The notes beneath the pieces are model-generated. The model did no database searches, was not told where the DNA came from, and saw nothing but the letters and a program-made list of their open reading frames with translations. Below, piece by piece: positions 1 through 64,000 of a DNA stretch of 64,000 nt (positions are counted from its first letter, which is position 1; each line of letters begins with the position of its first letter). The DNA is taken from assembly GCA_934096715.1 (NCBI GenBank), contig CAKOMQ010000001.1, positions 40,611 to 104,610 of the forward strand, in the 5' to 3' direction. Origin of the DNA: an uncultured Bacilli bacterium (GTDB lineage Bacteria > Bacillota_I > Bacilli_A > RF39 > UBA660). The translations under genes were made by a program, and so were the position numbers.

Positions 1-263
1 TCAGTATTAATAATTATTTTCTTTTTAATATTATGTCTTTTTAACTCATTCAATATAAATATTCCATCAATTTTAGGTAAAAGAATATCTAGAATTATTA
101 AATCATAACAATCACTATTATGAAGTAAATATTCTAATGCTTTCTCTCCATCTGTTAGTATAGATACAACTTTGATAAGTCCATGATTGTGAAAATACTT
201 TTCCACTTCGTTTGCTAAGTTTTCGTTATCGTCAATTACTACAACGTTAATTTTATTGTCCAT
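1..263 (-). CDS. Response regulator, receiver domain (5' part only; gene runs off the window start), Spo0A-like
   Basis: Not in ORF track. Manual minus-strand translation from ATG 263-261 gives MDNKINVVVIDDNENLANEVEKYFHNHGLIKVVSILTDGEKALEYLL..DLIILDILLPKIDGIFILNELKRH, open to base 1. CheY-like acidic pair and phospho-acceptor Asp context. Confidence 0.7.
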   Translation of the reverse strand, partial: MDNKINVVVIDDNENLANEVEKYFHNHGLIKVVSILTDGEKALEYLLHNSDCYDLIILDILLPKIDGIFILNELKRHNIKKKIIINT

Positions 264-385
264 GTTGACCCCTTCTAACAAATCATCTCCTACAAGAACA
301 ACTATACAATAAAATACGACAAATAGCAATAGCAAAAAATGTCAATTTACACATTTTTTTGTCGAACAGTGTCAAATAAGTGATT

Positions 386-1513
386 TTATTCATCAAAAAC
401 ATTAATTTTTCCAGTTGCAATATACTCAAGAGTCGCGCCACCGCCAGTAGACACATAGTAAAATTTATTTAAATAATTAAATTTTCTAATAGCAGAATAT
501 GTATCTCCACCACCAGCAATAACTTTAGAATTTACATTACTTAACGTTTCAAATAGTAATTTAGTCCCTAAACATGAAGAAACATTCTCGTATTTACCAC
601 AAGTTCCATTTAAGAAAATAGTTTTAGAATGTTCAAATAAAGCAATGTTGTTAATTACGTTATCAACGATTATGTCATCTTTAGATATATCTTCTATTTT
701 ATATAAGCTTTCTTTGCCTTCTAAAATAAAGCAATTAAAGAAAACAAGTTTATTACTATAATTATCAATAATAAAAGTAATATCTTTATATACAGATTCA
801 TCCGTGCATACAAGACTTTTACCTAATTCGAATCCCTTTGCCTTCAAAAAAGAATTAAGTATTCCACCTGTAAGCACTAATTTATCACATTTAGTTATGA
901 TGCTCTTGATAAGTGGTATCTTATCATCAACTTTTGCACCACCCATGATTACAATAAAGGGTCTTTCTGGATTATTAACAAGTAAATTTAAATTAGTTAT
1001 TTCTTCTTCCATTAGAAATCCTACATAAGTAGGTAAATACTTACTAATTCCATAAGTAGATGAATGCATTCTATGACTTGTAGCAAAAGCATCCATTACA
1101 AAAACATCTCCTAATGATGCAAAGTATTTAGATAATTCATCATCATTTGCACTCTCTCTTTTAAATGGAATATCAGTAAATCTAGTATTTTCAAATAAAA
1201 CACATTCACCATAATTAAGATTATTTATATCATAATTAAATATTTCTTTATAAAAAGAAACTTTTACATATTTTTTTAATTCATTATAAACAATTTCTAA
1301 TGAATTATTCTTTAAGTCTTCTTCCTTTTTTACTCTACCAAAATGACTTAAGATAATTATTCTATTATTATTTTTAAGTAAATACTTAATAGTCTTTAAA
1401 CTTTTAACAATTTTAGTATCATCTAAAATAACATTATTACTAACTGGTACATTGAAATCGCATCTTAATATAACCGTTTTATTAGTAATAAAAGAGTTAC
1501 TTAAATAATTCAT
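386..1513 (-). CDS. pgk: Phosphoglycerate kinase
   Basis: 375 aa. DFNVP near N-terminus, GGGDT and STGGGA motifs near C-terminus. Directly downstream of gap. Confidence 0.9.
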   Translation of the reverse strand: MNYLSNSFITNKTVILRCDFNVPVSNNVILDDTKIVKSLKTIKYLLKNNNRIIILSHFGRVKKEEDLKNNSLEIVYNELKKYVKVSFYKEIFNYDINNLNYGECVLFENTRFTDIPFKRESANDDELSKYFASLGDVFVMDAFATSHRMHSSTYGISKYLPTYVGFLMEEEITNLNLLVNNPERPFIVIMGGAKVDDKIPLIKSIITKCDKLVLTGGILNSFLKAKGFELGKSLVCTDESVYKDITFIIDNYSNKLVFFNCFILEGKESLYKIEDISKDDIIVDNVINNIALFEHSKTIFLNGTCGKYENVSSCLGTKLLFETLSNVNSKVIAGGGDTYSAIRKFNYLNKFYYVSTGGGATLEYIATGKINVFDE

Positions 1514-1514
1514 A

Positions 1515-2519
1515 TTATCTAAACATACATCTTGCTACTTTTAACATTTGACAAGTGTATCCCCATTCATTATCATACCATGCCACTAGTTTTAATAGTT
1601 GACCTGACTCAGTATTAATTACATTTGTTAAATTCAAATCTACAAGCGCTCCACATTCTTCTCCAATAACATCACTAGAAACAATTGGTGCTAATATTAC
1701 TTTAAGTGAATCATTTTGACTATTCGTTAATAAGTTATTTACTTCTTCTTTACTAACAGTCTCATTTAACTCTAAAGTAACATCAATTAAAGAGCCATCT
1801 ACTGTCGGAACACGATAGCTAATACCGTCCATCTTTCCGTTTAATACAGGAATAACTTTACCAATTGATGATGCCGCACCAGTGGATGTAGGAATTATAT
1901 TTTGAAATGCTGAACGACCACGTCTAGACATTATTCCCTTTTTATGAGCAATATCCAAAGTGACTTGATCATTAGTTAAAGAATGTACTGTAATCATAAA
2001 TCCTTTTTTTACTGTATAGTTATCTACTATTACCTTGAGCATAGGTGCTAAACAATTTGTAGTACAACTAGAAGCAGAAACCACTTGTTCACTACCATCA
2101 AGAATATCTGTGTTAACGCCATTTACCACAGTTTTTATATCTCCCTTACCAGGAGCAGAAATAAGAACCTTTTTAGCACCTGCCACAATATGTTTTAAAG
2201 CATCTTCATATTTTGTAAATAATCCAGTACATTCTAAAACTAAATCTATATTCAATTCCTTCCAAGGTAAATTAACCGGATCTTTTTCACTAAATACTCT
2301 TATTTTTTTAACATTACTTATAATAATATTTTCATTATCAAAACTTATTTCATTAACATGAAACCTTCCATGAACTGTATCATATTTAATTAAATGTGCA
2401 AGTTCTTCAGGACTAGATAAATCGTTTATCGCTACTATATCAAAGTCTGGACTTGTAATCATCTGCCTAAAAGCTATTCTTCCTATTCTACCACAACCAT
2501 TTATTGCTACTCTAATCAT
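1515..2519 (-). CDS. gap: Glyceraldehyde-3-phosphate dehydrogenase
   Basis: 334 aa. NGCGRIGR N-terminus, catalytic SCTTNC, WYDNEWGY C-terminal motif. Confidence 0.95.
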   Translation of the reverse strand: MIRVAINGCGRIGRIAFRQMITSPDFDIVAINDLSSPEELAHLIKYDTVHGRFHVNEISFDNENIIISNVKKIRVFSEKDPVNLPWKELNIDLVLECTGLFTKYEDALKHIVAGAKKVLISAPGKGDIKTVVNGVNTDILDGSEQVVSASSCTTNCLAPMLKVIVDNYTVKKGFMITVHSLTNDQVTLDIAHKKGIMSRRGRSAFQNIIPTSTGAASSIGKVIPVLNGKMDGISYRVPTVDGSLIDVTLELNETVSKEEVNNLLTNSQNDSLKVILAPIVSSDVIGEECGALVDLNLTNVINTESGQLLKLVAWYDNEWGYTCQMLKVARCMFR

Positions 2520-4185
2520 TATATCTACCTCCTATAAACTCTCTTAATATTGAATCTTCCGGAATATATTCTCCAGGAATCATATAAAATGGTTTTAAAA
2601 AATTTAATAATCTTCTTGCTTCTTCATAATACTCATCATTTATATCAACCGAATATAAAAGTGGTTCTGCAAATACTTTAAGAGCTCCTACTTCATATGC
2701 TAAAGCAGTATTTATAATAATATCAGCATCAGGTATATATGGAAATATATACTTTTCTTCACCATTTCTTACCCTTTGCCAACTCTCTATTGTATTTTCA
2801 ACCTTATATCCCCTAGTTCTATTATCTCTTATTATTCTTCTTAGCAATCTTAAATCTATTGTTGAAATATAATTATGTCTATCTATATTTAATGGTATAA
2901 AAGGACTCAAATATATTTTAAATTTATATTTATCATCTATAGTTGGTGTTAACTTATTATTAAGAGCATGTAATCCTTCAATTAATATAATACTATTATT
3001 GTCAAGTTTTATAAATTTATCTGTATATTCTTTTTTACCAGTTATAAAATTATATTTTCTTTCTCTTACAGAATCTCCTTTAAGTAAATTGTTTAAGTCC
3101 TCATTAAATCCTTCTACATCAATAACCTCTAAACATTCAAAGTCATAATTACCATTCTCATCTTTAGGACTTAAATCTCTATCGACATAATAGTCATCTA
3201 TACTTAATCTAAGAGTATCATAACCACTAGCATTTAAATAATCAGCAAGTCTTCTGCATGTAGTTGTTTTTCCACTAGATGAAGGCCCTGCAATTAAAAC
3301 AAATTTAATATTCTTGTTATCTGTAATCTTTTTAGCAGCCTGTGCCAAACTCAAATTAAATACAAGTTCACATGATTTAATAAATTTATTAATTTCATTA
3401 GTACAAACTTTTTTGTTAATATCACATAAATAATTAACATTTAAATCTTCTAATAAACACTTTCCTTTATAAAAAGAATTGATTATATTATCACAATTAG
3501 TATATAACGTTAACTCTCCACTTAAATTTGGAGTTAACACAATTAATCTGTGACCATCAAGGAGTTTTACATTAAATTTATTAATAATTCCCGTACTATA
3601 AGGTAAAAGAGTATAAAAATAATTATGTCTACCGAGCATACTATAAATACTTACTACTTTATCACTTATGTTTTGTATATTAAATCCTTTTTCAAAATAT
3701 CCACTACGCTTATAATAATCTATGGCTTCTTCTTTTAATATTGTAAGTTTCTTAATCACTATATCTTCATGAATTAACTTGTTCATTTCATTTTTAACTT
3801 TATTTATATCTTCTTCTTGAAAGGAATAATTATTACTAATCTTAGCAAGTACTCCAGTCGGAACACTATGTTCAAAACTAACTTCAATATCAGAATAAAT
3901 ATTCTTTAATGCTGCTTCAAAAATAAAAAGTACCCCGTTTTTATATATTTTGTTTCCAAGCACATCATGTACAGTAACAATACTTATACTACATGAATCA
4001 AATACCTTCTCACTCAAGTGGTGTAATTGATTATCTACATTAACCGCAAGTGCTTTATTTAACACCCCAAAATACTTACATATCTCATAGTAAGTTGTGC
4101 CTTTTTCAAAACTGTTAAGTAAATTACCATATTTAATGTCTATAGTATTCACATTATCATCCCTTATCTTAATATAGTTTATCAT
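2512..4185 (-). CDS. Long uridine/nucleoside kinase family protein with N-terminal TGS/ThrRS-like region
   Basis: 557 aa. Walker A GPSSSGKTTT in a C-terminal PRK/uridine-kinase-like half. The N-terminal half resembles the extra domain of long Udk proteins of clostridia. Confidence 0.65.
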   Translation of the reverse strand: MINYIKIRDDNVNTIDIKYGNLLNSFEKGTTYYEICKYFGVLNKALAVNVDNQLHHLSEKVFDSCSISIVTVHDVLGNKIYKNGVLFIFEAALKNIYSDIEVSFEHSVPTGVLAKISNNYSFQEEDINKVKNEMNKLIHEDIVIKKLTILKEEAIDYYKRSGYFEKGFNIQNISDKVVSIYSMLGRHNYFYTLLPYSTGIINKFNVKLLDGHRLIVLTPNLSGELTLYTNCDNIINSFYKGKCLLEDLNVNYLCDINKKVCTNEINKFIKSCELVFNLSLAQAAKKITDNKNIKFVLIAGPSSSGKTTTCRRLADYLNASGYDTLRLSIDDYYVDRDLSPKDENGNYDFECLEVIDVEGFNEDLNNLLKGDSVRERKYNFITGKKEYTDKFIKLDNNSIILIEGLHALNNKLTPTIDDKYKFKIYLSPFIPLNIDRHNYISTIDLRLLRRIIRDNRTRGYKVENTIESWQRVRNGEEKYIFPYIPDADIIINTALAYEVGALKVFAEPLLYSVDINDEYYEEARRLLNFLKPFYMIPGEYIPEDSILREFIGGRYND

Positions 4186-4246
4186 AATTTAATACTTTTT
4201 TGAATAAAAATTAATGAATTAATATATTATAATTATAGGTGAAAAA

Positions 4247-4816
4247 ATGAACATAATTCCAACTGTTATTGAAAAAAGAAGTAATAGAGAGTGTGCATAT
4301 GATTTATATTCAAGATTACTTGAAGATAGAATCATATTTATAAGTGGAGAAATTAATGATTCTCTAGCAAATATTGTTATAAGTGAATTACTATACCTGG
4401 ATTCATTAAATAATAATGATATTTACATGTATATAAATTCTCCAGGCGGAAGTGTTACAAGCGGAATGGCTATATACGATACAATGAACTATGTTAAAAG
4501 TGATATTAGAACTATTGCGGTTGGACTATCAGCTAGCATGGGAGCATTTATTCTAGCAAATGGAACACTTGGGAAAAGATGTGCATTAAAAAATTCTGAA
4601 ATAATGATTCATCAACCACTTGGTGGCACTAGTGGACAAGCAACAGATATTAAAATAGCAGCTGAACACATCTTAAAAACTAAAGACAAAATAAATAAAA
4701 TACTTGCAAGTGTTACTAAAAAAGATATTAAAACAATTGAACTAGACACTGAAAGAGATAATTTTATGGATCCAAAAACCGCCTTAGAATATGGACTAAT
4801 AGACGAAATAATATAA
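4247..4816 (+). CDS. clpP: ATP-dependent Clp protease proteolytic subunit
   Basis: 189 aa. Catalytic Ser context GLSASMGAF, His context MIHQPLGG. Confidence 0.95.
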   Translation: MNIIPTVIEKRSNRECAYDLYSRLLEDRIIFISGEINDSLANIVISELLYLDSLNNNDIYMYINSPGGSVTSGMAIYDTMNYVKSDIRTIAVGLSASMGAFILANGTLGKRCALKNSEIMIHQPLGGTSGQATDIKIAAEHILKTKDKINKILASVTKKDIKTIELDTERDNFMDPKTALEYGLIDEII

Positions 4817-4831
4817 AAACGACTAGAAAAT

Positions 4832-5125
4832 CTAATCGTTCATTCTAATAATCGTATCACCAGATTCAGAAAACATAAATTTTTCTTTGGCATATCTTTT
4901 TAAATATGTATCATCTTTTAGTTTCGTAATTTCACTATTTAATGCCTCTTCTTCTTCAAGTAAGCTTTCGTATTCACTTGCTAAAGCAATCTCTCTTGAT
5001 TTGTTATTAAGTATTTTAGTCCAATCTTTATAAACGCTTGAAACTAATAAAGTAAGTAATCCAATTATAGTAACACTTATTAAAAACAATCTCTTTTTTT
5101 CTTTTTTACTTTTCTTCGTTTTCAA
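4832..5125 (-). CDS. divIC: Septum formation initiator family protein (DivIC/FtsB)
   Basis: 97 aa. One N-terminal TM helix then a coiled coil. Position after yabP-yabQ as in B. subtilis. Confidence 0.7.
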   Translation of the reverse strand: MKTKKSKKEKKRLFLISVTIIGLLTLLVSSVYKDWTKILNNKSREIALASEYESLLEEEEALNSEITKLKDDTYLKRYAKEKFMFSESGDTIIRMND

Positions 5126-5177
5126 TTACTATCACCCCGAATTTTCATAATAATACTACCAACAAAAAAAGAACTAT

Positions 5178-5483
5178 TCAAGTTCTTTTTCTTACTTTTA
5201 CATGAATTTTACGTAATTTAACACCTTTTAAACAAGAAATACCAACATATATACCTACTAAAAGTGTCATTATAAAATAAATATGAAGATATCCATTATT
5301 TAGATAATATACCAGTATAACATAAATTATTAAAACATCTAAAGTAAATATTATAGTTAAAATATTATTGAATACTTTTTTTAAGTTATTAACAATTTTA
5401 TAATTCAATTTAAATAGAAAACTTGCAACTATTCCGTATAAAAATGAAAATATAAATGTTATTAATTGTATATTTGCAGTCAT
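5178..5483 (-). CDS. yabQ: Spore cortex biosynthesis protein YabQ
   Basis: 101 aa multi-TM protein. Its start overlaps the yabP stop by 1 nt. Conserved yabP-yabQ-divIC order. Confidence 0.7.
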   Translation of the reverse strand: MTANIQLITFIFSFLYGIVASFLFKLNYKIVNNLKKVFNNILTIIFTLDVLIIYVILVYYLNNGYLHIYFIMTLLVGIYVGISCLKGVKLRKIHVKVRKRT

Positions 5484-5773
5484 TATTTAAATAGTTTTGT
5501 TAATAAACTTTCTTCTTTTCCTTTTTTAACAGATTCAATATATTGAAAGCTATTAATTTTTCCTTTTATCTTTACATTACCATCATGAGTATCTAATTTA
5601 ATAACTTCTAATTTTTCACCTTTAATATGAATCATTCCCATTACTGATTCTAACAAAAATTCTTCATTATCAAAACTAACTATCTTTTTAATACCAGTAA
5701 GAGTTATAATACCCCTATCAATTATTTTTAATTCATGATTACCAAAATTTATTGACTCAGTTCCATTTTCCAT
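5483..5773 (-). CDS. yabP: Sporulation protein YabP
   Basis: 96 aa. YabP-like sequence (LTGIKKIVSFDNEEFLLES..IKGEKLEVIKLD) and synteny. Confidence 0.8.
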   Translation of the reverse strand: MENGTESINFGNHELKIIDRGIITLTGIKKIVSFDNEEFLLESVMGMIHIKGEKLEVIKLDTHDGNVKIKGKINSFQYIESVKKGKEESLLTKLFK

Positions 5774-5815
5774 TTAATCACCAATAAAATATATGTTTAA
5801 ACAAGAAAAAAATGC

Positions 5816-7156
5816 CTATTCGGCAAATATTTTCTTATAATTTTCTTGATTAAGAGTAATAACTACTTTTTCTTTTGTGTAAGGGAAATTAATTCGTTTA
5901 CCTTTTAATTCATCTTTAATTTCACTAACAATATCAAATGGAGTCACTTTTTTTTCAAAACAAATATTTTCATCATCACTATAATATTCTTTTGTAATTT
6001 TACATTCAATATAGTTGCTACAATAGTAATCGATTACAATATTATTTTTAGAATTATCAATTTTATAATCAATATATAAATAGTCATGAATATTTACATT
6101 ATCTAAATTATCAATAATCATAGTGTCCATTTTGACTAGTTTATCATCATTTACTATTTCATAACTTTCAAGTTCAACTAATGCAGCTCCGGACATTAAT
6201 CCAAATAAGACAATACTTGAGAAAAAGAGTATAAATGAAACTTTATAATTATATTCTAAATTAAAAACATAAGAATATAAAAGTTTAATAAACAAATAAC
6301 TTATAACTAGTAATGTCAAAATAATTATCGAAACATAAATAAATAGTATTCCTGTATTAGCTAAGTAAATTGAAAAAACAAGTGACATGGCGAGTACAGC
6401 TATCCCCATTAATATTGGGATTGAGAAGAATAGAATGAATGCTTTAAAACATACTCTAAATATCCTGCCAAATATTCCAAAAAAATGATTAGTACTGTCT
6501 TTATAATCTCTTACTATTATTTTTTCTGTTTGTTTATTACTTATTTGTAATTCGGGTTCAGTCTTTTCTTCAACTTTATTTAATTCTTTATTGATTATTT
6601 GATCATTTAAAAGATAATAATTTAAATATCTGATATTAAATAAGTGAAATAAAATAATAACACTAAGAATCGTACATAGTAAATAAGTAATCGCTGATAC
6701 AAATCTATTGAAAAACTCTAAAAAATAATTCCCCCAGAATATATTTCTAAATATGCTTTCAATACCACTACTTATGATCATCGACAATATATATAAAATA
6801 AACGATACAAAAAGTAGTTCAAATACACATTTAAGTAATTCCCTAAAAGTCATTCTAGAAAACGTATTAATAACTTTAGTAATATAATCTATAAATATTT
6901 TATAATAACTCTTTAAAGTATTTTTATTTACTTTATTTAACTTTACTGATTCTCCTATTACACCATCATCAAGTAAATCTTCTAGCTTACATTCTAGTAT
7001 TTTTGTTAATTCAATTATTTTATCCATATCAGGATAAGAAGAACCGTTTTCCCACTTACTTACCGACTGACGAGAAACATTCATTTTCTCAGCTAATTGT
7101 TCTTGAGATAAATTACTTTCCTTACGTTTCCTTGCTAACTTATCTGAAAATCTCAT
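5816..7156 (-). CDS. XRE-family HTH protein fused to a multi-pass membrane domain
   Basis: 446 aa. N-terminal LSQEQLAEKMNVSRQSVSKWENG helix-turn-helix, several hydrophobic segments, soluble C-terminal region. Confidence 0.6.
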   Translation of the reverse strand: MRFSDKLARKRKESNLSQEQLAEKMNVSRQSVSKWENGSSYPDMDKIIELTKILECKLEDLLDDGVIGESVKLNKVNKNTLKSYYKIFIDYITKVINTFSRMTFRELLKCVFELLFVSFILYILSMIISSGIESIFRNIFWGNYFLEFFNRFVSAITYLLCTILSVIILFHLFNIRYLNYYLLNDQIINKELNKVEEKTEPELQISNKQTEKIIVRDYKDSTNHFFGIFGRIFRVCFKAFILFFSIPILMGIAVLAMSLVFSIYLANTGILFIYVSIIILTLLVISYLFIKLLYSYVFNLEYNYKVSFILFFSSIVLFGLMSGAALVELESYEIVNDDKLVKMDTMIIDNLDNVNIHDYLYIDYKIDNSKNNIVIDYYCSNYIECKITKEYYSDDENICFEKKVTPFDIVSEIKDELKGKRINFPYTKEKVVITLNQENYKKIFAE

Positions 7157-7242
7157 AAAATCATCTCCTATGCCAAAATTATAGCAACAAATTACCTAGT
7201 AGCAACACCTATAATTACTATCTTTTTGTAAACTTTCGGTTG

Positions 7243-10200
7243 CTAATTAATATTTTCTTCAATAATTTCCATTAAATCTACCAAATAATAAATATAATGT
7301 TTTTCTAACGTTTTATAATATAATTTAACATTAATCATATTATTCATATATGATATATTAAATTTATTTGATAACTTTAATGTTTCAATTAGGAATCTAT
7401 CTCCTTTAATTTTCTGACTTAATTCTTTAGAAAGAATAACTTCTACAAACCTATCATTAACATCAATTTTATAAATATCCAATTGTTTTTTCTTATAATT
7501 AAGAATTTCATTATTCATATAAATATCCATATCATCATCTATTTTACCAAATCTATTTACAATTTCATTTTTAATACTAGTTAATTCTTCTTTATTTGAA
7601 ATAGAATTTATTAATTTATGAATCTCTATTTTAATATCTTCATCACTAACATAATCGTCTTTTATATGTGTAGATATATTAAGTTCTGAAACGTCATCAT
7701 TATCATCATCATCTTCTATTACAATTTCGCCTTTAGCCTTCTTAAGTTCATTTTCAATCATTTTAACATATAATGATATACCAACTTCATCTACAAATCC
7801 TGCTTGATCACTTCCAAATATATCTCCAGCACCACGAATAGCTAAATCACGCATCGCAATTTTATAGCCACTTCCTAATTCAGTAAAATCCTTTATGGCT
7901 TGTAATCGTTTTATTGCATTATCATTAAGTTCCTTATTTGGTTTATAAAATAAATATGCATGGCCAATCCTATCACTTCTACCAACTCGACCTCTTATTT
8001 GATATAATTGGCCAAGCCCAAAATTATCGGCATTATAAACAATTAAAGTATTAGCATTTCCAATATCAATACCATTTTCTATAATAGTAGTACATAGCAA
8101 TATATCAAATTTATACTCTTTAAAGTCGTTCATTACTTCGTCTAGTTCTTCTTTATTCATAGTACCATAAGCAATCCTTATTCTAGCTTCAGGAACCATC
8201 TTAAGTAGTTTATCTTGTATATTATATATATCTTCAATTCTATTATATAAAACATAAATTTGACCTTTTCTAGAAAGTTCTTTATAAATAGCATCCCTTA
8301 TAATTAAATCATTCTCTTTTAATACATAGGTTTGAACAGGATATCTGTTGATAGGGGGTGTTTCAATAATAGATAAATCTCTCAAACCTGATAGTGCCAT
8401 CTTTAACGTTCTAGGTATAGGTGTAGCAGATAATGTAAGTACATTAATGTCTTTCTTATAATTTTTTATCTTCTCCTTATGTGACACTCCAAATCTTTGC
8501 TCTTCATCAACAACTAATAATCCTAAATTTTTAAATTTAATATCATTAGCAAGCAACTTATGAGTACCCACAACAATATCAATTACACCATCCTTCAATT
8601 CTTTTTTTATTCTTTCTACTTGTTTAGGAGTTTGAAATCTATTTAGTAGTTCAATAGTAACAGGTATATTTTTAAATCTATCCTTAATTACTTCATATTG
8701 TTGCTTAGATAATATAGTTGTAGGGCATAAATATATAACTTGTTTATTATTAAGCACTGCTTTATTTATAGCACGTGCTGCTACTTCTGTTTTACCAAAA
8801 CCTACATCGCCGCAGAGTAACCTATCCATAGGGGTTTCACTATTTAAGTCATTTTCAATTTCCATAACTGCTTTCTTTTGATCTTTAGTCAATTCATATT
8901 CAAATTCAGAATTAAATATGTCTTCAAGTTCATAGTTGACATATTTTTCTTTCTTTATTGATGCCCTTTCACGATAAAGTTCAAGAAGTTCTAAAGATAT
9001 ATCTTTAGCTTTTGATTTAGCTTTAGCTCTAGTTTTTAACCAAGATATGGAATTTAACCTGTTTAATTTAGGCTTAGCACCATCTTTATCTCCATATTTA
9101 TATATAGTATTAATTTTTTCAATAGGTATATATATTTTATCATTTTTGTCATATAAAATTTGTATATAATCTTTATATATACCATTTTTACTAAGAGTTT
9201 TTAACCCATTATAAATACCAATACCATGCTCTAAATGAACTACATAGTCCCCTTTATTAATATCGTTAAAGCTGGTTATTCTTTTACCAATCTTAATTTT
9301 CGACTTATAATTATTTCTTATATTAACCTGTTTTCCAATGTCATTAGCAGATATAACGACATATTTATCAATAACAAACCCTTTACTTAAATTAATATTT
9401 AATATTTTAGCATTACAAAACATTTCTCTGATTATATTTTTTTGATAATCAGTTGTTAAGCAAAAGATTACTTTTTTATTTTCATTTATCCATTTATTAT
9501 AGTTTTCTTTAAGTATTTCATAATTCTCATTATAATTAGCCATTTGTCTAATATTATAATCTTCATTACTTCTAATAGTATCTACAAAATAAGTTTTACC
9601 AATTATTAATTCTTCTAAACTATAATATGTATTTTCAAAATTTGAGTCATGCTCTTTATAAGATACAATATCTTCTTGTAATTTTTCATTAGAAATTTTT
9701 AATTGATCATAATTTACAATAAAAGTAGCCTCGGCGTTAATAAATTTTGGAAATAATTCATAATTTCCATCATCACTTTCTTTACAAGAAGTTATCATAA
9801 TTGATTCTAATTCTTTATTAGAAATTTGAGATTCTGGATTAAATTCCTTAATGGACTCAACTATATTACCATTATATTCTATTCTAATTGGATAATCACT
9901 TGTTATAGGAAATAAATCAACAATCATTCCACGCGACGCAAATTCAAATGATTGAGTAACCAAAGACTCTTTATTAAAGCCAAAATCAAGTAAAGTACTA
10001 ATTAAATCACTTTTATTTAAATTATCTCCTTTTTTTAAAACCATATTTCTTTTTTTATTACTACAAGATATCTTTTTTAAATATCCCGTTAAATTAGTTA
10101 CCACTATGTAAGGATCTTTTGAGTTAATTTTATTTAGAGTTTCTAACCTAGTAAATTTAAATTCAGGAGAAATAGCCAATGCCACAGAAGTAATAAAATC

Positions 10201-10404
10201 ATCCATTGGGTATAATAAAGCATTATCAGTTAAATTAGAAATATCATTAAATATTTTATTTGCTTCAAATATTGAATTAGTAACAACTAGTACTGTTTTA
10301 TTAATCTTTTTAAAATATTCTAGAACGTAAAAAGCGGATAACTCATTTGTTAATCCATTAATTGTATCATTTTCATAATTAAAATAATTTACTAAAAAAT
10401 CCAT
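7243..10404 (-). CDS. mfd: Transcription-repair coupling factor
   Basis: 1053 aa. Helicase motifs GDVGFGKTEVA and DEEQRFG, CarD-like region. Sits next to pth. Confidence 0.95.
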   Translation of the reverse strand: MDFLVNYFNYENDTINGLTNELSAFYVLEYFKKINKTVLVVTNSIFEANKIFNDISNLTDNALLYPMDDFITSVALAISPEFKFTRLETLNKINSKDPYIVVTNLTGYLKKISCSNKKRNMVLKKGDNLNKSDLISTLLDFGFNKESLVTQSFEFASRGMIVDLFPITSDYPIRIEYNGNIVESIKEFNPESQISNKELESIMITSCKESDDGNYELFPKFINAEATFIVNYDQLKISNEKLQEDIVSYKEHDSNFENTYYSLEELIIGKTYFVDTIRSNEDYNIRQMANYNENYEILKENYNKWINENKKVIFCLTTDYQKNIIREMFCNAKILNINLSKGFVIDKYVVISANDIGKQVNIRNNYKSKIKIGKRITSFNDINKGDYVVHLEHGIGIYNGLKTLSKNGIYKDYIQILYDKNDKIYIPIEKINTIYKYGDKDGAKPKLNRLNSISWLKTRAKAKSKAKDISLELLELYRERASIKKEKYVNYELEDIFNSEFEYELTKDQKKAVMEIENDLNSETPMDRLLCGDVGFGKTEVAARAINKAVLNNKQVIYLCPTTILSKQQYEVIKDRFKNIPVTIELLNRFQTPKQVERIKKELKDGVIDIVVGTHKLLANDIKFKNLGLLVVDEEQRFGVSHKEKIKNYKKDINVLTLSATPIPRTLKMALSGLRDLSIIETPPINRYPVQTYVLKENDLIIRDAIYKELSRKGQIYVLYNRIEDIYNIQDKLLKMVPEARIRIAYGTMNKEELDEVMNDFKEYKFDILLCTTIIENGIDIGNANTLIVYNADNFGLGQLYQIRGRVGRSDRIGHAYLFYKPNKELNDNAIKRLQAIKDFTELGSGYKIAMRDLAIRGAGDIFGSDQAGFVDEVGISLYVKMIENELKKAKGEIVIEDDDDNDDVSELNISTHIKDDYVSDEDIKIEIHKLINSISNKEELTSIKNEIVNRFGKIDDDMDIYMNNEILNYKKKQLDIYKIDVNDRFVEVILSKELSQKIKGDRFLIETLKLSNKFNISYMNNMINVKLYYKTLEKHYIYYLVDLMEIIEENIN

Positions 10405-10408
10405 ATTA

Positions 10409-10954
10409 TCAATCTTTTCTTTGATGACTTATAGTATAATCAATATCATTATTAATAAAATCATCAATAATACTTATATATGTTGGCATATCACTTTGAA
10501 TATGATTTAGTTCATCTTCTGTAAATCTACCTAATACGAATTTATCAGCAGCGTAGTTATTAACAGTGTTAATACCAATTTTTAAACGACCAAACTCTTT
10601 AGAATTTAGATGTTTAATAATTGACTTAATTCCGTTATGTCCACCTGATTCACTAGATTTTTTTACTTTATATGTTCCAAAATTCATATCTAAGTCATCC
10701 TGAATAATAAATACATCACTTATTGATACATGATAATAATTTAAAACTTCTAAAACTGACTCACCCGAATTATTCATATATGTACTAGGTTTTAAATAAA
10801 TAATAGAATTATTTATATATACTTCACCCTTAAACTTCTTTTGCCAAGAAACATTTTTATTTTCTAAATATTTATCTAATATCATAAAACCTATATTATG
10901 ACGAGTATTAACATATTCTTTACCAGGATTGCCTAGTCCAACTATTAATTTCAT
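10409..10954 (-). CDS. pth: Peptidyl-tRNA hydrolase
   Basis: 181 aa. GLGNPG..TRHNIGF N-terminus. Confidence 0.95.
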   Translation of the reverse strand: MKLIVGLGNPGKEYVNTRHNIGFMILDKYLENKNVSWQKKFKGEVYINNSIIYLKPSTYMNNSGESVLEVLNYYHVSISDVFIIQDDLDMNFGTYKVKKSSESGGHNGIKSIIKHLNSKEFGRLKIGINTVNNYAADKFVLGRFTEDELNHIQSDMPTYISIIDDFINNDIDYTISHQRKD

Positions 10955-10955
10955 C

Positions 10956-11687
10956 TTACTTCTCCTTAAATATATTTTTATATGTTGTATAATTCGCTAT
11001 ATTTAATACATCATTAATAACTAGTCCACTTTTAGCATTCTTTTTAGCTTTAATAAGAATAATAGTTGGCTTTTTATTTTCATCAGTTTTAATTAATTGA
11101 ATTTTTTTAACTGGTATTTTATATTTTAAACCAAGACTAATTAACTCATCTAATCTACTGGAACGATGTACTAAATATAAATATCCCCCATCTTTAAGAT
11201 ATTTATAACTAATACGAAAAATATCTTCTAAAACCATTTTTTCTTCGTGTCGAGCTATACGTAAAATTTCATTATCATTTCTCATACTTTCTTCATTAAT
11301 TTTAAAAAATGGTGGATTACATGTTACTATATCATATATTTTATCTATATTAAATTCATTTATATTCTGATTAAAAACAGAAATATTATGTTCTAGATTA
11401 TTGTATTTTATTGATCTAATAGCTAAATCATAAATTTCTTCTTGAATTTCAACAGCATCTATTTTACATTTAGCTTTTGTAGTTAATACAAGCGGAATAA
11501 CAGAATTTCCGCTACATAAATCAAGAACTAGACTATTATCTTTTAGATTATCTATGTATTCAGCAAGTAATAAAGAATCAAGTGAAAATTTAAACCCACC
11601 AGAGTATTGATAAATATATCTATTTTCATAATCGTATAAATCATTTAATTCAATATTACTAGAATTTAATTTCTTCTTTATTTCCAT
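10956..11687 (-). CDS. Class I SAM-dependent methyltransferase, tRNA (adenine-N6) TrmN6/YabB-like
   Basis: 243 aa. NPPF catalytic motif (TCNPPFF). Position after yaaT as for B. subtilis yabB. Confidence 0.7.
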   Translation of the reverse strand: MEIKKKLNSSNIELNDLYDYENRYIYQYSGGFKFSLDSLLLAEYIDNLKDNSLVLDLCSGNSVIPLVLTTKAKCKIDAVEIQEEIYDLAIRSIKYNNLEHNISVFNQNINEFNIDKIYDIVTCNPPFFKINEESMRNDNEILRIARHEEKMVLEDIFRISYKYLKDGGYLYLVHRSSRLDELISLGLKYKIPVKKIQLIKTDENKKPTIILIKAKKNAKSGLVINDVLNIANYTTYKNIFKEK

Positions 11688-12423
11688 TTACTAATACTTT
11701 CACTTTCCTATTTAGAACATCTACATTAATAACTTGACCTTTACCTTTTTTAGTATCAATTTCTGTTTGTAAATTAGGAAGACCTTTAGAACATTCTAAA
11801 TATTGTTCATCTTCATAGGATAAACAGCACAAAAGTCTACCACATAATCCGTTAATTTTAGAAGGATTCAAAGCTAAGTTTTGATTTTTAGCCATATTCA
11901 TTGAGACAGCATCAATTTGTCTTAAAAACTTTTGACAACATATTTTTTGTCCACAAACTCCGATTCCACCTATTTCTTTAGCTTTATCCCTAGCCCCTAC
12001 TTGCCTAAGTTCAATACGTGTATGATAAATACTGGCTAATTTCTTAGCCAAATCTCTAAAATCTATTCTTTCATCAGAAACAAAATTAAATAAAAGTTGT
12101 GATTTATCGAAAGTAAAATTAGCACTTATAATATTCATGTTTAATGAAAGTTCATGAGCTATCTTTTTAGCATTCTTTAAAGCTTGATCACTTTCTTTTA
12201 AATTTTTATAAAATTTAGAATCATCTTCTTTAGTAGCTATTCTTATTATATTCTTTAATTCATCAAGATTTATATTATTTTTATTGATAATTCTATCTAC
12301 TTTTCCATACTGCATACCTTTTTCAGTTTCTACAATAACCGTTTGATTAACGTTAATACTATCCTCGCTTTTAAAATAATAAACTTTACCATTATCCTTA
12401 AATATTATTCCATACACCATCAT
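11659..12423 (-). CDS. ricT: PSP1-domain protein YaaT/RicT
   Basis: 254 aa. Cys-rich CGQKICCQ and CGRLLCC motifs. Follows holB. Confidence 0.85.
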   Translation of the reverse strand: MMVYGIIFKDNGKVYYFKSEDSINVNQTVIVETEKGMQYGKVDRIINKNNINLDELKNIIRIATKEDDSKFYKNLKESDQALKNAKKIAHELSLNMNIISANFTFDKSQLLFNFVSDERIDFRDLAKKLASIYHTRIELRQVGARDKAKEIGGIGVCGQKICCQKFLRQIDAVSMNMAKNQNLALNPSKINGLCGRLLCCLSYEDEQYLECSKGLPNLQTEIDTKKGKGQVINVDVLNRKVKVLVNGNKEEIKF

Positions 12424-13252
12424 GATTTATAACACCCATTTCTAATACAAATCTATCTAATAATAATTCTAAATTAACATTATAATTCAAATCTTCCAAC
12501 AATTTATTTATCAACATAGTTTTATACAAAAGTTTCCATCTGTCCTGATTAACAATAAAATAATAATCATCTTTATTAAATTCTGTTAATTGACTACTAT
12601 TTAGTGCAGATAAATAAATAGAAGATATAATTTTAAACAAATTTATTATATCAGATCTATCACTAAATTTTAATAATAATTTTTTATTTAATAATATACT
12701 TTCGTTATTTTCTTCAATAGAATACAAATAATCATGAATGTCATTTAAATAATTGTCAAATTTATCTGAATTAATTCCTAAAATTTCATTAATATTATAA
12801 TTTTCATAATAACAATTTATCTGTTCACATCTACTAGTAATAGTATTAATAATATTATACTTATCATTTGTAATAAAAAAACCATAAGTTCCTTCAGTAG
12901 GTTCTTCCAAAAATTTTAAAATACTATTACAAGATTCTTTATTCATTTTTTCAGCATTCACAATAATATAAACTTTAATATCAGAAAATAATGAAGTCAT
13001 TGAAAATTTATATCTAAGTTCCTTTATTTGATCTTTTTTTATAAATTTACCATCAGGTTTAATTATTAAAAGATTAGGAAAGTCGTTAGTATCAATTAAA
13101 TGCTTAAAAGAATCATCATTATAGAATTCTTTAATAATGTTTATTAAATCATTTAAACAATTATCTACATTATTTGTAGATATTAAGTAAGCATGCGCTA
13201 GTGTATTATTATTGAATAGTTTTAAAATATCATTTAATTTATTATTTTCCAT
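12398..13252 (-). CDS. holB: DNA polymerase III delta-prime subunit
   Basis: 284 aa, AAA+ clamp-loader-like. Synteny holB-yaaT. Confidence 0.75.
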   Translation of the reverse strand: MENNKLNDILKLFNNNTLAHAYLISTNNVDNCLNDLINIIKEFYNDDSFKHLIDTNDFPNLLIIKPDGKFIKKDQIKELRYKFSMTSLFSDIKVYIIVNAEKMNKESCNSILKFLEEPTEGTYGFFITNDKYNIINTITSRCEQINCYYENYNINEILGINSDKFDNYLNDIHDYLYSIEENNESILLNKKLLLKFSDRSDIINLFKIISSIYLSALNSSQLTEFNKDDYYFIVNQDRWKLLYKTMLINKLLEDLNYNVNLELLLDRFVLEMGVINHDGVWNNI

Positions 13253-13256
13253 ACAA

Positions 13257-13454
13257 CTAATTTAAAATAAAAAAGATAGAATATAATGATAAAATACCTG
13301 GAACACCTAATAAAGATGATACAAGTATGGTAGGTATATTTATAGGTATAAAAATATTCATACTATCTAAAAGTATATTTAAACCATAAATTACCCCGAA
13401 TGAAAACAGTACATTTCTAAATATTTTTTTAATTATTTTCATATTATCACTCAT
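13257..13454 (-). CDS. bofA: Pro-sigma-K processing inhibitor BofA-like membrane protein
   Basis: 65 aa, two TM segments, ..INIPTILVSSLLGVPGILSL.. resembles the BofA family. Lies directly after recR, as bofA does in B. subtilis. Confidence 0.6.
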   Translation of the reverse strand: MSDNMKIIKKIFRNVLFSFGVIYGLNILLDSMNIFIPINIPTILVSSLLGVPGILSLYSIFFILN

Positions 13455-13486
13455 TAAAATAATATTACTTTAAATCTTTTTTATTC

Positions 13487-14086
13487 CTAAAATAATTCCT
13501 TTCTATCTTCTAATGCTTTTGATAATGTAATAACATCTAAATAATCGATTTCAGCGCCCATTGGTAAACCATAAGATAACCTAGAAACTTTTATTCCTTT
13601 ATTTTCAAATATCTTTTTTATATAAAGAATTGTTGTTTCTCCTTCAATTGATGATTTTAATGCTAATATCAATTCAACATTTTTATTATTATTAACTCTT
13701 TTTACAAGAGAATTTATATTAATATCATCAGGACCAATATTATCCATCGGCGATATTAGTCCATTCAAGACATGATATGTACCGCGGTAATTTCCTACTT
13801 TTTCAAATGAAAAAACACTTTTAAAATCTTCAATAACACAAATAATGCTTTTATCTCTAGTTTCATCACTACAAATATTGCACACTTCGTTATCAGTAAG
13901 GTGTCCACAAATTTTACATGGTCTTAATACTTCTTTGGCAATCATTAAATCACTAGAAAAATCAGAAATTTCTTCTGAGTCTAAATTTATAGTCGCTAAT
14001 GCCAATCTTTCTGCATTTTTTTCTCCAATTCCAGGGAGTAACTTATAATAATTGATTAGCTTTTGTAAGGATTCTGGATATATCAT
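13487..14086 (-). CDS. recR: Recombination protein RecR
   Basis: HhH LPGIGEKNAERLA, C4 zinc finger CKICGHLTDNEVCNIC, Toprim domain. Start moved to the ATG at 14086 (MIYPESL..), which aligns with the RecR N-terminus. The ORF track starts 5 codons earlier (14101). Confidence 0.9.
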   Translation of the reverse strand: MIYPESLQKLINYYKLLPGIGEKNAERLALATINLDSEEISDFSSDLMIAKEVLRPCKICGHLTDNEVCNICSDETRDKSIICVIEDFKSVFSFEKVGNYRGTYHVLNGLISPMDNIGPDDININSLVKRVNNNKNVELILALKSSIEGETTILYIKKIFENKGIKVSRLSYGLPMGAEIDYLDVITLSKALEDRKELF

Positions 14087-14087
14087 T

Positions 14088-14387
14088 TTACATAAAACCA
14101 TTTAATGCATTTGCATATTGACCAAGTTTTTTAGTTGTTTCTTCATTAATTTTTGTATAGGCATCATTTATAGCAATAGATATCATATCTTCAAGTATTT
14201 CTTTGTCATCTACATCTACTGGAAATTCTTTAGTTATTTTAACATTTTTCAAGTTCTTACTACCATCAAAAGTAACTTCCACCCATTCGCTCTTTCCAAT
14301 AAAATCCATCTTATCAAGTTCATTCTTCTTGTTTTGGATATCCCTTTGCATTTTTTGCGCTTGTGCCATTAAGTTTTGCATATTCAT
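14088..14387 (-). CDS. ebfC: Nucleoid-associated protein YbaB/EbfC
   Basis: 99 aa. Conserved dnaX-ebfC-recR order. Confidence 0.9.
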   Translation of the reverse strand: MNMQNLMAQAQKMQRDIQNKKNELDKMDFIGKSEWVEVTFDGSKNLKNVKITKEFPVDVDDKEILEDMISIAINDAYTKINEETTKKLGQYANALNGFM

Positions 14388-14403
14388 ACTGTTTTCCTTC
14401 TTT

Positions 14404-15960
14404 CTATGTAATTTCTATTTTACTATTTGAGAATAATCCATTTGTAATCGTTAATTCTTCATATGTATCAAAATTATCATCTAATAATTGATATTTTATT
14501 CCAGCCCTTACATTAGCAATATATTTTTCTTTTTCTTCTTGCCAATTTTCAGCAGTTATAAATACAATTTTTTTATTTATTTTATTTTCAATAATGTTCC
14601 TTTTTTCATTTAAGTTATCAGCAATTCTAATATTATTTGCTTCAAATATTGCATACTCTTTAGATGACGCTACAGGAACAACATCCATTAATAAAGAACT
14701 AATACTATGTTCAAAAGCACTAGTATCTAATAGACTTTTGAAAACCGTTTTTGTATTTTCCAATTCTTCCTTTTTAGCATCTACAAAACAGTTGTTAATA
14801 CGAATTTTAATTAAATTAGTATAATCAAAATCGTCTTTTTTGTCCAAAGTAGAATTTTCAGAGATTTCAACTCCATGTTCTTCTTGCTCACTGACACAAT
14901 CTAATAAAGTAATTTTAGGTGTATCAGAAATATTTTGAATTTTCATATACTTAAGTAATGTTAATTCCAATATTACAAAAGGATCAACATTTATATTTAT
15001 TTTATTAAGAGTGTCTATTAGATCAAGAGTTAAATTATAATAATCAATATAATTCTTATTCGATTTAGTTTTATTTAATTTAATCTTCTCAGCCATATTT
15101 ACAAAAGAGTTAATAATTTTCTTAATAAAATATTTATATTCGATATTATTTTTCTTAATTGAATCAATAATTTTAATAATACTATCACAATCATCTGCTT
15201 CAAACGAAGTAATTATTTTGCTTATTTCAGCAATAGAAACCATTCTTAACTCTGAATCAATGGTTTTAACTGTAATTTTTTCATTATTTTTAGAAAGTTG
15301 GTCTAAAATACTTAGTGCATCTCTTAAACCACCTTCACAAATATCAGCAATTTCAGAAATTGCATCATTATCTATATCTATTTTTTCACACTTACATATA
15401 AACTTTAATCTTTCAACAATACAATTTATACTAATTTTCGAGAAATCGTATCTCTGACATCTAGATAATATTGTAATAGGAACATTTTCTATATTAGTTG
15501 TTGCAAATATAAAAATAACATGTTTAGGTGGTTCTTCTAACGTAAGCAATAAAGCATTGAACGCATTAATAGAAAGCATGTGCACTTCATCAATTATGTA
15601 AACCTTATATTTACCATTAGTCGGAGTTAGTTTAACATTATCAATAAGTTCACGAATTTGATCGACACCATTATGCGACGCGGCATCTATTTCAATAATG
15701 TCAGGATTTTCATTATAATTTTTGCAAAAATCGCATTCATTACATGGATTTCCATTATTAGGATTAATGCAATTAATTGCTTTTGCAAATACCTTTGCAG
15801 TTGATGTTTTTCCAGTACCCCTCGAACCAGAAAAAATGTACGCATGTGAAATATTACCGCTAATAATTGAGTTTTTTAAAGCAGTAGTGATATATTCTTG
15901 ACCAACAATATTATCAAAATTATCCGGTCTATATTTTCTGTACAATACTTTATAATCCAT
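14404..15960 (-). CDS. dnaX: DNA polymerase III gamma/tau subunit
   Basis: Walker A GSRGTGKTS, zinc module CNECDFC, SRC motif ILSRCQRYDF. Start set at ATG 15960 (MDYKVLYRKYRP), preceded by AGGAGA with a 7 nt spacer. Confidence 0.95.
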   Translation of the reverse strand: MDYKVLYRKYRPDNFDNIVGQEYITTALKNSIISGNISHAYIFSGSRGTGKTSTAKVFAKAINCINPNNGNPCNECDFCKNYNENPDIIEIDAASHNGVDQIRELIDNVKLTPTNGKYKVYIIDEVHMLSINAFNALLLTLEEPPKHVIFIFATTNIENVPITILSRCQRYDFSKISINCIVERLKFICKCEKIDIDNDAISEIADICEGGLRDALSILDQLSKNNEKITVKTIDSELRMVSIAEISKIITSFEADDCDSIIKIIDSIKKNNIEYKYFIKKIINSFVNMAEKIKLNKTKSNKNYIDYYNLTLDLIDTLNKININVDPFVILELTLLKYMKIQNISDTPKITLLDCVSEQEEHGVEISENSTLDKKDDFDYTNLIKIRINNCFVDAKKEELENTKTVFKSLLDTSAFEHSISSLLMDVVPVASSKEYAIFEANNIRIADNLNEKRNIIENKINKKIVFITAENWQEEKEKYIANVRAGIKYQLLDDNFDTYEELTITNGLFSNSKIEIT

Positions 15961-16048
15961 GACAAAATCTCCTGTTAACATTGTATCAAAAATATTAAAA
16001 AAAGTCTTTATTTTTTTAAGTAAATCTTAAACAATAAATTTATAACCA

Positions 16049-16462
16049 TTATTTTTTTAAAGAATTAAAAAAATTGTGTAATTCATTTTTATATTCGTTT
16101 TTATATTGTTGAAAATCATTTAATTCTGTGAAAGTTGTGTTAAAATCAGACTTATAATCAAGTTTTTTTAGTAAATAATAAGCATTCCTAATTTTAACCG
16201 AATTAATTAAGCTTTTGCACATGTTACACGGCTCAAGGGTTGAATAAATTTCACAGTCAAACAAATTATTTCTTTTTAATTTTTTACAAGCCATTTTTAT
16301 AACTAATATTTCTGCATGATTAAATGGATTATGACACTTTTCCTTAGTATTATGAGCTTTAGCTATCACTTTACCATTTAGTATCAAAAAAGCACTAACA
16401 GGTACGTCTCCAAATTTAGAACATTTTTTTAATTCTTTATTAAAAATATTAATTACATTCAA
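16049..16462 (-). CDS. tadA: tRNA-specific adenosine deaminase
   Basis: HAE and PCNMC zinc-deaminase motifs. The ORF-track N-terminus (to 16516) overlaps the SRP RNA, so the start was moved to TTG 16462, which follows AGGTGA. The exact start is uncertain. Confidence 0.8.
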   Translation of the reverse strand: MNVINIFNKELKKCSKFGDVPVSAFLILNGKVIAKAHNTKEKCHNPFNHAEILVIKMACKKLKRNNLFDCEIYSTLEPCNMCKSLINSVKIRNAYYLLKKLDYKSDFNTTFTELNDFQQYKNEYKNELHNFFNSLKK

Positions 16463-16499
16463 AATATCACCTACAAACAAACGTTTTATTACTAAATAT

Positions 16500-16580
16500 A
16501 AAAAATGCACACACAAACAGGGATTGATGTGGCTGCTGTATTCCTACTCTGACCAGATTACAATATATTTGTTGTGCAAT
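16500..16580 (-). ncRNA. ffs: Small (4.5S-type) signal recognition particle RNA
   Basis: Minus-strand read: UGCACAACAAA..CUGGUCAGAGUAGGAAUACAGCAGCCACAUC..UUUGUGUGUGCA followed by UUUUUU. Domain IV core GGUCAG-AGUA-GGAA-UAC-AGCAGCC matches E. coli GGUCAG-GUCC-GGAA-GGA-AGCAGCC with compensatory stem changes. The termini pair with each other. Adjacent to tadA and dnaX as scr is in Bacilli. Confidence 0.85.
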
Positions 16581-16583
16581 ATA

Positions 16584-16611
16584 ATTGTATCATATATTTT
16601 AATCATTACAA
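16584..16611 (-). promoter_or_regulatory. Sigma-A type promoter for ffs
   Basis: On the minus strand: -35 TTGTAA (16611-16606), 16 nt spacer, extended -10 TGATACAAT (-10 hexamer at 16589-16584). This puts the start about 6 nt before UGCACAAC. Confidence 0.6.
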
Positions 16612-16625
16612 TAATTTTTCAGCAA

Positions 16626-16641
16626 TGTTTCACGTGAAACA
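16626..16641. promoter_or_regulatory. parS site 1 (perfect TGTTTCACGTGAAACA), type I flank
   Basis: Exact 16-mer, read directly from the sequence. Confidence 0.9.
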
Positions 16642-16670
16642 TAAAAAATATAATTTAAAAATTACAAAAA

Positions 16671-16686
16671 TATTTCCCGGGAAATA
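16671..16686. promoter_or_regulatory. NBS-type palindrome 1 (perfect TATTTCCCGGGAAATA)
   Basis: Exact 16-mer, 45 bp centre-to-centre from parS 1. Confidence 0.85.
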
Positions 16687-16717
16687 TTTTTTTAACCAAT
16701 TCTCTAGAAATTTGTCT

Positions 16718-16731
16718 GGGAAATATTTCCC
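16718..16731. promoter_or_regulatory. Everted-NBS palindrome 1 (GGGAAATATTTCCC)
   Basis: Exact 14-mer, 46 bp from NBS 1. Confidence 0.8.
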
Positions 16732-16791
16732 AAAGCATTAAATTATATATAGTGAATAATAATTATTAAACAAATATTTAACTATTAACAA

Positions 16792-16807
16792 TGTTTCACG
16801 TGAAACA
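16792..16807. promoter_or_regulatory. parS site 2 (perfect), type II flank
   Basis: Exact 16-mer, read directly from the sequence. Confidence 0.9.
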
Positions 16808-16939
16808 TAGAATATAATATGATCTAATTTTAACTAATTATTAATTAATATAAAATAAATATAACATTAAAAAAGCTATTATTATTAACACTAAATTATA
16901 TTATTAATTATTATTTAATAAACAATTGATTTTCAACAA

Positions 16940-16955
16940 TGTTTCACGTGAAACA
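16940..16955. promoter_or_regulatory. parS site 3 (perfect), type I flank
   Basis: Exact 16-mer, read directly from the sequence. Confidence 0.9.
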
Positions 16956-16986
16956 TTAAAAATATAATTTAAAAATAATTGAAAAT

Positions 16987-17002
16987 TATTTCCCGGGAAA
17001 TA
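16987..17002. promoter_or_regulatory. NBS-type palindrome 2 (perfect)
   Basis: Exact 16-mer, 47 bp from parS 3. Confidence 0.85.
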
Positions 17003-17031
17003 TTTTTTACCAATTCTCTAGAAATTCGCTT

Positions 17032-17045
17032 GGGAAATATTTCCC
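17032..17045. promoter_or_regulatory. Everted-NBS palindrome 2
   Basis: Exact 14-mer inside the 22 bp perfect palindrome GCTTGGGAAATATTTCCCAAGC. Confidence 0.8.
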
Positions 17046-17217
17046 AAGCATTAAATGAATTATAATTTCCATTAACAAAAAATAAATAATCGTCTAACTA
17101 TTAATAATAATGAGTGTGAAACAAAATAAGTAATTATACACTAAAAAATTTAATTATACCTATATTTAATATTCTGTATTTGAAAATAACAATTAATAAA
17201 GAGCTATGCAATGTCAA

Positions 17218-17233
17218 TGTTTCACGTGAAACA
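17218..17233. promoter_or_regulatory. parS site 4 (perfect), type II flank
   Basis: Exact 16-mer, read directly from the sequence. Confidence 0.9.
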
Positions 17234-17360
17234 TATGATATAATATGATCTAATTTTAACTAATTATTAATTATATATAAAATATATATAACATTAAAGC
17301 TATTATTAATACTAAATTAAATTTATATTTATTATTTAATAAGCAATAAAATTTCAACAA

Positions 17361-17376
17361 TGTTTCACGTGAAACA
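17361..17376. promoter_or_regulatory. parS site 5 (perfect), type I flank
   Basis: Exact 16-mer, read directly from the sequence. Confidence 0.9.
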
Positions 17377-17406
17377 TTAAAAATATAACTAAAAAATGAA
17401 CAAAAT

Positions 17407-17422
17407 TATTTCCCGGGAAATA
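17407..17422. promoter_or_regulatory. NBS-type palindrome 3 (perfect)
   Basis: Exact 16-mer, 46 bp from parS 5. Extended palindrome AAAATTATTTCCCGGGAAATAATTTT. Confidence 0.85.
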
Positions 17423-17453
17423 ATTTTATTACCAATTCTCTGGAAATTCGTAT

Positions 17454-17467
17454 GGGAAATATTTCCC
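17454..17467. promoter_or_regulatory. Everted-NBS palindrome 3
   Basis: Exact 14-mer, 46 bp from NBS 3. Confidence 0.8.
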
Positions 17468-17527
17468 AAAGCATTAAATTAAATATAGTAAATAATTAAT
17501 ATTAAACAAATGATTAACTATTAACAA

Positions 17528-17543
17528 TGTTTCACGTGAAACA
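17528..17543. promoter_or_regulatory. parS site 6 (perfect), type II flank
   Basis: Exact 16-mer, read directly from the sequence. Confidence 0.9.
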
Positions 17544-17671
17544 TATGATATAATATGATCTAATTTTAACTAATTATAAATATAAATAAAATAATATAAC
17601 AATAAAGTTATTTTTATTAATACTAAATTATATAAATGATTACTATTTAATAAACTATAATTTTTCAACAA

Positions 17672-17687
17672 TGTTTCACGTGAAACA
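17672..17687. promoter_or_regulatory. parS site 7 (perfect), type I flank
   Basis: Exact 16-mer, read directly from the sequence. Confidence 0.9.
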
Positions 17688-17717
17688 TTAAAAATATAAT
17701 TTAAAAATAAGTAAAAT

Positions 17718-17733
17718 TATTTCCCGGGAAATA
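17718..17733. promoter_or_regulatory. NBS-type palindrome 4 (perfect)
   Basis: Exact 16-mer, 46 bp from parS 7. Confidence 0.85.
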
Positions 17734-17764
17734 ATTTTATTACCAATTCTGTAGAAATTCGCTT

Positions 17765-17778
17765 GGGAAATATTTCCC
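17765..17778. promoter_or_regulatory. Everted-NBS palindrome 4
   Basis: Exact 14-mer inside a 22 bp perfect palindrome. Confidence 0.8.
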
Positions 17779-17949
17779 AAGCATTAAGTGAATTATAATT
17801 TTCATTAACGAAAAATAAATAATCGTTAACTATTAATAATAATGAGTGTGAAACAAAATACGTAATTATACACAAAAAAATCTAATTATACTTACATTTA
17901 ATATTTTTTATTTAAAAATAGAAATTAACAAAGAACTATATATTGCCAA

Positions 17950-17965
17950 TGTTTCACGTGAAACA
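17950..17965. promoter_or_regulatory. parS site 8 (perfect), hybrid flanks (left type II-long, right type I)
   Basis: Exact 16-mer. Flank comparison suggests a recombinant junction. Confidence 0.9.
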
Positions 17966-17995
17966 TTAAAAGTATAAATTAAAAATGAGTAAAAT

Positions 17996-18011
17996 TATTT
18001 CCCGGGAAATA
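17996..18011. promoter_or_regulatory. NBS-type palindrome 5 (perfect)
   Basis: Exact 16-mer, 46 bp from parS 8. Confidence 0.85.
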
Positions 18012-18041
18012 ATTTTTAACCGATCTTCTAGAAATTTACTT

Positions 18042-18055
18042 GGGAAATATTTCCC
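18042..18055. promoter_or_regulatory. Everted-NBS palindrome 5
   Basis: Exact 14-mer, 45 bp from NBS 5. Confidence 0.8.
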
Positions 18056-18195
18056 AAAAAGTATAATTTTAATTTCACCACTATCTATTAAAGGCGTTAG
18101 GCATTAATATAATTTAAAAAATAATAAATGTTGAGAATTTATTAAAATAATAAAACAAACGTATTTTCGTAATCTCTTTTAAATTTAATTAAAAT

Positions 18196-18211
18196 TATTT
18201 CCCGGGAAATA
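18196..18211. promoter_or_regulatory. NBS-type palindrome 6 (perfect), no partner parS
   Basis: Exact 16-mer. Confidence 0.85.
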
Positions 18212-18242
18212 ATTTTATTACCAATTCTCTAGAAATTCGCTT

Positions 18243-18256
18243 GGGAAATATTTCCC
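18243..18256. promoter_or_regulatory. Everted-NBS palindrome 6
   Basis: Exact 14-mer, 46 bp from NBS 6 and 28 bp from NBS 7. Confidence 0.8.
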
Positions 18257-18262
18257 AAAAAG

Positions 18263-18292
18263 AAAAAAATATTTCCCGGGAAATATTTTTTT
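18263..18292 (-). terminator. Intrinsic (bidirectional) terminator downstream of gyrA, built on NBS 7
   Basis: 30 bp perfect palindrome with a GC core, flanked by A and T runs on both sides. Begins 7 nt after the gyrA stop. Confidence 0.7.
18270..18285. promoter_or_regulatory. NBS-type palindrome 7 (perfect), core of the gyrA terminator hairpin
   Basis: Exact 16-mer inside the 30 bp perfect palindrome AAAAAAATATTTCCCGGGAAATATTTTTTT. Confidence 0.85.
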
Positions 18293-18298
18293 AATAAA

Positions 18299-20758
18299 TT
18301 ATTTATCTGGAGTAGAATTTTCATTATCAACAGAAACAAATTCATCTTCTTCAACTAAACTAACAGTAGCTACTTTTTGATCGTCTTTTAAATTAATTAA
18401 CCTTAATCCTTGTGTTGCACGACCAAGTGTTGATATTTGACTTAAAGGCATCTTCATTGTCATACCAGTATTACTCATAAGAATAACATCCATGTTATCA
18501 GCTACTACTTTAATATCAATCAACATACCATTTTTTTCAGTAACATTAAGAGCTTTTACTCCCTTACTACCACGCTTAGTTTGCCTAAATTCAGAAACAT
18601 TAGTAATTTTACCATAACCTTTTTCAGTGACAATTAAAATTTTATTATCTTCATTAACAACTTCAGAACAAATAGTAATACCACCATCATTGTTTATACC
18701 GCGAACTCCAGAAGCAGTTCTACCCATAGGTCTTATATCTTGTTCATCAAATTTAACTACTTTACCAGAACTAGAACCGAGCAATATAAGATCATTATCG
18801 TTTATCTTCTTAACTCCTATTAATTCATCATTTTCTTTTAAATTAATACAAATTTTACCAGATTTACGAATACTATCAAACTCACTTATTGGAGTCTTTT
18901 TAACAATACCCTTTTTAGTAGCCATAAACAAATATTTGAATTTTTCTTCTCTATCAATACAAATAATTGAATTTATGTTTTCATCTTTCTCAATTTGTAA
19001 TAAATTGATAATAGGAATACCCTTAGATGTTCTACTAAATTCAGGAATTTCATATCCTTTTATACGATATACCTTACCTTTATTAGTAAAGAATAAAACA
19101 TGATCATGCGTACAAATATTTAGAATTTTATCCACCGCATCTTCATTATTAGTAGTTAATCCTTTTACGCCTACTCCTCCACGATTTTGAGTTCTAAATG
19201 TATCATTAGGAACTCTCTTGATATAATTATTTTTAGTTAACATAATCATACAATTTTCTTCAGGAATAAGTGATTCATCTTCAATATATTCAACAGCAGT
19301 CATATCGATTTTAGTTCTTCTATCATCAGCATATTTATCCTTAATTTCAGTTAATTCAGCTTTTATTATGCCATAAACTCTTTCATCAGAAGCTAAAATA
19401 GCACGTAAATCTTGAATTTTTTCTAGTAATTCATTAAGTTCATTCTCTATTTTGTCTCTTTCTAATCCAGTTAATCTTCTTAACTTCATCTCTAAAATTG
19501 CATCAGATTGAAGTTCACTTAATCCAAAGTTTTCCATCAAGCCTTTTTTAGCTACATCATCTGTTTTAGATGCTCTAATAAGCTTAATTACCTCATCAAT
19601 ATGATCTAAAGCAATCTTTAACCCCTCTAATATATGAACTCTTTTTTCTGCTTTGTCTAGCTCAAATCTCGTTCTTCTAATAACTATTTCTTTTTGATAT
19701 TCAATGTACTTAGCAATAATATCTTTTAATCCTAATGTCTTAGGAACACCTTTATCAAGCATTAAGAATATAATACCAAAATTATTTTGAAACTGAGTAT
19801 GTTTATACAAATTATTTAAAACAACTTGTGGATTAGCATCCTTTTTTAATGTAATAGTAATTTTAATACCTGTTTTAAGATCGGTATGATAATCAGCAAT
19901 TCCATCTATAGTCTTATTATGAACTAACTCAGCAACTTTATTTTTAAGATCCATAGTATTAATTCCATATGGAACTTCATCTATTATAATATAGTGTTTA
20001 CCATTCTTTTCTTCAATAGTTGCTTTACTTCTTATAGTAATAGATCCACGACCTGTTTCATAAGCTTTTTTAATACCACTATTTCCAAGAATAATGCCCC
20101 CGGTAGGAAAATCAGGACCTTTTATGTATTGCATTAATTCTGCAACAGTAATATTAGGATTATCAATATAATGAATACAGCCATCAATGACTTCTCCTAA
20201 ATTATGTGGTGGTATATTAGTAGCCATACCAACAGCAATACCCATAGTACCGTTAACCAAAATATTTGGATACCTAGATGGTAAAATAGATGGTTCTTTC
20301 TCATTTTCATCAAAATTTGGTACAAAATCGACTGTGTCTTTATTAATATCTCTTAATAACTCCAAAGAAATCTTTGAAAGTCTAGATTCGGTATAACGCA
20401 TCGCTGCTGCACCATAACCTTCAATATTACCAAAGTTACCATGTCCATCAACTAACATGTATCTATAACTAAAATCTTGAGCCATTCTCACCATAGCTTC
20501 GTATATTGAACTATCTCCATGTGGATGATATTTACCCATTACATCTCCGACAATACGTGCCGATTTACGATGTGGTTTATCAGGTGTATATCCTGATTCA
20601 TACATAGACCATAATATTCTTCTATGAACTGGTTTTAAACCATCTCTTAAATCAGGAAGAGCACGTGATATGATAACACTCATTGAATAGTCAAGAAATG
20701 ATGTTTCAATTTCATTAACTATATTATTTTCTTCTAATCTATCCTTACTGTGATCCAT
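18299..20758 (-). CDS. gyrA: DNA gyrase subunit A
   Basis: 819 aa. Active-site motif AAMRYTE, C-terminal beta-pinwheel repeats. Confidence 0.97.
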
Positions 20759-20769
20759 ATTTTACCTCC

Positions 20770-22686
20770 CTATATATCTATATTTTGAGCATATGTTGCA
20801 TTCGTTTCAATAAACTGTCTTCTTGGTTCAACTTCTTCGCCCATTAACCTAGAGAATGCTTCATCTGCAGCAATAGTATCTTCAACAGTTATTTTTCTTA
20901 AAACTCTAGTATTAATATCCATTGTAGTTTCATTTAATTCTTCTGGATCCATTTCACCTAAACCTTTCATACGAGTTATTTCATATTTAGTATTAGGGTT
21001 TAAAGAAGCTACATAAGCGTCCCTTTCTTCAGTATTTAAAACGTATTTTATAATTTTACCGTGCTTTATACAAAATAAAGGTGGCTGAGCTGCATACACA
21101 TGACCTGCTTCAACTATGGGTCTAAAAAAACGATAGAATAATGTTAATAATAATACTCTAATATGTGAACCATCTACATCGGCATCGGTCATTATTATAA
21201 TTTTATGATAACGCAATTTAGATAAATCAAATTCATTTCCTATACCTGTACCAAAAGCAGTAATTATAGTTCTTATTTCTTCATTAGAAAGAGCTTTATC
21301 TAATCTTGCCTTCTCTACATTAAGTATTTTACCTCGTAATGGAAGTATTGCTTGTGTCATTGAGTTTCTACCTTTAATAGCAGACCCACCAGCACTATCT
21401 CCTTCGACTAAGAACACTTCACATACTGATGAATCTTTTTCTTTACAATCAACAAGTTTACCACCAAAATTAACAATGTCTAAATCACTTTTTCTTCTAG
21501 TTAATTCTCTAGCTTTTTTAGCAGCAACTCTTGCTCTAGCAGCTGTCATTGTTTTATCTACAATAATTCTAGCTTCGTCTGGATTTTCCATTAAGAATCT
21601 TTCAAACCCTTTAGAAAATACACTATCAGCAAGTTTTCTAACTTCTGAATTGCCAAGTCTTCCTTTAGTTTGTCCTTCAAATTGTGGATTTGGATGCTTA
21701 CAAGAAATAATCATAGTTAAACCTTCTTTAACATCTTCACTAGTTAAAGAATCATCTTTTTCTTTTAAAATATTATTTTTTCTAGCATAATTATTAATTA
21801 TTCTTGTTAAAGCTCTTTTTACACCCTCTTCATGTGTACCACCATCATGAGTATTAATATTATTAACAAAAGAATAAATACTTTCTTGATAACCGGTATT
21901 ATACTGCATAGCAACTTCAAAAATAATTCCTTCTTCTTCACCTTCTAAATGAATAATATTATCATGAATAGGAGTTTTATTTTTATTTAAGTACTTAACA
22001 TACTCACTAATACCACCTTCATAAATGAACTCTTCTTTTTTTTCTTCTTCTCCACGTTTATCAGTTAAAGTTAATTTTAATCCTTTATTTAAAAACGCTA
22101 ATTCTCTTGTACGAACTTTTAAAGTGTCATAATCATAAATATCTGTATCAAATATTTCTTCATCGGGTTTAAATGTAACTGTAGTACCAGAACTTAAACT
22201 ATCGCATTCTCCTATAACGGTAAGCTGTTGAATGGTTTTACCACCATTAGCAAATTTTGCTTCATAAATACTACCATTTTTACAAACTGTAACAGTAACC
22301 CACTTAGATAATGCATTTACAACACTTGCACCAACACCATGAAGCCCTCCACTAACTTTATATCCGCCACCGCCGAATTTTCCGCCAGCATGCAACACAG
22401 TATAAACTGTTTCAACAGTTGATATTCCTGTTTTAGGATGTACTCCTACTGGAATACCACGGCCATTATCTTTAACAGTAACTGAATTATCTGAATTAAT
22501 TATAATATCAATTTTATCACAATATCCAGCCAAAGCTTCATCTATTGAATTATCTACTATTTCCCACACTAAATGATGTAATCCTTTAACATCTGTTGTG
22601 CCAATATACATTCCCGGTCTTTTTCTAACAGCTTCTAAACCTTCTAAAACTTGAATATCACTTTCATTATAATGATTTTCGTTCAT
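20770..22686 (-). CDS. gyrB: DNA gyrase subunit B
   Basis: 638 aa. GHKL ATPase, Toprim [19 protein letters not shown]. Confidence 0.97.
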
Positions 22687-23777
22687 TATTTTACCTCCTC
22701 AATTATACCTTGTTTAACTCTAAATATCTTAGAATCTTCTCTTAATCTTCTATTAACTCTTTCTATTTCTGTCGTTGTAATAAACGTTTGAATATCTGAA
22801 TTTAAAAGATTAATAATATTTTTTACCTTCGATTTATCTAATTCACTAAAAACATCATCTAATATAAGAATTGGTGTTTCATTATTTAATTTTCTAAATA
22901 TCTCTATCTCTGATAGTTTAAAAGAAAATATAGCATTTTTTTGTTCTCCAATACTGCCCCAATCTCTAATATTATTTCCATTTAAGATAAAATCAATATC
23001 GTCATGTTGTATTCCAAAATTAGTTTTACCTGTATTTATATCATATTTTAACTTACTTTCATAAACTTTTAAAAGCTCATCGTGTGACTTATTATTAAAG
23101 GAAGAAACATAATTAACTTTTAATTCTCCAACTTCAAAGATATTCTTATAAATATCAGAAATATAATCATTAATCATATCAATAAATTTTTCTCTTTTAT
23201 TGTTAATAAGTAAGCCATATTCAACTAATTTATTAGTTAAAATATTTAAATAATCAATACTTAAAGTACTATTAATCATCATTTCTCTTAAATAAAAATT
23301 TCTTTGTTTTAAAATTCTATTATAATTACTTAAAAGTACCAAATAAGAATTATCCAACTGACTAATTTCAATATCAAGTAACTTTCTCCTAATATTTGGT
23401 GCCGATTTAAATATCATTTGATCTTCTGGCTGAAATAATATAAGATTAATATTTGATATATAATCACTAACTTTAGAACACAACTTTTTATTAATTTTAG
23501 CTTTCTTAACAGAATCATTTAAAACAATCTGGTAAGTATTTTTATACTTAGATACAACCTTTCCTTCAATTTTTGTACAATTTTTACCCTTCATAATAAT
23601 ATTAGTATCATCTTTCACCCTAAAAGACTTAGTCATTCCTAAAACATACAAAGCTTCAACTATATTAGTTTTACCACTACCATTTTTACCATAAATAATG
23701 TTAATCTTTGGCGAAAATTTAAGTTGTACAGATTCATAATTTCTAAAATTTTGCATTTTGATAGAATCAATTGTCAT
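22686..23777 (-). CDS. recF: DNA replication and repair protein RecF
   Basis: 363 aa. Walker [10 protein letters not shown], Walker [13 protein letters not shown]. Confidence 0.95.
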
Positions 23778-23868
23778 AATATAGCCTTTCTAGTGTATTT
23801 TAAACAAATTATAGTATAAAAGGTATACCTATACATACATATATATTATAACATAAATAGGCCATATA

Positions 23869-24315
23869 TTAAAGAAATTTCAACTTAAAATTATTATTTA
23901 CAATATTTTTTAAAAGAACACATTTAATTATCAAATGATAAAATGAATTAAGTGAAATATTTAACATTATGTCAAAATCATTAGATAATTTAACCACTAA
24001 ATAATCATTATTTTTGTTGATATTTACTATCTTATCAACATTTATTAAAATAAACTCATTATTACGTATACTACCAATACATATAAATATCTTATTGTTA
24101 TCAATAAAAATTGGGTTTTTATATTTAGAATCTAACACTTTATTAACAAACTCTTTTCTACCTTTAAAACTACTACCATAAACTATACAACTATTATCTA
24201 AAATCTTAGTTATCTTTGTATTAGTATTAATTAATCTATTAGTCTCTCTAATAATTATTTTATTTTCATCTTTTTTTAAATACAATGTGTCTTCATTAAC
24301 AATATATTTTTCCAT
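23869..24315 (-). CDS. comK: ComK-family competence transcription factor
   Basis: ILDNSCIVYGSSFKGRKEFVNKVLDSKYKNPIFID..ISLNSFYHL aligns with B. subtilis ComK IVDRSCRFFGSSYAGRKAGTYEV..HKPPIMVD..ISYNSFENQ (recalled from memory). Start set at ATG 24315 behind GGGGGA. The ORF-track extension to 24369 is hydrophobic junk. Confidence 0.7.
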   Translation of the reverse strand: MEKYIVNEDTLYLKKDENKIIIRETNRLINTNTKITKILDNSCIVYGSSFKGRKEFVNKVLDSKYKNPIFIDNNKIFICIGSIRNNEFILINVDKIVNINKNNDYLVVKLSNDFDIMLNISLNSFYHLIIKCVLLKNIVNNNFKLKFL

Positions 24316-24400
24316 ATTATTCCCCCGTGAGTAACTACTATAACAAATTAAGATTAAAAAAATTGTCAAAAAAAATATTAAATAACCAAATTTAATATTT

Positions 24401-25522
24401 TTAATAAGTTTTAACAGGTAAAATAAGTCCTAATGTTGAATCATCCTTTAAAGATTTAATTAAAATAGGTTTATCATCTGCATTTAATAATATAATTAAA
24501 TCATTATCTTTAAATACTTTTAGTGCGTCAAGCATATATTTAGAAGAAAAAGCAATATCTAAGTATTCATCACAAGAACTTTCAATCATTAATTTTTCTT
24601 CAGTTTTACCAAGTTCATTAGAACTAGTAGATAAAATCATTTCTTTTCCATTAACAACCATTTTAACAATGTTTTTATCCTTATTTTGAGCAAGAATAGT
24701 AGCTCTATCTACAGCAGCATTAAATGTATTTAAATCAATATTAATAACATATTTAAATTCGTTAGGAATAAAATGAGAAGTATCTGGATAAGTACCACTT
24801 AATAAATTAGTTTGAATTTCAATATTTTTAAATACTATTATTAATTTATTATTAAATATATGAAGTACTATTTCATCTTCTTCATCAGAAAGAATCTTTT
24901 CTATCTCCAAAACACTTTTACCTGGAATAACAATATTAACGATGTTTTCAACAATTCTATCTAATTTAACATTCATTTTAGCTAATCTATAAGAATCAGT
25001 AGCAATACATTCTAAATTATCTCCAGTTATCTTTAAATTTAGACCAGTAAGTAAAGGTCTTACTTCTTGATTACTAATAGCATAAGAAGTATTATTAATA
25101 ATATGTTTTAATAAAGAAGATTTCATTGGTACAGGTTCTTTACCTTCTTCAAATAATACATTAGGATAATCACTAACATCATAGCAATTAAGTTCATACT
25201 CATTAAAATCACTAGATATCTTTATATTATTATTGTTAATAACTTCAAAATTAATAACATTTGTAGGCATCTTTCTTATAATATCTAATATATATTTGCT
25301 TTGTATTACTACAGATCCTGTACTTTCAATTTTAGTAATCTTTTTTTCTTCAATGAAAATCTTAATAGTTAATTCTGAATCTGTAGCTGTTAGATATAAT
25401 CCATCATTTTTTAGTTCAAACTTAATTCCATTTAATATAGGAATAGTAGTTCTAGTACTTATAGCACGTGATACATTAATTATCGCATCTAATAAAATAT
25501 TTTTCTCAATAACAAATTTCAT
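24401..25522 (-). CDS. dnaN: DNA polymerase III beta sliding clamp
   Basis: 373 aa. Position after dnaA, typical three-domain length. Confidence 0.95.
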   Translation of the reverse strand: MKFVIEKNILLDAIINVSRAISTRTTIPILNGIKFELKNDGLYLTATDSELTIKIFIEEKKITKIESTGSVVIQSKYILDIIRKMPTNVINFEVINNNNIKISSDFNEYELNCYDVSDYPNVLFEEGKEPVPMKSSLLKHIINNTSYAISNQEVRPLLTGLNLKITGDNLECIATDSYRLAKMNVKLDRIVENIVNIVIPGKSVLEIEKILSDEEDEIVLHIFNNKLIIVFKNIEIQTNLLSGTYPDTSHFIPNEFKYVINIDLNTFNAAVDRATILAQNKDKNIVKMVVNGKEMILSTSSNELGKTEEKLMIESSCDEYLDIAFSSKYMLDALKVFKDNDLIILLNADDKPILIKSLKDDSTLGLILPVKTY

Positions 25523-25559
25523 TTTATACCTTCTTTCTTTTTAATTAATATTTATTGTT

Positions 25560-25637
25560 ATTATAGTGTTGATAATGTTGATAAGTTATATTATTTCCTT
25601 TATTTATGTGTTAAAAACTATATTTTTATTAACAATT
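25560..25637. promoter_or_regulatory. oriC part 2: DnaA-box cluster in the dnaA-dnaN spacer
   Basis: Abutting TGTTGATAA TGTTGATAA (25567-25584, reverse complement TTATCAACA) and TTATTAACA (25626-25634) in AT-rich DNA. Confidence 0.65.
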
Positions 25638-26993
25638 TTACAACTTTGCTTTAATTTCTTTCAACGTATTATTCAAAAGATCATTATTTGTTAAATCTTT
25701 TTTTATTTTCTCACAACTTGCTACTACCGTCGAATGATCTCTTCCGCCAAATTCTAAACCTATTTTAGCCAAATTTTCATCAGTTTCAATTCTACAGAGA
25801 TACATTGCTATATGTCTTGGTTTTGCAATATTATTACTTCTCTTTTTGCTTTTCAAATCTTCAACTGTTATTTTATAATAATCAGCTACTACTCTTTGAA
25901 TATGTGAAATAGTATTTTCTTGATAAATATTAGTATTTAAATAATCATTTAATGCTTCAACCGCAAAGTCTAAATCAATTCTATCGGGTAAATTTAAAGC
26001 TGTATATACAAGCAATCTATTTATAGTACCAAAAATATGTCTTATATCGGTAGTAGAAGCATTTGCAATGTATTCAATAACATCCTTATTAACTCTATCT
26101 TTTATACTTGAATTATTAATTTTTTGTTTTATTAGTTCACATCTTAGTTCAAAGTCTGGTGGATAAATATCTACTGGTAATCCCCATGTAAATCTACTTC
26201 TAAGTCTCTCTTCAATCTTTTTTAAATCATCTGGAGATCTATCACTAGATATAATTATCTGTTTATTAGCTTGATGTAAAGCATTAAAAGTATGAAAAAA
26301 TTCTTGTTGAGTAAGCTCAGCCCCTACCAAAAATTGAATATCATCTATTATTAATACATCAACATTACGATATTTACTTTTGAAGTTATTCGCATAGTTG
26401 ATTGACTGTGTTCCTTTCTCAATTTTAGATATATTTGAAAATTCCGATACATAATCATTACTTGTTGTATACAAAACTTTTTTATTAGAGTGTTCTGTAA
26501 TATAATTTCCAATTGCATGCATTAGATGAGTTTTTCCAACCCCACTTCTACCATAAATAAAAAGTGGATTATGTATTGTGCCCGGTGTTTGAGCAACATT
26601 CATTGCAGATACAAATGCGAGTCGATTGGACTCCCCAACTATAAAGTTATCAAAATTTAATTCAGGATTTAAGTTAGTATTCCACTCAACTATATTTTCT
26701 TCTTCTTCCTTTGTACTATTAAACTCTTCAATAGTATTAATTTCATCATTAGTTAAGAAATTAATTTCATAATTAATTCCTGTTAGCGAAAATAAAGTTT
26801 CTTCCATTAAATCTAAGTGACTAGTTAATGCAGTTTTATAAACTGGAATTGGAACCTTAATATTTATAACCTTATCATCCATTTTTAAAAGTTCAATATC
26901 CTTAAACCATATATTATAGGTAGTCGGATTTACTACTTTTTCAATTTCACTTAAAAAGACTTTAAAGATCTCATCTGTTTTCAAATCCACCAC
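25638..26993 (-). CDS. dnaA: Chromosomal replication initiator DnaA
   Basis: 451 aa. Walker A GRSGVGKTHL, C-terminal GGRDHSTV DNA-binding signature. GTG start. Confidence 0.97.
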   Translation of the reverse strand: MVDLKTDEIFKVFLSEIEKVVNPTTYNIWFKDIELLKMDDKVINIKVPIPVYKTALTSHLDLMEETLFSLTGINYEINFLTNDEINTIEEFNSTKEEEENIVEWNTNLNPELNFDNFIVGESNRLAFVSAMNVAQTPGTIHNPLFIYGRSGVGKTHLMHAIGNYITEHSNKKVLYTTSNDYVSEFSNISKIEKGTQSINYANNFKSKYRNVDVLIIDDIQFLVGAELTQQEFFHTFNALHQANKQIIISSDRSPDDLKKIEERLRSRFTWGLPVDIYPPDFELRCELIKQKINNSSIKDRVNKDVIEYIANASTTDIRHIFGTINRLLVYTALNLPDRIDLDFAVEALNDYLNTNIYQENTISHIQRVVADYYKITVEDLKSKKRSNNIAKPRHIAMYLCRIETDENLAKIGLEFGGRDHSTVVASCEKIKKDLTNNDLLNNTLKEIKAKL

Positions 26994-27054
26994 CCCACTT
27001 TGAACAAATTTATCTCAATTTAATTTTAACTTAATAACATTTTTTTTACAAGGA

Positions 27055-27225
27055 AAACTTTTATTAACACAGTTATTAACATACTTATCAACATATAAGT
27101 TCCTGTATCTATCTATGATAATTCAAGTTTTCAACATTTTCAACATTTTTTTGCCAAAATATCAAAGTTAATAAAATGTTACAACTATATTATAACGTTA
27201 AAAGTGTTGAAAAATTGTTTCTATC
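27055..27225. promoter_or_regulatory. oriC part 1: DnaA-box cluster between dnaA and rpmH
   Basis: TTATTAACA (27061, 27073), TTATCAACA (27085), abutting TTTTCAACA TTTTCAACA (27128-27145), inverted TGTTGAAAA (27215-27223). Confidence 0.7.
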
Positions 27226-27267
27226 CTTATTATATATATAAATCATAATGTCATAGTGCAGTTTTGC

Positions 27268-27297
27268 TTGACTATTCCCTAAAATTCATATTATAAT
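27268..27297 (+). promoter_or_regulatory. Sigma-A promoter for rpmH-rnpA
   Basis: -35 TTGACT (27268-27273), 18 nt spacer, -10 TATAAT (27292-27297). Confidence 0.65.
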
Positions 27298-27325
27298 AAT
27301 ATCGCTTACAGAAAGAGGTGTTAAA

Positions 27326-27439
27326 ATGAAAAGAACTTATCAACCAAATAAAAGAAGAAGAGCAAAAAAACATGGATTCTTTGCTCGTAAAGGAACAAAG
27401 ATTTTAAATAATCGTCGTAGAAAAGGTCGTAAGGAATTA
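27326..27439 (+). CDS. rpmH: 50S ribosomal protein L34 (3' end apparently frameshifted)
   Basis: Not in ORF track. RBS AGAGGTG. Translation is [37 protein letters not shown]-stop. The +1 frame from 27421 reads KGRKELIK-stop (to 27447), which matches the canonical L34 tail. Confidence 0.85.
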
Positions 27440-27469
27440 ATTAAATAATTTCTTGCGTGTTTTTTTAAT

Positions 27470-27811
27470 ATGAAAAAAAAAGATATAGTAAAAAACAATA
27501 TACTTTTTAACGATGTTATTAATAAAGGAGAAAAGATAAATACGAAGTATTTCGTTATTTGCAAAATGAAATATGATATTAAAAATTCTCTTTTTGGTGT
27601 AGCTGTTGGAAAAAAAATTGGTCAAGCTGTTACAAGAAATAAAATTAAACGACAAATTAGAAATATCATTGATAATAATAAATTATTATTCGAAGATGGA
27701 TATGTCTACATAATTATCGGAAAGAAATCCTGTCTTAATGCTGAATTTAATAAAATGAATAATAGTCTTTATGACTATCTATGTAAGGAGATAAAAAATA
27801 ATGAAAAATAG
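27470..27811 (+). CDS. rnpA: Ribonuclease P protein component
   Basis: 113 aa. KKIGQAVTRNKIKRQIR motif. Follows rpmH. Confidence 0.95.
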   Translation: MKKKDIVKNNILFNDVINKGEKINTKYFVICKMKYDIKNSLFGVAVGKKIGQAVTRNKIKRQIRNIIDNNKLLFEDGYVYIIIGKKSCLNAEFNKMNNSLYDYLCKEIKNNEK

Positions 27812-28835
27812 AATATATGGATTATTTATAGTAATGCTTATTATGCTAACAACTGGATGTGGCACTAATAACTATATTGTAGATAAAGATAATAAACCAA
27901 TTAAATATGAGGTAACTGGACAATATTTACAAAAAAATATATTATGTCAACCTTCAGATAAGGAATTATTCAACTTATACAAGAAATATAACAAACAAAT
28001 GGAAAATAAGGTAGAAAACTTACCAAAGTGTGATGATTATAAAGTAAATTCTAATAAAAGTAATGGATTATGGGAATTCATATTTGTTAAGCCTTTAGCG
28101 TGGTTATTATTAACTACCGGTTCTCTAGTTGGAAACTATGGAGTTGCCGTAATTATTATTGGTATTCTAATTAGATTAGTCGTATTACCATTCTCTATAA
28201 AAACTCAAAGACAAAGTGAAAATATGCGTAAAGCTCAACCAGAACTTGCTCGACTTGAAAAGAAATATCAAAACAGAACTGATCAACAATCAATGATGAT
28301 GAAAAGTCAAGAAATGATGAGTATTTATAAGAAATATAAAATAAGTCCAATGTCTGGATGTTTAATTGCATTCATCCAACTACCTGTATTCTTTGCATTC
28401 TGGCAAGCTATTAATCGTGTACCAGCTATTTTTGAAGGAAGACTTTTTGGTTTCAACTTAGGTATGACACCTTCAACAGGTTTAGCGTTAGGTAATTATT
28501 ACTACATATTACTATTAATATTAATCGCTCTATCTACTTATTTTTCATTCCGTTATTCAATGAAGAGTAATCCAATGCAAAATAATGATATGATGAAACA
28601 GACAAATATGATGGTTAATATAATGACTGTAATGATCATATTTACATCTTTAACATTATCAACAGCGCTTGCATTTTATTGGATAACTACTTATGCTTTT
28701 ATTGCTATTCAAACTTTTATCTTTAGAAGATTGTCTAATAATAAAAATAATGATAAAATAAAAAGTAATAAGAAGGAAAAAATAAAAGATAAAATTAAGG
28801 TTAAAGAAGGTATGAAGTATGGAAAAAATAATTAA
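27801..28835 (+). CDS. yidC: Membrane protein insertase YidC/SpoIIIJ (lipoprotein type)
   Basis: 344 aa. Lipobox LTTGC, five-TM YidC core. Synteny rnpA-yidC-jag. Confidence 0.9.
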   Translation: MKNRIYGLFIVMLIMLTTGCGTNNYIVDKDNKPIKYEVTGQYLQKNILCQPSDKELFNLYKKYNKQMENKVENLPKCDDYKVNSNKSNGLWEFIFVKPLAWLLLTTGSLVGNYGVAVIIIGILIRLVVLPFSIKTQRQSENMRKAQPELARLEKKYQNRTDQQSMMMKSQEMMSIYKKYKISPMSGCLIAFIQLPVFFAFWQAINRVPAIFEGRLFGFNLGMTPSTGLALGNYYYILLLILIALSTYFSFRYSMKSNPMQNNDMMKQTNMMVNIMTVMIIFTSLTLSTALAFYWITTYAFIAIQTFIFRRLSNNKNNDKIKSNKKEKIKDKIKVKEGMKYGKNN

Positions 28836-29427
28836 AGAAGGTAAAGAATTAGAATTAATATTAAAAGAAATTTTAGAAGAAAATAATATTTCTAACGTAG
28901 AATTATATTATAATACATTTAATAAAAAAAGCGGATTATTTGGTAAAAATACTACTATAGTGGTTGAAGCTATAACTAGAAATCAATTAATTGAATATAT
29001 TAAAAATTTTTTAACAGAGTTAACTACTAATTTAGGTGTTGTAGCAAATTTTGAAACTAAGTTTAGAGATGGCACAATTTTTATAAAAATTCATTCTAAT
29101 AATAATGCAGTTCTTATTGGTAAGGGCGGAAACACTATTAAATCTATGGAAATTATTCTAAAGCAATGTATTCAAAATAATTTTGGAATTAGACCATATA
29201 TTTCTCTTGATGTGGAAAACTACAAAGAAAAAAATGAAAGTAGACTTATTCATACTGCCAAAAAAATAGCTAAGGAAGTAAGTTCTACTAAAATGGAAGT
29301 TCATCTTGAACCAATGAGTGCTTATGATCGTAGATTAATTCACAATGCTTTAACTAATTTTAAAGGTATTAAAACTGAAAGTGAAGGAGAAGGAATAAAT
29401 AGACATATTGTTATTAAACCTGAATAA
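28819..29427 (+). CDS. jag: RNA-binding protein Jag/KhpB (KH plus R3H domains)
   Basis: 202 aa. R3H motif region AYDRRLIHNAL. Confidence 0.9.
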   Translation: MEKIIKEGKELELILKEILEENNISNVELYYNTFNKKSGLFGKNTTIVVEAITRNQLIEYIKNFLTELTTNLGVVANFETKFRDGTIFIKIHSNNNAVLIGKGGNTIKSMEIILKQCIQNNFGIRPYISLDVENYKEKNESRLIHTAKKIAKEVSSTKMEVHLEPMSAYDRRLIHNALTNFKGIKTESEGEGINRHIVIKPE

Positions 29428-29452
29428 AAAGCTCTATATAGAGTTTTTTTTT
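29426..29452 (+). terminator. Intrinsic terminator after jag
   Basis: AAAAAGCTCTATATAGAG followed by a T9 run. Confidence 0.7.
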
Positions 29453-29492
29453 AGTTTGTGATAAAATAATTGAATGAAAGGAGACTATTAAT

Positions 29493-30836
29493 ATGAATGA
29501 CACAATAGTTGGACTATCCACAGCTGTTGCAACACAGGCGGTTTCAATTATAAGAGTAAGTGGAAAAGAAAGCATTAAAATAGTAAACAATATATTTAAG
29601 GGAAAAGATTTAGAAAAAGTAGAAAGTCATACTATAAATTATGGCCATATTTTTTATCATGATAAAATTATTGATGAAGTACTTGTAAGTATTATGAAGT
29701 CTCCAAAAACTTATACAAAAGAAGATATAGTAGAAATAAATTCTCATGGTGGAATAAGTACTACAAATAAAATAATTGAAATATTACTAGAGTTAGGATG
29801 TCGTTTGGCAGAACCTGGAGAATTTACCAAAAGAGCTTTTCTTAATGGTCGCATAGATTTAATTGAAGCCGAAGCAATTAATGATTTAATTAATGCCAAA
29901 ACTGAAAAAAATAGAACTCTTGCATTAAATAACATGAATGGTAAACTAACATTTAAAATAAATGAAATTCGTGAAGAATTAATTAAAATAATTTCTAATA
30001 TTGAAGTTAATATAGACTATCCAGAATACGAAGATATTAATGTTGTTACTACTAAAAAGATTGTTGACACTATTACAAAATTAAAAAGTGAACTAGAAAA
30101 ACTATTAAAAGATAGCAAAGATTCTAAATTAATCAAAAATGGAATTAATGTTGCTATTATTGGTAAGCCTAACGTTGGTAAGAGTAGTATTTTAAATCAT
30201 TTATTAGAAGAAGACAAAGCAATAGTAACGGATATTGCTGGTACAACTAGAGATATAGTAGAAGGCCAAATTTTAATTAATGGAGCTTTAATTAATTTAA
30301 TAGATACAGCAGGTATCCGTGAAACAAATGATTTAGTTGAGAAAATAGGTGTTAAGAAAAGTTTAGATTATATAGATAAATCTGATTTAGTTTTAATTGT
30401 TCTAAATAATAACGAAGAATTATCTTCTGAAGATAAAGAAATTATTGAACAAGTAAGTGATACTAAAAGATTAATTTTTGTTAATAAAAACGATTTATCT
30501 AATAAATTACATCTAGATTATAAATATGTAACTGGTAATACTATTAATCAAGATGGGCTTGATAATTTAAAAAATGCAATAATTAAGAAATTTGAACTAG
30601 ATAATATTATGGAAAAAGATATTTCATACGTATCAAATATTAGACAAGTTAATCATATTAAAGATGCTCTAAATAGTATTAACAGTGCTTTAGATAATAT
30701 TAATAAAGATATTTCAATTGATATAATAGAGATCGATTTAAGAAGTGCTTGGGAATCTTTAGGAGATATAATTGGTGCTAATTATAACGAAGAACTTATA
30801 GATAATCTATTTGCAAATTTTTGTTTAGGAAAGTAG
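29493..30836 (+). CDS. mnmE: tRNA modification GTPase MnmE
   Basis: 447 aa. G1 GKPNVGKSS, C-terminal CLGK. Confidence 0.95.
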   Translation: MNDTIVGLSTAVATQAVSIIRVSGKESIKIVNNIFKGKDLEKVESHTINYGHIFYHDKIIDEVLVSIMKSPKTYTKEDIVEINSHGGISTTNKIIEILLELGCRLAEPGEFTKRAFLNGRIDLIEAEAINDLINAKTEKNRTLALNNMNGKLTFKINEIREELIKIISNIEVNIDYPEYEDINVVTTKKIVDTITKLKSELEKLLKDSKDSKLIKNGINVAIIGKPNVGKSSILNHLLEEDKAIVTDIAGTTRDIVEGQILINGALINLIDTAGIRETNDLVEKIGVKKSLDYIDKSDLVLIVLNNNEELSSEDKEIIEQVSDTKRLIFVNKNDLSNKLHLDYKYVTGNTINQDGLDNLKNAIIKKFELDNIMEKDISYVSNIRQVNHIKDALNSINSALDNINKDISIDIIEIDLRSAWESLGDIIGANYNEELIDNLFANFCLGK

Positions 30837-30845
30837 GTGTAAATA

Positions 30846-32708
30846 ATGTATGATGTAATTGTCGTTGGTGGCGGACATGCTGGTTGTGAAGCTAGTAACA
30901 TTACAAGTAGAATGGGTTTAAAAACTCTTTTAATTACTATAAATATAAATAATATCGCTGATATGCCATGTAATCCTTCAATTGGTGGATCTGCTAAAGG
31001 AATAATTGTTAGAGAAATTGACGCTTTAGGTGGACTTATGGGTAAGGTAGCTGATAAAAGTTTATTTCAAATTAAAATGTTAAATAGTTCAAAAGGTCCC
31101 GCTGTTATGGCTTTAAGAGCTCAAGCAGATAAAAAAGTATATCCTAAAGTAATGCTAGAATATTTAAATCAAAATAAACTTTTAGATATTAAAGAAAGTA
31201 TTGTAGAAGATCTACTAATAGAAGATAATGCCATAAAAGGCGTTTTATTAGAAGATGGAACTAAAATAAATAGTAAATCAGTAATATTAACAACTGGTAC
31301 ATATTTAAAATCTAATATATTAAAAGGTTCTAAAAGTATTCCTGAAGGACCACATGGAGAAAAAAGAAGTAATAAATTAAGTGATAATTTAAAAAAATAT
31401 GGATTTGATATTATTAGATTAAAAACAGGAACTCCTCCTAGAATTAAGAAAGATTCTATTAATTTTGATGTTTTAAAGGAAGAACTTGGAGATAATGAAT
31501 ATCACACTTTTAGTTTTGACTTACTTCCCCAATATAAAATAGAAGAACAACAAAAATGTTATTTATTATACACAAATAAATTAACTCACGAAATAATAAA
31601 TAAAAATTTACAAGAAAGTGCAATGTACGGTGGATATGCAACCGGAATAGGTCCAAGATATTGTCCTTCTATCGAAGATAAAGTAGTTCGCTTTAGTGAT
31701 AAAGAAAGACATCAACTATTTCTAGAACCTGAAAGTCTATATTATGATGAATGGTATTTACAAGGATTTTCAACTAGTATGCCAGAAAACATTCAAGAAG
31801 ATATGGTTCACAGTCTTTCAGGATTAGAAAATGCTGTAATCACTAAGTATGCTTATGCAATTGAGTATGATGCAATTAATTCTACACAAATAAATCCTAC
31901 ACTTGAATCAAAATTAATTGAAAATCTTTATACAGCTGGTCAAATTAATGGTACAAGTGGCTATGAAGAAGCTGCTGGTCAAGGAATAGTAGCAGGTATT
32001 AATGCAGGTTTAAAACTTAAAAATAAAGAGCCATTAGTTTTAAAAAGAAGTGATGCATATATTGGTGTTTTAATAGATGACTTAGTAACTAAAGGAGTAA
32101 AAGACCCTTACAGAATGCTTACTAGTAGAGCTGAATTTAGACTTTTATTAAGACACGATAATGCTGATTTAAGACTTCGTAAATATGGATATGAAGCCGG
32201 TGTTATAGATGAAGAACAATATAAGAGATTAATTACTAAAGAAAATAATATTTCTAATTTAATAAAAGAATTAAAAGACACTAATATTAAAGTAAATAAA
32301 GATTTTAGTGATTTATTTAATAATTATAAACTTTCTATTCCTACAAGTAATATAACTTATTATGATTTGTTAAAAAGACCTGAAATAAATTTTGATATAC
32401 TTGATAAGCTTCATTATTTTAATTACTCAGATGAAGTTAAAGACGAAGTTTATATCGAAACTAAATATATTGGTTACATTAATAAAGAGTTAAAAGAAGT
32501 AGAAAAATTAAAAAAATTAGAAGAAAAGAAAATACCTAAAGACATTAATTATGACAATGTTAGAAATTTAGCTAGTGAAGCAAGACAAAAATTAAAAGAA
32601 ATAAGACCAATTACTCTAGGACAAGCATCTAGAATAAGTGGGGTTAATCCTGTAGATATCTCTTTATTAGGTATATATTTAAAGAAAGAATATAATAAAA
32701 ATGACTAA
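30846..32708 (+). CDS. mnmG: tRNA uridine 5-carboxymethylaminomethyl modification enzyme MnmG
   Basis: 620 aa. FAD motif VVGGGHAGCEA. Confidence 0.97.
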   Translation: MYDVIVVGGGHAGCEASNITSRMGLKTLLITININNIADMPCNPSIGGSAKGIIVREIDALGGLMGKVADKSLFQIKMLNSSKGPAVMALRAQADKKVYPKVMLEYLNQNKLLDIKESIVEDLLIEDNAIKGVLLEDGTKINSKSVILTTGTYLKSNILKGSKSIPEGPHGEKRSNKLSDNLKKYGFDIIRLKTGTPPRIKKDSINFDVLKEELGDNEYHTFSFDLLPQYKIEEQQKCYLLYTNKLTHEIINKNLQESAMYGGYATGIGPRYCPSIEDKVVRFSDKERHQLFLEPESLYYDEWYLQGFSTSMPENIQEDMVHSLSGLENAVITKYAYAIEYDAINSTQINPTLESKLIENLYTAGQINGTSGYEEAAGQGIVAGINAGLKLKNKEPLVLKRSDAYIGVLIDDLVTKGVKDPYRMLTSRAEFRLLLRHDNADLRLRKYGYEAGVIDEEQYKRLITKENNISNLIKELKDTNIKVNKDFSDLFNNYKLSIPTSNITYYDLLKRPEINFDILDKLHYFNYSDEVKDEVYIETKYIGYINKELKEVEKLKKLEEKKIPKDINYDNVRNLASEARQKLKEIRPITLGQASRISGVNPVDISLLGIYLKKEYNKND

Positions 32709-33408
32709 AGAAGAATTTATTAAAGAATTAGAAAATCTTGGTATTCTAGTAAATGAAGAAATACTAAATAAATTAGATATTCTTACTAACGAGTTAATAA
32801 ACTATAACAAACATACAAATTTAACTAGAATTTTAGAAATCAATGATATATATCTTAAACATTATTATGATAGCTTAACCATTACTAAAATTATTGATTT
32901 AACTAAAATTAGCTATCTTATTGATTTAGGTACGGGTGCTGGATTTCCCGGTTTAATTATTAAGATTTTTTATCCAAATGTTGATGTTACATTGCTTGAC
33001 TCAAATATTAAAAAGATAACATGGTTAAAACATATTACTAACATTTTAAATATAAAGGTTAACATAATACATGATCGAATTGAAAATTATAGTAAGAATC
33101 ATTTAAATTATTATGATGTTGTCACATCACGTGCAGTTGCTAATTTAAGAGTACTTGCTGAACTTTCACTACCCCTTGTTAAAACAGATGGTTATTTTAT
33201 TCCTTTAAAAGCAAATTTAGATAATGAAATGGACGACTTAACTGGTACGCTAAATCATTTTTCAGCCGAGTTAATTGATAAAAAATCTTTTACTCTAATT
33301 AACGAAGGTAGCACTAGAAATATTCTAAAATATAAGAAAAATATTAATTCAAATATTAATGATATTAGATCTTACGATAAAATTTTAAAAAAGCCATTGA
33401 AAAAATGA
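32701..33408 (+). CDS. rsmG: 16S rRNA (guanine527-N7)-methyltransferase
   Basis: 235 aa. SAM motif DLGTGAGFPG. Confidence 0.95.
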   Translation: MTKEEFIKELENLGILVNEEILNKLDILTNELINYNKHTNLTRILEINDIYLKHYYDSLTITKIIDLTKISYLIDLGTGAGFPGLIIKIFYPNVDVTLLDSNIKKITWLKHITNILNIKVNIIHDRIENYSKNHLNYYDVVTSRAVANLRVLAELSLPLVKTDGYFIPLKANLDNEMDDLTGTLNHFSAELIDKKSFTLINEGSTRNILKYKKNINSNINDIRSYDKILKKPLKK

Positions 33409-33453
33409 CTTTTTTAAGTTATTATATTATATATAGAACAAGGGGAAGATAAT

Positions 33454-34413
33454 GTGAATAGAGAGTCACAAATTTTACAAGTGCCTATTGAAGATATTAT
33501 ACCTAATCGTTTTCAACCACGATTAAATTTTGACGACTCTTCATTACAGGAGTTAGCGGCATCAATTAAACAACATGGTATAATTCAACCACTAGTATTA
33601 AGAAAAACAGGAGATAAATATGAAATAATTGCTGGAGAAAGAAGATATAAAGCATCTCAAATAGCTGGTCTTGCAAGTGTTCCCGCAATTATAACTCAAA
33701 TGGATGATAAAAAATCTGCTGAAGTAGCAATTGTTGAAAATATTCAAAGAAGAGATTTATCTAGTATAGAAGAAGCAAGAAGTTATAAAGCATTACTAGA
33801 TAAGGGATACCTAACTCAAGAAGATTTAGCTAAACAAATGGGTATTAGTCAATCGCAAATTTCTAATAAACTAAGATTATTAACTTTAACTGAAGAAGTT
33901 CAACAAGCTTTGATGGAAGGAAAAATTTCCGAAAGACACGCACGAAGTCTACTTCAAGTAACAGATCCAGAAGAGCAAAAAAAATGGTTAGAAAAAATAA
34001 TTACAGAAAGACTAACTGTAAGAGATTTAGAGAAAAAGATTAAAGGAAAAGAAGATAATAATCAACCCATAATTAATATTAATCCAAACATTGAAGATAT
34101 AGTTAAAAATGCTCATGACATAGTAAATTCTTCGATTACTAAACAAACAGAATCAGCTACTCCTGAAGAGAAAATGGAAAACAAATTCTTTAACCCTTTA
34201 GAAAGTGTTTCAGTAAATATGAATTTAAATGATACTCCAGGTGAAGAAGTAGAATTACTAGATTTTGAATTACCTTCTAATATAATTAGAGATGATAAAA
34301 ATGAATTAATTATTAAAATTAAAAATTATATTAATAGTTTAAATAATAATAGAATTAAAATTAATGAGTCAGATATTGACAATAAACATCAAATTATTAT
34401 TACAATAGAATAA
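33454..34413 (+). CDS. noc: ParB/Noc-family CTPase DNA-binding protein, Noc-type recognition helix, no N-terminal membrane-targeting helix
   Basis: 319 aa. GTG start behind AGGGGAAG. NRFQPR and GERRYKA ParB boxes. HTH region SQSQISNKLRLL..ISERHARSLL and LSSIEEA resemble B. subtilis Noc rather than Spo0J (recalled from memory). Sits directly after rsmG, as noc does. Confidence 0.75.
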   Translation: MNRESQILQVPIEDIIPNRFQPRLNFDDSSLQELAASIKQHGIIQPLVLRKTGDKYEIIAGERRYKASQIAGLASVPAIITQMDDKKSAEVAIVENIQRRDLSSIEEARSYKALLDKGYLTQEDLAKQMGISQSQISNKLRLLTLTEEVQQALMEGKISERHARSLLQVTDPEEQKKWLEKIITERLTVRDLEKKIKGKEDNNQPIININPNIEDIVKNAHDIVNSSITKQTESATPEEKMENKFFNPLESVSVNMNLNDTPGEEVELLDFELPSNIIRDDKNELIIKIKNYINSLNNNRIKINESDIDNKHQIIITIE

Positions 34414-34442
34414 AAAACATCAATTTGAAGTGATGTTTTTTT
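34412..34442 (+). terminator. Terminator hairpin between convergent noc and PBP genes
   Basis: AAAAAACATCA..TGATGTTTTTTT. Overlaps the last codons of the minus-strand PBP gene. Confidence 0.6.
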
Positions 34443-36387
34443 CATTATTTTCTTTATTAACTATTTGCGCTTTAGTTGGTTCTGTACCTGCAACATAATA
34501 AAACATACTTGCTTTATTTACATCAGTAGTAATTGTTCCTGTTACACTATTTAACATTACTCCTACTACATTTTTTGGAGTTTCATACCAACTATTTCTT
34601 TTTTTTATTTGCTCCATTGTATCAGCCCAAACATTCTTTCCGAGTGACCCATATCCTTTAGTAAATTCCCTATTATCATCATATCCTGACCAAATTAACA
34701 TAAGCTCATCTGGATTATACCCTACACACCAATAATCTCCGTCAGTAGTACCAGTTTTAATAGAGTATTTTTGACTTAATTTACCCGCAATAGACAACGC
34801 TGTTGGATTTGTATAATCTTTAAATGTCGGATTAGTTGTATTTGTAAGAAGTTCATTTAATATATAAGTATAGTTAGGATTCAGAACAAGTTGTTTATTA
34901 CTTTTATGTTCATATATAACATTATCATTTTTATCAGTTATTTTTTTAATAAAATATAAATCTTTTTTATATCCACCACTAGCAAGTGTGGAATAGCCTC
35001 TAGCATAATCTAACATAGTTATTTCACTAGTTCCTAATGCCAATGAAGCATTCTTTTTAAGTTCTTCTCTAATACCTGCCCTATTTGCAATTTCAATTAA
35101 TGAATCTACTCCTAGAAATAAATTAGTTTTTACTGCATAAACATTATCAGAAAACGCAATAGCGGCAGCCATAGTTATTTCTTTATTAGCATATAAATTA
35201 CCGTAATTAGAAGGAGAATATGAATTTTTATTATTTATATTAAAAGTTGTCATTTCACTTTTAAAAGTAGAAGACGATGTCATATTATTTTCTAGTGCTG
35301 CATAATAAAGAAAAGGTTTCATAGTTGAACCCACTTGCCTTTTAGCTTTAGTTGCCCTATTAAATTCACTTAAAGCATAGTCCCTACCCCCAGTTAATGC
35401 TTCAATTTCTCCTGTACTAGGATTAGTTATAATACTTGCTACTTGTAATTCTTCAACATCTCCAAAATACTTAAGAATATTATTTTCTAAAGCAGTTTGC
35501 TTTTCCATATCTAAACAAGTATAAATTTTAAGTCCCCCCTTCTCTAGTATCTCTCTATTTATACCTAAGTTAGATAGTTCATCAATAACAGCATCTTGAT
35601 AATACATTAGCATTTGTAAGTTATTACTTTCTGATTTACCATAAATCTCTACACTATCAAAATCTAACTTATCATATTCATCTTTAGTTAATTTATTTTC
35701 TTTATACATAAGCTTAGCAACTATTCTTGCTCTTTTTATACATTCTTCTTTATTACTAACTGGATTATAATTATTAGGGCTCTTTGGTATACCTGCTAAC
35801 ATTATTGATTCTTCAAGTGTTAATTCACTTACTTTTTTATTAAAATAGTAGCTACTCGCATTACTTATTCCATAGTTTCCTTGCCCATAGTTTATTGTAT
35901 TTAAATATGCTTCTAAAATATCATCTTTATCGTATTGCATTTCTGTAATAATAGTTAAAAATGCTTCCTTCCCTTTTCTTTCCCATGTCTTATCAAAATC
36001 TAAATACAAATTTTTAACAAGTTGTTGAGTAATAGTAGACGCTCCTTCTACTATTCTTTTACTTTTCATATTATTCATAAGCGCTTTTCCAATTCTAAGT
36101 ACATCAAAGCCATAATGGTTATAAAAATTTTTATCTTCAATTGATATAACTGCATCTTTAGTTTCTTTTTTTATTTCCTTAATATCTATCCAACTCTTAG
36201 AACTACTTCCTTGATAAATTATGTTATCTTTATTATCGTATATGAAGTAAGTCCCACTAGATTCTATATTAAGTTTAGGAGAAATACTAGCGTATATATA
36301 GACACCAAGATAGCTAACTAAAACAAAAATAAATATAAAAGTCATCAATTTTATTAGTACTTTAAAAGCTTTCATTTTCTTCACCAA
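34420..36387 (-). CDS. Bifunctional class A penicillin-binding protein (transglycosylase/transpeptidase)
   Basis: 655 aa. N-terminal TM, GT51 motifs EDKNFYNHYGFD and GASTITQQL, transpeptidase STMKP. Confidence 0.9.
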   Translation of the reverse strand: MVKKMKAFKVLIKLMTFIFIFVLVSYLGVYIYASISPKLNIESSGTYFIYDNKDNIIYQGSSSKSWIDIKEIKKETKDAVISIEDKNFYNHYGFDVLRIGKALMNNMKSKRIVEGASTITQQLVKNLYLDFDKTWERKGKEAFLTIITEMQYDKDDILEAYLNTINYGQGNYGISNASSYYFNKKVSELTLEESIMLAGIPKSPNNYNPVSNKEECIKRARIVAKLMYKENKLTKDEYDKLDFDSVEIYGKSESNNLQMLMYYQDAVIDELSNLGINREILEKGGLKIYTCLDMEKQTALENNILKYFGDVEELQVASIITNPSTGEIEALTGGRDYALSEFNRATKAKRQVGSTMKPFLYYAALENNMTSSSTFKSEMTTFNINNKNSYSPSNYGNLYANKEITMAAAIAFSDNVYAVKTNLFLGVDSLIEIANRAGIREELKKNASLALGTSEITMLDYARGYSTLASGGYKKDLYFIKKITDKNDNVIYEHKSNKQLVLNPNYTYILNELLTNTTNPTFKDYTNPTALSIAGKLSQKYSIKTGTTDGDYWCVGYNPDELMLIWSGYDDNREFTKGYGSLGKNVWADTMEQIKKRNSWYETPKNVVGVMLNSVTGTITTDVNKASMFYYVAGTEPTKAQIVNKENNEKNITSN

Positions 36388-36452
36388 TTATAGTATGTAA
36401 AAAAAATAAAAAAATATAATGCAAATCAATATATAATGTGCTATAATTTTGC

Positions 36453-36803
36453 TTGTTAAAAAAGAGGTGTTGCAATATCAACAATATTAATGTAAAATTA
36501 TTTCTTGATAATGAATTATTAATTAATAAGAATTATCCAGTAGAGGAGTCCAATAATATATTATCTTATAAAGATGAAAATATTACTACTTTTATTGATC
36601 TTGATAAAAAAGTGTTATCAAGAGAAGGCGAAGATTATTTATTTGTTTTAGATATTATTAATAGGATGATATCATATACATTAAAAGAAACCAATCATAC
36701 ATTTTATATGAACGATATTGTTTGCAGTATAGATAATGAAAAAGAAATCATAATAGAGTATGATTTTGATGGTAATAGAAAACTAATAATTAAATATATA
36801 TAA
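36453..36803 (+). CDS. Hypothetical protein (possibly DUF1934-like)
   Basis: 116 aa ORF upstream of rpoE. No motif recognised and the start codon is unclear. Confidence 0.35.
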   Translation: MLKKRCCNINNINVKLFLDNELLINKNYPVEESNNILSYKDENITTFIDLDKKVLSREGEDYLFVLDIINRMISYTLKETNHTFYMNDIVCSIDNEKEIIIEYDFDGNRKLIIKYI

Positions 36804-36814
36804 AGGAGATAAAT

Positions 36815-37255
36815 ATGAAATTAAAAGATTTAACTAAAGAAGAAATTGAAACTATGAGCTACGATGATTTAGCATATTTAATTTTGGAAGAAAATGGAAA
36901 GAAAATGAAACTCTTAGATATTTTCAAAAAAATAGCTAAAGTATTAAATATGTCTGACGAAGAAAGAGATGATAAATTAGTTGCGTTCTTTGAATTATTA
37001 AGCACTAATAAACAATTTGCAATGCTTGATAAAGGCTATTGGGATTTATCTCATAAACATATGAAGAGTGTAGTAGTTGAAGACGATGAAGATATTGATA
37101 TTGATCAAATTGATGGTGAAGATAAAGAAATAGATAATGAAATAATTGAAGATGATGAAGATTATTATGGTGATGAAGATGAAGATCAAGACAATGATGA
37201 TGATTTAAGTGATCTTGTAGTTATTGAACCTGAAGATGAAACAAGTTTAGAATAA
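36815..37255 (+). CDS. rpoE: DNA-directed RNA polymerase delta subunit
   Basis: 146 aa. HARE-HTH N-domain (MSYDDLAYLILEE..) and a poly-acidic C-terminal tail. Confidence 0.9.
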   Translation: MKLKDLTKEEIETMSYDDLAYLILEENGKKMKLLDIFKKIAKVLNMSDEERDDKLVAFFELLSTNKQFAMLDKGYWDLSHKHMKSVVVEDDEDIDIDQIDGEDKEIDNEIIEDDEDYYGDEDEDQDNDDDLSDLVVIEPEDETSLE

Positions 37256-37268
37256 TACTTGTTTTTTT
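37241..37268 (+). terminator. Intrinsic terminator after rpoE
   Basis: ACAAGT..ACTTGT stem followed by a T-run. Confidence 0.55.
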
Positions 37269-37311
37269 AAAATGAAGTCTGTTATAATTTAGAAAGAAAA
37301 GGTGATTTATA

Positions 37312-38382
37312 ATGATCGAACGTTTAGAAGAAGTACAAAAAAAATATAATGAAATAAAAGATGAATTAGTAAAACCTGAAGTATTAAATGATTACAATAA
37401 GTTAAAAAAATTATCAAAAGAACAAAGTGACTTAGAAGAAATAGTAACTACTTATGAAGAATATAAAAAAGTAAAAGAAGAAATTAAAAGTAATAAAGAG
37501 TTATTAAATGATAAAGATTTAGGCGAAATGGCTCAAATTGAACTAGAAACTTTAGAAGAAAAAGAAAAAGAATTAAATAATAAACTGGAAGTATTACTTG
37601 TCCCAAAGGATGAAAATGATGGAAAAAATGTAATTATTGAAATTCGTGGTGCAGCTGGTGGAGATGAAGCAAATATATTTGCTGGAGATCTATATAGAAT
37701 GTACACTTATTATGCTGAAAAAATGGGTTGGAAAATAGAAGTAATTAACGAAATACCTGGAACGAGTGGAGGATTTTCTCAAGTTGAATTAATGATAAAA
37801 GGTGACAATGTTTACTCAAAATTAAAGTATGAAAGTGGTTCTCATCGTGTTCAAAGAGTTCCGGTAACAGAAACTCAAGGTAGAGTTCATACGTCTACAG
37901 CTACGGTTCTAGTCATGCCAGAAGTAGAAGATGTTAATATAGAAATTAAAGATAGTGATTTAAAAATAGATGTTTATCATTCAAGTGGTGCAGGTGGCCA
38001 ATCTGTTAACACATCTAATTCGGCAGTACGTATTACTCATGTTCCTACAGGGCTTGTTGTGACTTGTCAAACTGAACGTAGCCAGTTAAAAAATAAAGAA
38101 AATGCTATGAAATTATTAAGAATTAGAATGAACGATATGCTAATGGAACAACAAGAAAAAGAACTAGGAAGAGAAAGAAAAACTAAGATTGGTTCTGGAG
38201 ATAGAAGTGAAAAAATAAGAACTTATAACTATCCTCAAAATAGAGTGACTGACCATCGTATAAACTTTTCTATTATGGAACTTGATCGTGTTATGAACGG
38301 TAATTTAGCGCCTATTATAGAGGCTTTAATAACTGAAGATTTACGTCTTAAATTAGCAGGAGTTAAAAGTATTAATGAATGA
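37312..38382 (+). CDS. prfA: Peptide chain release factor 1
   Basis: 356 aa. PVT tripeptide and GGQ motif. Confidence 0.97.
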   Translation: MIERLEEVQKKYNEIKDELVKPEVLNDYNKLKKLSKEQSDLEEIVTTYEEYKKVKEEIKSNKELLNDKDLGEMAQIELETLEEKEKELNNKLEVLLVPKDENDGKNVIIEIRGAAGGDEANIFAGDLYRMYTYYAEKMGWKIEVINEIPGTSGGFSQVELMIKGDNVYSKLKYESGSHRVQRVPVTETQGRVHTSTATVLVMPEVEDVNIEIKDSDLKIDVYHSSGAGGQSVNTSNSAVRITHVPTGLVVTCQTERSQLKNKENAMKLLRIRMNDMLMEQQEKELGRERKTKIGSGDRSEKIRTYNYPQNRVTDHRINFSIMELDRVMNGNLAPIIEALITEDLRLKLAGVKSINE

Positions 38383-39091
38383 TTATGATCTACTAAGAAA
38401 GTATGTTGATGAATCTAAGTGGAAAAAATCATTTAAATTACTTAATCAAGGGTATCCAGTTCAATATATTATTGGAAATGTAGAATTTATTAATAATATT
38501 ATTTTTGTTAATAAGAATGTTTTAATTCCTCGTTTTGAAACTGAATATTTAGTAGAAAAGACACTAAAATATATAAAAAAATATAATATAACTAATCCAA
38601 ATATTCTAGATTTATGTACAGGAAGCGGATGTATTGCTATAAGCATAGCTTCAGAATTAAATATTACTGTAGATGCCTTAGATATAAGCAAAAAAGCCTT
38701 AAGGATAGCTAAAAAAAATGCTCTACATAATAAAGTGAATGTAAATTTTTTTAAGTCAGATTTAGAAAAATTTGTTCCTAATAAAAAATATGATGTTATA
38801 ATTTCTAATCCACCATACGTAAGTTTTAATGAAGATGTAGACCCTAAAACTTACTATGAACCATCACTTGCGTTGTATGCTATAGATAATGGATTATATT
38901 TTTATAAAGCTATATTTAATAGATATAAAAAATATTTAAGTGACAAATATTTTTTAGCTTTTGAAATAGGTGAAACTGAAGGAATAAGTTTACTAGACTA
39001 TGCTAAAGTTTCATTTCCTAAAGCAAATATTTGGATAGAAAAAGATCTTAATAATAAAGATAGATATTTATTTATAACAAATTTTGAATAA
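38375..39091 (+). CDS. prmC: Release factor glutamine methyltransferase
   Basis: 238 aa. NPPY motif. Overlaps the prfA stop. Confidence 0.9.
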   Translation: MNDYDLLRKYVDESKWKKSFKLLNQGYPVQYIIGNVEFINNIIFVNKNVLIPRFETEYLVEKTLKYIKKYNITNPNILDLCTGSGCIAISIASELNITVDALDISKKALRIAKKNALHNKVNVNFFKSDLEKFVPNKKYDVIISNPPYVSFNEDVDPKTYYEPSLALYAIDNGLYFYKAIFNRYKKYLSDKYFLAFEIGETEGISLLDYAKVSFPKANIWIEKDLNNKDRYLFITNFE

Positions 39092-39130
39092 TATTAACTA
39101 TAATTAATCATAATTTACTTGGGTGACATT

Positions 39131-39637
39131 ATGAAAAAAATTATAGTTATTTTATTTTTATTAGTAAGTATTTCAGTAATAGTTAATGAAAAAGAAAATA
39201 TTCTAATTCCTAAAGATGCTATTAGATTTAGAATTATTGCTAATAGTGATTCAATGGAAGATCAAGAATTAAAACTTACGATCAAAAATGATGTAGAAAA
39301 AGAATTATTTACTCTTTTAAAAGGGGCTGAAACCATAGATGAAGCTAGAAATAGAATAAATGATAATATAAATTCTATAAAAAAAATAGTAGATAAATAC
39401 AATGTTAGATATGATATAACTTATGGAAATAATTATTTCCCAACAAAAGAATATAAAGGAGTAAATTATACTGAAGGAAATTATGAATCTTTAGTTATAA
39501 GCTTGGGTAACGCTGTAGGCAAAAACTGGTGGTGTGTTTTATTTCCACCATTATGTATGCTTGATGAACAAACAAACCTATCTGATAAAGATTATCGCTT
39601 TTTTGTATATGATTTAATTAATAAAACTAACAAATAA
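39131..39637 (+). CDS. spoIIR: Stage II sporulation protein R
   Basis: RFRIIANSDS..NWWCVLFPPLC SpoIIR signature. Signal-like N-terminus. Start at ATG 39131. Confidence 0.85.
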   Translation: MKKIIVILFLLVSISVIVNEKENILIPKDAIRFRIIANSDSMEDQELKLTIKNDVEKELFTLLKGAETIDEARNRINDNINSIKKIVDKYNVRYDITYGNNYFPTKEYKGVNYTEGNYESLVISLGNAVGKNWWCVLFPPLCMLDEQTNLSDKDYRFFVYDLINKTNK

Positions 39638-39662
39638 ATAATATAATTTCTTAGGTGATTAA

Positions 39663-40193
39663 ATGCAAAGCTATCTAACTATAATATTTATAGGTATTGC
39701 TTTATCAATGGATGCTTTTGCTCTATCGATATCAATTGGTTCATATATGCTTAAAAAAACTATAATATTTTTTTCGTTTTTAGTAGGCATACTTCATTTT
39801 ATTCTTCCTTTGCTAGGAAGTATAATTGGTAATAATCTATTATACAATTTATCTATAAATCCTAATTATCTATTAGGTATAGTATTAATATTTTTGTTTA
39901 TTCAAATGTTAATTGATATTAAAAGCGAAAAAGACATATTCATAAATAATAAGTGGGAACTATCAGTTTTAGCACTTACAGTTAGTATAGATAGCTTTAT
40001 AACAGGAGTAGGTTTATCATTAATATCATCAAATATTATTATATCTTCATTAATATTTTCACTTTTAGCCGGATGTATAACATTTCTTGGATTACTAATA
40101 TCTAAAATAAGTACTAAGTATTTTGGTATGTATGCTAGATTTATAGGCATAATTATACTACTATTACTAATTATTAATTGTTTTTATGAATAA
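39663..40193 (+). CDS. mntP: Manganese efflux pump MntP
   Basis: 176 aa, six TM, duplicated DUF204-type motif (MDAFALSISIG / SIDSFITGVG). Confidence 0.8.
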   Translation: MQSYLTIIFIGIALSMDAFALSISIGSYMLKKTIIFFSFLVGILHFILPLLGSIIGNNLLYNLSINPNYLLGIVLIFLFIQMLIDIKSEKDIFINNKWELSVLALTVSIDSFITGVGLSLISSNIIISSLIFSLLAGCITFLGLLISKISTKYFGMYARFIGIIILLLLIINCFYE

Positions 40194-40234
40194 ATATTTT
40201 ATTAAATCTTCATAATTTATATAGAAGGTGACAT

Positions 40235-41047
40235 ATGAAGAAAATAATTACTAAAGATAATTATCGTAATTATCTTAATATAGATTTATTTTTAATAATT
40301 ATTTGTTTATTTGTTCTAATATCTTATCAATCATATGCATTTTATTATGATAAATATAGTTTCAAGTATATAAGTAGTAAAGTTGGTAATTTTCTCTCTA
40401 AAAATAGTGATATTTCTCTTTTGATTAATATTGAAAATGGTACTAGAAATGGAGAAAAATACTACAAAATAGTATCATCTATTCCTGATAATGGTTATGT
40501 ATATAAGAGTTCTATTTGTAAAAATGGATCAATCATCAATTATGATGAAAAAACGCATGCTATGAAGATTAATTCTACAAAAAAAGATGAATGTTATGCT
40601 TACTTTGACTTAGAAAGAGACGCTGACTTAGTTATGACTATTATGGTAGAAAAAAGTGTTAATTCTAACGAATATATAGAGAGTGATGTTATACCATTAT
40701 ATGGTTATTCATATAGTAGTGCAAATTGTGCGAATGGAAGTAATATAACATATGATGAAAAAAGCAGAAAATTATATTTAACTTCATCTACTCTAGATAA
40801 ATGTCAAATATATTTTAAAAAATTAGAATCTAATATAGATGCTTTAGTTTATTTAAATAATAATGGAGTACTTGAATTAGTTACAGAGTTAGATGAAACC
40901 AAGAAATATATGATTAATTCTAAAAGTAAATGCCGACTCAATAGAGAAGATGTAAGTAGTACAATTTCTATAGAAGGTAGAAATATATTAATAGATGCTC
41001 CTAATAATAGTAAATGCGACGTTATATTGGATATTAATAATGAATAA
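40235..41047 (+). CDS. Membrane-anchored hypothetical protein with three Cys-bracketed repeats
   Basis: 270 aa. N-terminal TM. Three repeats of about 63 aa, each with C-x(21-24)-C (CKNGSIINYDEK..DEC, CANGSNITYDEK..DKC, CRLNREDV..SKC). Confidence 0.5.
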   Translation: MKKIITKDNYRNYLNIDLFLIIICLFVLISYQSYAFYYDKYSFKYISSKVGNFLSKNSDISLLINIENGTRNGEKYYKIVSSIPDNGYVYKSSICKNGSIINYDEKTHAMKINSTKKDECYAYFDLERDADLVMTIMVEKSVNSNEYIESDVIPLYGYSYSSANCANGSNITYDEKSRKLYLTSSTLDKCQIYFKKLESNIDALVYLNNNGVLELVTELDETKKYMINSKSKCRLNREDVSSTISIEGRNILIDAPNNSKCDVILDINNE

Positions 41048-41151
41048 AGTGCTTATATTTATTGGAATATTCATTAATATATTATTTCTTTCTTCCATTT
41101 ATTATATTCTTTCTTTATATTTAACTCATGATATTATATGCCCTTATTATC

Positions 41152-41185
41152 AATGTTAATAACTAACTAGTTATTAACATTTTTC
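41152..41185 (+). terminator. Hairpin terminator upstream of the murA promoter
   Basis: 14 bp arms AATGTTAATAACTA / TAGTTATTAACATT with a 2 nt loop region, then TTTT. Confidence 0.5.
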
Positions 41186-41214
41186 TTGACAAAACTAAAA
41201 TAAAAAGTTATATT
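41186..41214 (+). promoter_or_regulatory. Sigma-A promoter for murA
   Basis: -35 TTGACA (41186-41191), 17 nt spacer, -10 TATATT (41209-41214). Confidence 0.65.
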
Positions 41215-41318
41215 ATGTTTGGAACTTGAGTTTTCGAACTTTTTTATTAAGGAACAATTTATAAAAAAAATCATAAATAATAATAGGCATATTGCTTAGT
41301 AGTAAAGAAGGTATATAT

Positions 41319-42575
41319 ATGAAACATATCGTAATTGAAGGCGGTTATCCTTTAAGTGGCTCTGTAAGTATTTCAGGTGCTAAAAATAGTGCAGTTGCAA
41401 TACTCCCCGCAGCGTTACTTGCAGATGGAATTATTAATATTGATAATGTCCCAAATATTACAGATCGTGATGCTTTATTCGATATTATTAAAGTTTTAAA
41501 TTGTGATATAGTTGAAAATGGTAGTAAAGTTACCATTGATACAACTAAATTAACTAACAATTTGATTCCTAACGATTTAAGTGTAAAGTTACGTGCATCA
41601 TATTATTTTATGGGTGTTTTATTAGGTAGATTCAAACACGTTGAAATATTTTTCCCAGGTGGATGTAATATTGGCACAAGACCAATTGATATGCATTTAG
41701 ATGGTTTTAAAAGACTAGGAGCAACATTGCGTAAGACAAAACATAAATATATATTAGATGCTAAAGAATTGAAAGGTAACTCTATATACTTAGATTTTGC
41801 ATCAGTAGGAGCAACAATTAACATAATGTTTGCGGCTGTTTATGCTAAAGGTATCACAACTATTCATAATGCTGCTAAAGAAGTTGAAATTATAAATATT
41901 GCAGAGTTTTTAAATAGTATGGGTGCTAATATAACTGGAGCAGGGACTGATGTAATAACAATTACAGGTAGTACAGAATTATTAAAAGGTACTGAATTTA
42001 GAATTATTCCAGATCGTATTGAAGCTGGTACTTATGCAATAATGGGTGCATTACTAGGTAATGATTTTAAAGTAAATGATTTTATTCCTGAACATAATCA
42101 AGCATTATTATTGAAGTTTGATGAAATGGGAGTAAATTATAGACTAGACAATGATTCAATTATTCTAAATAAAAGTGATAATTTAAAAGCTATTAATGTA
42201 AAAACTTTAGTATATCCTGGATTTCCAACGGACTTAGGTCAACCAATGAGCGTTTTACTTACACAAGCAGAAGGTGTATCATTATTTGAAGAAACCATTT
42301 GGGAAAATAGAATGGGTCACATGCCATGTTTAAAGAAAATGGGTGCAGATATTACAGTTAATGGTCTTAGTGCAGTTATTAAAGGAAAGACAGACCTAGT
42401 AGGTACAGATATTAACGCTACTGATTTAAGAGGAGGAGCATCTTTAATTATTGCAGGATTAATCGCCAGTGGCACAACAACAATCAGCGATATAGATTAC
42501 ATTCTAAGAGGTTATGAAAAGATTATTCATAAACTGTCTGACTGTGGTGCTAAAATATCTTTAGAAGAAATATAA
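41319..42575 (+). CDS. murA: UDP-N-acetylglucosamine 1-carboxyvinyltransferase
   Basis: Catalytic Cys loop PGGCNIGTRPID. Start at ATG 41319 behind AAGAAGG. Confidence 0.95.
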   Translation: MKHIVIEGGYPLSGSVSISGAKNSAVAILPAALLADGIINIDNVPNITDRDALFDIIKVLNCDIVENGSKVTIDTTKLTNNLIPNDLSVKLRASYYFMGVLLGRFKHVEIFFPGGCNIGTRPIDMHLDGFKRLGATLRKTKHKYILDAKELKGNSIYLDFASVGATINIMFAAVYAKGITTIHNAAKEVEIINIAEFLNSMGANITGAGTDVITITGSTELLKGTEFRIIPDRIEAGTYAIMGALLGNDFKVNDFIPEHNQALLLKFDEMGVNYRLDNDSIILNKSDNLKAINVKTLVYPGFPTDLGQPMSVLLTQAEGVSLFEETIWENRMGHMPCLKKMGADITVNGLSAVIKGKTDLVGTDINATDLRGGASLIIAGLIASGTTTISDIDYILRGYEKIIHKLSDCGAKISLEEI

Positions 42576-42576
42576 T

Positions 42577-42604
42577 ATAGAGAGAAATCTCTATTTTCTT
42601 TTTG
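42577..42604 (+). terminator. Intrinsic terminator after murA
   Basis: ATAGAGA-GAAA-TCTCTAT followed by a T-rich run. Confidence 0.65.
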
Positions 42605-42613
42605 GGGGTATTT

Positions 42614-43288
42614 ATGAGAAGATTATATAAGGTAATATTAATATTATTGATTGGATTCATTTTAACCATAATTATTTATTATTATACAATACCAAAGAAT
42701 CTAAATTATCTTGCCTTAGGAGACGGAATAGCTAGTGGAGAAAACGCTTATTTAATAGATGGCAATAGTTATAATGACTATTTTAATGAAGAACAATATA
42801 AGAAAATAAAAAACTACAATGATGATTTTTCTAAAAAAAATTATAAACTAAAAGAACTTATTGATGATATTAAAAATAATAATCAAATAAAAGGTAAATA
42901 TATTGAGCAATTAATTCATAACTCTAATATAATTACAATAGCCATTGGTATGGATGAACTTGCAAAGTTCAGTGTTACAGATAAGTTAGATCAAGACTAT
43001 ATTAAAGATTTTTTAAATAGTTATGATAATCTTTTATATTTGATAAGAAAGCTAAATGATAAAGAAGTCATAATACTAGGATTATATAGAGCTAATAATT
43101 TAAAGGAGAGTGACATAATTTTAATTAATTCTCAATTGAAAGACATTGCTAAAAAATATAATTCAAAATACATTAATATTAGTGAACTTCTTAAAGATAA
43201 AAGTTATTTTCTAAAAGATAATTCCTATTACTTTGATTATAATGCTCACTATAAAATCTATCAAATGTTAAAGCACTCTTTAAATTAA
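42614..43288 (+). CDS. SGNH/GDSL-family hydrolase, membrane anchored
   Basis: N-terminal TM, block I LALGDGIASGEN. Confidence 0.6.
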   Translation: MRRLYKVILILLIGFILTIIIYYYTIPKNLNYLALGDGIASGENAYLIDGNSYNDYFNEEQYKKIKNYNDDFSKKNYKLKELIDDIKNNNQIKGKYIEQLIHNSNIITIAIGMDELAKFSVTDKLDQDYIKDFLNSYDNLLYLIRKLNDKEVIILGLYRANNLKESDIILINSQLKDIAKKYNSKYINISELLKDKSYFLKDNSYYFDYNAHYKIYQMLKHSLN

Positions 43289-43386
43289 TTATCAAAAACT
43301 GGTTGTTTAATTAAAAAAATATGTTATAATACTTAAGAACGAAAGTTTCTATGCAATTTAAATTGTATGGCGAAAGGAGATTTATT

Positions 43387-43590
43387 ATGAAAGCAAATTT
43401 ACATCCAGAATTAAAAGATACTAAAGTAACTTGTGCTTGTGGTGCTTCATTTGTAACAAAATCTGTTAAAGATGAAATTAATGTTGAAGTTTGTAGTGAA
43501 TGTCATCCATTCTATACAGGAGCTCAAGGAAAAGTTAAAAAGACTGGTAATATTGAAAAGTTTAATAAAAAATACGGACTTAATAAATAA
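43387..43590 (+). CDS. rpmE: 50S ribosomal protein L31 (zinc-binding type)
   Basis: [25 protein letters not shown]. Start at 43387 behind AAAGGAGA. Confidence 0.95.
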
Positions 43591-43595
43591 GACTA

Positions 43596-43625
43596 AAGAG
43601 CAGATTAATCTTCTGTTCTTTTTTA
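43596..43625 (+). terminator. Intrinsic terminator after rpmE
   Basis: AAGAGCAGA..TCTGTTCTT followed by TTTTT. Confidence 0.65.
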
Positions 43626-43654
43626 ATTCATGATATAATCAAAATGGTGATACA

Positions 43655-44107
43655 ATGAAGATATATATTGCATGTGACCATAGGGGAGTAGATACTTTAC
43701 CTATAATTATAAATTATTTAGAAGAAACACATAACGATATTGAAAGAATAGGAGTTAATAAAGAAAAGGATGACTATCCGGATTATGCATTTAGTCTATG
43801 TAAAAAAGTAGTTGAAAATAAAGAGTCTCTTGGAGTACTAATATGTGGAAATGGAATTGGTATGTCAATTGCTGCGAATAAAGTTAAAGGCATACGTGCT
43901 GCAAGAATAGTAAATACAGATGACGCTATTAAATGTAAGTCACATAATGGTTGCAATGTAATATGTATTGGTGCAAACCTAGGTAATGATTTAATAATAT
44001 CTATGATTGAAGCATTTATTAAAACTCCTAATCCATTTGAAGAAAAGCATATAAATAGAATAAATAAAATAATAAATTATGAAAATGGTGAATATAATGA
44101 ATTATAA
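43655..44107 (+). CDS. rpiB: Ribose-5-phosphate isomerase B
   Basis: 150 aa. LICGNGIGMSIAANK motif. Confidence 0.9.
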   Translation: MKIYIACDHRGVDTLPIIINYLEETHNDIERIGVNKEKDDYPDYAFSLCKKVVENKESLGVLICGNGIGMSIAANKVKGIRAARIVNTDDAIKCKSHNGCNVICIGANLGNDLIISMIEAFIKTPNPFEEKHINRINKIINYENGEYNEL

Positions 44108-44294
44108 AATATTTTTATATATTATTTTAACATTTTTAAGTATTTTTGGAGTATCCGCGATTAACTATGAAAAATTTATAAAAGCTAACAAAATATGGGA
44201 AACAAGGATTCTGTTAATGCTTCTAAGTATGTCACTAGCTTATCTAGTCACAAATTTTATTATTGATTTTACAAATTTAGATAATTTATTTTAA
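44097..44294 (+). CDS. Small two-TM membrane protein (possibly DUF1146/YwzB-like)
   Basis: 65 aa from ATG 44097 behind GGTGA. Neighbourhood of murA and spoIID, as for ywzB in B. subtilis. Confidence 0.4.
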   Translation: MNYKIFLYIILTFLSIFGVSAINYEKFIKANKIWETRILLMLLSMSLAYLVTNFIIDFTNLDNLF

Positions 44295-44305
44295 AGGAGA
44301 ATATT

Positions 44306-45190
44306 ATGAACAAGATATTATTATTTTTAGTAGTATTGTTGGGAGTAATTTATATTAATATAAGTAGTACAACTCATGGTACTACTTTTTTTGAAGATAA
44401 AACTATAAAAGTAAAGAAAGATAATAACATTAACTCTCTAAAATTAGAAGAATATATAATTGGTGTAGTAGCGGCTGAAATGCCTGCTTCTTTTAATATT
44501 GAAGCTCTAAAAGCCCAAGCTATCGCTGCAAGGACATATGCAGTATACAAAATGGGTCAAAATAATGATTATGACATAATTGCAAGTGTATCTAACCAAG
44601 GTTATATAACTAAAGAAGAAATGCGTTCTATTTGGAAAGATAATTATGATTTATATTATACAAAAATTTATAAAGCAGTTACAGATACTAAAGATTTAGT
44701 AATGAAGTACAATAATCAAGTAATTGAATCTTACTACTTTGCCATGAGTAACGGTTATACTGAAAAATCTAGTCTAGTATTTAATCAAGACAGAGATTAT
44801 TTAGATAGTGTTAAAGTAGAGTATGATAATAGTAGTTTAAATAACTTTGAAAAGACTATTACTTTAACTAAAGAAGAATTTTGTACTAAGTTAAATTTAC
44901 CTAGCCAAAATATAGTTATTAACAATATAAATAGATCAACCACTAATCGAGTTATAACTATAACAATAAATAACATTAGTTTTAAAGGAACAGAAATTAG
45001 AAAATTACTTAACTTAAGGTCTACCGATTTTAATATTAATATAAGTAACAATATTATTATTACTACTAGGGGATATGGCCATGGAGTTGGTATGAGCCAG
45101 TATGGCGCTAATGGAATGGCCAATTCTGGTTATACATACGAAGATATTCTCCATTATTATTACAAAAATATTCAAATAGATAAAATATAA
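44306..45190 (+). CDS. spoIID: Stage II sporulation protein D
   Basis: 294 aa. EALKAQAIAARTYA and GHGVGMSQYGA SpoIID motifs. Confidence 0.9.
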   Translation: MNKILLFLVVLLGVIYINISSTTHGTTFFEDKTIKVKKDNNINSLKLEEYIIGVVAAEMPASFNIEALKAQAIAARTYAVYKMGQNNDYDIIASVSNQGYITKEEMRSIWKDNYDLYYTKIYKAVTDTKDLVMKYNNQVIESYYFAMSNGYTEKSSLVFNQDRDYLDSVKVEYDNSSLNNFEKTITLTKEEFCTKLNLPSQNIVINNINRSTTNRVITITINNISFKGTEIRKLLNLRSTDFNINISNNIIITTRGYGHGVGMSQYGANGMANSGYTYEDILHYYYKNIQIDKI

Positions 45191-45238
45191 AGTATATTAT
45201 TTTTAAATCCGTCAATACTTTTACTAGGACGGTGAAAA

Positions 45239-45868
45239 ATGAAAAAAAGAAAATTAAAAGCTTTCGTATTACCAACAACATATCTTCTTATAACAATTAC
45301 TATATTCCTTGGAATTGTCTTTATGAGTGGTGGAGTTAAAAAAACGGGTGGTTACAACTTCTCAACAGATATAATTAAAGATCCAACTGTTCCAGTAGTT
45401 GAAACAGATGAACAGTCTAATACTACTTTTATTTCTCCAGTGGACACTACGATAGTAAATATAGGTATTAATTTCTATTCAAAAGAAGATGATCAAACTA
45501 GACAAGAAAATAGTTTAATCTACTATGAAAATACCTATCTACCTAATACTGGAATACTTTATACAAGCGATAAAGAATTTGAAATAAAAAGTGTATCAAA
45601 TGGTAAAGTATTAGAAGTTAAAGAAGATGAAATAATGGGCTCTTACGTAGTTATTGAACATAATACTAACTTAAAAACTTATTATTATGGACTAACTAAT
45701 ATATTAGTAAAAGCCAATGATGAAGTTACAAGTGGTACTGTAATTGGTAATAGCAAAGAAAATAATATTTCTAAAGGAAACAATTCATTCTTATTCGAAG
45801 TCAACTATAAGGGTGAAACAATTAATCCGGAAAAACTAATAGATAGTAAAATATCAGATTTTGAATAA
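45239..45868 (+). CDS. M23/LytM-domain protein, SpoIIQ-like by position
   Basis: 209 aa. N-terminal TM, LytM-like core GSYVVIEHNTNLKTYYYGL. Directly after spoIID, as spoIIQ is in clostridia. Confidence 0.6.
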   Translation: MKKRKLKAFVLPTTYLLITITIFLGIVFMSGGVKKTGGYNFSTDIIKDPTVPVVETDEQSNTTFISPVDTTIVNIGINFYSKEDDQTRQENSLIYYENTYLPNTGILYTSDKEFEIKSVSNGKVLEVKEDEIMGSYVVIEHNTNLKTYYYGLTNILVKANDEVTSGTVIGNSKENNISKGNNSFLFEVNYKGETINPEKLIDSKISDFE

Positions 45869-45874
45869 TTAGTT

Positions 45875-45908
45875 AAAAACTCTACCATTATATAAGTAGA
45901 GTTTTTTT
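45875..45908 (+). terminator. Intrinsic terminator
   Basis: AAAAACTCTAC..GTAGAGTTTTTTT. Confidence 0.7.
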
Positions 45909-45920
45909 AAGGAGAATACT

Positions 45921-46487
45921 ATGTATAATATATTATATTTAAATGATTATATTAATTATTATAATAAAAAAGAAAATAAACTAATCAAGTTTTTGCCATA
46001 TTCTAAAACACTTGAAAAAGGATTAATAATAGATATTAAAAAATTTACTAAAAGTTTTAAAAAAGTTTTAAAGGATAATAATATTAAACAAGGATTGTTT
46101 AATGATAAAATTATAATAATTACTCCACCAAACTTTAATAATGCTTATAAGTATCTTTACAAAGAAATATTTACCAATCTAAATTATAATATTGTTGTAT
46201 TTAAAAGTGAAATCTCATTTTATAATTTATCTAAAAGAAATATAAGCATAAATATTAACAAAGATTATTTTTATATTACTAAAACAATTTTTAATAAAAC
46301 TGAAAGTGAATGCTATAACATAAAAGACCTTGAATTATTATTGAAAGATAAAACTAAGAATTATTATTTATACGGTTTATATAAAAAAGAAATTATTGAT
46401 TTGTTTGAAAAACATAAAATAAATTATTATATTTTTGAAGGAAATGAAAATTTTTTTATTAAAAAGCAAAATTCAGACTTACGATAA
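45921..46487 (+). CDS. Hypothetical protein
   Basis: 188 aa ORF with RBS AAGGAGA. No motif recognised. Confidence 0.4.
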   Translation: MYNILYLNDYINYYNKKENKLIKFLPYSKTLEKGLIIDIKKFTKSFKKVLKDNNIKQGLFNDKIIIITPPNFNNAYKYLYKEIFTNLNYNIVVFKSEISFYNLSKRNISININKDYFYITKTIFNKTESECYNIKDLELLLKDKTKNYYLYGLYKKEIIDLFEKHKINYYIFEGNENFFIKKQNSDLR

Positions 46488-46601
46488 ATACGAATTAAAT
46501 CGATATAATTTAAACATTTTTGTCGAAAAAAGGCGAACTTTTTTTCTTGCAATTATCTTATTAGTTTGATAATCTTAATTTAGAGAAAAGAGGTGGGAAT
46601 T

Positions 46602-46814
46602 ATGCATGGCAAGGTAAAATGGTTTAATAACGAAAAGGGTTACGGATTTATTGAATATAATGATTTAGAAGATATATTCGTTCATTATTCAGCAATTGTA
46701 AAAAATGGTTATAAAACTTTGAATGAAGGCTCATATGTAAATTTTAATCTAGTGGAGACAGCTAAAGGTTTACAAGCAGTTGATGTTATTGAAGAACAAA
46801 AGACTATTTGCTAA
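46602..46814 (+). CDS. Cold-shock protein (CspA family)
   Basis: GKVKWFNNEKGYGFI RNP1 and VHYSAI RNP2. Start at ATG 46602 behind GAGGTGG. Confidence 0.9.
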   Translation: MHGKVKWFNNEKGYGFIEYNDLEDIFVHYSAIVKNGYKTLNEGSYVNFNLVETAKGLQAVDVIEEQKTIC

Positions 46815-46826
46815 TAGTTTTTTTTC
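46803..46826 (+). terminator. Intrinsic terminator after csp
   Basis: ACTATT-TGCT-AATAGT followed by a T8 run. Confidence 0.55.
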
Positions 46827-46863
46827 TTAAATTGAGTTATAATGATTATAGGAGAGTGATATA

Positions 46864-47394
46864 ATGAAAATTAATATTAGAGGAGATAAACTAGAAGTAA
46901 CTAAAGCTATTAATGATTATATAGATGAAAAAATAAATCATTTAAATAAGTATTTTAATGATCCTGATAATATTGAAGCAAAAGTTATTATCAGAAGTAA
47001 AAATAATTTAGACTATATAGAAGTTACTATTCCAGTAAACAAATTAATAATAAGAGCAGAAGAATCTCATAAGGATTTATATGCTGCTACTGATTTAGCT
47101 TTAGATAAGTTAGAGAGTCAAATTAGAAAAAATAAAAATAAGATTAAAAGCAAATATAAAAATGTTAATAACTTAGAAATGATTCTTGATTTTATTGAAG
47201 AACCAGAAGAAGATGAAGAAGAAATTGTAAAAAGAAAAAATGTAGAAAATAAACCTATGGATGAAGAAGAAGCTTTACTACAAATGAAACTTTTAAATCA
47301 TGATTTCTTTATCTTTAAGAACATCGATGAAGAATGTACATCAGTAATATATAAGAGAAAAGACAATAAATACGGAATTATTAACATAAAATAA
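46864..47394 (+). CDS. hpf: Ribosome hibernation promoting factor (long form)
   Basis: 176 aa. S30AE N-domain plus C-terminal dimerisation domain. Precedes secA. Confidence 0.9.
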   Translation: MKINIRGDKLEVTKAINDYIDEKINHLNKYFNDPDNIEAKVIIRSKNNLDYIEVTIPVNKLIIRAEESHKDLYAATDLALDKLESQIRKNKNKIKSKYKNVNNLEMILDFIEEPEEDEEEIVKRKNVENKPMDEEEALLQMKLLNHDFFIFKNIDEECTSVIYKRKDNKYGIINIK

Positions 47395-47417
47395 AGGATT
47401 TAATTCCTTTTTTTTAT
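47393..47417 (+). terminator. Intrinsic terminator after hpf
   Basis: AAAGGA..TCCTTT followed by a T-run. Confidence 0.55.
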
Positions 47418-47452
47418 TAAAAATGCTATAATAATTATTACGAGGTGTTAAT

Positions 47453-49939
47453 ATGGGAATATTAAGAAAATTAATAGATAGTGAATATAAAGAATTAAAA
47501 AAGTTTGAAAAATTAGCAGATCAAATAATTGAATTAGATGAAGAAATGTCTAAACTAAAAGATGAAGATTTTAAAATTAAGACTGAAGAGTTTAAAGAAA
47601 GATTAAAATCTGGAGAAGAATTAGATAATTTAATCATCCCGGCATTTGCTCTTGCTCGTGAAGCTGCTTATCGTACAATTGGAGAAAAAGCATACTACGT
47701 TCAATTACTTGGTGGATTAGCAATTCATTTTGGTAATATAGCAGAAATGAAAACAGGAGAAGGTAAAACATTAACTACTATTTTACCAGCCTATCTAAAT
47801 GCTTTAACTGGAGAAGGTGTGCATGTTGTTACAACAAACGAATACTTATCTTCAAGAAATGCTGAATGGATGAAGCCAGTATATGATTTGTTAGGTGTTA
47901 CTGTAGGTGTTAACTTAAGAGAGTTATCTCCACAAGAAAAAAGAAATGCATATAACCAAGATATTCTTTATTCAACTAATAATGAAATAGGCTTTGACTA
48001 CCTAAGAGATAACATGGTAGTAAGACGTGAAGATAGAGTTCAAAGACCACTTAATTACTGTATTATAGATGAAGTAGATTCAATTCTTATCGATGAAGCA
48101 AGAACACCATTAATAATTAGTGGTGGGCAATTAAATTCACGTAAACTATATATAGATGCCGACAGAGCTGTAAAAAAACTAAAAGAAGAAGTAGACTATA
48201 CAATTGATTTAAAAACAAAAAGCGTATCTTTAACAGATGAAGGTAATAAAAAAATGGAACGTGCCTTTAATCTTAACAATCTATACGATTTAAATAACAC
48301 TCAATTAGTTCATTTTATTAACCAATCTTTAAAAGCTAACTATGGTTTTAAAAAAGACGTAGATTATGTCGTAGACAATGATGAAGTAATTATAGTAGAT
48401 CAATTTACTGGTAGACTTATGCATGGTAGACAATTCTCTGATGGTTTACATCAAGCAATTGAAGCTAAAGAGGGAGTTACTATAAACGAAGAAACTCGTA
48501 CAGTAGCAACCATCACATTCCAAAATTTATTTAGAATGTATAAAAAGCTTTCTGGTATGACAGGTACTGCTAAAACTGAAGAAGAAGAATTTAGAAATAT
48601 CTACAACATGTATGTAATTCAAATACCTACAAACAAACCAGTTATAAGAGAAGACTATGCTGATTTAGTTTATGCAACAAGCAAAGGTAAATATGAAGCA
48701 ATTATAAAATATATTGAAGAAGTACATAAAACTGGAGAACCAATCTTAATTGGTACTATATCAGTTGAAGCTAATGAGTATTTAAGTTCATTATTAAAGA
48801 AAGCTGGACTTAAACATGAAATATTAAATGCTAAAAACCATGAAAGAGAAGCAGAAATAATTGCTAAAGCTGGTGAAAAGAACGCGATTACATTAGCAAC
48901 AAATATGGCAGGTCGTGGTACTGATATTAAATTAGGCGAAGGTGTTAAAGAACTAGGTGGATTATGTGTTATTGGTACAGAAAGACATGAATCACGTCGT
49001 ATTGATAACCAATTACGTGGTCGTGCTGGTCGTCAAGGTGATCCAGGTAAAAGCCAATTCTTTGTATCATTTGAAGATGATTTAATGAAAAGATTTGGTA
49101 CAGACAGAATTAAAAATATGCTTCAAAGTATGGGAATCGATGGTTCACAAGCAATTAGAAGTAAAACTTTAACTAGAAGTATCGAAACTGCTCAAAAGAA
49201 AGTTGAAGGAAATAACTATGATACCCGTAAAACATTACTTGATTATGACAATGTTCTAAATGAACAAAGAGAAATAATCTATGAAAAGAGAAATACAATC
49301 TTAGATAAAGAATCAATTCATGACGTTATCTTAGATACATTTAAAAATAGTATTACTAATTTATTAGAAAAACATTTAACTACAAATGATAAACTATCAG
49401 ATAATGATAAAGAAGAAATTCTAGAATTTATCAATACAAATTATATAAAAAGTAAAAATATAACTATGGATGATATTAAAGGTAAAAAAGATAGTGAAAT
49501 TAGAGATTATTTATATGATGTAGTTAAGAAAGATTATGAAGATAAAATGATTGAAACTCCAGTCATGAACGAATTTGAAAAAGCAATATCTTTAAGAATA
49601 ATAGATTCAAACTGGGTTGAACATATGAATCAAATGGAACATTTAAAGGAAGGTATCGGCTTACGTGGTTATGGTCAAACTAATCCAATTCAATCTTATA
49701 CATTAGAAGGATTTGATATGTTTGAAAATATGCTTGATAACGTTGAAGATAGTATATGTCAATTTCTTTTAAGAGCTGAAGTAAGACAAAATACTGAAAG
49801 AGTTCAAACTTTAAAGGGAAACGCTAATGATGGTAAAGAAAAAGTTAAAGCTAAACCTAAGAAATCAGACAAAGTCGGTCGTAATCAAAAGTGCCCTTGC
49901 GGTTCCGGACTCAAGTATAAACAATGCTGTGGGAAGTAG
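47453..49939 (+). CDS. secA: Preprotein translocase ATPase SecA
   Basis: 828 aa. MKTGEGKT Walker A, C-terminal zinc motif CPCGSGLKYKQCCG. Confidence 0.97.
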   Translation: MGILRKLIDSEYKELKKFEKLADQIIELDEEMSKLKDEDFKIKTEEFKERLKSGEELDNLIIPAFALAREAAYRTIGEKAYYVQLLGGLAIHFGNIAEMKTGEGKTLTTILPAYLNALTGEGVHVVTTNEYLSSRNAEWMKPVYDLLGVTVGVNLRELSPQEKRNAYNQDILYSTNNEIGFDYLRDNMVVRREDRVQRPLNYCIIDEVDSILIDEARTPLIISGGQLNSRKLYIDADRAVKKLKEEVDYTIDLKTKSVSLTDEGNKKMERAFNLNNLYDLNNTQLVHFINQSLKANYGFKKDVDYVVDNDEVIIVDQFTGRLMHGRQFSDGLHQAIEAKEGVTINEETRTVATITFQNLFRMYKKLSGMTGTAKTEEEEFRNIYNMYVIQIPTNKPVIREDYADLVYATSKGKYEAIIKYIEEVHKTGEPILIGTISVEANEYLSSLLKKAGLKHEILNAKNHEREAEIIAKAGEKNAITLATNMAGRGTDIKLGEGVKELGGLCVIGTERHESRRIDNQLRGRAGRQGDPGKSQFFVSFEDDLMKRFGTDRIKNMLQSMGIDGSQAIRSKTLTRSIETAQKKVEGNNYDTRKTLLDYDNVLNEQREIIYEKRNTILDKESIHDVILDTFKNSITNLLEKHLTTNDKLSDNDKEEILEFINTNYIKSKNITMDDIKGKKDSEIRDYLYDVVKKDYEDKMIETPVMNEFEKAISLRIIDSNWVEHMNQMEHLKEGIGLRGYGQTNPIQSYTLEGFDMFENMLDNVEDSICQFLLRAEVRQNTERVQTLKGNANDGKEKVKAKPKKSDKVGRNQKCPCGSGLKYKQCCGK

Positions 49940-50323
49940 CATAAGCAAGTAAATATTTAAGTTAAATGGAAAGTTAGATAGGTCAAGTTTATAACTTGTC
50001 CATAGAATAATAAGGTGTGAACAAAAAATAATTTGTTGACATCTTTTTTAATGACTATGTCGAAATTTAAATCAATCAATTATTAATGGATAGGAGACAA
50101 AAGATGAATAATGAATAATGAATTAATAAATAATATACTATTAAAAATATTTATTGTTAATTTTATTATATTCAATTTATTATATTCAAGAATTCCAATT
50201 TTATTTTAGAATAAATACTTAAATTTATTTGAATTCGAGTAATTTGATTGTTTAGTAATGTGAAAAATAGTATAATAACTATTATAAATTAACTAAAGGT
50301 ATTTTGAAAAGGAGGAGTAATAT

Positions 50324-50418
50324 TAGAAAACGAAAATGTGTGGCTAAATGCAGAAGCACTAGCAACACTATTTGAGGTTAAAAGACCTGCAATAACAAAG
50401 CAAATTGAAAATAAATAA
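50324..50418 (+). pseudogene. Fragment resembling the N-terminus of a RhuM-family protein
   Basis: Reads LENENVWLNAEALATLFEVKRPAITKQIENK-stop, like the conserved ..VWL..A.LF.V....I.KHI.N. start of RhuM-like proteins. Only about 31 codons remain. Confidence 0.4.
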
Positions 50419-50508
50419 ATTGCACATTGGATAAAAAAGCAAAAATTGATATAATAAAATTGTATAAAAATATGAAATCAAAGAGATAAAAAATTAAGGA
50501 GACATATT

Positions 50509-51315
50509 ATGATAATTGATAATAAGCTTTTAGAAAATGATATTATTAAATCTTTTATGAAAAAATATAAAATCCCAAAAGAAATAAATATTAAAATCAT
50601 AATTACTGATGATATGGAAAAAGAGTATAAGCATCAATTGAATAAATTTAATAAAAGGTTTGATTACATTAGTCCGATTGATTATAATGGGATTACTTGT
50701 GTCCCAAATAGTATTGATGAAGAAACTATAATTTTAATAAATTATGATGGAGTTAAAGATATAAAGTCTAATAATGCTGAAGTAATTTGTACAATTTTTC
50801 ATGAATTGATCCATGCAAAGGATTATTATTTTTATTATAAAAATTATTGCAACGGATTATATGTTTCTTCAAAGAATAGAGATAGTCAATATGGATTTAT
50901 GAATTGGTCAGAATTTAATGCTAAAAAAATATCTTATTTTGAGTATTGTAAATTATTGCATGGCACAAATCTTTATAAAGATGAAGAATTAGAAAATATA
51001 AAGAAAAATGAGTTACCAATTAAAAACAAAGAACTAGTAGATATTTTAAATAATGAAGGTTCAGATATGGAATATATTATATATAATTTAATGTTTTATT
51101 TAGGACGTTATTCTATATGGGAAGAATTGTTTTTTGAAGAATTTAATAATGGTAATAAATTTCCAGAAGAACTAAATATGTATAAACCAGTAGTAGATGA
51201 ATTATATAGATCTTTAAAAAATAATTCTGGTAAAATAGAAGACTATATAGAAATCAAAAAATTAATAAATTGTTTTAAAGGGGAATGGGTAAACATAATG
51301 TCTAATAGAAGTTAA
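50509..51315 (+). CDS. Hypothetical protein with an HExxH motif
   Basis: 268 aa. RBS AAGGAGA. FHELIHAKD is the only recognisable motif. No signal peptide. Confidence 0.45.
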   Translation: MIIDNKLLENDIIKSFMKKYKIPKEINIKIIITDDMEKEYKHQLNKFNKRFDYISPIDYNGITCVPNSIDEETIILINYDGVKDIKSNNAEVICTIFHELIHAKDYYFYYKNYCNGLYVSSKNRDSQYGFMNWSEFNAKKISYFEYCKLLHGTNLYKDEELENIKKNELPIKNKELVDILNNEGSDMEYIIYNLMFYLGRYSIWEELFFEEFNNGNKFPEELNMYKPVVDELYRSLKNNSGKIEDYIEIKKLINCFKGEWVNIMSNRS

Positions 51316-51338
51316 AATAAATTCAGGAGTTGATAATA

Positions 51339-52409
51339 ATGATGAAACCATTAAAATTAAATAAGGGAGATAAAGTTGCTATAGTTAGTTTATCAAGAGG
51401 TTTATTAGGAATGCCTTTTTGTAAACATGAACTTGATCTTGCAATTAAAAGACTAGAAGAATTTGAATTAATACCCATTATAATGCCAAATGCGCTGAAG
51501 GGTATTGACTATTTAAAAATACATCCGGAATTAAGAGCAAGTGACTTAAAACAAGCATTTATGGATGATAGTATAAAAGCAATTATTTGCGCGATTGGTG
51601 GAGATGATACATATAAAACAATTCCATATTTAATGGAAGATGAAGAATTCATAAATGCCGTAAAAAAGAATTCAAAAATATTTTTAGGATACTCAGACAC
51701 AACAAATAATCACTTAATGTTAAACAAGTTAGGATTATCTACTTATTATGGCCCTTGTTTATTAGTTGACTTTGCAGAATTAGATAAAGAAATGCTGCCA
51801 TATACAAAATATTATTTTGAAAAATTGTTTACAAATGAATCGAGCTATGAAATAGTATCAAGTCCGATTTGGTATTATGATAGAGAAAGCTACGGAATTG
51901 AAGAAATAGGAAAACCAAGAAAATCTCAACAAGAACAACATGGATTTGAAGTTTTAAATGGTAAAGGAATAGTAACTGGAAAACTATATGGCGGATGTCT
52001 GGATAGTTTATATGATATATATACAAGTGAAAGATATGGCGATGAAAATGAAATATATACTAGATATAATATTTTACCTACTGTAGATGAATGGAAAGAA
52101 AAAATCTTGTTTATAGAAACATCTGAAGAAAAAATGCATCCTAAGAAATTAGAATTAGTGTTAAACTATTTTAAAAATAATAAAATTTTGGAGAGTGTAA
52201 AAGGTATAATAGTTGGTAAACCCATAGATGAAATCTATTATGAAGAATATAAGCAGGTTTATAAGAAAGTATTTTCTGATATAAATACACCAGTTTTATA
52301 TAATGTTAATTTTGGACATTCAATTCCTAGATGTATAATACCATATAATGCTGAAGCAACAGTAGACTATGATAATAAGAGAATCATAATTAACAATTTA
52401 ATAAAATAA
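51339..52409 (+). CDS. S66-family LD-carboxypeptidase / MccF-like serine peptidase
   Basis: GDKVAIVSLS N-terminus and nucleophile motif GYSDTTN. Start at ATG 51339 behind AGGAG. Confidence 0.75.
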   Translation: MMKPLKLNKGDKVAIVSLSRGLLGMPFCKHELDLAIKRLEEFELIPIIMPNALKGIDYLKIHPELRASDLKQAFMDDSIKAIICAIGGDDTYKTIPYLMEDEEFINAVKKNSKIFLGYSDTTNNHLMLNKLGLSTYYGPCLLVDFAELDKEMLPYTKYYFEKLFTNESSYEIVSSPIWYYDRESYGIEEIGKPRKSQQEQHGFEVLNGKGIVTGKLYGGCLDSLYDIYTSERYGDENEIYTRYNILPTVDEWKEKILFIETSEEKMHPKKLELVLNYFKNNKILESVKGIIVGKPIDEIYYEEYKQVYKKVFSDINTPVLYNVNFGHSIPRCIIPYNAEATVDYDNKRIIINNLIK

Positions 52410-52529
52410 TATTTTTTAGTTACATAGCCAAAAATAAATAACAACCGTTATTTTATATTGACAAAAAGCAATAATGTGCTATACTATTAAATAACAAATG
52501 TTATTTAATGCATTTGTGTGGAGGTAAGT

Positions 52530-53090
52530 ATGGCAAGAACAATTAAGTATTCTAAAGATGATATATTAAAGAAAAGTGTAGAGTTTATAAAAAAATATAG
52601 TTATTCTAAACTTACGGTTAGGGAACTTGCTAAATATATAGGATGTTCTACACAACCAATATTTAAAAACTATATCAATTTTGATATGTATAAAGAAGAC
52701 TTACAATTGCATTTAAGAAAAGATTATTCATCATTTATAGATAAATATATAGATATAAATGATTATTTTTATACTATAAGTTATGCATATGCTTTCTATG
52801 CGAAAAAAGAGCCTAATATATTTTTTACATTATTCATGACGGATTTAGCTGGTTCTAGAACAATAGATGAGGTCTTAAATACTGATAGAAACATACCAAC
52901 CATAAAATCAATGGTAACTCAGTATAAAATAACATTAGAAGATGCTCAAAAAATATATCGCGAAGTAAGATTTTATACTCATGGTATTGCAACACAATTA
53001 TGTGTAAAAAGTATCAAATTAACAGATAATGAAATAAAGGATTTAATCAAAAATAACATCGAAATAAATTTAAGGAGGATACAATTATGA
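52530..53090 (+). CDS. TetR/AcrR-family transcriptional regulator
   Basis: N-terminal HTH (LTVRELAKYIGCSTQPIFKNY). Start at ATG 52530 behind GGAGG. Confidence 0.7.
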   Translation: MARTIKYSKDDILKKSVEFIKKYSYSKLTVRELAKYIGCSTQPIFKNYINFDMYKEDLQLHLRKDYSSFIDKYIDINDYFYTISYAYAFYAKKEPNIFFTLFMTDLAGSRTIDEVLNTDRNIPTIKSMVTQYKITLEDAQKIYREVRFYTHGIATQLCVKSIKLTDNEIKDLIKNNIEINLRRIQL

Positions 53091-53719
53091 ATTTACATGA
53101 TAGAAATCAAAAACAAAGAATATTTTTTAATGAAAAAATAGATTCTTATGATGATGTACATTCAAGTTACCTAAAAATCAAAAGAACATTAGGAGATAGT
53201 TTAGACAAGGATACTAAAAAAATATTGGATTTAGGGGCAGGGACAGGTTTGGAATTAATTTATGTATTTGAAATATTTCCAAGTGCCAATGTTACAGTTA
53301 TAGATATTACTGAAAATATGCTTGAGAAATTAAAGAAAAGAAGTTTTGCAGATCATGTAACTACCATACATGGAGATTTCTTTGAGGTTGAATTTGGAAA
53401 TAATTACGATGCTGTTATATCAACTTCTGCTCTTCATCATTTCACAAAAGATGAAAAATTAAAACTGTACAAAAAAATTTATGAATGTTTAAAAGAAAAC
53501 GGTCAATTTATTAATTGCGATAAAATGGCTTTAACACAAGAAATAGAAGCTAAACAATTATTTGAATTAAAAAATAATATAGAAAACCATAAACATATAG
53601 ATACACCACTTACAATTGAGCATGAAATGGAAGTGCTGAAAAATGCCGGGTTTAATGAAATAAGCTCACATGATGTGGAAAGAGATGATTATAGTCTTAT
53701 TAAAGCAAGAAAAATATAG
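53087..53719 (+). CDS. Class I SAM-dependent methyltransferase
   Basis: 210 aa. Motif I ILDLGAGTGLE. ATGA overlap with the TetR gene. Confidence 0.75.
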   Translation: MNLHDRNQKQRIFFNEKIDSYDDVHSSYLKIKRTLGDSLDKDTKKILDLGAGTGLELIYVFEIFPSANVTVIDITENMLEKLKKRSFADHVTTIHGDFFEVEFGNNYDAVISTSALHHFTKDEKLKLYKKIYECLKENGQFINCDKMALTQEIEAKQLFELKNNIENHKHIDTPLTIEHEMEVLKNAGFNEISSHDVERDDYSLIKARKI

Positions 53720-53724
53720 TTTAG

Positions 53725-53748
53725 AAAGAGTTGTAAAAGACTCTTTTT
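53725..53748 (+). terminator. Intrinsic terminator
   Basis: AAGAGT..ACTCTT followed by TTTT. Confidence 0.55.
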
Positions 53749-53837
53749 GCATTGTTAATAAATAAGAAAAATGGTAAAATAGAATATATAAAAAAATGCA
53801 ATTAATAGTCAAATTTATTTATAATAGGAGGATAAAG

Positions 53838-54569
53838 ATGAAAATTCAAATAATTGGTTCAGGAAGTATGTGGACAAAATATAACAGTGCTTGTTATCTT
53901 ATTGATGAAGATATAATGGTAGATTTTCCAAATGGGGCATGCAAATATTTATATAGGCAGGGTATAAAACCTAATACAATTAATCATATATTAATCACCC
54001 ATTTTCATGGAGATCATTATTTCGATTTACCATTTTATATGTTAAATAAATCTAAATCAGAAAATAAAAATGTTATTATTTATTGTTTGAAAGAAGGAAT
54101 CGATAAAATTAATTTAATAGGAGATCTTGCTTTTCCAAATTCATATCAAGAAGTATGTAATGAATTAAATATAACATTTAATAATTATGATAAGTTTACT
54201 ATAAAAGATTATCAAGTAGAAAAAATACTAGTTAATCATGGTAGAATGAAACCAGCTTATGGGTATATATTAAAAAAAGATGATATATATGTTGGATTCA
54301 CTGGTGATACATCATTATGTGAAAGTGTAGAACAAATGGCTCAAAAATGTAGTTATTTATTTTGCGATTGCATGTTTTTAGAAGGCAATACAAAACACCA
54401 AGGAATAGATAATCTTAAATATCTCTCATCAAAATATCAAGATTGTACATTTATAGTTAGTCATTTAGAAGATGTAACAAGACAACAATTAAAAGAATTA
54501 AATATTTCTAACATAATTATTCCTGAAGATTATCAAATTTTACAAATAAAAAATGTTGATACTTTATAA
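53838..54569 (+). CDS. MBL-fold metallo-hydrolase
   Basis: HFHGDHY (HxHxDH) motif. Start at ATG 53838 behind AGGAGGA. Confidence 0.75.
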   Translation: MKIQIIGSGSMWTKYNSACYLIDEDIMVDFPNGACKYLYRQGIKPNTINHILITHFHGDHYFDLPFYMLNKSKSENKNVIIYCLKEGIDKINLIGDLAFPNSYQEVCNELNITFNNYDKFTIKDYQVEKILVNHGRMKPAYGYILKKDDIYVGFTGDTSLCESVEQMAQKCSYLFCDCMFLEGNTKHQGIDNLKYLSSKYQDCTFIVSHLEDVTRQQLKELNISNIIIPEDYQILQIKNVDTL

Positions 54570-54666
54570 GTTTTCAACAAATATTACGAAAAAGTGCTTA
54601 AATTCCACCTAAAAATGGTGGTTTTAAAATACTCTTTTATATGTAATTTAGGTGCAGGAGATAAAT

Positions 54667-54891
54667 ATGAATTTAAATGAAGTAATAATTAAAAAAAGGA
54701 AAGAGAATAATTTAACTCAAGAAGAATTAGCAGAAAAATTAAATGTAGCTAGACAAACAGTTTCTAAATGGGAAACTGGTGAAACAACACCAGACTTTAA
54801 TAGCTTAAAGGATCTAGCAATAACTCTAAATTTTTCAGTAGATAATATCATCGGTATTGAAAAGGAAGAAAATGATGATATAACCGAATGA
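54667..54891 (+). CDS. XRE-family HTH regulator (C-terminal part apparently decayed)
   Basis: LTQEELAEKLNVARQTVSKWETG. Start at ATG 54667 behind AGGAGA. Confidence 0.7.
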   Translation: MNLNEVIIKKRKENNLTQEELAEKLNVARQTVSKWETGETTPDFNSLKDLAITLNFSVDNIIGIEKEENDDITE

Positions 54892-55018
54892 TTAATTATA
54901 GGGGGATTTGTAATTGGTAACTCAATAGATTTAATATTTAATACTTATATTCTTGGTTTTTACTTGCAATGATAGGCTTAGTAACTGCAAGTATTATAAG
55001 AAGTATTAAAAGAAAATA
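54892..55018 (+). pseudogene. Out-of-frame remnants of a TM tail belonging to the preceding XRE gene
   Basis: After the TGA the same frame continues LIIGGFVIGNSIDLIFNTYILGFYLQ. Another frame reads WFLLAMIGLVTASIIRSIKRK-stop. Confidence 0.4.
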
Positions 55019-55121
55019 ACCATATATAAAATTATTGCCAAAATACTCAATGTTTTAAATGGCAAGTAAATTGCTAATTAATGATAATTGTATTATCATA
55101 TTTAAGAAGGGACTAGTAAAT

Positions 55122-56192
55122 ATGAAATTTATAAAGGAAAACAAAAAATTTGTTATAATCGGTTTAATAATTCTTGCTCTAGTTGGGGTATCCATCTATT
55201 CTAAACCAAAGAATAATAATAAGGATAAAATTTCAACAAAAAATGGAGAAGTTAAAATAGTAAAAAATGATGTGAGTAAAATTTCATTAGAAGATTATTC
55301 AAACGATTTATTTAAAATGAAAATACCAACTGGCTGGAAAGTAGATGTTCTTGGCGACTATATTCACTACACAATAAGAGCATATAACCCAGAAAATCCA
55401 ACATATCAATTCTTTATTAATTTAAAAAGTGAAGGTTATAATAAATCAGAAGACGCTAAAAAATTTCAACAAAAATATTATCCAAATGATTTGTTTGCTA
55501 AAACTTCAGTAATAGCCAGCAAAGATACTGAAGGCTTCTACAAAATATTTAATGAATTTGGTGAAATGAATAATACTGAAAAATTCACTTTTCCAGTTCT
55601 AACTGATTTTACTGTAATTGAGAACATGGGTACTAGTATGCTTGGTGGCGATGTGCTTCGTGCATCATTTAAAGATGCTAATAATAAAGAAGCTGAAGGA
55701 ATATTTACTGCATACGTATATGATGCAGGTCCTTACTACGTTAATGAAAACATCATGTCAGGTAAAAAGATAGATATTTATTTTCTAAGTGTATATGATG
55801 CCATATTTATAACTGCTCCTAAAGATGAATTAATCAACTGGGAAGAAACTTTAAGTTCCATATTTGCATCATTAGAATTTACTGATACATTTCTAAATAA
55901 TTACAATAAAGAACAAGATGCAGTTATGAAAAACTTTCAAAGTATAAGAAGTATTTGTAATGAAATATCTGATGGAATTATGGACTCATGGGAAAAGAGA
56001 AGCAAATCATATGACATAATGAGTCAAAAACAAAGTGATGCCACTTTAGGCTATGAAAGAGTCTATGATACAGAGAATGGCGAAATATATAAAGCATACA
56101 ATGGCTTCACTGATGATTATGATGGAGAAAGATACAAGTCTATTACAGAAGATATGTACACAGAAAAAACAAGTGGTTATATTGAGAAGTAA
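55122..56192 (+). CDS. Membrane-anchored hypothetical extracytoplasmic protein
   Basis: Starts MKFIKENKKFVIIGLIILALVGVSIY, then about 330 aa with no recognised motif. Confidence 0.45.
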   Translation: MKFIKENKKFVIIGLIILALVGVSIYSKPKNNNKDKISTKNGEVKIVKNDVSKISLEDYSNDLFKMKIPTGWKVDVLGDYIHYTIRAYNPENPTYQFFINLKSEGYNKSEDAKKFQQKYYPNDLFAKTSVIASKDTEGFYKIFNEFGEMNNTEKFTFPVLTDFTVIENMGTSMLGGDVLRASFKDANNKEAEGIFTAYVYDAGPYYVNENIMSGKKIDIYFLSVYDAIFITAPKDELINWEETLSSIFASLEFTDTFLNNYNKEQDAVMKNFQSIRSICNEISDGIMDSWEKRSKSYDIMSQKQSDATLGYERVYDTENGEIYKAYNGFTDDYDGERYKSITEDMYTEKTSGYIEK

Positions 56193-56219
56193 GCAAGGTT
56201 AACTTGCTTATTTTATTTC
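56191..56219 (+). terminator. Intrinsic terminator
   Basis: AAGCAAG-GTTAA-CTTGCTT followed by ATTTTATTT. Confidence 0.6.
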
Positions 56220-56248
56220 TTATATAGTATAATTAACTAAAGAAGGAG

Positions 56249-57311
56249 ATGTCTATGAGTATAGATGAAGTAAAAAAATCATTAGAATTAATTGGGAGGT
56301 CTCTTTGACATATCCAATAAAAAGAAAAGATTAGAAGAATTAAGAATTCTTATGAGTGAAGAAGGTTTCTGGGATAACCTAAATAAATCTCAAGAAATAA
56401 CTCAAGAATTTAATAAACTTAAAAGTACAGTAGAGTTATTTGATAGCTTATCTTCTGATATAGAATTCATCGAACTAAGTAGCAGTGAACTAACTGATAC
56501 TGAAATTAATTCTTTATTAATTGATTTAAACAGTAATATAGTAAAGTTAGAAGACGAACTGTATTTTAGTGGAGAATATGATAACTTAAATTGTTATTTA
56601 GAAATACATCCTGGTGCAGGTGGTACAGAAGCAACCGACTGGGCCAACATGATATACGAAATGTATAAGAAGTTTTGCGAAAAAAATAATTTCTCTTACG
56701 AGATTATTCAAGAACAAGCTGGAGAAGAAGCAGGTATTAAGTCAGCAACTTTAAAAATAATGGGAATGAATGCTTATGCCTATTTAAAATATGAAACAGG
56801 TGTGCATCGCTTAGTAAGAATTAGTCCATTTGATTCCAATAAAAGAAGACACACATCTTTTGCGTCCGTTTCTGTAACACCAGAATTTAAAGATAATATA
56901 GATATTGAAATAAATGATAATGATTTAAAAATAGATGTCTATCATTCAAGTGGTGCGGGGGGACAATCTGTTAATACCACTAACTCTGCGGTAAGAATAA
57001 CTCATTTACCTACTAAAATAGTAGTCACTTGTCAAAACGAAAGAAGCCAGCTTAAAAATAAAGAACAAGCTATGAAAATTCTTAAAAATAAAATTTATGA
57101 GTTAGAATTACTTAAGAATGAAGATAAGGTTAAAAGTCTAAAAGGAAATATCAAAAATATTGATTTTGGATCACAAATAAGAAGCTATGTTTTAGAACCT
57201 TATAAACTAGTTAAAGACAATAGATCACTTTATGAATCGAATGATCCTGAACGTATATTAAATGGAGATATATTAGAAATGCTTATTTATAATTTAAAAA
57301 ATATAAAGTAA
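56249..57311 (+). CDS. prfB: Peptide chain release factor 2, programmed +1 frameshift
   Basis: Frame 0 is ATG 56249..CTT TGA (56303-56308), preceded by the internal SD GGGAGG (56294-56299). The +1 frame continues DISNKKKRLEEL.. with SPF and GGQ motifs. Confidence 0.95.
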
Positions 57312-57322
57312 AGGGAGATAAT

Positions 57323-58654
57323 ATGAACGAAGTTAAAAACTATTTAAAAAATTTACTTGACTACAACGATACAATAATTGTTGCATGCTCAGGTGGCCCC
57401 GACAGTATGTGTCTTCTAGACTTATTAGTAAATTTAAAAAAAGAATATAATTTAAAATTAGTATGTGCTCACGTTAATCATAAACATCGTGATATTAGTG
57501 ATTATGAACAAATAAAAGTAGAAGAATACTGCAAAAACAATGATGTCATATTTGAACTTTACACAATTCTTGATTATAAAAACAATAAATTTACTGAAGA
57601 TGAATCTCGTGATAAAAGATATAACTTCTTTGAAGACTTAAAAAATAAATATAATGCTAAATATATAATGACAGCTCATCATGGAGATGACCTAATGGAA
57701 ACAATCTTAATGCGTTTAACTCGTGGAAGTAACTTAAAAGGATACATTGGACTAAAAAGAGAAAATAATCATTATATTAGACCACTGTTAACTATAACTA
57801 AAGATGAAATACTTGAATACGTAAATAATAAAAATATGTGGTATGCCATAGATGAAAGTAATAATGCTTTGGTACATACACGTAATAGATTCAGGTTACA
57901 AGTGTTACCATTCTTGAAAAAAGAAGATAATAAGGTTCACAAAAAGTTCTTAAAGTTTTCACAAGAATTAATTGATTATGATAACTATATTACTAAATAT
58001 ATAGATAATATTAAGAATGACATTATAACATCCAATATAATAGATCTATCTAAATTATTAAAAGAAGATAAATTTATTATAAGGAAATTTATTGAAAGAT
58101 ACATCGAATCAATTCAAGCTTATGATAAATTATATATTACAGATAAAAATCTTACTGATATATTAAATATAATTTATAGTGATAAACCTAATTTAAAAAT
58201 CAACCTCAATAATAATTATATTGCTATTAAGAGTTATAATTCTTTTGAAATAAAAAAAGAAAATAATTATTCAAATTATAATGAAGTTTTTAATAATAGT
58301 TTAATAATTCCATGTTATGGTAGAATTACCCAAATAGATGATTCTACTATTAATAGTAATTATATTCTTAGATTAAACAGTAAAGAAATAACTTTACCTA
58401 TTATAGTTAGAAACAAATTAGATGGCGATTATATTGAAGTTAAGAACATGAATGGTAAGAAAAAAGTTAAAGATATCTTTATTGATGAAAAAATTGATAA
58501 AGACAAAAGAAATAGTTATCCAATAGTAACAGATAGTGATAATAACGTACTTTGGATACCGGGTATTAAAAAATCAAAATTTGATAAAAATATTAATGAA
58601 TTATGTGATATAATACTTAAGTATGAGGAGGAGAATAATGAAACAAAACGATAA
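57323..58654 (+). CDS. tilS: tRNA(Ile)-lysidine synthetase
   Basis: 443 aa. PP-loop SGGPDS. Confidence 0.95.
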   Translation: MNEVKNYLKNLLDYNDTIIVACSGGPDSMCLLDLLVNLKKEYNLKLVCAHVNHKHRDISDYEQIKVEEYCKNNDVIFELYTILDYKNNKFTEDESRDKRYNFFEDLKNKYNAKYIMTAHHGDDLMETILMRLTRGSNLKGYIGLKRENNHYIRPLLTITKDEILEYVNNKNMWYAIDESNNALVHTRNRFRLQVLPFLKKEDNKVHKKFLKFSQELIDYDNYITKYIDNIKNDIITSNIIDLSKLLKEDKFIIRKFIERYIESIQAYDKLYITDKNLTDILNIIYSDKPNLKINLNNNYIAIKSYNSFEIKKENNYSNYNEVFNNSLIIPCYGRITQIDDSTINSNYILRLNSKEITLPIIVRNKLDGDYIEVKNMNGKKKVKDIFIDEKIDKDKRNSYPIVTDSDNNVLWIPGIKKSKFDKNINELCDIILKYEEENNETKR

Positions 58655-60605
58655 ATTAAAAAATTATATGCCCTATGTAATTCTTAGTGGTATAGTAATA
58701 TTTGTTTTAATTGTATTACAATTTCAAGGTAATGTTGTTAAAACTATTTCAACAGGCGAGTTATTAAAAGAATTAAAAAATGATAATGTCGCAGAAATTA
58801 AATTGACTCCAAATAGTAATGAATCAATTTACTATGTTGAAGGAAAATTAGATGATAGTAAGAAAGGTGAATCATTTAAAACTAAAGTTGTAAGTGAAGA
58901 AGTATCTAATATAATTAATTATATAGAAAAGAATGATATTGAAAAATATGACACTAATGGCGATTCTTCTGGAAGCCCATTCTTATATATTTTAATAAAT
59001 GTTGTTCCATTCTTAGTGCTTATTGTATTTGGTTATATGTTGTTTAAAAAACTTGCTCAATCTAATAAAAGTTCAGTTGACTTTGGAAAGAGTAGAGCCA
59101 GACTTACAAGTGATGATGAAAAGAAGAAATTTAAGGATGTTGCTGGATTAACTGAAGAAAAAGAAGAAGTTGAAGAACTTATTGATTTCTTAAAAAATCC
59201 AAAGAAATTCCAAAAACTAGGAGCTAGAATTCCTAAAGGTGTCTTATTAGTTGGCCCACCAGGAACAGGTAAAACATTACTCGCAAAAGCAGTAGCTGGC
59301 GAAGCAGATGTTCCATTCTTCTATATAAGTGGATCTGACTTTGTAGAGTTATTCGTTGGTGTTGGTGCTAGTCGTGTAAGAGATATGTTTAAGGAAGCTA
59401 AAAGAAATGCGCCATGCTTAATATTTATTGATGAAATAGATGCTGTTGGTAGACAACGTGGTACAGGACTTGGTGGTGGTCATGATGAAAGAGAACAAAC
59501 TCTTAATCAATTATTAACAGAAATGGATGGCTTTGGTGCTAATGAAGGTATCATAATCATCGCTGCTACAAATAGGCCAGATGTTCTAGATCCTGCTTTA
59601 TTAAGACCAGGAAGATTTGATAGACAAGTTACTATCAACTTACCAGATGCTAAAGCTCGTGAAGAAATATTAAACGTTCATGCACGAAATAAAATAATTG
59701 ATAAATCAGTTAACTTGAAAAATCTTAGTTTAAGAACTCCAGGATTTAGTGGAGCTGACTTAGAAAATCTTCTTAATGAAGCTGCACTTTTAACTGTAAG
59801 AAGAAATAAAGAAGCAATAACAATGGACGAAATAGATGAAGCAACTGACAGGGTTCTAATGGGACCTGCTAAAACTACAAAAGAAATTACTCAAAAAGAA
59901 AAGAAATTAGTTTCAATCCATGAAGCAGGACATGCGGTTATTGGAATGAAATTAAAAGATGCTAATGAAGTTCATAAAATAACTATTATACCTAGAGGTA
60001 TGGCAGGTGGTTACACAATGATGCTTCCAAAAGAAGAAAAAATGCTTGTAGTAACTAAAGATGAATTAATTAGTCAAATAACTGGATTACTTGGTGGACG
60101 TGTATCAGAAGAAATGTTCTTAAATGAAATATCTACTGGTGCAAGTGATGACTTAAAACGTGCTACAAATATTGCAAGAAGTATGGTATGTGAATATGGT
60201 ATGAGTGATTTAGGACCAATTCAATACGAAGAAAAATCTGAAGGTGTATTCTTAGGTAGAGATTATGGTAAACAAAAGAACTTTAGTGATAAAGTTGCTC
60301 ATGAAATTGATGAAGAAATTAGAAAGATTATTAACGAGTGTTACGAAAATGCTAAAGTAATTATTAAAGAAAATAAACATTTAATAGATTTACTAAGTGG
60401 TGCATTAATGAAATATGAAACTATTACTAAAGAACAAATTGAATACATAGTTAAAAATGACACTATTGAATTAGATGGTTTATCTACTGAAGTAGAAGAT
60501 AAAACTGATTTAAAAGCAAAAGCTAAAGAACTAGGAATAAAAGGGTATACTAAAATGACTAAAGAAGAATTAGAAGATGCTATAAATAAGAAAGAAGGTA
60601 AATAA
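58638..60605 (+). CDS. ftsH: ATP-dependent zinc metalloprotease FtsH
   Basis: Walker [17 protein letters not shown]. Start at ATG 58638 behind GGAGGAG. Confidence 0.97.
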
Positions 60606-60826
60606 TGTTACAAACAGTATTATTAGTTGTATCAATATTATTGATTGCAATAGTTTTATTACAAAGTAATAAAGCACAAGATAATGGAAGTATAATAACA
60701 GGGGGAAATGCTGAGTTATTCCAAAATATGAAAGAACGTGGTCTTGAATTATTTATATCAAGATTAACACTTGTTCTTGGCATATTATTCTTCTTAATCT
60801 CATTATTCCTATTTATTAAAGCTTAG
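60605..60826 (+). CDS. secG: Preprotein translocase subunit SecG
   Basis: 73 aa, two TM, LLQSNK..GG motif typical of SecG. Confidence 0.8.
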   Translation: MLQTVLLVVSILLIAIVLLQSNKAQDNGSIITGGNAELFQNMKERGLELFISRLTLVLGILFFLISLFLFIKA

Positions 60827-60833
60827 TTAAATT

Positions 60834-60871
60834 AAAAATGTTGATAATTTATTGGTTATCAACATTTTTTG
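60834..60871 (+). terminator. Intrinsic terminator after secG
   Basis: AAAAATGTTGATAA..TTATCAACATTTTTT. Confidence 0.75.
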
Positions 60872-60922
60872 TATATTAAATTAATTTCTAAACACACTAT
60901 TATTAGAATGGAGTGAACTTAC

Positions 60923-61417
60923 TTGAATAATAGTGGTATTACAAGAAGAATAGATGAGTTAGGGCGAATTGTTGTGCCTAAAGAATTAAGAAATAATTTA
61001 GGTATAAGAGATGGTGAGCCGCTTCTAATATACACAAACAATGACTCAATAATTATAAAGAAGTATTCAAAATTAGAAAAATATGAAGATAAAATAAACA
61101 AATATTCAAACATAATAAAAGAATTTATAGATGATGATTTAATAATAACTGATAGAGAAAAAGTTATATTTTCAACAAGCAACGACTTTGAACTTGATAA
61201 AAAGATAGATAACAAATTAATTAAATTAATAGATAATAGAGAAAGTTATTTAAAAAATGAGTTAGATAGTTTTATGGGAATAGGGGGTTATTATAAGATA
61301 ATACCTATAATAAATGAATCAGACAGTTTAGGATTGATTATTTTATATAGTAAAGATAATAAATATGATTATTTAAATTACATTAAAATTCTTAGGAATT
61401 TAATATCATCTTGCTAA
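60923..61417 (+). CDS. spoVT: AbrB-family regulator, SpoVT-like (SpoVT-AbrB N-domain plus GAF-like C-domain)
   Basis: 164 aa. TTG start. GITRRIDELGRIVVPKELRNNLGIRDGEPL swapped-hairpin motif. Confidence 0.8.
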   Translation: MNNSGITRRIDELGRIVVPKELRNNLGIRDGEPLLIYTNNDSIIIKKYSKLEKYEDKINKYSNIIKEFIDDDLIITDREKVIFSTSNDFELDKKIDNKLIKLIDNRESYLKNELDSFMGIGGYYKIIPIINESDSLGLIILYSKDNKYDYLNYIKILRNLISSC

Positions 61418-61439
61418 ATAAAATAACTTGTGATAATAT
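61411..61439 (+). promoter_or_regulatory. Sigma-A promoter for the T-box leader
   Basis: -35 TTGCTA (61411-61416), 17 nt spacer, extended -10 TGATAATAT (-10 hexamer at 61434-61439). Confidence 0.55.
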
Positions 61440-61444
61440 ATCTG

Positions 61445-61648
61445 TAGTTGATTAAGAAGTTAATGAGTAAGTTAATAATCAATTATAGAGAGTTGATGGT
61501 TGGTGAAAATCAATATTGTGTTTAACTGAATATGGTTAATGGAGTCAAATCGGTTAAGACCGTTATATCTATAAGTGTATGAACTATTCATAAAATAAGG
61601 TGGTACCGCGGGTATTAACTCGTCCTTTGTTTTATGAATTTTTTTATT
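61445..61648 (+). promoter_or_regulatory. T-box riboswitch leader (tRNA-sensing transcription attenuator)
   Basis: Stem I elements GAGTAA, AGAGAG and GGTGAAAA. Specifier-loop candidate TGAATATGG. T-box sequence AAGGTGGTACCGCG (61597-61610). Terminator CATAAAATAAGG..CCTTTGTTTTATG followed by a T7 run. Confidence 0.85.
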
Positions 61649-61659
61649 GGAGGCTAATT

Positions 61660-62151
61660 ATGGAAAGATATTTTGAAAAAATAAGTTTTGATGAATTTAA
61701 GAAAAGTATTGATAATAATATTGAACTATACAATAGTTATGAATTACCAGTTAGAAAAACAAAGTATAGTGCTGGATATGATTTCATTGCTATCAAAGAT
61801 TATGAGATTAAACCAGGAGAAATAGTTAAAATTCCTACTGGATATAAAGCTAAATTTAATGAAGATGAAATGCTTATGCTTATAGTTCGTAGCAGTATTG
61901 GCTTTAAGTATAACGTACGGATGTGTAATCAAATAGGTATCATAGAAAGTGACTATTACAATAATGAAAGTAACGAAGGTCACATGTTTGTAGCACTTCA
62001 AAATGAAGGAAAAGAAATATTTAAAATAAATAAAGGAGATGCTTATATCCAAGGGATATTCACTAAATTTCTAACTTGTGGAGATGAAGTAAGTGATATA
62101 AGAACTGGTGGTATGGGCAGTACTAATAGAAAGAAGGATAAAAATGAATAA
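61660..62151 (+). CDS. dut: dUTP diphosphatase (trimeric dUTPase family)
   Basis: GIIESDYYNN and C-terminal RTGGMGST motifs. Start at ATG 61660 behind GGAGG. The ORF-track start 61600 lies inside the T-box terminator. Confidence 0.8.
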   Translation: MERYFEKISFDEFKKSIDNNIELYNSYELPVRKTKYSAGYDFIAIKDYEIKPGEIVKIPTGYKAKFNEDEMLMLIVRSSIGFKYNVRMCNQIGIIESDYYNNESNEGHMFVALQNEGKEIFKINKGDAYIQGIFTKFLTCGDEVSDIRTGGMGSTNRKKDKNE

Positions 62152-63661
62152 AAAATTTTATATAACAACTCCTATATATTATCCAAGTGCGGAATTTCAT
62201 ATAGGGCATTGTTATACAACAATAATTGCTGACGCAATTGCAAGATACAAAAGATTAGATGGCTATGATGTATATTTTCAAACTGGAACAGACGAACATG
62301 GTTTAAAAATAGAAAATAAAGCTAAAGAAAAAGGAGTTACTCCAAAAGAATATGTTGACGTTATCATTGATAATGCTAAAGACTTATGGAAACAACTAGG
62401 AATATCATATGATTACTTTATAAGAACAACTGATGAAGATCACAAAAAAAGAGTACAAAAAATATTTAATATCCTTTATGAAAAAGGGGATATTTACAAA
62501 AGTGAATATGAAGGACTTTACTGTGTACCATGTGAATCTTTCTGGACTTCAACTCAAGCTAAAGATGGACTATGTCCTGATTGTGGTAGACCAGTTGAAC
62601 TAGTAAAAGAAGAATCTTACTTCTTTAAACTAAGTAAATATCAAAAGAAATTAGAAGATTTTTATGAAGAAAATCCGAATTTCTTATTGCCGCTTTCACG
62701 TAAGAATGAAATGCTAAATAACTTTATTAAACCAGGACTAGAAGATTTATGCGTATCTAGAACTAGTTTCAAATGGGGAATACCTGTTAGCTTTGATCCT
62801 AATCATGTTATATATGTTTGGATAGATGCTTTAACAAATTATATTACTAGTTTAGGCTACCCCGATAATTTAGATAAATTTAATAAATATTGGCCAGCTG
62901 ACTTACATCTTGTTGGTAAAGAAATAGTAAGATTCCATGCTATAATCTGGCCTTGTATACTTATGGCCTTAGATTTACCACTACCTAAGCAAGTATTTGG
63001 TCATGGTTGGTTAATTGTAGATGGCGGAAAAATAAGTAAAAGCAAAGGAAATTATAAAGACCCAAGAGAGTACATTAATACATATGGTGAAGATGCTGTA
63101 AGATACTTTGCACTAAGAGAGGTTCCTTTTGGAAGCGATGGAAATTTTTCGGAAGATGCTTTAATTCTAAGAACAAATGGAGATTTAGCTAACGTTCTTG
63201 GAAATCTAGTTAGTAGAACTATTCAAATGGCAATTAAATATTTTGATGGAGTAGTCGAAAATAAACAAGTAAGTGAAGAGATAGATGAAGATTTAATAAA
63301 TAGTAAGAATTCGTTAAAAGGTTTAGTAGATGAAAAAATGAGTTCTTACAAAGTTAACGAAGCCTTAGAAATAATATTTGAAAACTTAAGAAAATGTAAT
63401 AAATATATTGATGAAACAGAACCATGGGTATTAAGTAAAGATGTTAATAAATTAGAAAGACTAGAAACCATTATTTATAATTTACTAGATAATATTAGAG
63501 TAAGTGCTATATTACTTGAACCATTTATTCCTGAAACAAGCAAAAAAATATTAAAATCATTAAACTTCGAAAGTAATGATTTCTCTTCATTAAATGCAGT
63601 TCATCTAAAATATGATGTTGGTTTAGAAAAGCCAGAAAATCTATTTAATAGGATTCAATAA
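62144..63661 (+). CDS. metG: Methionyl-tRNA synthetase (short form without C-terminal tRNA-binding domain)
   Basis: HIGH-type FHIGH, KMSKS-type KISKS, zinc knuckles CVPCESF and CPDCGRP. Start at ATG 62144 (MNKKFYITTPIYY). Confidence 0.95.
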   Translation: MNKKFYITTPIYYPSAEFHIGHCYTTIIADAIARYKRLDGYDVYFQTGTDEHGLKIENKAKEKGVTPKEYVDVIIDNAKDLWKQLGISYDYFIRTTDEDHKKRVQKIFNILYEKGDIYKSEYEGLYCVPCESFWTSTQAKDGLCPDCGRPVELVKEESYFFKLSKYQKKLEDFYEENPNFLLPLSRKNEMLNNFIKPGLEDLCVSRTSFKWGIPVSFDPNHVIYVWIDALTNYITSLGYPDNLDKFNKYWPADLHLVGKEIVRFHAIIWPCILMALDLPLPKQVFGHGWLIVDGGKISKSKGNYKDPREYINTYGEDAVRYFALREVPFGSDGNFSEDALILRTNGDLANVLGNLVSRTIQMAIKYFDGVVENKQVSEEIDEDLINSKNSLKGLVDEKMSSYKVNEALEIIFENLRKCNKYIDETEPWVLSKDVNKLERLETIIYNLLDNIRVSAILLEPFIPETSKKILKSLNFESNDFSSLNAVHLKYDVGLEKPENLFNRIQ

Positions 63662-64000
63662 TGTTTACTGATAGTCATTCTCATGTTTATAAAGACTATT
63701 ATGATAATATAGATCTTGTTGTAGATGAAGCTAAAAAAAATGGCATCACAAGAATTATTACTTGCGGATGCTCTGGTGAAGAGAACAGAGAAGTTATTGA
63801 TGTAATAAATACTTATCCCACTATTTTTGGTGCATTAGGTATACATCCAGAAAACGTTTCAAGTTATAAATATAATGATATTGACTTTATCAAGAAAAAT
63901 ATTATCAACAAAAAAGTAGTGGCCATTGGAGAAATAGGATTAGATTATCATTATTCTAAAGAAGAAAAAGAAGAGCAAATTAAACTTTTAGAGACTCAAC
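63661..64000 (+). CDS. tatD: TatD-family metal-dependent hydrolase (5' part; runs off the window end)
   Basis: MFTDSHSHVY.. HxH motif. TAATG overlap with the metG stop. metG-tatD synteny as in B. subtilis metS-yabD. Confidence 0.85.
   Translation, partial: MFTDSHSHVYKDYYDNIDLVVDEAKKNGITRIITCGCSGEENREVIDVINTYPTIFGALGIHPENVSSYKYNDIDFIKKNIINKKVVAIGEIGLDYHYSKEEKEEQIKLLETQ

Follow-up and report, generated by a model that had tools for sequence, protein, structure and literature searches.

The gyrA-ffs spacer of the analysed stretch of DNA (64 kb, hereafter the window) probably forms a compact, origin-proximal composite centromere, a landing pad on which two paralogous DNA clamps of the ParB type would load, a reading to which we assign a probability of about 0.65. 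The spacer contains eight parS sites and, interspersed among them, seven Noc-binding sites (NBS), all of them perfect, as well as six copies of an everted palindrome, and a Noc-like ParB-family gene is encoded in the same window. Arrays that combine parS and NBS occupy the same chromosomal position in a large group of related species.

Architecture of the composite array

The 16-bp sequence TGTTTCACGTGAAACA, the parS consensus confirmed in PMC7383237, has exactly eight matches in the window, all with 0 mismatches and all within the gyrA-ffs spacer (Table 1), compared to a chance expectation of 0.03; eight matches were reached in 0 of 100 shuffles, and no further match was found in the 64 kb at up to 2 mismatches. 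The eight copies, which span 1.34 kb of intergenic DNA, fit the palindrome criterion of chromosomal parS sites (ParABS), TGTTNCACGTGAAACA, over 16 bp. The window comes from an uncultured gut bacterium, and its GC skew flips at ~27 kb. The last parS site lies 7.7 kb from the 3' end of dnaA and 9.0 kb from its start, which places the array close to the origin. The preliminary description had reported the eight perfect sites at the starts listed in Table 1, as consensus parS that is intergenic, origin-proximal, about 9 kb from dnaA and absent from the rest of the 64 kb, all of which was reproduced. Its extension of every copy to an 18-bp palindrome also holds, since all copies are embedded in CAATGTTTCACGTGAAACAT.

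The published NBS consensus TATTTCCCGGGAAATA (PMC7383237) occurs seven times without mismatch in the same spacer, against a chance expectation of 0.02. These copies fit the NBS membership pattern TATTTCCC-GGGAAATA and all lie within 1.6 kb; the rest of the 64 kb has none, even with 2 mismatches allowed. The parS-only picture drawn in the preliminary description is thus correct for the eight parS sites but misses that the array is composite, with seven NBS and six everted palindromes interleaved among them.

The everted palindrome, TGGGAAATATTTCCCA, consists of the NBS half-sites in swapped order; its six copies all lie in the spacer, with none elsewhere in the 64 kb. It was seen in this species only, and a model with two readers leaves it without explanation.

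The spacer is organized as a higher-order repeat, in which a super-unit of ~733 bp is present in two copies with four parS sites each, in addition to a 311-bp period. The NBS copies are perfect although the flanking repeat sequence is down to 60-89% identity. The best explanation is that tandem duplication expands and homogenises the array and selection maintains the perfect form of both palindromes. A contig from another sample (L008) carries the same array, differing by 2 mismatches over 3.6 kb, and stops inside it after five parS sites; because of this break, the array copy number derived from short reads is not fully secure.

The spacer contains no credible ORF, its short and spurious ones not exceeding 55 amino acids, no RNA family above the Rfam threshold except for ffs at its edge, and no terminator-like sites. 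A DnaA-box cluster of an oriC was considered and rejected, with one 1-mismatch DnaA-box match in the array and no excess over shuffles in the whole window. An origin from a plasmid or mobile element was also rejected, as blastn against the plasmid collection gave no match to the array.

Table 1. Coordinates of the array elements and of neighbouring genes in the window
Feature	Position	Strand	Basis	Description
ffs	16491..16586	-	Rfam	small SRP RNA, left array border
gyrA-ffs spacer	16587..18298	.	sequence	non-coding, holds the composite array
parS 1	16626..16641	.		perfect TGTTTCACGTGAAACA, A-type module
NBS 1	16671..16686	.		perfect TATTTCCCGGGAAATA, centre 45 bp from parS 1
everted palindrome 1	16717..16732	.		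TGGGAAATATTTCCCA
parS 2	16792..16807	.		B-type module, then invariant 30 bp
parS 3	16940..16955	.		A-type module
NBS 2	16987..17002	.		
everted palindrome 2	17031..17046	.		
parS 4	17218..17233	.		B-type module
parS 5	17361..17376	.		A-type module
NBS 3	17407..17422	.		
everted palindrome 3	17453..17468	.		
parS 6	17528..17543	.		B-type module
parS 7	17672..17687	.		A-type module
NBS 4	17718..17733	.		
everted palindrome 4	17764..17779	.		
parS 8	17950..17965	.		A-type module
NBS 5	17996..18011	.		
everted palindrome 5	18041..18056	.		
NBS 6	18196..18211	.		no partner parS
everted palindrome 6	18242..18257	.		
NBS 7	18270..18285	.		no partner parS, 13 bases from gyrA ORF end (18299)
gyrA	18299..20758	-	ORF	right array border
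dnaA	25638..26993	-		with the GC-skew switch marks oriC
Noc-like ParB-family gene	33454..34413	+		319 aa, GTG start, directly after rsmG

The Noc-like protein as predicted reader of the NBS

The only ParB-family gene of the window has no adjoining soj/spo0J and encodes a protein with the Pfam domains ParB_N and HTH_ParB. Its alignment scores are 191 and 183 bits against Noc (7ng0 and 7ol9, respectively), compared to 179 bits against Spo0J (6sdk). The first match of its predicted fold is Noc as well. The predicted DNA-binding domain could be superimposed onto the Noc DBD-NBS structure (6y93) with a TM of 0.88-0.89 and an rmsd of 1.9 Å, compared to a TM of 0.66-0.71 and an rmsd of 2.8 Å for the better chain of the ParB-parS structure (6s6h).

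The specificity residues of the protein are Q-K-T-R, in agreement with the Noc criterion of Q173, K179 and/or K184, and R201 (Caulobacter numbering); one lysine is enough for NBS specificity (PMC7383237). As the Q/K/R-type variants of the published mutagenesis are NBS binders and an arginine at the first position (173) is required for parS binding, the parS sites would need a second reader. The pattern Q-K-x-R is present in 120 of the 120 listed homologues, which are orthologues by synteny wherever checked, and in 135 of 138 readable representatives of 50%-identity clusters, the rest having QRNR (twice) and QLNR.

The protein carries the motifs PNRFQPR, SERHAR, GERR and ENxQR, the latter two of which we take to be the conserved N-terminal CTP-binding motifs of ParB and Noc. 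It lacks the N-terminal amphipathic helix, with 16 residues before PNRFQPR compared to 39 in B. subtilis Noc, and the GTG start is preceded by in-frame stop codons. In Noc, this membrane-targeting helix is highly conserved and necessary for function (PMC4331003). A long disordered linker contains two new conserved short motifs, IPNKFFNxLEDE and EEIEMLDF. The NCBIfam Noc model (TIGR04285) gives 274.6 bits, below its cut-off of 315, and the Noc-like DNA specificity is therefore predicted, not proven. Altogether, the sequence supports this protein as the predicted reader of the NBS.

Search for a parS-type ParB

The preliminary description had named the lack of a parS-type ParB as an outcome that would speak against its reading, and the single ParB-family gene of the 64 kb is of the Noc type with Q-K-T-R. 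A ParB specific for parS would be expected to carry R at 173 and a small residue at 201. Searches for a second ParB or a ParA/Soj by tblastn (E<=10) and by profile HMM (--max, all ORFs) found none in the window, and no parS-type ParB or ParA/Soj was found in the 10 kb further left; together they cover 64 kb plus 10 kb of a roughly 1.5-Mb genome. In the origin regions of relatives, tblastn against 214 loci (~2 Mb) found no parS-type ParB or Soj. A search of representative proteins gave the same Noc-like family for all of the best 150 matches, none of them being of the Spo0J type.

Three relatives with 52-59% full-length identity (L129, L133 and L134) have the order rsmG, Noc-like gene and an opposite-strand gene, without soj/spo0J. 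The same layout without soj/spo0J is present in L215 and L216, with 73% and 58% identity over the first 200 residues, respectively. The opposite-strand gene that follows in these relatives is a PBP wherever Pfam gives a match. Given this shared layout, the second reader is postulated rather than seen. A ParA partner is not obligatory, being absent from S. aureus and S. pneumoniae (PMC7333895).

Conservation of the array across related species

Mixed parS/NBS arrays are present in the same gyrA-tadA-dnaX-ybaB-recR spacer of 117 out of 120 species representatives, which had been found by a scan for the parS and NBS patterns and mostly have a GyrA identity of 54-77% to the window. Among 42 loci chosen by GyrA similarity alone, 40 have sites: 32 have both kinds, seven parS only and one NBS only, leaving two with none. 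No sites were found in the 13 loci of the group with 51-53% GyrA identity, nor in seven more distant loci. In the GyrA-chosen sample, NBS are present in 33 of the 42 loci, often as a single copy, and the ratio of parS to NBS is ~5 to 1. Relatives with parS-only arrays include L170, L171, L177 and L152. An NBS-only class comprising L183, L184, L196 and L201 was rejected, as their parS sites, which use the other canonical variant GTTCCACGTGGAAC, had been missed by requiring GTTTCACGTGAAAC; the relaxed parS pattern leaves one NBS-only locus. The comparison of the gyrA-ffs spacer suggested in the preliminary description thus shows a compact parS array kept at the exact position across a large clade, which makes strong compact centromere a reasonable name.

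The repeat units of the relatives are 76-127 bp long and contain one parS and one NBS each, with site numbers per array from 4 up to more than 20. Between species, the inter-site spacers are unrelated and both palindromes are perfect. The NBS are clustered in the same way as in the window, and several relatives have an NBS no more than 100 bp away from the gyrA stop. In counts that ignore species kinship, the 750 sites on the shared scaffold comprise 397 pure parS, 346 pure NBS, seven single-base variants and not a single hybrid, which points to two discrete homodimeric specificities. Moreover, the distances between adjacent parS and NBS have a periodicity of ~11 bp that was reached by 0 of 2000 jitter controls, species kinship again being ignored; the parS-parS distances have no such periodicity.

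Proposed assembly and alternative explanations

We propose that a canonical ParB with parS specificity, presumably encoded elsewhere in the genome, outside the ~75 kb around oriC, is loaded at the eight parS sites, and that the seven NBS load the Noc-type paralogue encoded beside rsmG, which has the Noc specificity residues but no membrane helix. By analogy to the family, each protein would nucleate on its own palindrome as a homodimer, close as a CTP clamp and spread over the origin region. Both proteins would build one mixed nucleoprotein complex at ~9 kb from oriC, whose role would be to mark the origin and to organise it for segregation, probably with the loading of SMC by ParB. For its effector step, the Noc-like protein may act via the two conserved short motifs of its linker. 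Two bolder versions, which we regard as possible but doubtful, are that canonical ParB is absent from the clade, the centromere being run by the helix-less NBS-type paralogue, or that ParB and the Noc-like protein are co-assembled as a heterotypic two-clamp partition complex with a fixed helical register on the interleaved sites. If canonical ParB is indeed missing, the clade would represent a living ParB-to-Noc intermediate, in which the Noc DNA specificity arose before the membrane helix and the dispersal of sites.

It is unlikely, in our judgement, that one reader does the whole job, namely that canonical ParB was lost and the helix-less Noc-like protein, alone or with a relaxed specificity, binds parS as well as NBS. 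The centromere would then have no other protein, and the Noc-like protein would be a natural intermediate between ParB and Noc that still does the work of ParB. Such a loss would agree with the single ParB-family gene in every origin region examined, with the absence of soj-spo0J from its canonical position behind the noc-like gene in every relative that was checked, with a Noc-like protein that lacks the defining membrane helix of Noc and whose sites cluster at the origin like parS sites, and with the dual-specificity variants in the published mutant library. However, the published parS binders invariably need R173 and the dual-specificity variants mostly have T or S at 201, whereas the Noc-like family has Q...R. 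A relaxed reader should also tolerate mixed half-sites, yet the 750 sites include no hybrid, and the excess of parS over NBS, which are often single in the GyrA-chosen loci, would be odd for a sole reader of the NBS type. The opposite simplification, the pure parS centromere of the preliminary description, in which the NBS-like and everted palindromes hitch-hike in the tandem repeat and bind no protein, seems very improbable. The arrays without NBS do indicate that parS is the more universal component, but the NBS are perfect amid diverged repeat flanks, recur in most GyrA-chosen loci and in species with otherwise unrelated repeat units, and have a predicted cognate Noc-type reader encoded 15 kb away.

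We give equally little credence to transcriptional control, by which the bound ParB-family proteins, like KorB and other ParB-like regulators, would serve chiefly to regulate ffs-tadA-dnaX or gyrBA, or as a roadblock or boundary, rather than in segregation. In its favor, a promoter-like element that faces ffs has parS 1 ~15 bp upstream of it, the B-type modules have an invariant extended -10-like TGATATAAT right after parS, and the NBS approach the gyrA stop in the window as in several relatives. Against it, the promoter-like matches number 33 compared to 22.9 in shuffles, an excess of only ~2 sd in AT-rich DNA, the site number and tandem amplification far exceed the needs of an operator, and parS near oriC is the classical context of a centromere (PMC7333895). 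A selfish or neutral repeat, such as a MITE-like element or a minisatellite, or an assembly artefact is hardly credible: the higher-order tandem repeat and the contig that breaks inside the array would suit it, but more than 100 species have the array at the same locus, their spacers being unrelated and their palindromes identical, the motifs are found nowhere else in the 64 kb, and a second sample gives the same sequence, which has no plasmid match. The composite centromere with two readers is the explanation that we prefer.

Comparison with known systems

The divergence of the paralogous systems ParB-parS and Noc-NBS came down to two base pairs and four residues, and the two are considered to act independently; in the textbook roles, parS marks the origin, and the scattered NBS couple division to segregation. 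Here, a large uncultured clade has both types of sites together at a single, fixed locus close to the origin, and full-text literature searches turned up no account of mixed parS/NBS arrays occurring in nature. With such an arrangement, two families of CTP clamps might work together at the same centromere. The arrangement also provides a natural test case for the evolution of Noc from ParB, especially for the order of DNA specificity, membrane binding and site dispersal, and bears on the open question of what drives the number and clustering of parS sites (PMC7333895). The arrays are short enough for synthesis and the proteins small enough to purify, so that direct tests are feasible without culturing.

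The parS sites of B. subtilis are scattered, mostly imperfect, over a wide origin region, whereas those described here are all perfect, intergenic, arranged in a tandem repeat within 1.34 kb and interleaved with NBS, and no parS-type ParB/Soj was found near oriC. The two systems share the identical 16-bp palindrome, its multiple copies, the origin-proximal position and the expected CTP-dependent loading and spreading of ParB (PMC7333895, PMC7383237). The resemblance to Noc-NBS of B. subtilis and S. aureus lies in the identical 16-bp NBS and in a protein with Q, K and R together with the Noc-like motifs PNRFQPR and SERHAR. The Noc-like gene follows rsmG directly, as noc does in B. subtilis. Published NBS are distributed over the whole chromosome apart from the region near ter (PMC7383237), whereas all seven NBS of the 64-kb window gather in a single short stretch beside oriC. 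The protein also differs from Noc in the missing amphipathic helix, the score below the NCBIfam cut-off and the long disordered linker with two new motifs.

Dense parS clusters of other phyla, which elsewhere span many kilobases and also occur in Corynebacterium glutamicum and Myxococcus xanthus, similarly concentrate many copies near oriC. They have one type of site and one ParB, compared to two types of sites within less than 2 kb here. The number of parS sites reaches 20-23 in Streptomyces coelicolor and Listeria innocua (PMC7333895).

The array further resembles the iterated centromeres of plasmids in its tandem direct repeats with a binding palindrome per unit, the units being 733 and 311 bp here and shorter in the relatives. 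The sopC centromere of plasmid F, for example, consists of tandem repeats with one inverted repeat each. The plasmid-style centromere of the preliminary description is accurate with respect to these tandem units, but the analogy is formal only: the array has no similarity to plasmids and is a fixed chromosomal feature within dnaA-gyrA-dnaX, without adjacent par genes and, in the relatives, with two palindromes per unit.

A composite array in the gyrA-ffs spacer

Pattern scanning of the 64 kb recovered the eight perfect parS sites that the preliminary description had claimed, each a copy of TGTTTCACGTGAAACA with 0 mismatches and each embedded, as also claimed, in the longer palindrome CAATGTTTCACGTGAAACAT. 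The 16-mer had been described as absent elsewhere, and up to 2 mismatches indeed gave zero extra matches in the 64 kb (0.03 expected by chance). The block is also non-coding as described: the gyrA-ffs spacer contains no credible ORF, and neither an Rfam family nor a terminator-like site was found in it. Judged from the position of dnaA and the switch of GC-skew sign near 27 kb of the window, the array lies 8-9 kb into the left replichore.

The interpretation of this block as a parS centromere is right about the parS sites but overlooked its composite nature, with NBS and further palindromes beside parS. The spacer harbors seven copies of TATTTCCCGGGAAATA (0.02 expected by chance in the window scan), which is a perfect NBS according to the published consensus sequences, TGTTTCAC-GTGAAACA for parS and TATTTCCC-GGGAAATA for NBS (Jalal et al. 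2020, PMC7383237). It also contains six copies of a third, everted palindrome, TGGGAAATATTTCCCA, all perfect, and six of ACCAATTCTCTAGAAATT; none of these three elements has a copy outside the spacer within the 64-kb window. Five parS each have an NBS 45-47 bp further on (centre to centre), three parS belong to another module, and two gyrA-adjacent NBS lack a partner parS. After every NBS except the last come ACCAATTCTCTAGAAATT and the everted palindrome, which spans up to 22 bp as (GC)TTGGGAAATATTTCCCAA(GC) and consists of the NBS half-sites in swapped order. Among the loci compared, six everted palindromes occur only in the window's species, and the motif is present once in one other locus, L125.

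The spacer as a whole is a higher-order repeat, in which a 733-bp super-unit occurs twice in addition to a 311-bp period. The sequence recurs in the assembly of a different sample (L008), where 3.6 kb show 2 mismatches; the exact copy number is not secure, as this contig stops inside the array. An invariant stretch of ~30 bp (ATATAATATGATCTAATTTTAACTAATT) follows each of the three parS in the B-type repeat context. Two of these three stretches contain an extended -10-like TGATATAAT; the stretch may act as a promoter with which parS overlaps.

Features of the window (positions in nt)
Feature	Position	Strand	Remarks
ffs (SRP RNA gene)	16491-16586	minus	one border of the array
parS	starts 16626, 16792, 16940, 17218, 17361, 17528, 17672, 17950		perfect
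NBS	starts 16671, 16987, 17407, 17718, 17996, 18196, 18270		all perfect
ACCAATTCTCTAGAAATT	16695-16712		plus five further copies
Everted palindrome	16717-16732, 17031-17046, 17453-17468, 17764-17779, 18041-18056, 18242-18257
Stretch after B-type parS	16808-16840, 17234-17266, 17544-17576
gyrA	18299-20758	minus	its end is the other border of the array
ComK-family gene	23869-24369	minus	between dnaN and recF
dnaA	25638-26993
Noc-like ParB-family gene	33454-34413		319 aa, GTG start; directly after rsmG, facing a PBP gene
T-box leader	61445-61630	plus	113 bits

Conservation of the array across species

Scanning one genome per GTDB species with the pattern GTTTCACGTGAAAC-N17-47-ATTTCCCGGGAAAT, which required both site types, yielded at least 120 loci, and the matches listed come nearly all from low-GC (23-31%) MAGs labelled Bacilli, Erysipelotrichaceae, Mycoplasma sp. 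or Tenericutes. The comparison of the spacer in relatives, suggested by the preliminary description, placed the sites between gyrA and tadA-dnaX-ybaB-recR in 117 of the 120 loci among the matches listed, whose GyrA is mostly 54-77% identical to that of the window. Strict alternation of parS and NBS is common, as in L100, where (NBS-36-parS-46) occurs ten times, and in L043, L051 and L044, with unit lengths of 84, 76 and 126 bp, respectively. Across species both palindromes are perfect and the intervening spacer sequences unrelated.

As the scan demanded both site types, loci were also chosen from metagenomes by GyrA only (42 loci with ≥62% GyrA identity and ≥1 kb of downstream DNA), and sites were counted within 3 kb after gyrA. 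Both parS and NBS were present in 32 of the 42 loci, parS only in seven, NBS only in one and no sites in two. From these counts, nearly all members of the clade have a compact parS array after gyrA; NBS accompany it in about four-fifths of the GyrA-chosen loci, and the window's species (8 parS, 7 NBS) represents the rich end of the range. Neither parS nor NBS was found in the group with 51-53% GyrA identity (0 of 13 loci) or in more distant GyrA loci (0 of 7). Both kinds of palindrome are perfect and selected, at a fixed origin-proximal locus.

The loci L185-L198, at 51-53% GyrA identity, are free of parS and NBS over 14 kb and mark a boundary of the trait; the three checked (L186, L194 and L198) keep the order dnaA-dnaN-recF-gyrB-gyrA. 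In L184, L196, L204, L183 and L170, the other canonical parS variant GTTCCACGTGGAAC (symmetric), or mixed T/C-variant halves, stands beside perfect NBS. A lone perfect NBS lies at position ~773 in the dnaN-comK spacer of L129 and L130, which represent a relative with a 59% identical Noc-like protein; therefore a few NBS are found near oriC without belonging to the array. The ComK-family gene is similarly placed in L129, L130 and L134, and dnaN-recF is an unusual place for a competence regulator. In L010 (1-560), from a Clostridia MAG of 41% GC, an intergenic cluster of three perfect NBS, one perfect parS and one parS with one mismatch adjoins genes for lipoate ligase and glycine cleavage; clusters of both site types may not be confined to the Bacilli clade or to the gyrA locus.

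Elsewhere in the window, the T-box leader lies upstream of an ORF at ~61600-63661. Given the presence of Spo0A, SpoIIR, YabP and YabQ (L131 11233-12006; window 39119-39637, 5178-5773), this gut organism, with a genome of probably ~1.5 Mb and 25% GC, appears to be a spore former.

A Noc-like protein with NBS-type specificity residues

Among solved structures, the Noc-like protein best matches Noc (7ng0, 191 bits; 7nfu, 191 bits; 7ol9, 183 bits), followed by B. subtilis Spo0J (6sdk, 179 bits). The aligned segments read GISQSQISNKLRLLTL...KISERHARSL in the Noc-like protein, GKGQSTIANKLRLLKL...KITERHARAL in Noc and GKSRPHIANHLRLLTL...TLSMGHGRTL in Spo0J, so that the four specificity positions are Q-K-T-R, Q-K-K-R and R-H-T-G, respectively. 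One lysine (179 or 184) is enough for Q173 and R201 to read NBS, and R173 is invariable among parS binders (PMC7383237); by elimination from the published variants, we infer that QKAR is among the NBS-preferring ones. The family is very large, and Q-K-x-R is found in 120 of 120 Noc-like homologues among the matches listed and in 135 of 138 readable representatives of 50%-identity clusters (best 150 taken).

In the predicted model, a confident N-terminal and DNA-binding part is joined by a disordered linker (residues 201-280) to a small C-terminal domain of helix and β-hairpin. Foldseek ranked Noc first, and the predicted DNA-binding domain superimposes on the Noc-NBS complex (6y93) with a TM-score of 0.88-0.89 and an rmsd of 1.9 Å. 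The protein scores 274.6 bits against the NCBIfam Noc model, under the 315-bit cut-off. PNRFQPR is preceded by only 16 residues, where B. subtilis Noc has 39, and stop codons occur in frame before the GTG start; the conserved ParB/Noc N-terminal motifs are intact. Judged by its sequence, it is a Noc-type protein, predicted to be cognate to the NBS, that lacks the defining N-terminal helix of Noc. The linker (pLDDT<50, within residues 201-319, window 34054-34413) varies enormously in length across a family whose proteins measure 227-982 aa, and contains the conserved motifs IPNKFFN[YF]LEDE..NM and EEIE[ML]LDF, which may be partner-binding or membrane-binding elements.

One reader or two

Sites fitting NTTTCNCGNGAAAN in the 120 loci listed (n=750) comprise 397 pure parS, 346 pure NBS and 7 single-base variants, with 0 of 750 combining a parS half with an NBS half or forming a symmetric hybrid. 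This absence fits two discrete homodimeric specificities, an argument weakened by the two substitutions per half-site that a hybrid requires. Centre distances between neighbouring parS and NBS (n=233, unique per species) have maxima near 25, 36, 47, 58 and 69 bp, with a best period of 11.0 bp (R=0.29, reached by 0 of 2000 jitter controls) that is provisional because the species are related; one distance per species gave an R of 0.38, again reached by 0 of 2000 controls, and parS-parS distances showed no periodicity. The phasing suggests a preferred rotational relation between two bound proteins. We favor two readers, a parS-specific ParB plus the Noc-like protein, with a probability of about 65%.

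That the Noc-like protein serves all sites as the single reader seems unlikely in view of the missing hybrids, but it draws support from the search for a partner. No other ParB-like or Soj-like ORF was found in the 64 kb by tblastn (E<=10) or an unfiltered profile HMM; of the B. subtilis Spo0J, Soj and Noc sequences used as local queries, Spo0J and Noc match the PDB alignments over the aligned part. No parS-type ParB or Soj was found in the 10-kb extension of the window or across ~2 Mb of related origin-region loci. No soj/spo0J follows the Noc-like gene in the window, in relatives with 52-59% full-length identity or in two representatives (73% and 58% over the first 200 residues), all sharing the layout of rsmG, Noc-like gene and opposite-strand gene, the last a PBP wherever a Pfam match is present. 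As S. aureus and S. pneumoniae possess ParB without ParA (PMC7333895), a ParB encoded elsewhere in the genome is plausible.

Proposed mechanism and comparison with known systems

With two readers, we propose from family knowledge that each palindrome would nucleate its own homodimer (PMC7333895, PMC7383237, PMC4331003). CTP binding would close the clamp, which then would slide onto flanking DNA, and the close packing of many sites would give a high loading rate and thereby a dense mixed complex over gyrBA, dnaX-recR and oriC. By analogy, ParB would recruit SMC and mark the origin for segregation, and the Noc-like protein, lacking the N-terminal helix, should not act like classical Noc.

Full-text searches of the literature turned up no account of mixed parS/NBS arrays in nature. 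In the published picture, parS lies near oriC and NBS are distributed over the chromosome with the exception of the ter region (PMC7383237), whereas here NBS and parS form a cluster within one spacer. Compared to Noc, the Noc-type protein here is without the defining helix. The components, namely parS, NBS and ParB/Noc-family proteins, are already known; it is their arrangement that differs.

Follow-up and report, generated by a model that had tools for sequence, protein, structure and literature searches.

Alternating parS and Noc-binding palindromes beside the presumed chromosome origin of uncultured gut Bacilli: a candidate loading platform for two ParB-family clamps

ParB-parS and Noc-NBS are the textbook example of two paralogous DNA clamps gated by CTP, and they have been studied as separate systems at separate places. 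The locus described here, from an uncultured human-gut Bacilli bacterium, raises the question of what it means when the binding sites of both systems are found interleaved in a single intergenic gap. We analysed a 64-kb stretch of its genome, which is referred to as the window throughout. An earlier note, made from the sequence alone, had reported seven perfect Noc-binding sites (NBS) interleaved with parS in this stretch, at a phase of about 46 bp.

All seven copies of the B. subtilis NBS, a 16-bp palindrome TATTTCCCGGGAAATA with the core ATTTCCCGGGAAAT, were recovered in perfect form, with start positions at 16671, 16987, 17407, 17718, 17996, 18196 and 18270, and no other match was found in the window when up to 2 mismatches were allowed. 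The chance expectation is 0.02 matches, and none of 100 shuffles reached seven. Eight perfect copies of the 16-bp parS palindrome TGTTTCACGTGAAACA start at 16626, 16792, 16940, 17218, 17361, 17528, 17672 and 17950; no further parS was detected in the window with up to 3 mismatches (expectation 0.27). The interleaving is as had been described. Every parS and NBS of the window is confined to one 1.7-kb gene-free gap that extends from the SRP RNA gene to gyrA. The identification of the palindrome as the B. subtilis NBS also stands, as the 16-mer TATTTCCCGGGAAATA is contained in the NBS duplex of the B. subtilis Noc co-crystal, GGATATTTCCCGGGAAATATCC (PMC7383237). The parS and NBS half-sites differ at positions 1 and 6 only (PMC7383237), which agrees with the two differences counted before. 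The layout is as follows, the palindromes being listed with no strand.

16491-16586, minus strand: SRP RNA gene, left boundary of the array
16626-18285: whole array of 8 parS, 7 NBS and 6 everted palindromes; in the non-coding stretch from the SRP RNA gene to the gyrA stop codon
16626-16641: parS 1, perfect TGTTTCACGTGAAACA; opens composite module 1 (16626-16732)
16671-16686: NBS 1, perfect TATTTCCCGGGAAATA; 45 bp past parS 1
16717-16732: everted palindrome 1, TGGGAAATATTTCCCA, the NBS half-sites in swapped order
16792-16807: parS 2, lone, with no NBS partner
16940-16955: parS 3; opens composite module 2 (16940-17046)
16987-17002: NBS 2; 47 bp past parS 3
17031-17046: everted palindrome 2, extended here to a 22-bp palindrome, GCTTGGGAAATATTTCCCAAGC
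17218-17233: parS 4, lone
17361-17376: parS 5; opens composite module 3 (17361-17468)
17407-17422: NBS 3; 46 bp past parS 5
17453-17468: everted palindrome 3
17528-17543: parS 6, lone
17672-17687: parS 7; opens composite module 4 (17672-17779)
17718-17733: NBS 4; 46 bp past parS 7
17764-17779: everted palindrome 4
17950-17965: parS 8; opens composite module 5 (17950-18056)
17996-18011: NBS 5; 46 bp past parS 8
18041-18056: everted palindrome 5
18196-18211: NBS 6, with no parS partner
18242-18257: everted palindrome 6
18270-18285: NBS 7; 14 nt from the end of the gyrA ORF, a post-gyrA position at which an NBS recurs in relatives
18299-20758, minus strand: gyrA, right boundary of the array

Five NBS start 45, 47, 46, 46 and 46 bp after the start of a parS, in line with the 45-47 bp reported before, while those at 18196 and 18270 have no parS partner. 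The array bears the marks of tandem duplication, with repeat families D1, D4 and D6 and a super-repeat of ~735 bp. Because the 46-bp phase stems from the tandem duplication of one module, the five pairs of the window are not independent events, and the independent support for parS-NBS pairing comes from other species rather than from this repeated module.

The array lies 8.7-10.4 kb from dnaA and the presumed origin, and is thus origin-proximal in the sense expected of parS.

25638-27469: dnaA (25638-26993, minus strand) with its upstream intergenic region, presumed oriC

We place the presumed oriC upstream of dnaA because the GC skew switches sign there; no enrichment of DnaA boxes was detected within the array. 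Origin-proximal parS clusters are typical of ParB nucleation and SMC loading, and the array resembles chromosomal ParB-parS centromeres in having several perfect consensus parS within ~10 kb of oriC. Unlike them, it has a paralogous second site type alternating with parS.

The composite pattern parS-N20-40-NBS was identified in at least 119 genome contigs, essentially all of them from metagenome-assembled genomes (MAGs) of uncultured gut Bacilli; array-bearing relatives include CP091739.1 and JAFYYX010000001.1. Among the 119 loci listed, homologues of gyrA, tadA and dnaX flank the sites in 100, 107 and 97, respectively. The longest DNA alignments between the window and the related loci reach just 74-81% identity, so these loci belong to other species. 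Mixed parS-NBS clusters are therefore a feature of the lineage, found at the same chromosomal spot in more than 100 related species. The two site types often occur together without having to do so: of 17 species groups sampled without bias, 8 carried both, 5 carried parS alone, 2 carried NBS alone and 2 carried no site of either type. No description of composite parS-NBS arrays was found in the literature searched, which bears out the earlier note's remark that the module had not been seen described.

Interspecies conservation is limited to the palindromes and 1-4 flanking bases, the spacers carrying ~0 bits. A census of ~744 sites gave 407 pure parS, 331 pure NBS, 5 single-base variants and 0 hybrids of a parS half-site with an NBS half-site, and the lack of such hybrids points to two discrete readers. 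Neighbouring sites were of different type in 424 of 604 pairs, against 323 +/- 10.5 by permutation (z = 9.5), and the excess is also present in arrays with at least 6 sites; the related species that enter these comparisons are not independent observations. Perhaps the alternation is in part a neutral by-product of the tandem duplication of a unit with one site of each type.

The parS-NBS distances follow a period of 10.5-10.75 bp (R = 0.33, where none of 5000 jittered nulls exceeded 0.21), and this periodicity of ~10.5 bp is present both within and beyond the distance range that was set by the search. In other species the distances are ~25, 36, 47 or 57 bp. Hence the fixed phase of ~46 bp claimed before holds within the window, yet it is specific to this genome; what the species have in common is the helical periodicity.

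The next question is which proteins could read these sites. Only one ParB-family gene was detected in the window.

33454-34413, plus strand: only ParB-family gene of the window, 319 aa, directly after rsmG; predicted NBS reader

Its product is matched by both Pfam ParB_N and HTH_ParB, has the CTP motifs GERRYKA and ENIQR, and shows a Noc-type DNA-binding domain with Q173, K179, T184 and R201. The best matches were the Noc structures 7NG0, 7NFU and 7OL9 and the NCBIfam model nucleoid_noc; the score for NCBIfam TIGR04285 was 274.6 bits, which is below the cut-off of 315 and covers residues 6-226 only. Previous work showed that Q173 reads A1 and that R201 reads C6, provided that residue 179 or 184 is a lysine (PMC7383237). 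Both switching residues and one permissive lysine (K179) are present here, and the trio Q173, K179 and R201 is shared without exception by the 120 closest homologues, none of which has K184 (S, T, A, N or Q is found instead); across species-level relatives, 159 of 160 are of the Noc type. Since it has the Noc-type Q173, K179 and R201, the 33454-34413 product should read NBS, as judged from its sequence.

As in B. subtilis and S. aureus Noc, the binding site is the identical 16-bp palindrome, the CTP motifs lie in a ParB-family N-terminal domain, the DNA-binding domain carries Q173, K179 and R201, and the gene directly follows rsmG. The known NBS of these two species, on the other hand, are single and spread over the origin-proximal chromosome, whereas here 7 lie within 1.7 kb, interleaved with parS. 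The product also differs from their Noc in missing K184, in scoring below the NCBIfam noc cut-off and in its linker, which is long and disordered and holds two short invariant motifs that could be partner-recruiting elements. In the ORF, PNRFQPR is preceded by 16 residues, and stop codons lie upstream of the start; 104 of the 120 homologues have the same short N-terminus. The N-terminal amphipathic helix by which Noc is targeted to the membrane is absent from the product, and the AlphaFold model has no extra N-terminal helix. Thus, the Noc-like reader proposed for this window is there as far as its specificity residues are concerned, but it comes without the membrane-targeting helix that defines Noc function.

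The rsmG-noc order is kept, followed by a PBP1A gene in convergent orientation; neither soj nor spo0J comes after the Noc-type gene in the window or in 160 relatives, so that only the rsmG-noc part of the order rsmG-noc-soj-spo0J is found. Array and Noc-type gene share a contig in JAEELI010000012.1 and a MAG in CALVJI01; these were the only two assembly overlaps between the match lists, and both carry the two elements.

On the parS side, the earlier note had supposed a second paralogous clamp, and our searches did not recover one. No canonical R173/G201 ParB and no ParA was detected in the window (tblastn, HMM search and Pfam on the remaining ORFs), in the 10 kb past its left end, or in 279 related loci, that is, the 119 array loci listed and 160 loci around the orthologous gene (up to 10 kb in 80 species and up to 6 kb in 80 more). 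On the sequence searched, this is a further difference from chromosomal ParB-parS centromeres. A scan of GTDB genomes for the R173...G201 ParB codon pattern gave, among the 120 matches listed, a single match from the lineage, L258, which is a variant of the Noc-type gene itself; it is a weak negative. That no ParA was detected recalls S. aureus, which has Noc and ParB but no ParA, and in which parB can be far from noc and Noc spreads over 8-10 kb (PMC5540599).

On the reading we favour, to which we give a probability of roughly 0.55, two different CTP clamps of the ParB family are loaded at this array, which acts as a platform close to the origin. The Noc-type protein of 33454-34413 would nucleate on the NBS palindromes, and the parS palindromes would be nucleation sites for a second, parS-specific reader; a canonical R173/G201 ParB whose gene lies beyond the window is the most probable candidate. 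Once bound to its own palindrome, each dimer would close into a clamp on CTP and slide off. As clamps slide off their sites, the few kb around the array would be coated by both proteins, with gyrA-gyrB on one side and tadA-dnaX-recR on the other. The sites are pure palindromes that alternate 25-57 bp apart, at n+0.35-0.45 helical turns, and therefore neighbouring dimers would lie on roughly opposite faces of the DNA, where they could occupy it simultaneously instead of excluding one another. The downstream roles on the ParB side would be segregation and SMC loading. Since the mixed clusters recur in more than 100 relatives and no account of them turned up in the literature searched, they have the look of a natural site for side-by-side loading.

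A first alternative, which we consider doubtful, is that the two site types are co-located but uncoupled. Each would need origin-proximal non-coding DNA, the gaps around gyrA-tadA-dnaX would act as a landing pad, and duplication of a unit with one site of each type would give the alternation; the two proteins would work without regard to each other, with ParB serving segregation and the Noc-type protein serving to tether the origin region or to control replication, as in S. aureus. The occurrence of every combination of site types in the unbiased sample fits this account, and so does the lack of preference in the order of parS and NBS relative to gyrA (206 vs 216), as well as the visible origin of the window array from a ~735-bp unit. 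Single NBS in relatives also occur outside arrays (12 in 1.24 Mb; 10 in 0.88 Mb), including at other conserved origin-proximal places, namely downstream of the gyrA stop codon, within dnaX and within the 3' end of rsmG. Against it, the helical periodicity is kept across species whose absolute distances differ, and the alternation excess (z = 9.5) is also seen in arrays of at least 6 sites. Gaps between neighbouring parS and NBS 16-mers go down to 6 bp and, with gaps so short, both proteins must at least tolerate each other.

It is also unlikely, though worth setting out, that a single rsmG-linked ParB-family protein has been switched back and forth between parS-type and NBS-type specificity while the arrays tracked it. 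Mixed arrays would then be transition states, or one protein would work in two modes, or an unrelated factor would take parS. In keeping with this, neither a second ParB-family gene nor a ParA was found in any sequence inspected, and related species carry, at one and the same locus, arrays of parS only, of NBS only or of both, the parS-only ones with strict periods of 36, 38 or 61 bp. Moreover, the orthologous protein has R..G or E..G in place of Q..R in some relatives. In L258, two single A-to-G transitions, precisely at both specificity-switching codons, give R173/G201, while its 79 nearest relatives have Q/R at 173/201; E173/G201 was identified in the orthologous gene of a clade with parS-only arrays. 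On contig Ga0318466_10012481, only parS is present across 31 kb, with no NBS, and the orthologous protein has lost both Q173 and R201, an observation that counts for the two-clamp platform. Look-ups anchored on DnaN and MnmG gave one complete data point on co-variation (L493 and L494), and three further ones led to genomes with a rearranged origin region. The specificity residues of the protein and the site types thus appear to change together in relatives, and these R..G and E..G orthologues, with the one relative that has a parS-only array, lend some support to the suggestion made previously that the two specificities are still co-evolving.

Other observations speak against a single protein. 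The 0 hybrids among ~744 sites run counter to one relaxed reader, and both palindromes are perfect in more than 100 species, which is hard to square with a transition state. In a mutational scan, Q173 with R201 was NBS-specific and the dual-specificity variants mostly had T or S at 201 (PMC7383237). The failure to find ParB and ParA also has to be read with the scope of the searches, which covered loci rather than whole genomes, and with S. aureus, in which parB can be distant from noc.

The extreme form of this idea, which we hold to be quite unlikely, is that the lineage has no canonical ParB at all. The rsmG-linked protein would be the sole reader, toggling between R/E173 with G201 and Q173 with R201 by single-nucleotide steps, and the origin-proximal array would co-evolve with it. 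If true, mixed arrays would mean that a single protein has two modes, one for each of two discrete palindromes, or that parS has been taken by a non-ParB factor; it would also be a natural and ongoing ParB-to-Noc specificity switch, of a kind until now reconstructed only in the laboratory.

That the palindromes are REP-like repeats or transcription terminators, an outcome that by the earlier note would refute its proposal, or else mobile-element remnants, with no ParB-family link in any of these cases, is extremely improbable: each can fold into a short hairpin (-6 to -8.5 kcal/mol; -14.8 kcal/mol for the everted element) and NBS 7 lies just past gyrA with runs of A and T on its flanks, but there are no copies elsewhere in the 64 kb, no terminator was predicted in the array, the hairpins are weak with unremarkable z-scores for NBS, the sequences are identical to experimentally defined parS and NBS, the sites and not the spacers are conserved, the position is syntenic in ~100 species, and the module is missing from viral contigs. 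A mobile-element centromere or phage origin was likewise rejected, as the position is chromosomal and syntenic and the composite pattern was absent from the 2.9 million viral contigs searched.

Arrays with some resemblance are known from plasmids, from phages and from a sporulating bacterium. F sopC and P1 parS are tandem short binding sites with regular spacing that were expanded by duplication, and they serve a single centromere-binding protein and are carried by mobile elements; the present array differs in being chromosomal and syntenic, in having two site types and in its absence from viral contigs. RK2 KorB/KorA brings two site types close together, which lets a sliding ParB-family clamp encounter a second protein bound at its site. 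KorA, however, is no ParB paralogue and that system represses transcription on a plasmid, whereas here both sites are of ParB-family specificities and no regulated promoter is evident. The organism has the sporulation genes Spo0A, YabP/YabQ, SpoIIR and SpoIID, and in the spore-former B. subtilis the RacA/ram site cluster near the origin anchors the origin during sporulation, but its protein family and motif are others, and nothing in the array indicates polar origin anchoring.

If our preferred reading of a platform for two clamps is right, a large lineage of uncultured gut bacteria has the loading sites of two clamp types repeated in phase, a few helical turns from each other, at a single conserved locus near the origin. 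The array would then make it testable whether two kinds of sliding clamp on one DNA collide, block each other mutually or co-spread. The lineage also allows one to ask whether a Noc-type protein with no membrane helix has a role other than nucleoid occlusion. One orthologous gene comes in natural Q/R, R/G and E/G forms whose arrays are mixed or parS-only, and this makes the co-evolution of specificity and target site a testable question.

The everted palindrome TGGGAAATATTTCCCA, present in 6 copies in the window, was considered as a third conserved component and rejected, as it was found in only 2 of the 119 related loci listed (at least 119 exist). No other palindrome beyond parS and NBS is common to these loci. 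Being rare there, with no other palindrome shared, it is most simply a species-level addition. Finally, the array breaks metagenome assemblies directly beside the origin.

Non-coding DNA separates the SRP RNA gene from the gyrA stop codon, and the array fills this gap. The following elements were identified in and around it:

16491-16586, minus strand: SRP RNA gene (scr), bounding the array
16626, 16792, 16940, 17218, 17361, 17528, 17672 and 17950: eight perfect copies of the parS consensus TGTTTCACGTGAAACA
16671, 16987, 17407, 17718, 17996, 18196 and 18270: seven perfect copies of the Noc-binding site (NBS) TATTTCCCGGGAAATA
16717-16732, 17031-17046, 17453-17468, 17764-17779, 18041-18056 and 18242-18257: everted palindrome TGGGAAATATTTCCCA, two NBS half-sites in swapped order
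18299-20758: gyrA, whose stop codon bounds the array

The count of seven perfect NBS palindromes in the earlier note was reproduced, with no further copy in the 64-kb window at up to 2 mismatches (chance expectation 0.02); likewise, no parS was detected elsewhere in the window at up to 3 mismatches. The note's identification of the 16-mer as the B. subtilis Noc site is borne out, as it is contained in the duplex of the B. subtilis Noc-NBS crystal; half-site positions 1 and 6 are the only differences between NBS and parS, in line with the two differences counted in the note (PMC7383237). A terminator or REP reading of the palindromes is essentially excluded.

In five cases an NBS begins 45-47 bp past the start of a parS; those at 18196 and 18270 have no parS partner. 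The everted palindrome follows each of the first six NBS by 45-47 bp; three of the copies are longer, forming a palindrome of 22 bp with a predicted hairpin of -14.8 kcal/mol. It is nearly species-specific (2 of the 119 related loci among the matches listed), and Noc-type monomers bound to it might be arranged so that they are unable to close into a clamp. The array arose by tandem duplication, with five copies of a module of about 167 nt and a super-repeat of about 735 bp, and thus the constant 46-bp phase represents one event copied rather than five. The fixed phase claimed earlier therefore holds for the spacing in the window, but not as five independent events, nor in other species, where parS-NBS distances peak at about 24, 36, 47 and 56 bp.

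The composite pattern (parS-N20-40-NBS) was searched in GTDB assemblies, with one genome per species, and was found in at least 119 contigs, against a chance expectation far below one for its 32 specified bases. Nearly every match listed came from a MAG of an uncultured gut bacterium, filed under Bacilli, Erysipelotrichaceae, Tenericutes, "Mycoplasma" or "Clostridium sp. CAG". Since the longest DNA alignments were only 74-81% identical, none of these 119 loci belongs to the window's own species. Among the matches listed, the sites adjoin a gyrA homologue in 100 loci, tadA in 107 and dnaX in 97. The pattern was absent from 2.9 million viral contigs, and no other palindrome was common to several species at the array loci.

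Sequence logos revealed conserved A-ATGTTTCACGTGAAACAT-T and AAAT-TATTTCCCGGGAAATA-ATTT, with essentially zero information in the spacers. When sites of the form TNTTTCNC/GNGAAANA were counted in the array loci among the matches listed, 407 were pure parS and 331 pure NBS, with five single-base variants and no hybrid of a parS half and an NBS half. Neighbouring sites were of unlike type in 424 of 604 cases (323 ± 10.5 by permutation), and neither order with respect to gyrA was preferred (206 vs 216). The parS-NBS distances were periodic at 10.5-10.75 bp (Rayleigh R = 0.33; maximum 0.21 over 5000 jittered nulls), both within and beyond the range set by the search, and their phase of about 0.35-0.45 turn would place adjacent dimers on roughly opposite faces of the helix.

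An unbiased sample was obtained from GyrA-anchored metagenome contigs, at which 17 species-level groups had the gyrA-to-dnaX interval intact.

Sites in the gyrA-dnaX interval (17 groups)
Both parS and NBS: 8 groups
parS only: 5 groups
NBS only: 2 groups
Neither site: 2 groups

The locus thus serves generally as a landing pad for either site type, and mixing there is common but not obligatory. Many metagenome contigs stop a few hundred bases past gyrA, at or inside the array (stretches L411-L458 from relatives; e.g. L411, L412, L417-L420, L450, L455 and L458), so that short-read assemblies break at this repeat, close to the origin. A single NBS also recurs about 90-135 bp past the gyrA stop in relatives (L413, L416 and L423 at 8496; L495 at 17599; L496 at 19576).

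The sole ParB-family protein in the window is the 319-aa product of 33454-34413, and no ParA was found in the 64 kb. Its best PDB matches were Noc structures (7NG0, 7NFU and 7OL9), and its best NCBIfam match was nucleoid_noc (274.6 bits, below the 315 cut-off; residues 6-226). At the four specificity positions of Jalal et al., where ParB has R-T-A-G and Noc has Q-K-K-R, Q173 recognises adenine 1, and R201 cytosine 6, given a lysine at 179 or 184, and true ParBs have invariant R173 and G201 (PMC7383237). The local protein has Q173, K179, T184 and R201; the first, second and fourth were invariant in 120 of its 120 closest database homologues, in which residue 184 is S, T, A, N or Q and in no case lysine or arginine. 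By these published rules, the local protein should recognise NBS but not parS.

It is nevertheless a non-standard Noc. Just 16 residues precede the PNRFQPR box, and stop codons lie immediately upstream of the start; the protein therefore lacks the N-terminal amphipathic helix, the membrane anchor that Noc requires for nucleoid occlusion (PMC8429893). AlphaFold regions comprised a ParB_N and HTH body (1-200), a disordered linker (203-279) and a small C-terminal alpha-beta-beta domain. The linker carries two motifs, N-K-F-F-N..E (243-250) and E..E-L-L-D-F (265-271), with most residues invariant or more than 90% conserved, and is disordered and highly variable outside them; relatives' proteins are about 250 to 600 aa long. 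Both motifs are likely partner-binding or membrane-binding peptides, and the hydrophobic moment of the first resembles that of the Noc helix, which we take as a hint only.

No second ParB-family gene or Soj was found within 10 kb of the orthologous rsmG-linked gene in 80 species, within 6 kb in 80 further species, in the 119 array loci among the matches listed, or in the 10 kb adjoining the window on its left. The 160 loci around the orthologous gene had no parS and 22 single NBS. One NBS recurs in the rsmG 3′ end, some 280 bp ahead of where the Noc-type gene starts (L363, L370, L371, L383, L386, L391 and L399, at about 5690-5730). A precedent for Noc with a distant ParB and no ParA exists in S. 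aureus (PMC5540599).

A degenerate codon scan for R173...G201 ParBs gave at least 120 matches, and among those listed the only lineage member was L258 (= L331; 4369-6180, minus strand; contig CANRLQ010000012.1), whose rsmG-linked gene reads R173, K179, N184 and G201. Its 79 nearest relatives have Q-K-N/E/D-R. The codon changes, CAA to CGA and AGA to GGA, are two single transitions exactly at the specificity-switching codons, so that the gene looks, from its sequence, like a natural reversion from Noc type to ParB type. One clade has parS-only arrays, in which parS repeats in tandem every 36, 38 or 61 bp. Contig Ga0318466_10012481 (L494 16204-17829; L493 17303-17760), from a member of this clade, carries such an array with the 36-bp period and no NBS in 31 kb. 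Its ParB-family protein has E173, K179, T184 and G201, GQRR for GERR in the conserved CTP-binding motif, Q for N178 and N for R181, and its gene is separated from rsmG by two inserted ORFs (398 and 611 aa). A mixed array accompanies a Noc-type gene in two cases: JAEELI010000012.1, where a single contig carries both, and CALVJI01, where both belong to a single MAG. In these four data points, NBS presence tracks Q173/R201.

The reading that we favour, at a probability of roughly 0.55, is that two ParB-family clamps load at the array, a dual platform close to the origin. A single protein with its specificity in flux, to which the L258 changes may be relevant, seems unlikely; that the sites fall into two discrete, perfectly conserved classes, and that the local protein has Noc-type residues, speaks for two readers. 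We similarly doubt that parS and NBS are co-located with no functional coupling: the alternation and helical phasing argue that both readers must share DNA. With two readers on shared DNA, the dual platform is favoured; it would entail the existence of a ParB, binding and CTP-dependent loading at the sites, and a role for the helix-less Noc-type protein. Interleaved or clustered parS/NBS arrays were not described in the literature combining Noc, NBS, parS and ParB (full-text search). Both site types and the protein family have been described before; what appears new is the arrangement, a composite array that is phased and syntenic, together with a Noc-type protein lacking the helix.

The gene order to the left of the origin is recR, ybaB, dnaX, tadA, scr, the array, gyrA, gyrB, recF, a comK-like gene, dnaN and dnaA, and to the right rnpA, yidC, jag, mnmE, mnmG, rsmG, the ParB-family gene and a convergent PBP1A gene (34420-36387), similar to Bacillus. 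GC skew changes sign at 26-28 kb, placing the array 8.7-10.4 kb from the presumed oriC. G+C content is 20-31%, and metagenome assemblies from the human gut (Hadza and others) contain identical protein sequences. The host is probably a spore-former, as it has Spo0A (just beyond the window; L209 11233-12006), YabP/YabQ, DivIC, SpoIIR (39119-39637) and SpoIID (44306-45190); public records often label the lineage Tenericutes or Mycoplasma, yet it appears to be a walled spore-former. Two Xre-type HTH_3 proteins had no evident link to the array (446 aa with the domain N-terminal, 5816-7156, minus strand; 79 aa, 54652-54888, plus strand). The ComK-family ORF (23869-24369, minus strand) lies between dnaN and recF, a position kept in relatives (L491-L497), and a T-box leader (113 bits; 61445-61630, plus strand) was detected upstream of ORFs at 61600-63661.

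Follow-up and report, generated by a model that had tools for sequence, protein, structure and literature searches.

In the window, the 64,000-nucleotide stretch of DNA from an uncultured Bacilli bacterium analysed here, a gene for a 319-aa ParB-family protein was located directly downstream of rsmG in the origin cluster; the ancestral ORI gene cluster of Firmicutes has been described (PMC8136486). The gene and its surroundings were read as follows.

25638–26993, minus strand: dnaA; a sign change of the GC skew at ~27 kb marks oriC
32701–33408, plus strand: rsmG (gidB), directly upstream of the ParB-family gene, which thus has the ancestral noc position (ORF, Pfam GidB)
33415–33417, plus strand: in-frame stop TAA, 12 codons ahead of the GTG, which closes off the frame upstream of it (translation of that frame)
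33440–33446, plus strand: ribosome-binding site AAGGGGA, 7 nt ahead of the GTG (read from the sequence)
33454–34413, plus strand: ParB-family gene with a short N-terminus, assigned to the Noc lineage, 319 aa, GTG start (ORF and Pfam)
34420–36387, minus strand: convergent gene for a class A penicillin-binding protein, in place of a following soj-spo0J (ORF, Pfam Transgly and Transpeptidase)

Searching by tblastn with Soj, Spo0J and Noc identified this gene as the only ParB-family gene in the 64 kb and detected no ParA in the window. No ParA or second ParB was detected in the 10 kb beyond either window end (Pfam tables, other assemblies of the same species), in the 20-kb loci of 80 relatives or 59 array loci (tblastn), or in three divergent relatives (Pfam tables). 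The ancestral soj-spo0J neighbourhood (rsmG ... rpsF-ssb-rpsR-rplI-dnaB) was present without soj-spo0J. An initial annotation of this DNA had described a sole ParB-family gene after rsmG, followed by a convergent penicillin-binding protein gene and not by soj-spo0J; the ORF and tblastn results agreed with both points for this genome, and 83 relatives also lacked soj-spo0J at the locus.

The frame upstream of the GTG read ‘*VIILYIEQGEDN’, with no ATG, GTG or TTG between the TAA and the GTG, and only five residues (MNRES) stood ahead of the QILQVP..PNRFQPR core; the initial annotation had likewise given five residues and a TAA 12 codons upstream. The protein had 16 residues before PNRFQPR, compared with 39 in B. 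subtilis Noc. Its N-terminus had a hydrophobic moment (muH) of 0.31 and a net charge of 0, where the values for B. subtilis Noc were 0.43 and +2; the N-terminal amphipathic membrane-targeting helix (~residues 1–10) and its spacer were absent. Since the contig comes from a metagenome-assembled genome and the gene starts with GTG, an ordinary noc gene shortened by misassembly, a frameshift or a wrong start call had to be considered. However, an identical 319-aa protein was called on 11 contigs from several independent samples, and the N-terminus was equally short, with the same starting point, in each of the 274 homologues examined (150 clusters at 50% identity among them); in addition, the upstream stop was followed by no alternative start and the ribosome-binding site was good. 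The short N-terminus was real because it was present in independent assemblies and in every homologue examined. An artefact was thus refuted, its probability being close to nil, and the missing N-terminal extension claimed earlier was upheld; a longer N-terminus gained through a sequencing correction, which the initial annotation had named as grounds for withdrawal, was excluded.

Two folded domains, a linker and a C-terminal domain were delimited in the protein (all on the plus strand):

33469–33747: N-terminal CTP-binding (ParB/Srx) domain, residues 6–98 (Pfam PF02195; AF2 pLDDT ~90)
33754–34047: HTH DNA-binding domain, residues 101–198 (Pfam PF17762; alignment to Noc and Spo0J)
33850–33852, 33868–33870, 33883–33885 and 33934–33936: specificity residues Q133, K139, T144 and R161, equivalent to Caulobacter ParB 173, 179, 184 and 201
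34048–34293: disordered linker of variable length, residues 199–280 (AF2 pLDDT <50 over most of it)
34180–34203: linker motif NKFFNPLE, residues 243–250, amphipathic (conserved in the family alignment)
34252–34266: second linker motif ELLDF, residues 267–271, acidic-hydrophobic (conserved in family alignments)
34294–34407: C-terminal alpha-beta-beta domain, residues 281–318, presumed to dimerise (AF2 pLDDT ~82)

Pfam recognised ParB_N (E 2.5e-34) and HTH_ParB (E 1.2e-34). The ParB/Srx domain contained the CTP-binding motifs GERR (61–64) and ENxQR (95–99), both invariant in 112 family members. The C-terminal domain was modelled by AF2 as a helix (281–295) and two strands (301–308 and 311–318) and, like that of Noc, stopped at the end of the second strand; divergent family members ended ‘EEFDFEDMYQIIxKIxK’ and B. 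subtilis Noc ‘EEEEFEEYIQLTIRIPK’. The domains PF23552 and PF08535 were listed for Spo0J proteins and not for Noc or the short-N-terminus family.

In Caulobacter numbering, Q173 reads adenine at position 1 and R201 reads cytosine at position 6, and a single lysine at 179 or 184 is sufficient. [quoted passage not shown] 2020). In the 319-aa protein both switching residues (Q133 and R161) were of the Noc type, K139 supplied one permissive lysine (with T144 at the other position), and R173 and G201 of Spo0J/ParB were replaced by the Q and the R; an inspection of these positions, proposed in the initial annotation, thus agreed with its Noc-type assignment. Readable family members were QK[S/N/T/A]R at the four positions, and divergent ones had the recognition sequence GKNQSTIANKLRLL. 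The DNA-recognition region was nearly identical to that of Noc (SQSxISNKLRLL and ISERHAR in the 319-aa protein, GQSTIANKLRLL and ITERHAR in Noc), except that Noc has K at position 184 where the short-N-terminus family has T, S or N.

A further feature of the window was found on the other side of oriC:

16626–18284, no strand: non-coding array of 8 perfect parS (TGTTTCACGTGAAACA) and 7 perfect NBS (TATTTCCCGGGAAATA), interleaved, between gyrA and the SRP-RNA/tadA genes

With oriC at the GC-skew sign change, the ParB-family gene lay ~6.5 kb to one side and this array ~10 kb to the other. The perfect parS sites mentioned in the initial annotation were confirmed as eight 16-bp sites at 16626–17965 (0.08 expected by chance); the seven 16-bp NBS, the cognate sites of Noc, at 16672–18284 (0.18 matches expected) were absent from that annotation. 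An independent assembly had the same array (2000/2000 bases), and a metagenome scan revealed mixed parS/NBS arrays in 59 relatives, nearly all at the same gyrA–tadA position. Half-sites (n = 700) were 401 of the parS type, 292 of the NBS type and 7 other, with no G2/C7 hybrid, and full sites (n = 350) included 198 homotypic parS, 145 homotypic NBS and a single hybrid of one parS half and one NBS half. The 1.24 Mb of sequence on either side of the gene in 80 relatives contained 15 NBS (at most one mismatch; 11 perfect) and no parS. The NBS of the array are the predicted loading sites of the 319-aa protein.

Family members ranged from 227 to 821 aa because the length of the linker varied. The family consensus of the first linker motif was P-N-K-F-F-N-x-L-E (PNKFFNxLE), with P242, K244, F245, F246, N247 and E250 at least 90% conserved in the 112-sequence alignment. 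It was similar to S-R-F-F-S-F-G-E, the core of the membrane-targeting sequence at the N-terminus of Noc, and the consensus was more amphipathic (muH 0.59) than the B. subtilis Noc helix (0.43); its net charge was −1 versus +2 for the Noc helix, and in the 319-aa protein itself the motif contained a proline (NPLES). With a scoring matrix of the Noc N-terminus, the motif was the top-scoring stretch of the tail for 151 of the 273 proteins, a weak signal (median z 1.2, 29% above 2). The consensus of the second motif was E-E-I-E-[ML]-L-D-F; one family alignment showed no variation at E267 and L269 and at least 90% conservation at D270 and F271, and E267 and F271 were at least 90% conserved in the 112-sequence alignment. 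In two AlphaFold models (30 and 112 sequences) the linker motifs were neither helical nor docked, an outcome that would neither support nor exclude a relocated helix. A Noc effector helix moved into the linker may be taken as a lead, and the earlier statement that the protein has no membrane-targeting helix held for the N-terminus only, as the conserved amphipathic linker motif could substitute.

Sequence comparison placed the 319-aa protein in the Noc lineage. In an NJ tree (a distance method; 234 columns; Bacillaceae Noc and Spo0J and two outgroups), its family grouped with Noc and not with ParB, and the ‘family + Noc’ split was recovered in 99% of 200 bootstraps. The top PDB sequence and fold matches were Noc structures (7NG0, 7NFU and 7OL9), the hhalign score was higher with Noc (329) than with Spo0J (300), and the DBD model superposed on the Noc DBD-NBS complex (6Y93) with a TM of 0.88–0.89, compared with 0.64–0.70 on the ParB DBD-parS complex (6S6H). 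Global profile scores did not separate the protein cleanly from Spo0J: it scored 274.6 bits with TIGR04285, below the curated NCBIfam threshold of 315 bits, whereas B. subtilis Noc scored 373 and B. subtilis Spo0J 256.6. Thus the preference for Noc over Spo0J in the initial annotation was supported by the specificity residues, the tree and the perfect NBS, but the global match to Noc had been overstated. Spo0J/ParB (6SDK, 1VZ0 and 6T1F), which binds the chromosomal centromere, has the same fold and CTP-clamp motifs (~45% identity), and parS was present near oriC in the same genome. One may ask if the gene is a Spo0J/ParB orthologue that still serves parS, noc and soj having been lost and the recognition helix having converged on Noc-like residues. 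The alignment to B. subtilis Spo0J, gap-free over 190 residues where Noc alignments needed one or two gaps, and the TIGR04285 score close to that of Spo0J were in line with such an origin. It is hardly credible, however, in view of the tree, the PNRFQPR box, the Q133 and R161 pair, the Noc-type C-terminal end without the Spo0J-type domain PF23552 (Pfam scan and precomputed domains of the family), the absence of an N-terminal ParA-contacting (ParA-activating) peptide and of an adjacent parA (soj), and the position immediately after rsmG.

Two further explanations accept the Noc ancestry and differ on function. The protein could be the sole ParB-family protein of its genome, a centromere protein that reads both parS and NBS and took over segregation after the loss of soj and spo0J; if true, this would be a clade without a canonical ParB, in which a short Noc-lineage protein is the only centromere-binding protein and a natural dual-specificity ParB that loads at the alternating parS/NBS array and reads two palindromes. 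The absence of ParA and of a second ParB from 84 kb around oriC of the species and from the 80, 59 and 3 loci of relatives, the ancestral neighbourhood kept without soj-spo0J, and the constant occurrence of parS and NBS together would all fit. But the protein has the Q and R of NBS-specific Noc and not the residues of dual variants or the R173 needed for parS, a single reader accepting either base at two separately contacted positions should accept hybrid half-sites although 693 of the 700 half-sites were pure and only one of the 350 full sites mixed, and parS was confined to arrays while NBS were also scattered elsewhere, the pattern expected of two systems. Dual specificity is accordingly very doubtful. 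The strict dichotomy of half-sites points instead to two separate readers, with a canonical ParB probably encoded elsewhere in the genome; among the choices left by the initial annotation (a cytosolic NBS-specific ParB, one protein binding both sites, or a protein working with a ParB encoded elsewhere), the last was favoured. Alternatively, the protein may be a purely cytosolic NBS-bound clamp without a link to membrane or partner that acts on DNA alone (such as an additional loader of SMC, a roadblock or an insulator beside ParB, or a local silencer of transcription), its linker motifs serving folding or turnover. The loss of the N-terminal helix and a linker motif that is net acidic and not predicted to be helical would suit this explanation, as would the laboratory truncation NocNdelta10 of B. 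subtilis, which lacks the membrane helix but retains CTP binding and clamp closure on NBS DNA (PMC8429893). We consider it unlikely, since two to three motifs were near-invariant in more than 100 sequences while the rest of the disordered linker was hypervariable, as is typical of interaction peptides, and the first of them was amphipathic and resembled the core of the Noc helix.

The reading we prefer, to which we assign a probability of roughly 0.6 as a whole, is that of a Noc-branch CTP clamp that loads at NBS, shares its origin region with another ParB that reads parS, and acts through its linker motifs. The 319-aa protein would be a ParB-family DNA clamp that depends on CTP and derives from the Noc side of an ancient parB/noc duplication in Firmicutes. 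Its dimers would nucleate at NBS, close into CTP clamps and slide onto the flanking DNA, like those of B. subtilis Noc, the densest loading zone being the origin-proximal array where NBS alternate with parS. The parS sites would be read by a second ParB of the canonical R173/G201 type, whose gene would lie beyond the ~84 kb examined, so that the origin region would carry a mixed nucleoprotein complex of ParB and a Noc-like protein. With the N-terminal amphipathic helix missing, canonical tethering of DNA to the membrane should be impossible for this protein, and its output would most likely pass through the near-invariant short motifs of the disordered linker. Of these, PNKFFNxLE, being amphipathic, may attach to the membrane or to a partner protein, by which the origin region would be organised or anchored.

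In the accepted mechanism of Noc, an N-terminal amphipathic helix ties chromosomal DNA to the membrane and thereby blocks division over the nucleoid. The nucleoid occlusion protein Noc (YyaA) of B. subtilis and Geobacillus thermoleovorans (7OL9, 7NFU, 7NG0 and 6Y93) and the 319-aa protein had ~50% identity over 194 residues, and had in common the GERR and ENxQR domain, the PNRFQPR box, the alpha-beta-beta C-terminal domain, a gene right after rsmG and perfect 16-bp NBS. They differed in that the first ~23 residues of Noc (amphipathic helix alpha1, helix alpha2 and a loop) were missing from the 319-aa protein, in that Noc is without the long disordered linker with conserved motifs, and in that NBS are only scattered in Noc genomes but were concentrated beside parS at the origin in this lineage. 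The membrane helix was present in every Noc homologue examined and needed for function (Adams et al. 2015), and NocNdelta10 did not support nucleoid occlusion in B. subtilis (PMC4331003). Unlike that laboratory form, the 319-aa form is natural and conserved across its whole family, and is therefore presumed to work; it also has extra conserved linker motifs.

Among the DNA–membrane bridges that anchor the origin in Firmicutes, RacA, RicO of S. aureus and RocS of S. pneumoniae combine a sequence-specific DNA-binding domain, whose sites are close to oriC, with a distinct short element that binds the membrane or a partner, and RicO works in a Firmicute without ParA (bioRxiv 10.64898/2026.03.06.710092). 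They belong to unrelated families, are not CTP clamps and recognise other DNA motifs, and may illustrate, by analogy of function, what a cluster of NBS at the origin would bring about.

The short-N-terminus family was very large (at least 150 clusters at 50% identity) and came from uncultured low-GC gut and rumen Bacilli, which are common in the gut communities of humans and animals. When cultured or named organisms were sought with a representative search and a divergent-member profile, only uncultured members of the same family appeared among the matches listed, and neither a Noc without the helix nor a mixed parS/NBS array was found in the literature. This natural family keeps the DNA-reading head and the CTP clamp of Noc without its helix, and the parS/NBS specificity rules obtained by mutational scanning can be tested in it on natural sequences. 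Leads that follow are the role of a Noc-type clamp without its known effector end, whether or not the effector peptide has moved into the linker, and the reason why a lineage would load two neighbouring clamps of the ParB family at its origin.

A third palindrome, GGGAAATATTTCCC, had six copies in the array of the window and was considered as a conserved part of the system, but was rejected as it was found at only two related loci. The promoter and terminator scan gave 9 promoter-like sites, with 8.5 expected.

The replication origin lay inside the window, with dnaA at 25638-26993 (−) and a sign change of GC skew at ~27 kb. The gene order at the ParB-family locus was rsmG, the ParB-family gene and a convergent class A PBP gene, with the following features:

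33454-34413, + strand: ParB-family gene of the Noc lineage, ORF of 319 residues with a GTG start
7 nt 5′ of the GTG start, + strand: ribosome-binding site AAGGGGA, read in the sequence
33415-33417, + strand: TAA stop of the upstream frame, 12 codons ahead of the start; ATG, GTG and TTG all absent from the interval
Residues 6-98: ParB_N domain (Pfam)
Residues 101-198: HTH_ParB domain (Pfam)

The initial annotation, whose description of the sequence was right in all checkable details, had found this to be the sole ParB-family gene in the window, following rsmG; the ORF map, Pfam and tblastn bore this out. It had also noted that no ParA/Soj or second ParB gene followed, and the ORF map and tblastn agreed. 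The queries were B. subtilis Soj, Spo0J and Noc (the last two agreeing with PDB entries across the aligned regions), and in the 64-kb window they detected no ParA and the single ParB-like gene at 33454-34413. In other assemblies of the same species, no ParB or ParA gene was found in the 10 kb beyond either window end, where the left flank contained Spo0A, pgm and a ribosomal protein operon and the right flank tatD, rsmA, veg, spoVG, rpsF-ssb-rpsR, rplI and dnaB. soj-spo0J was absent nearby: 20-kb loci around the orthologue in 80 species-level genomes contained no Soj and exactly one ParB-like gene. In three divergent homologues (homologues are hereafter called the family) on long contigs, the family gene was flanked by rsmG on its 5′ side and by either uvrB or a PBP gene on its 3′ side; in the divergent relatives L150 and L152 the 3′ neighbour was uvrB in place of a PBP gene. 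The ancestral Firmicute origin cluster has been inferred to hold parA, parB and noc together (PMC8136486).

The protein had been matched to Noc over Spo0J, for which global similarity proved only mildly informative. phmmer against PDB gave 191 bits for Noc of G. thermoleovorans, 183 for Noc of B. subtilis and 179 for B. subtilis Spo0J, and hhalign of the family profile scored 329 for Noc and 300 for Spo0J/ParB. With NCBIfam TIGR04285 (cutoff 315 bits), B. subtilis Noc scored 373, B. subtilis Spo0J 256.6 and our protein 274.6, so the curated rule does not call it Noc. The diagnostic features, including the recognition residues and the PNRFQPR box, all pointed to the Noc lineage. Specificity for parS (classical centromere sites read by Spo0J/ParB) versus NBS (Noc-binding sites) is set by four positions: Q173 contacts adenine at NBS position 1, R201 contacts cytosine at position 6, and one lysine, at 179 or 184, suffices to license them (Jalal et al. 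2020, PMC7383237). On alignment the equivalents were Q133, K139, T144 and R161, an NBS-type set spaced as in Caulobacter ParB (6, 11 and 28 residues after the first); the family pattern was QK[S/N/T/A]R. The PNRFQPR box is Noc-type, whereas Spo0J has PNPYQPR. The C-terminal end of divergent members (...EEFDFEDMYQIIxKIxK) was clearly akin to that of B. subtilis Noc (EEEEFEEYIQLTIRIPK), and the Spo0J-type C-terminal Pfam domain PF23552 was absent, as it is from Noc. A neighbour-joining tree of 234 columns, narrowly sampled (10 Noc, 7 Spo0J, 22 family members and two outgroups), recovered a “family + Noc” split in 99% of 200 bootstraps. The modelled DNA-binding domain gave TM scores of 0.88-0.89 on Noc-NBS 6Y93 versus 0.64-0.70 on ParB-parS 6S6H. 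From these features we conclude, on narrow tree sampling, that the protein is of the Noc lineage.

The absence of the helix-bearing N-terminal extension, another claim of the initial annotation, held: besides the TAA 12 codons upstream, 274 family members, among them the top 150 clusters at 50% identity in an exhaustive search, were short, the PNRFQPR box being offset from the start by 9-29 residues (by precisely 16 in 204 members), compared with 39 in B. subtilis Noc. All 20 homologues read began MNxESQVLNVPIEDIIPNRFQPR, while the bona fide Noc proteins retrieved began MKH[PS]F[SA]R[FL]F... (41/41). Contigs drawn from several human gut samples, 11 of them, encoded the identical 319-aa product, so a longer N-terminus hidden by a sequencing error was not found; the lack of the extension is real and family-wide. 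An N-terminal amphipathic helix was predicted in every Noc homologue examined by Adams et al. (2015), and removal of 10 residues from the Noc N-terminus abolished membrane binding and function (PMC4331003); the helix is under CTP control (Jalal et al. 2021, PMC8429893). The family thus lacks the feature defining the Noc mode of action. With this helix missing and the curated score not reached, the protein falls outside Noc as strictly defined and ranks as a close relative, which probably loads onto DNA in the same way.

A 1.7-kb non-coding stretch (16626-18284) between gyrA and SRP-RNA/tadA contained 8 perfect parS and 7 perfect 16-bp NBS, interleaved within repeat units; five parS-NBS pairs were spaced 46-48 bp centre to centre. 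This array was identical base for base in an independent assembly, and no further parS or NBS match was found elsewhere in the window with ≤2 mismatches. Perfect parS sites without a parS-type ParB at the canonical locus had been reported, and this was so, the sole ParB carrying NBS-type residues; the NBS, which had not been covered, alter the overall picture. A third palindrome, (GC)TTGGGAAATATTTCCCAA(GC), made up of the two NBS half-sites in everted order, was also seen six times (starts 16718, 17032, 17454, 17765, 18042 and 18243), each copy ~46 bp past an NBS with CCAATTCTCTAGAAATTCG ahead; it was species-specific, being found in only two related loci.

A metagenome scan for parS followed by NBS within 25-40 bp yielded 59 mixed-array loci from relatives (L088-L146), all of 20-31% GC and nearly all with the sites between gyrA and tadA-dnaX. 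They contained 207 parS and 168 NBS (≤1 mismatch), and adjacent sites alternated in 213 pairs versus 73 same-type pairs, some species (L098, L103, L129 and L140) showing a strict alternating tandem of 67-76 bp period. Perfect NBS alternate with parS in a conserved origin-proximal array; across the arrays, conservation was limited to these two palindromes and the bases directly beside them. Array locus L126 and family locus L002 appeared to share one 99,960-bp contig. Beyond the arrays, 1.24 Mb of sequence flanking the family gene in 80 relatives contained 15 NBS (≤1 mismatch, 11 perfect) and no parS, indicating that NBS are both scattered, as for Noc, and origin-clustered, and parS are confined to the origin array.

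The arrays could be read by one tolerant protein or by two. Since different residues contact the two discriminating positions, a single tolerant reader should allow hybrid half-sites. All 16-mers T-x-TT[TC]C-y-C / G-y'-G[AG]AA-x'-A, with those positions free, were counted in the arrays: 401 half-sites were parS-type, 292 NBS-type and 7 others, and the G2/C7 hybrid did not occur. Among 350 full sites, 198 were homotypic parS, 145 homotypic NBS and one joined a parS half to an NBS half; ~60 of each type reflect ascertainment by the scan and the remainder are independent. Such strict covariation indicates that the arrays are served by two putative homodimeric readers. Together with the NBS-specific residues of our protein, this makes it probable (about 0.8) that a separate canonical ParB is encoded elsewhere in the genome. 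In S. aureus, parB is not known to lie beside noc.

The linker joining the DNA-binding domain to the C-terminal one was disordered in both AlphaFold models and highly variable in length (family proteins 227 to 821 aa). The L150 and L152 proteins extend to 505-821 aa owing to long N/Q-rich linkers of low complexity, and they keep the short N-terminus, a GKFF motif and the Noc-type C-terminal end. Three short linker motifs were near-invariant: P242-x-K244-F245-F246-N247-x-x-E250, E267-x-L-D-F271 and a short helix at residues 213-219 (window 34090-34110; family consensus PNIExIKxxAxDI). This third element was the sole linker part with a predicted helix; its hydrophobic moment (0.70) exceeded any other in the protein, and its net charge was acidic. 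The P242-E250 motif was amphipathic (muH 0.59 for the family consensus versus 0.43 for the Noc helix) and could be aligned to that helix without a register shift (Noc, KHPFSRFFSFGE; family, KPxPNKFFNFLE). It was the top window of a Noc-N-terminus scoring matrix in 151/273 tails, with weak statistics (median z 1.2 versus −0.14 for Spo0J tails); it was net acidic, with an internal proline in our protein. A membrane- or partner-binding peptide relocated into the linker is therefore a lead, for which membrane binding is tentative, at somewhat under even odds, and a protein partner equally conjectural.

As predicted from sequence, this helix-less CTP-clamp protein of the Noc lineage would nucleate at NBS through its NBS-type recognition residues, close upon CTP binding and slide, and the putative canonical ParB would load likewise from adjacent parS. 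A mixed ParB and Noc-like complex might so form on the origin region, the Noc-like component acting through its linker motifs, on membrane or partner, to organise or anchor the origin. Scattered NBS may still support classical nucleoid occlusion if the linker motif binds membrane. The second ParB, like DNA binding and membrane association, is a prediction here. The searchable literature yielded no account of a Noc family lacking the helix, nor of arrays that mix parS and NBS.

A ComK-family ORF (23869-24369, −) lay within the origin cluster, flanked by dnaN and recF, an unusual location for a competence regulator homologue; Pfam PF06338 was assigned to the identical gene in locus L153. A small bacterial SRP RNA gene (16491-16586, −; Rfam RF00169, 55.2 bits) overlapped ORF 16049-16516 (tadA, its start codon chosen mechanically) at the 5′ end, so the true tadA start is farther downstream; tadA was called as 137 aa in another assembly. 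The host lineage is uncultured, from gut, of 25% GC, and variously labelled Bacilli, Tenericutes or Mycoplasma by submitters. The window contained the sporulation genes yabP, yabQ, spoIIR and spoVT (5178-5773 (−), 39119-39637 (+), 60923-61417 (+)), and Spo0A, spoVG, veg and yabG lay just beyond it (including 11233-12006 of locus L147). These genes and the class A PBP indicate that the organism is walled and probably spore-forming.
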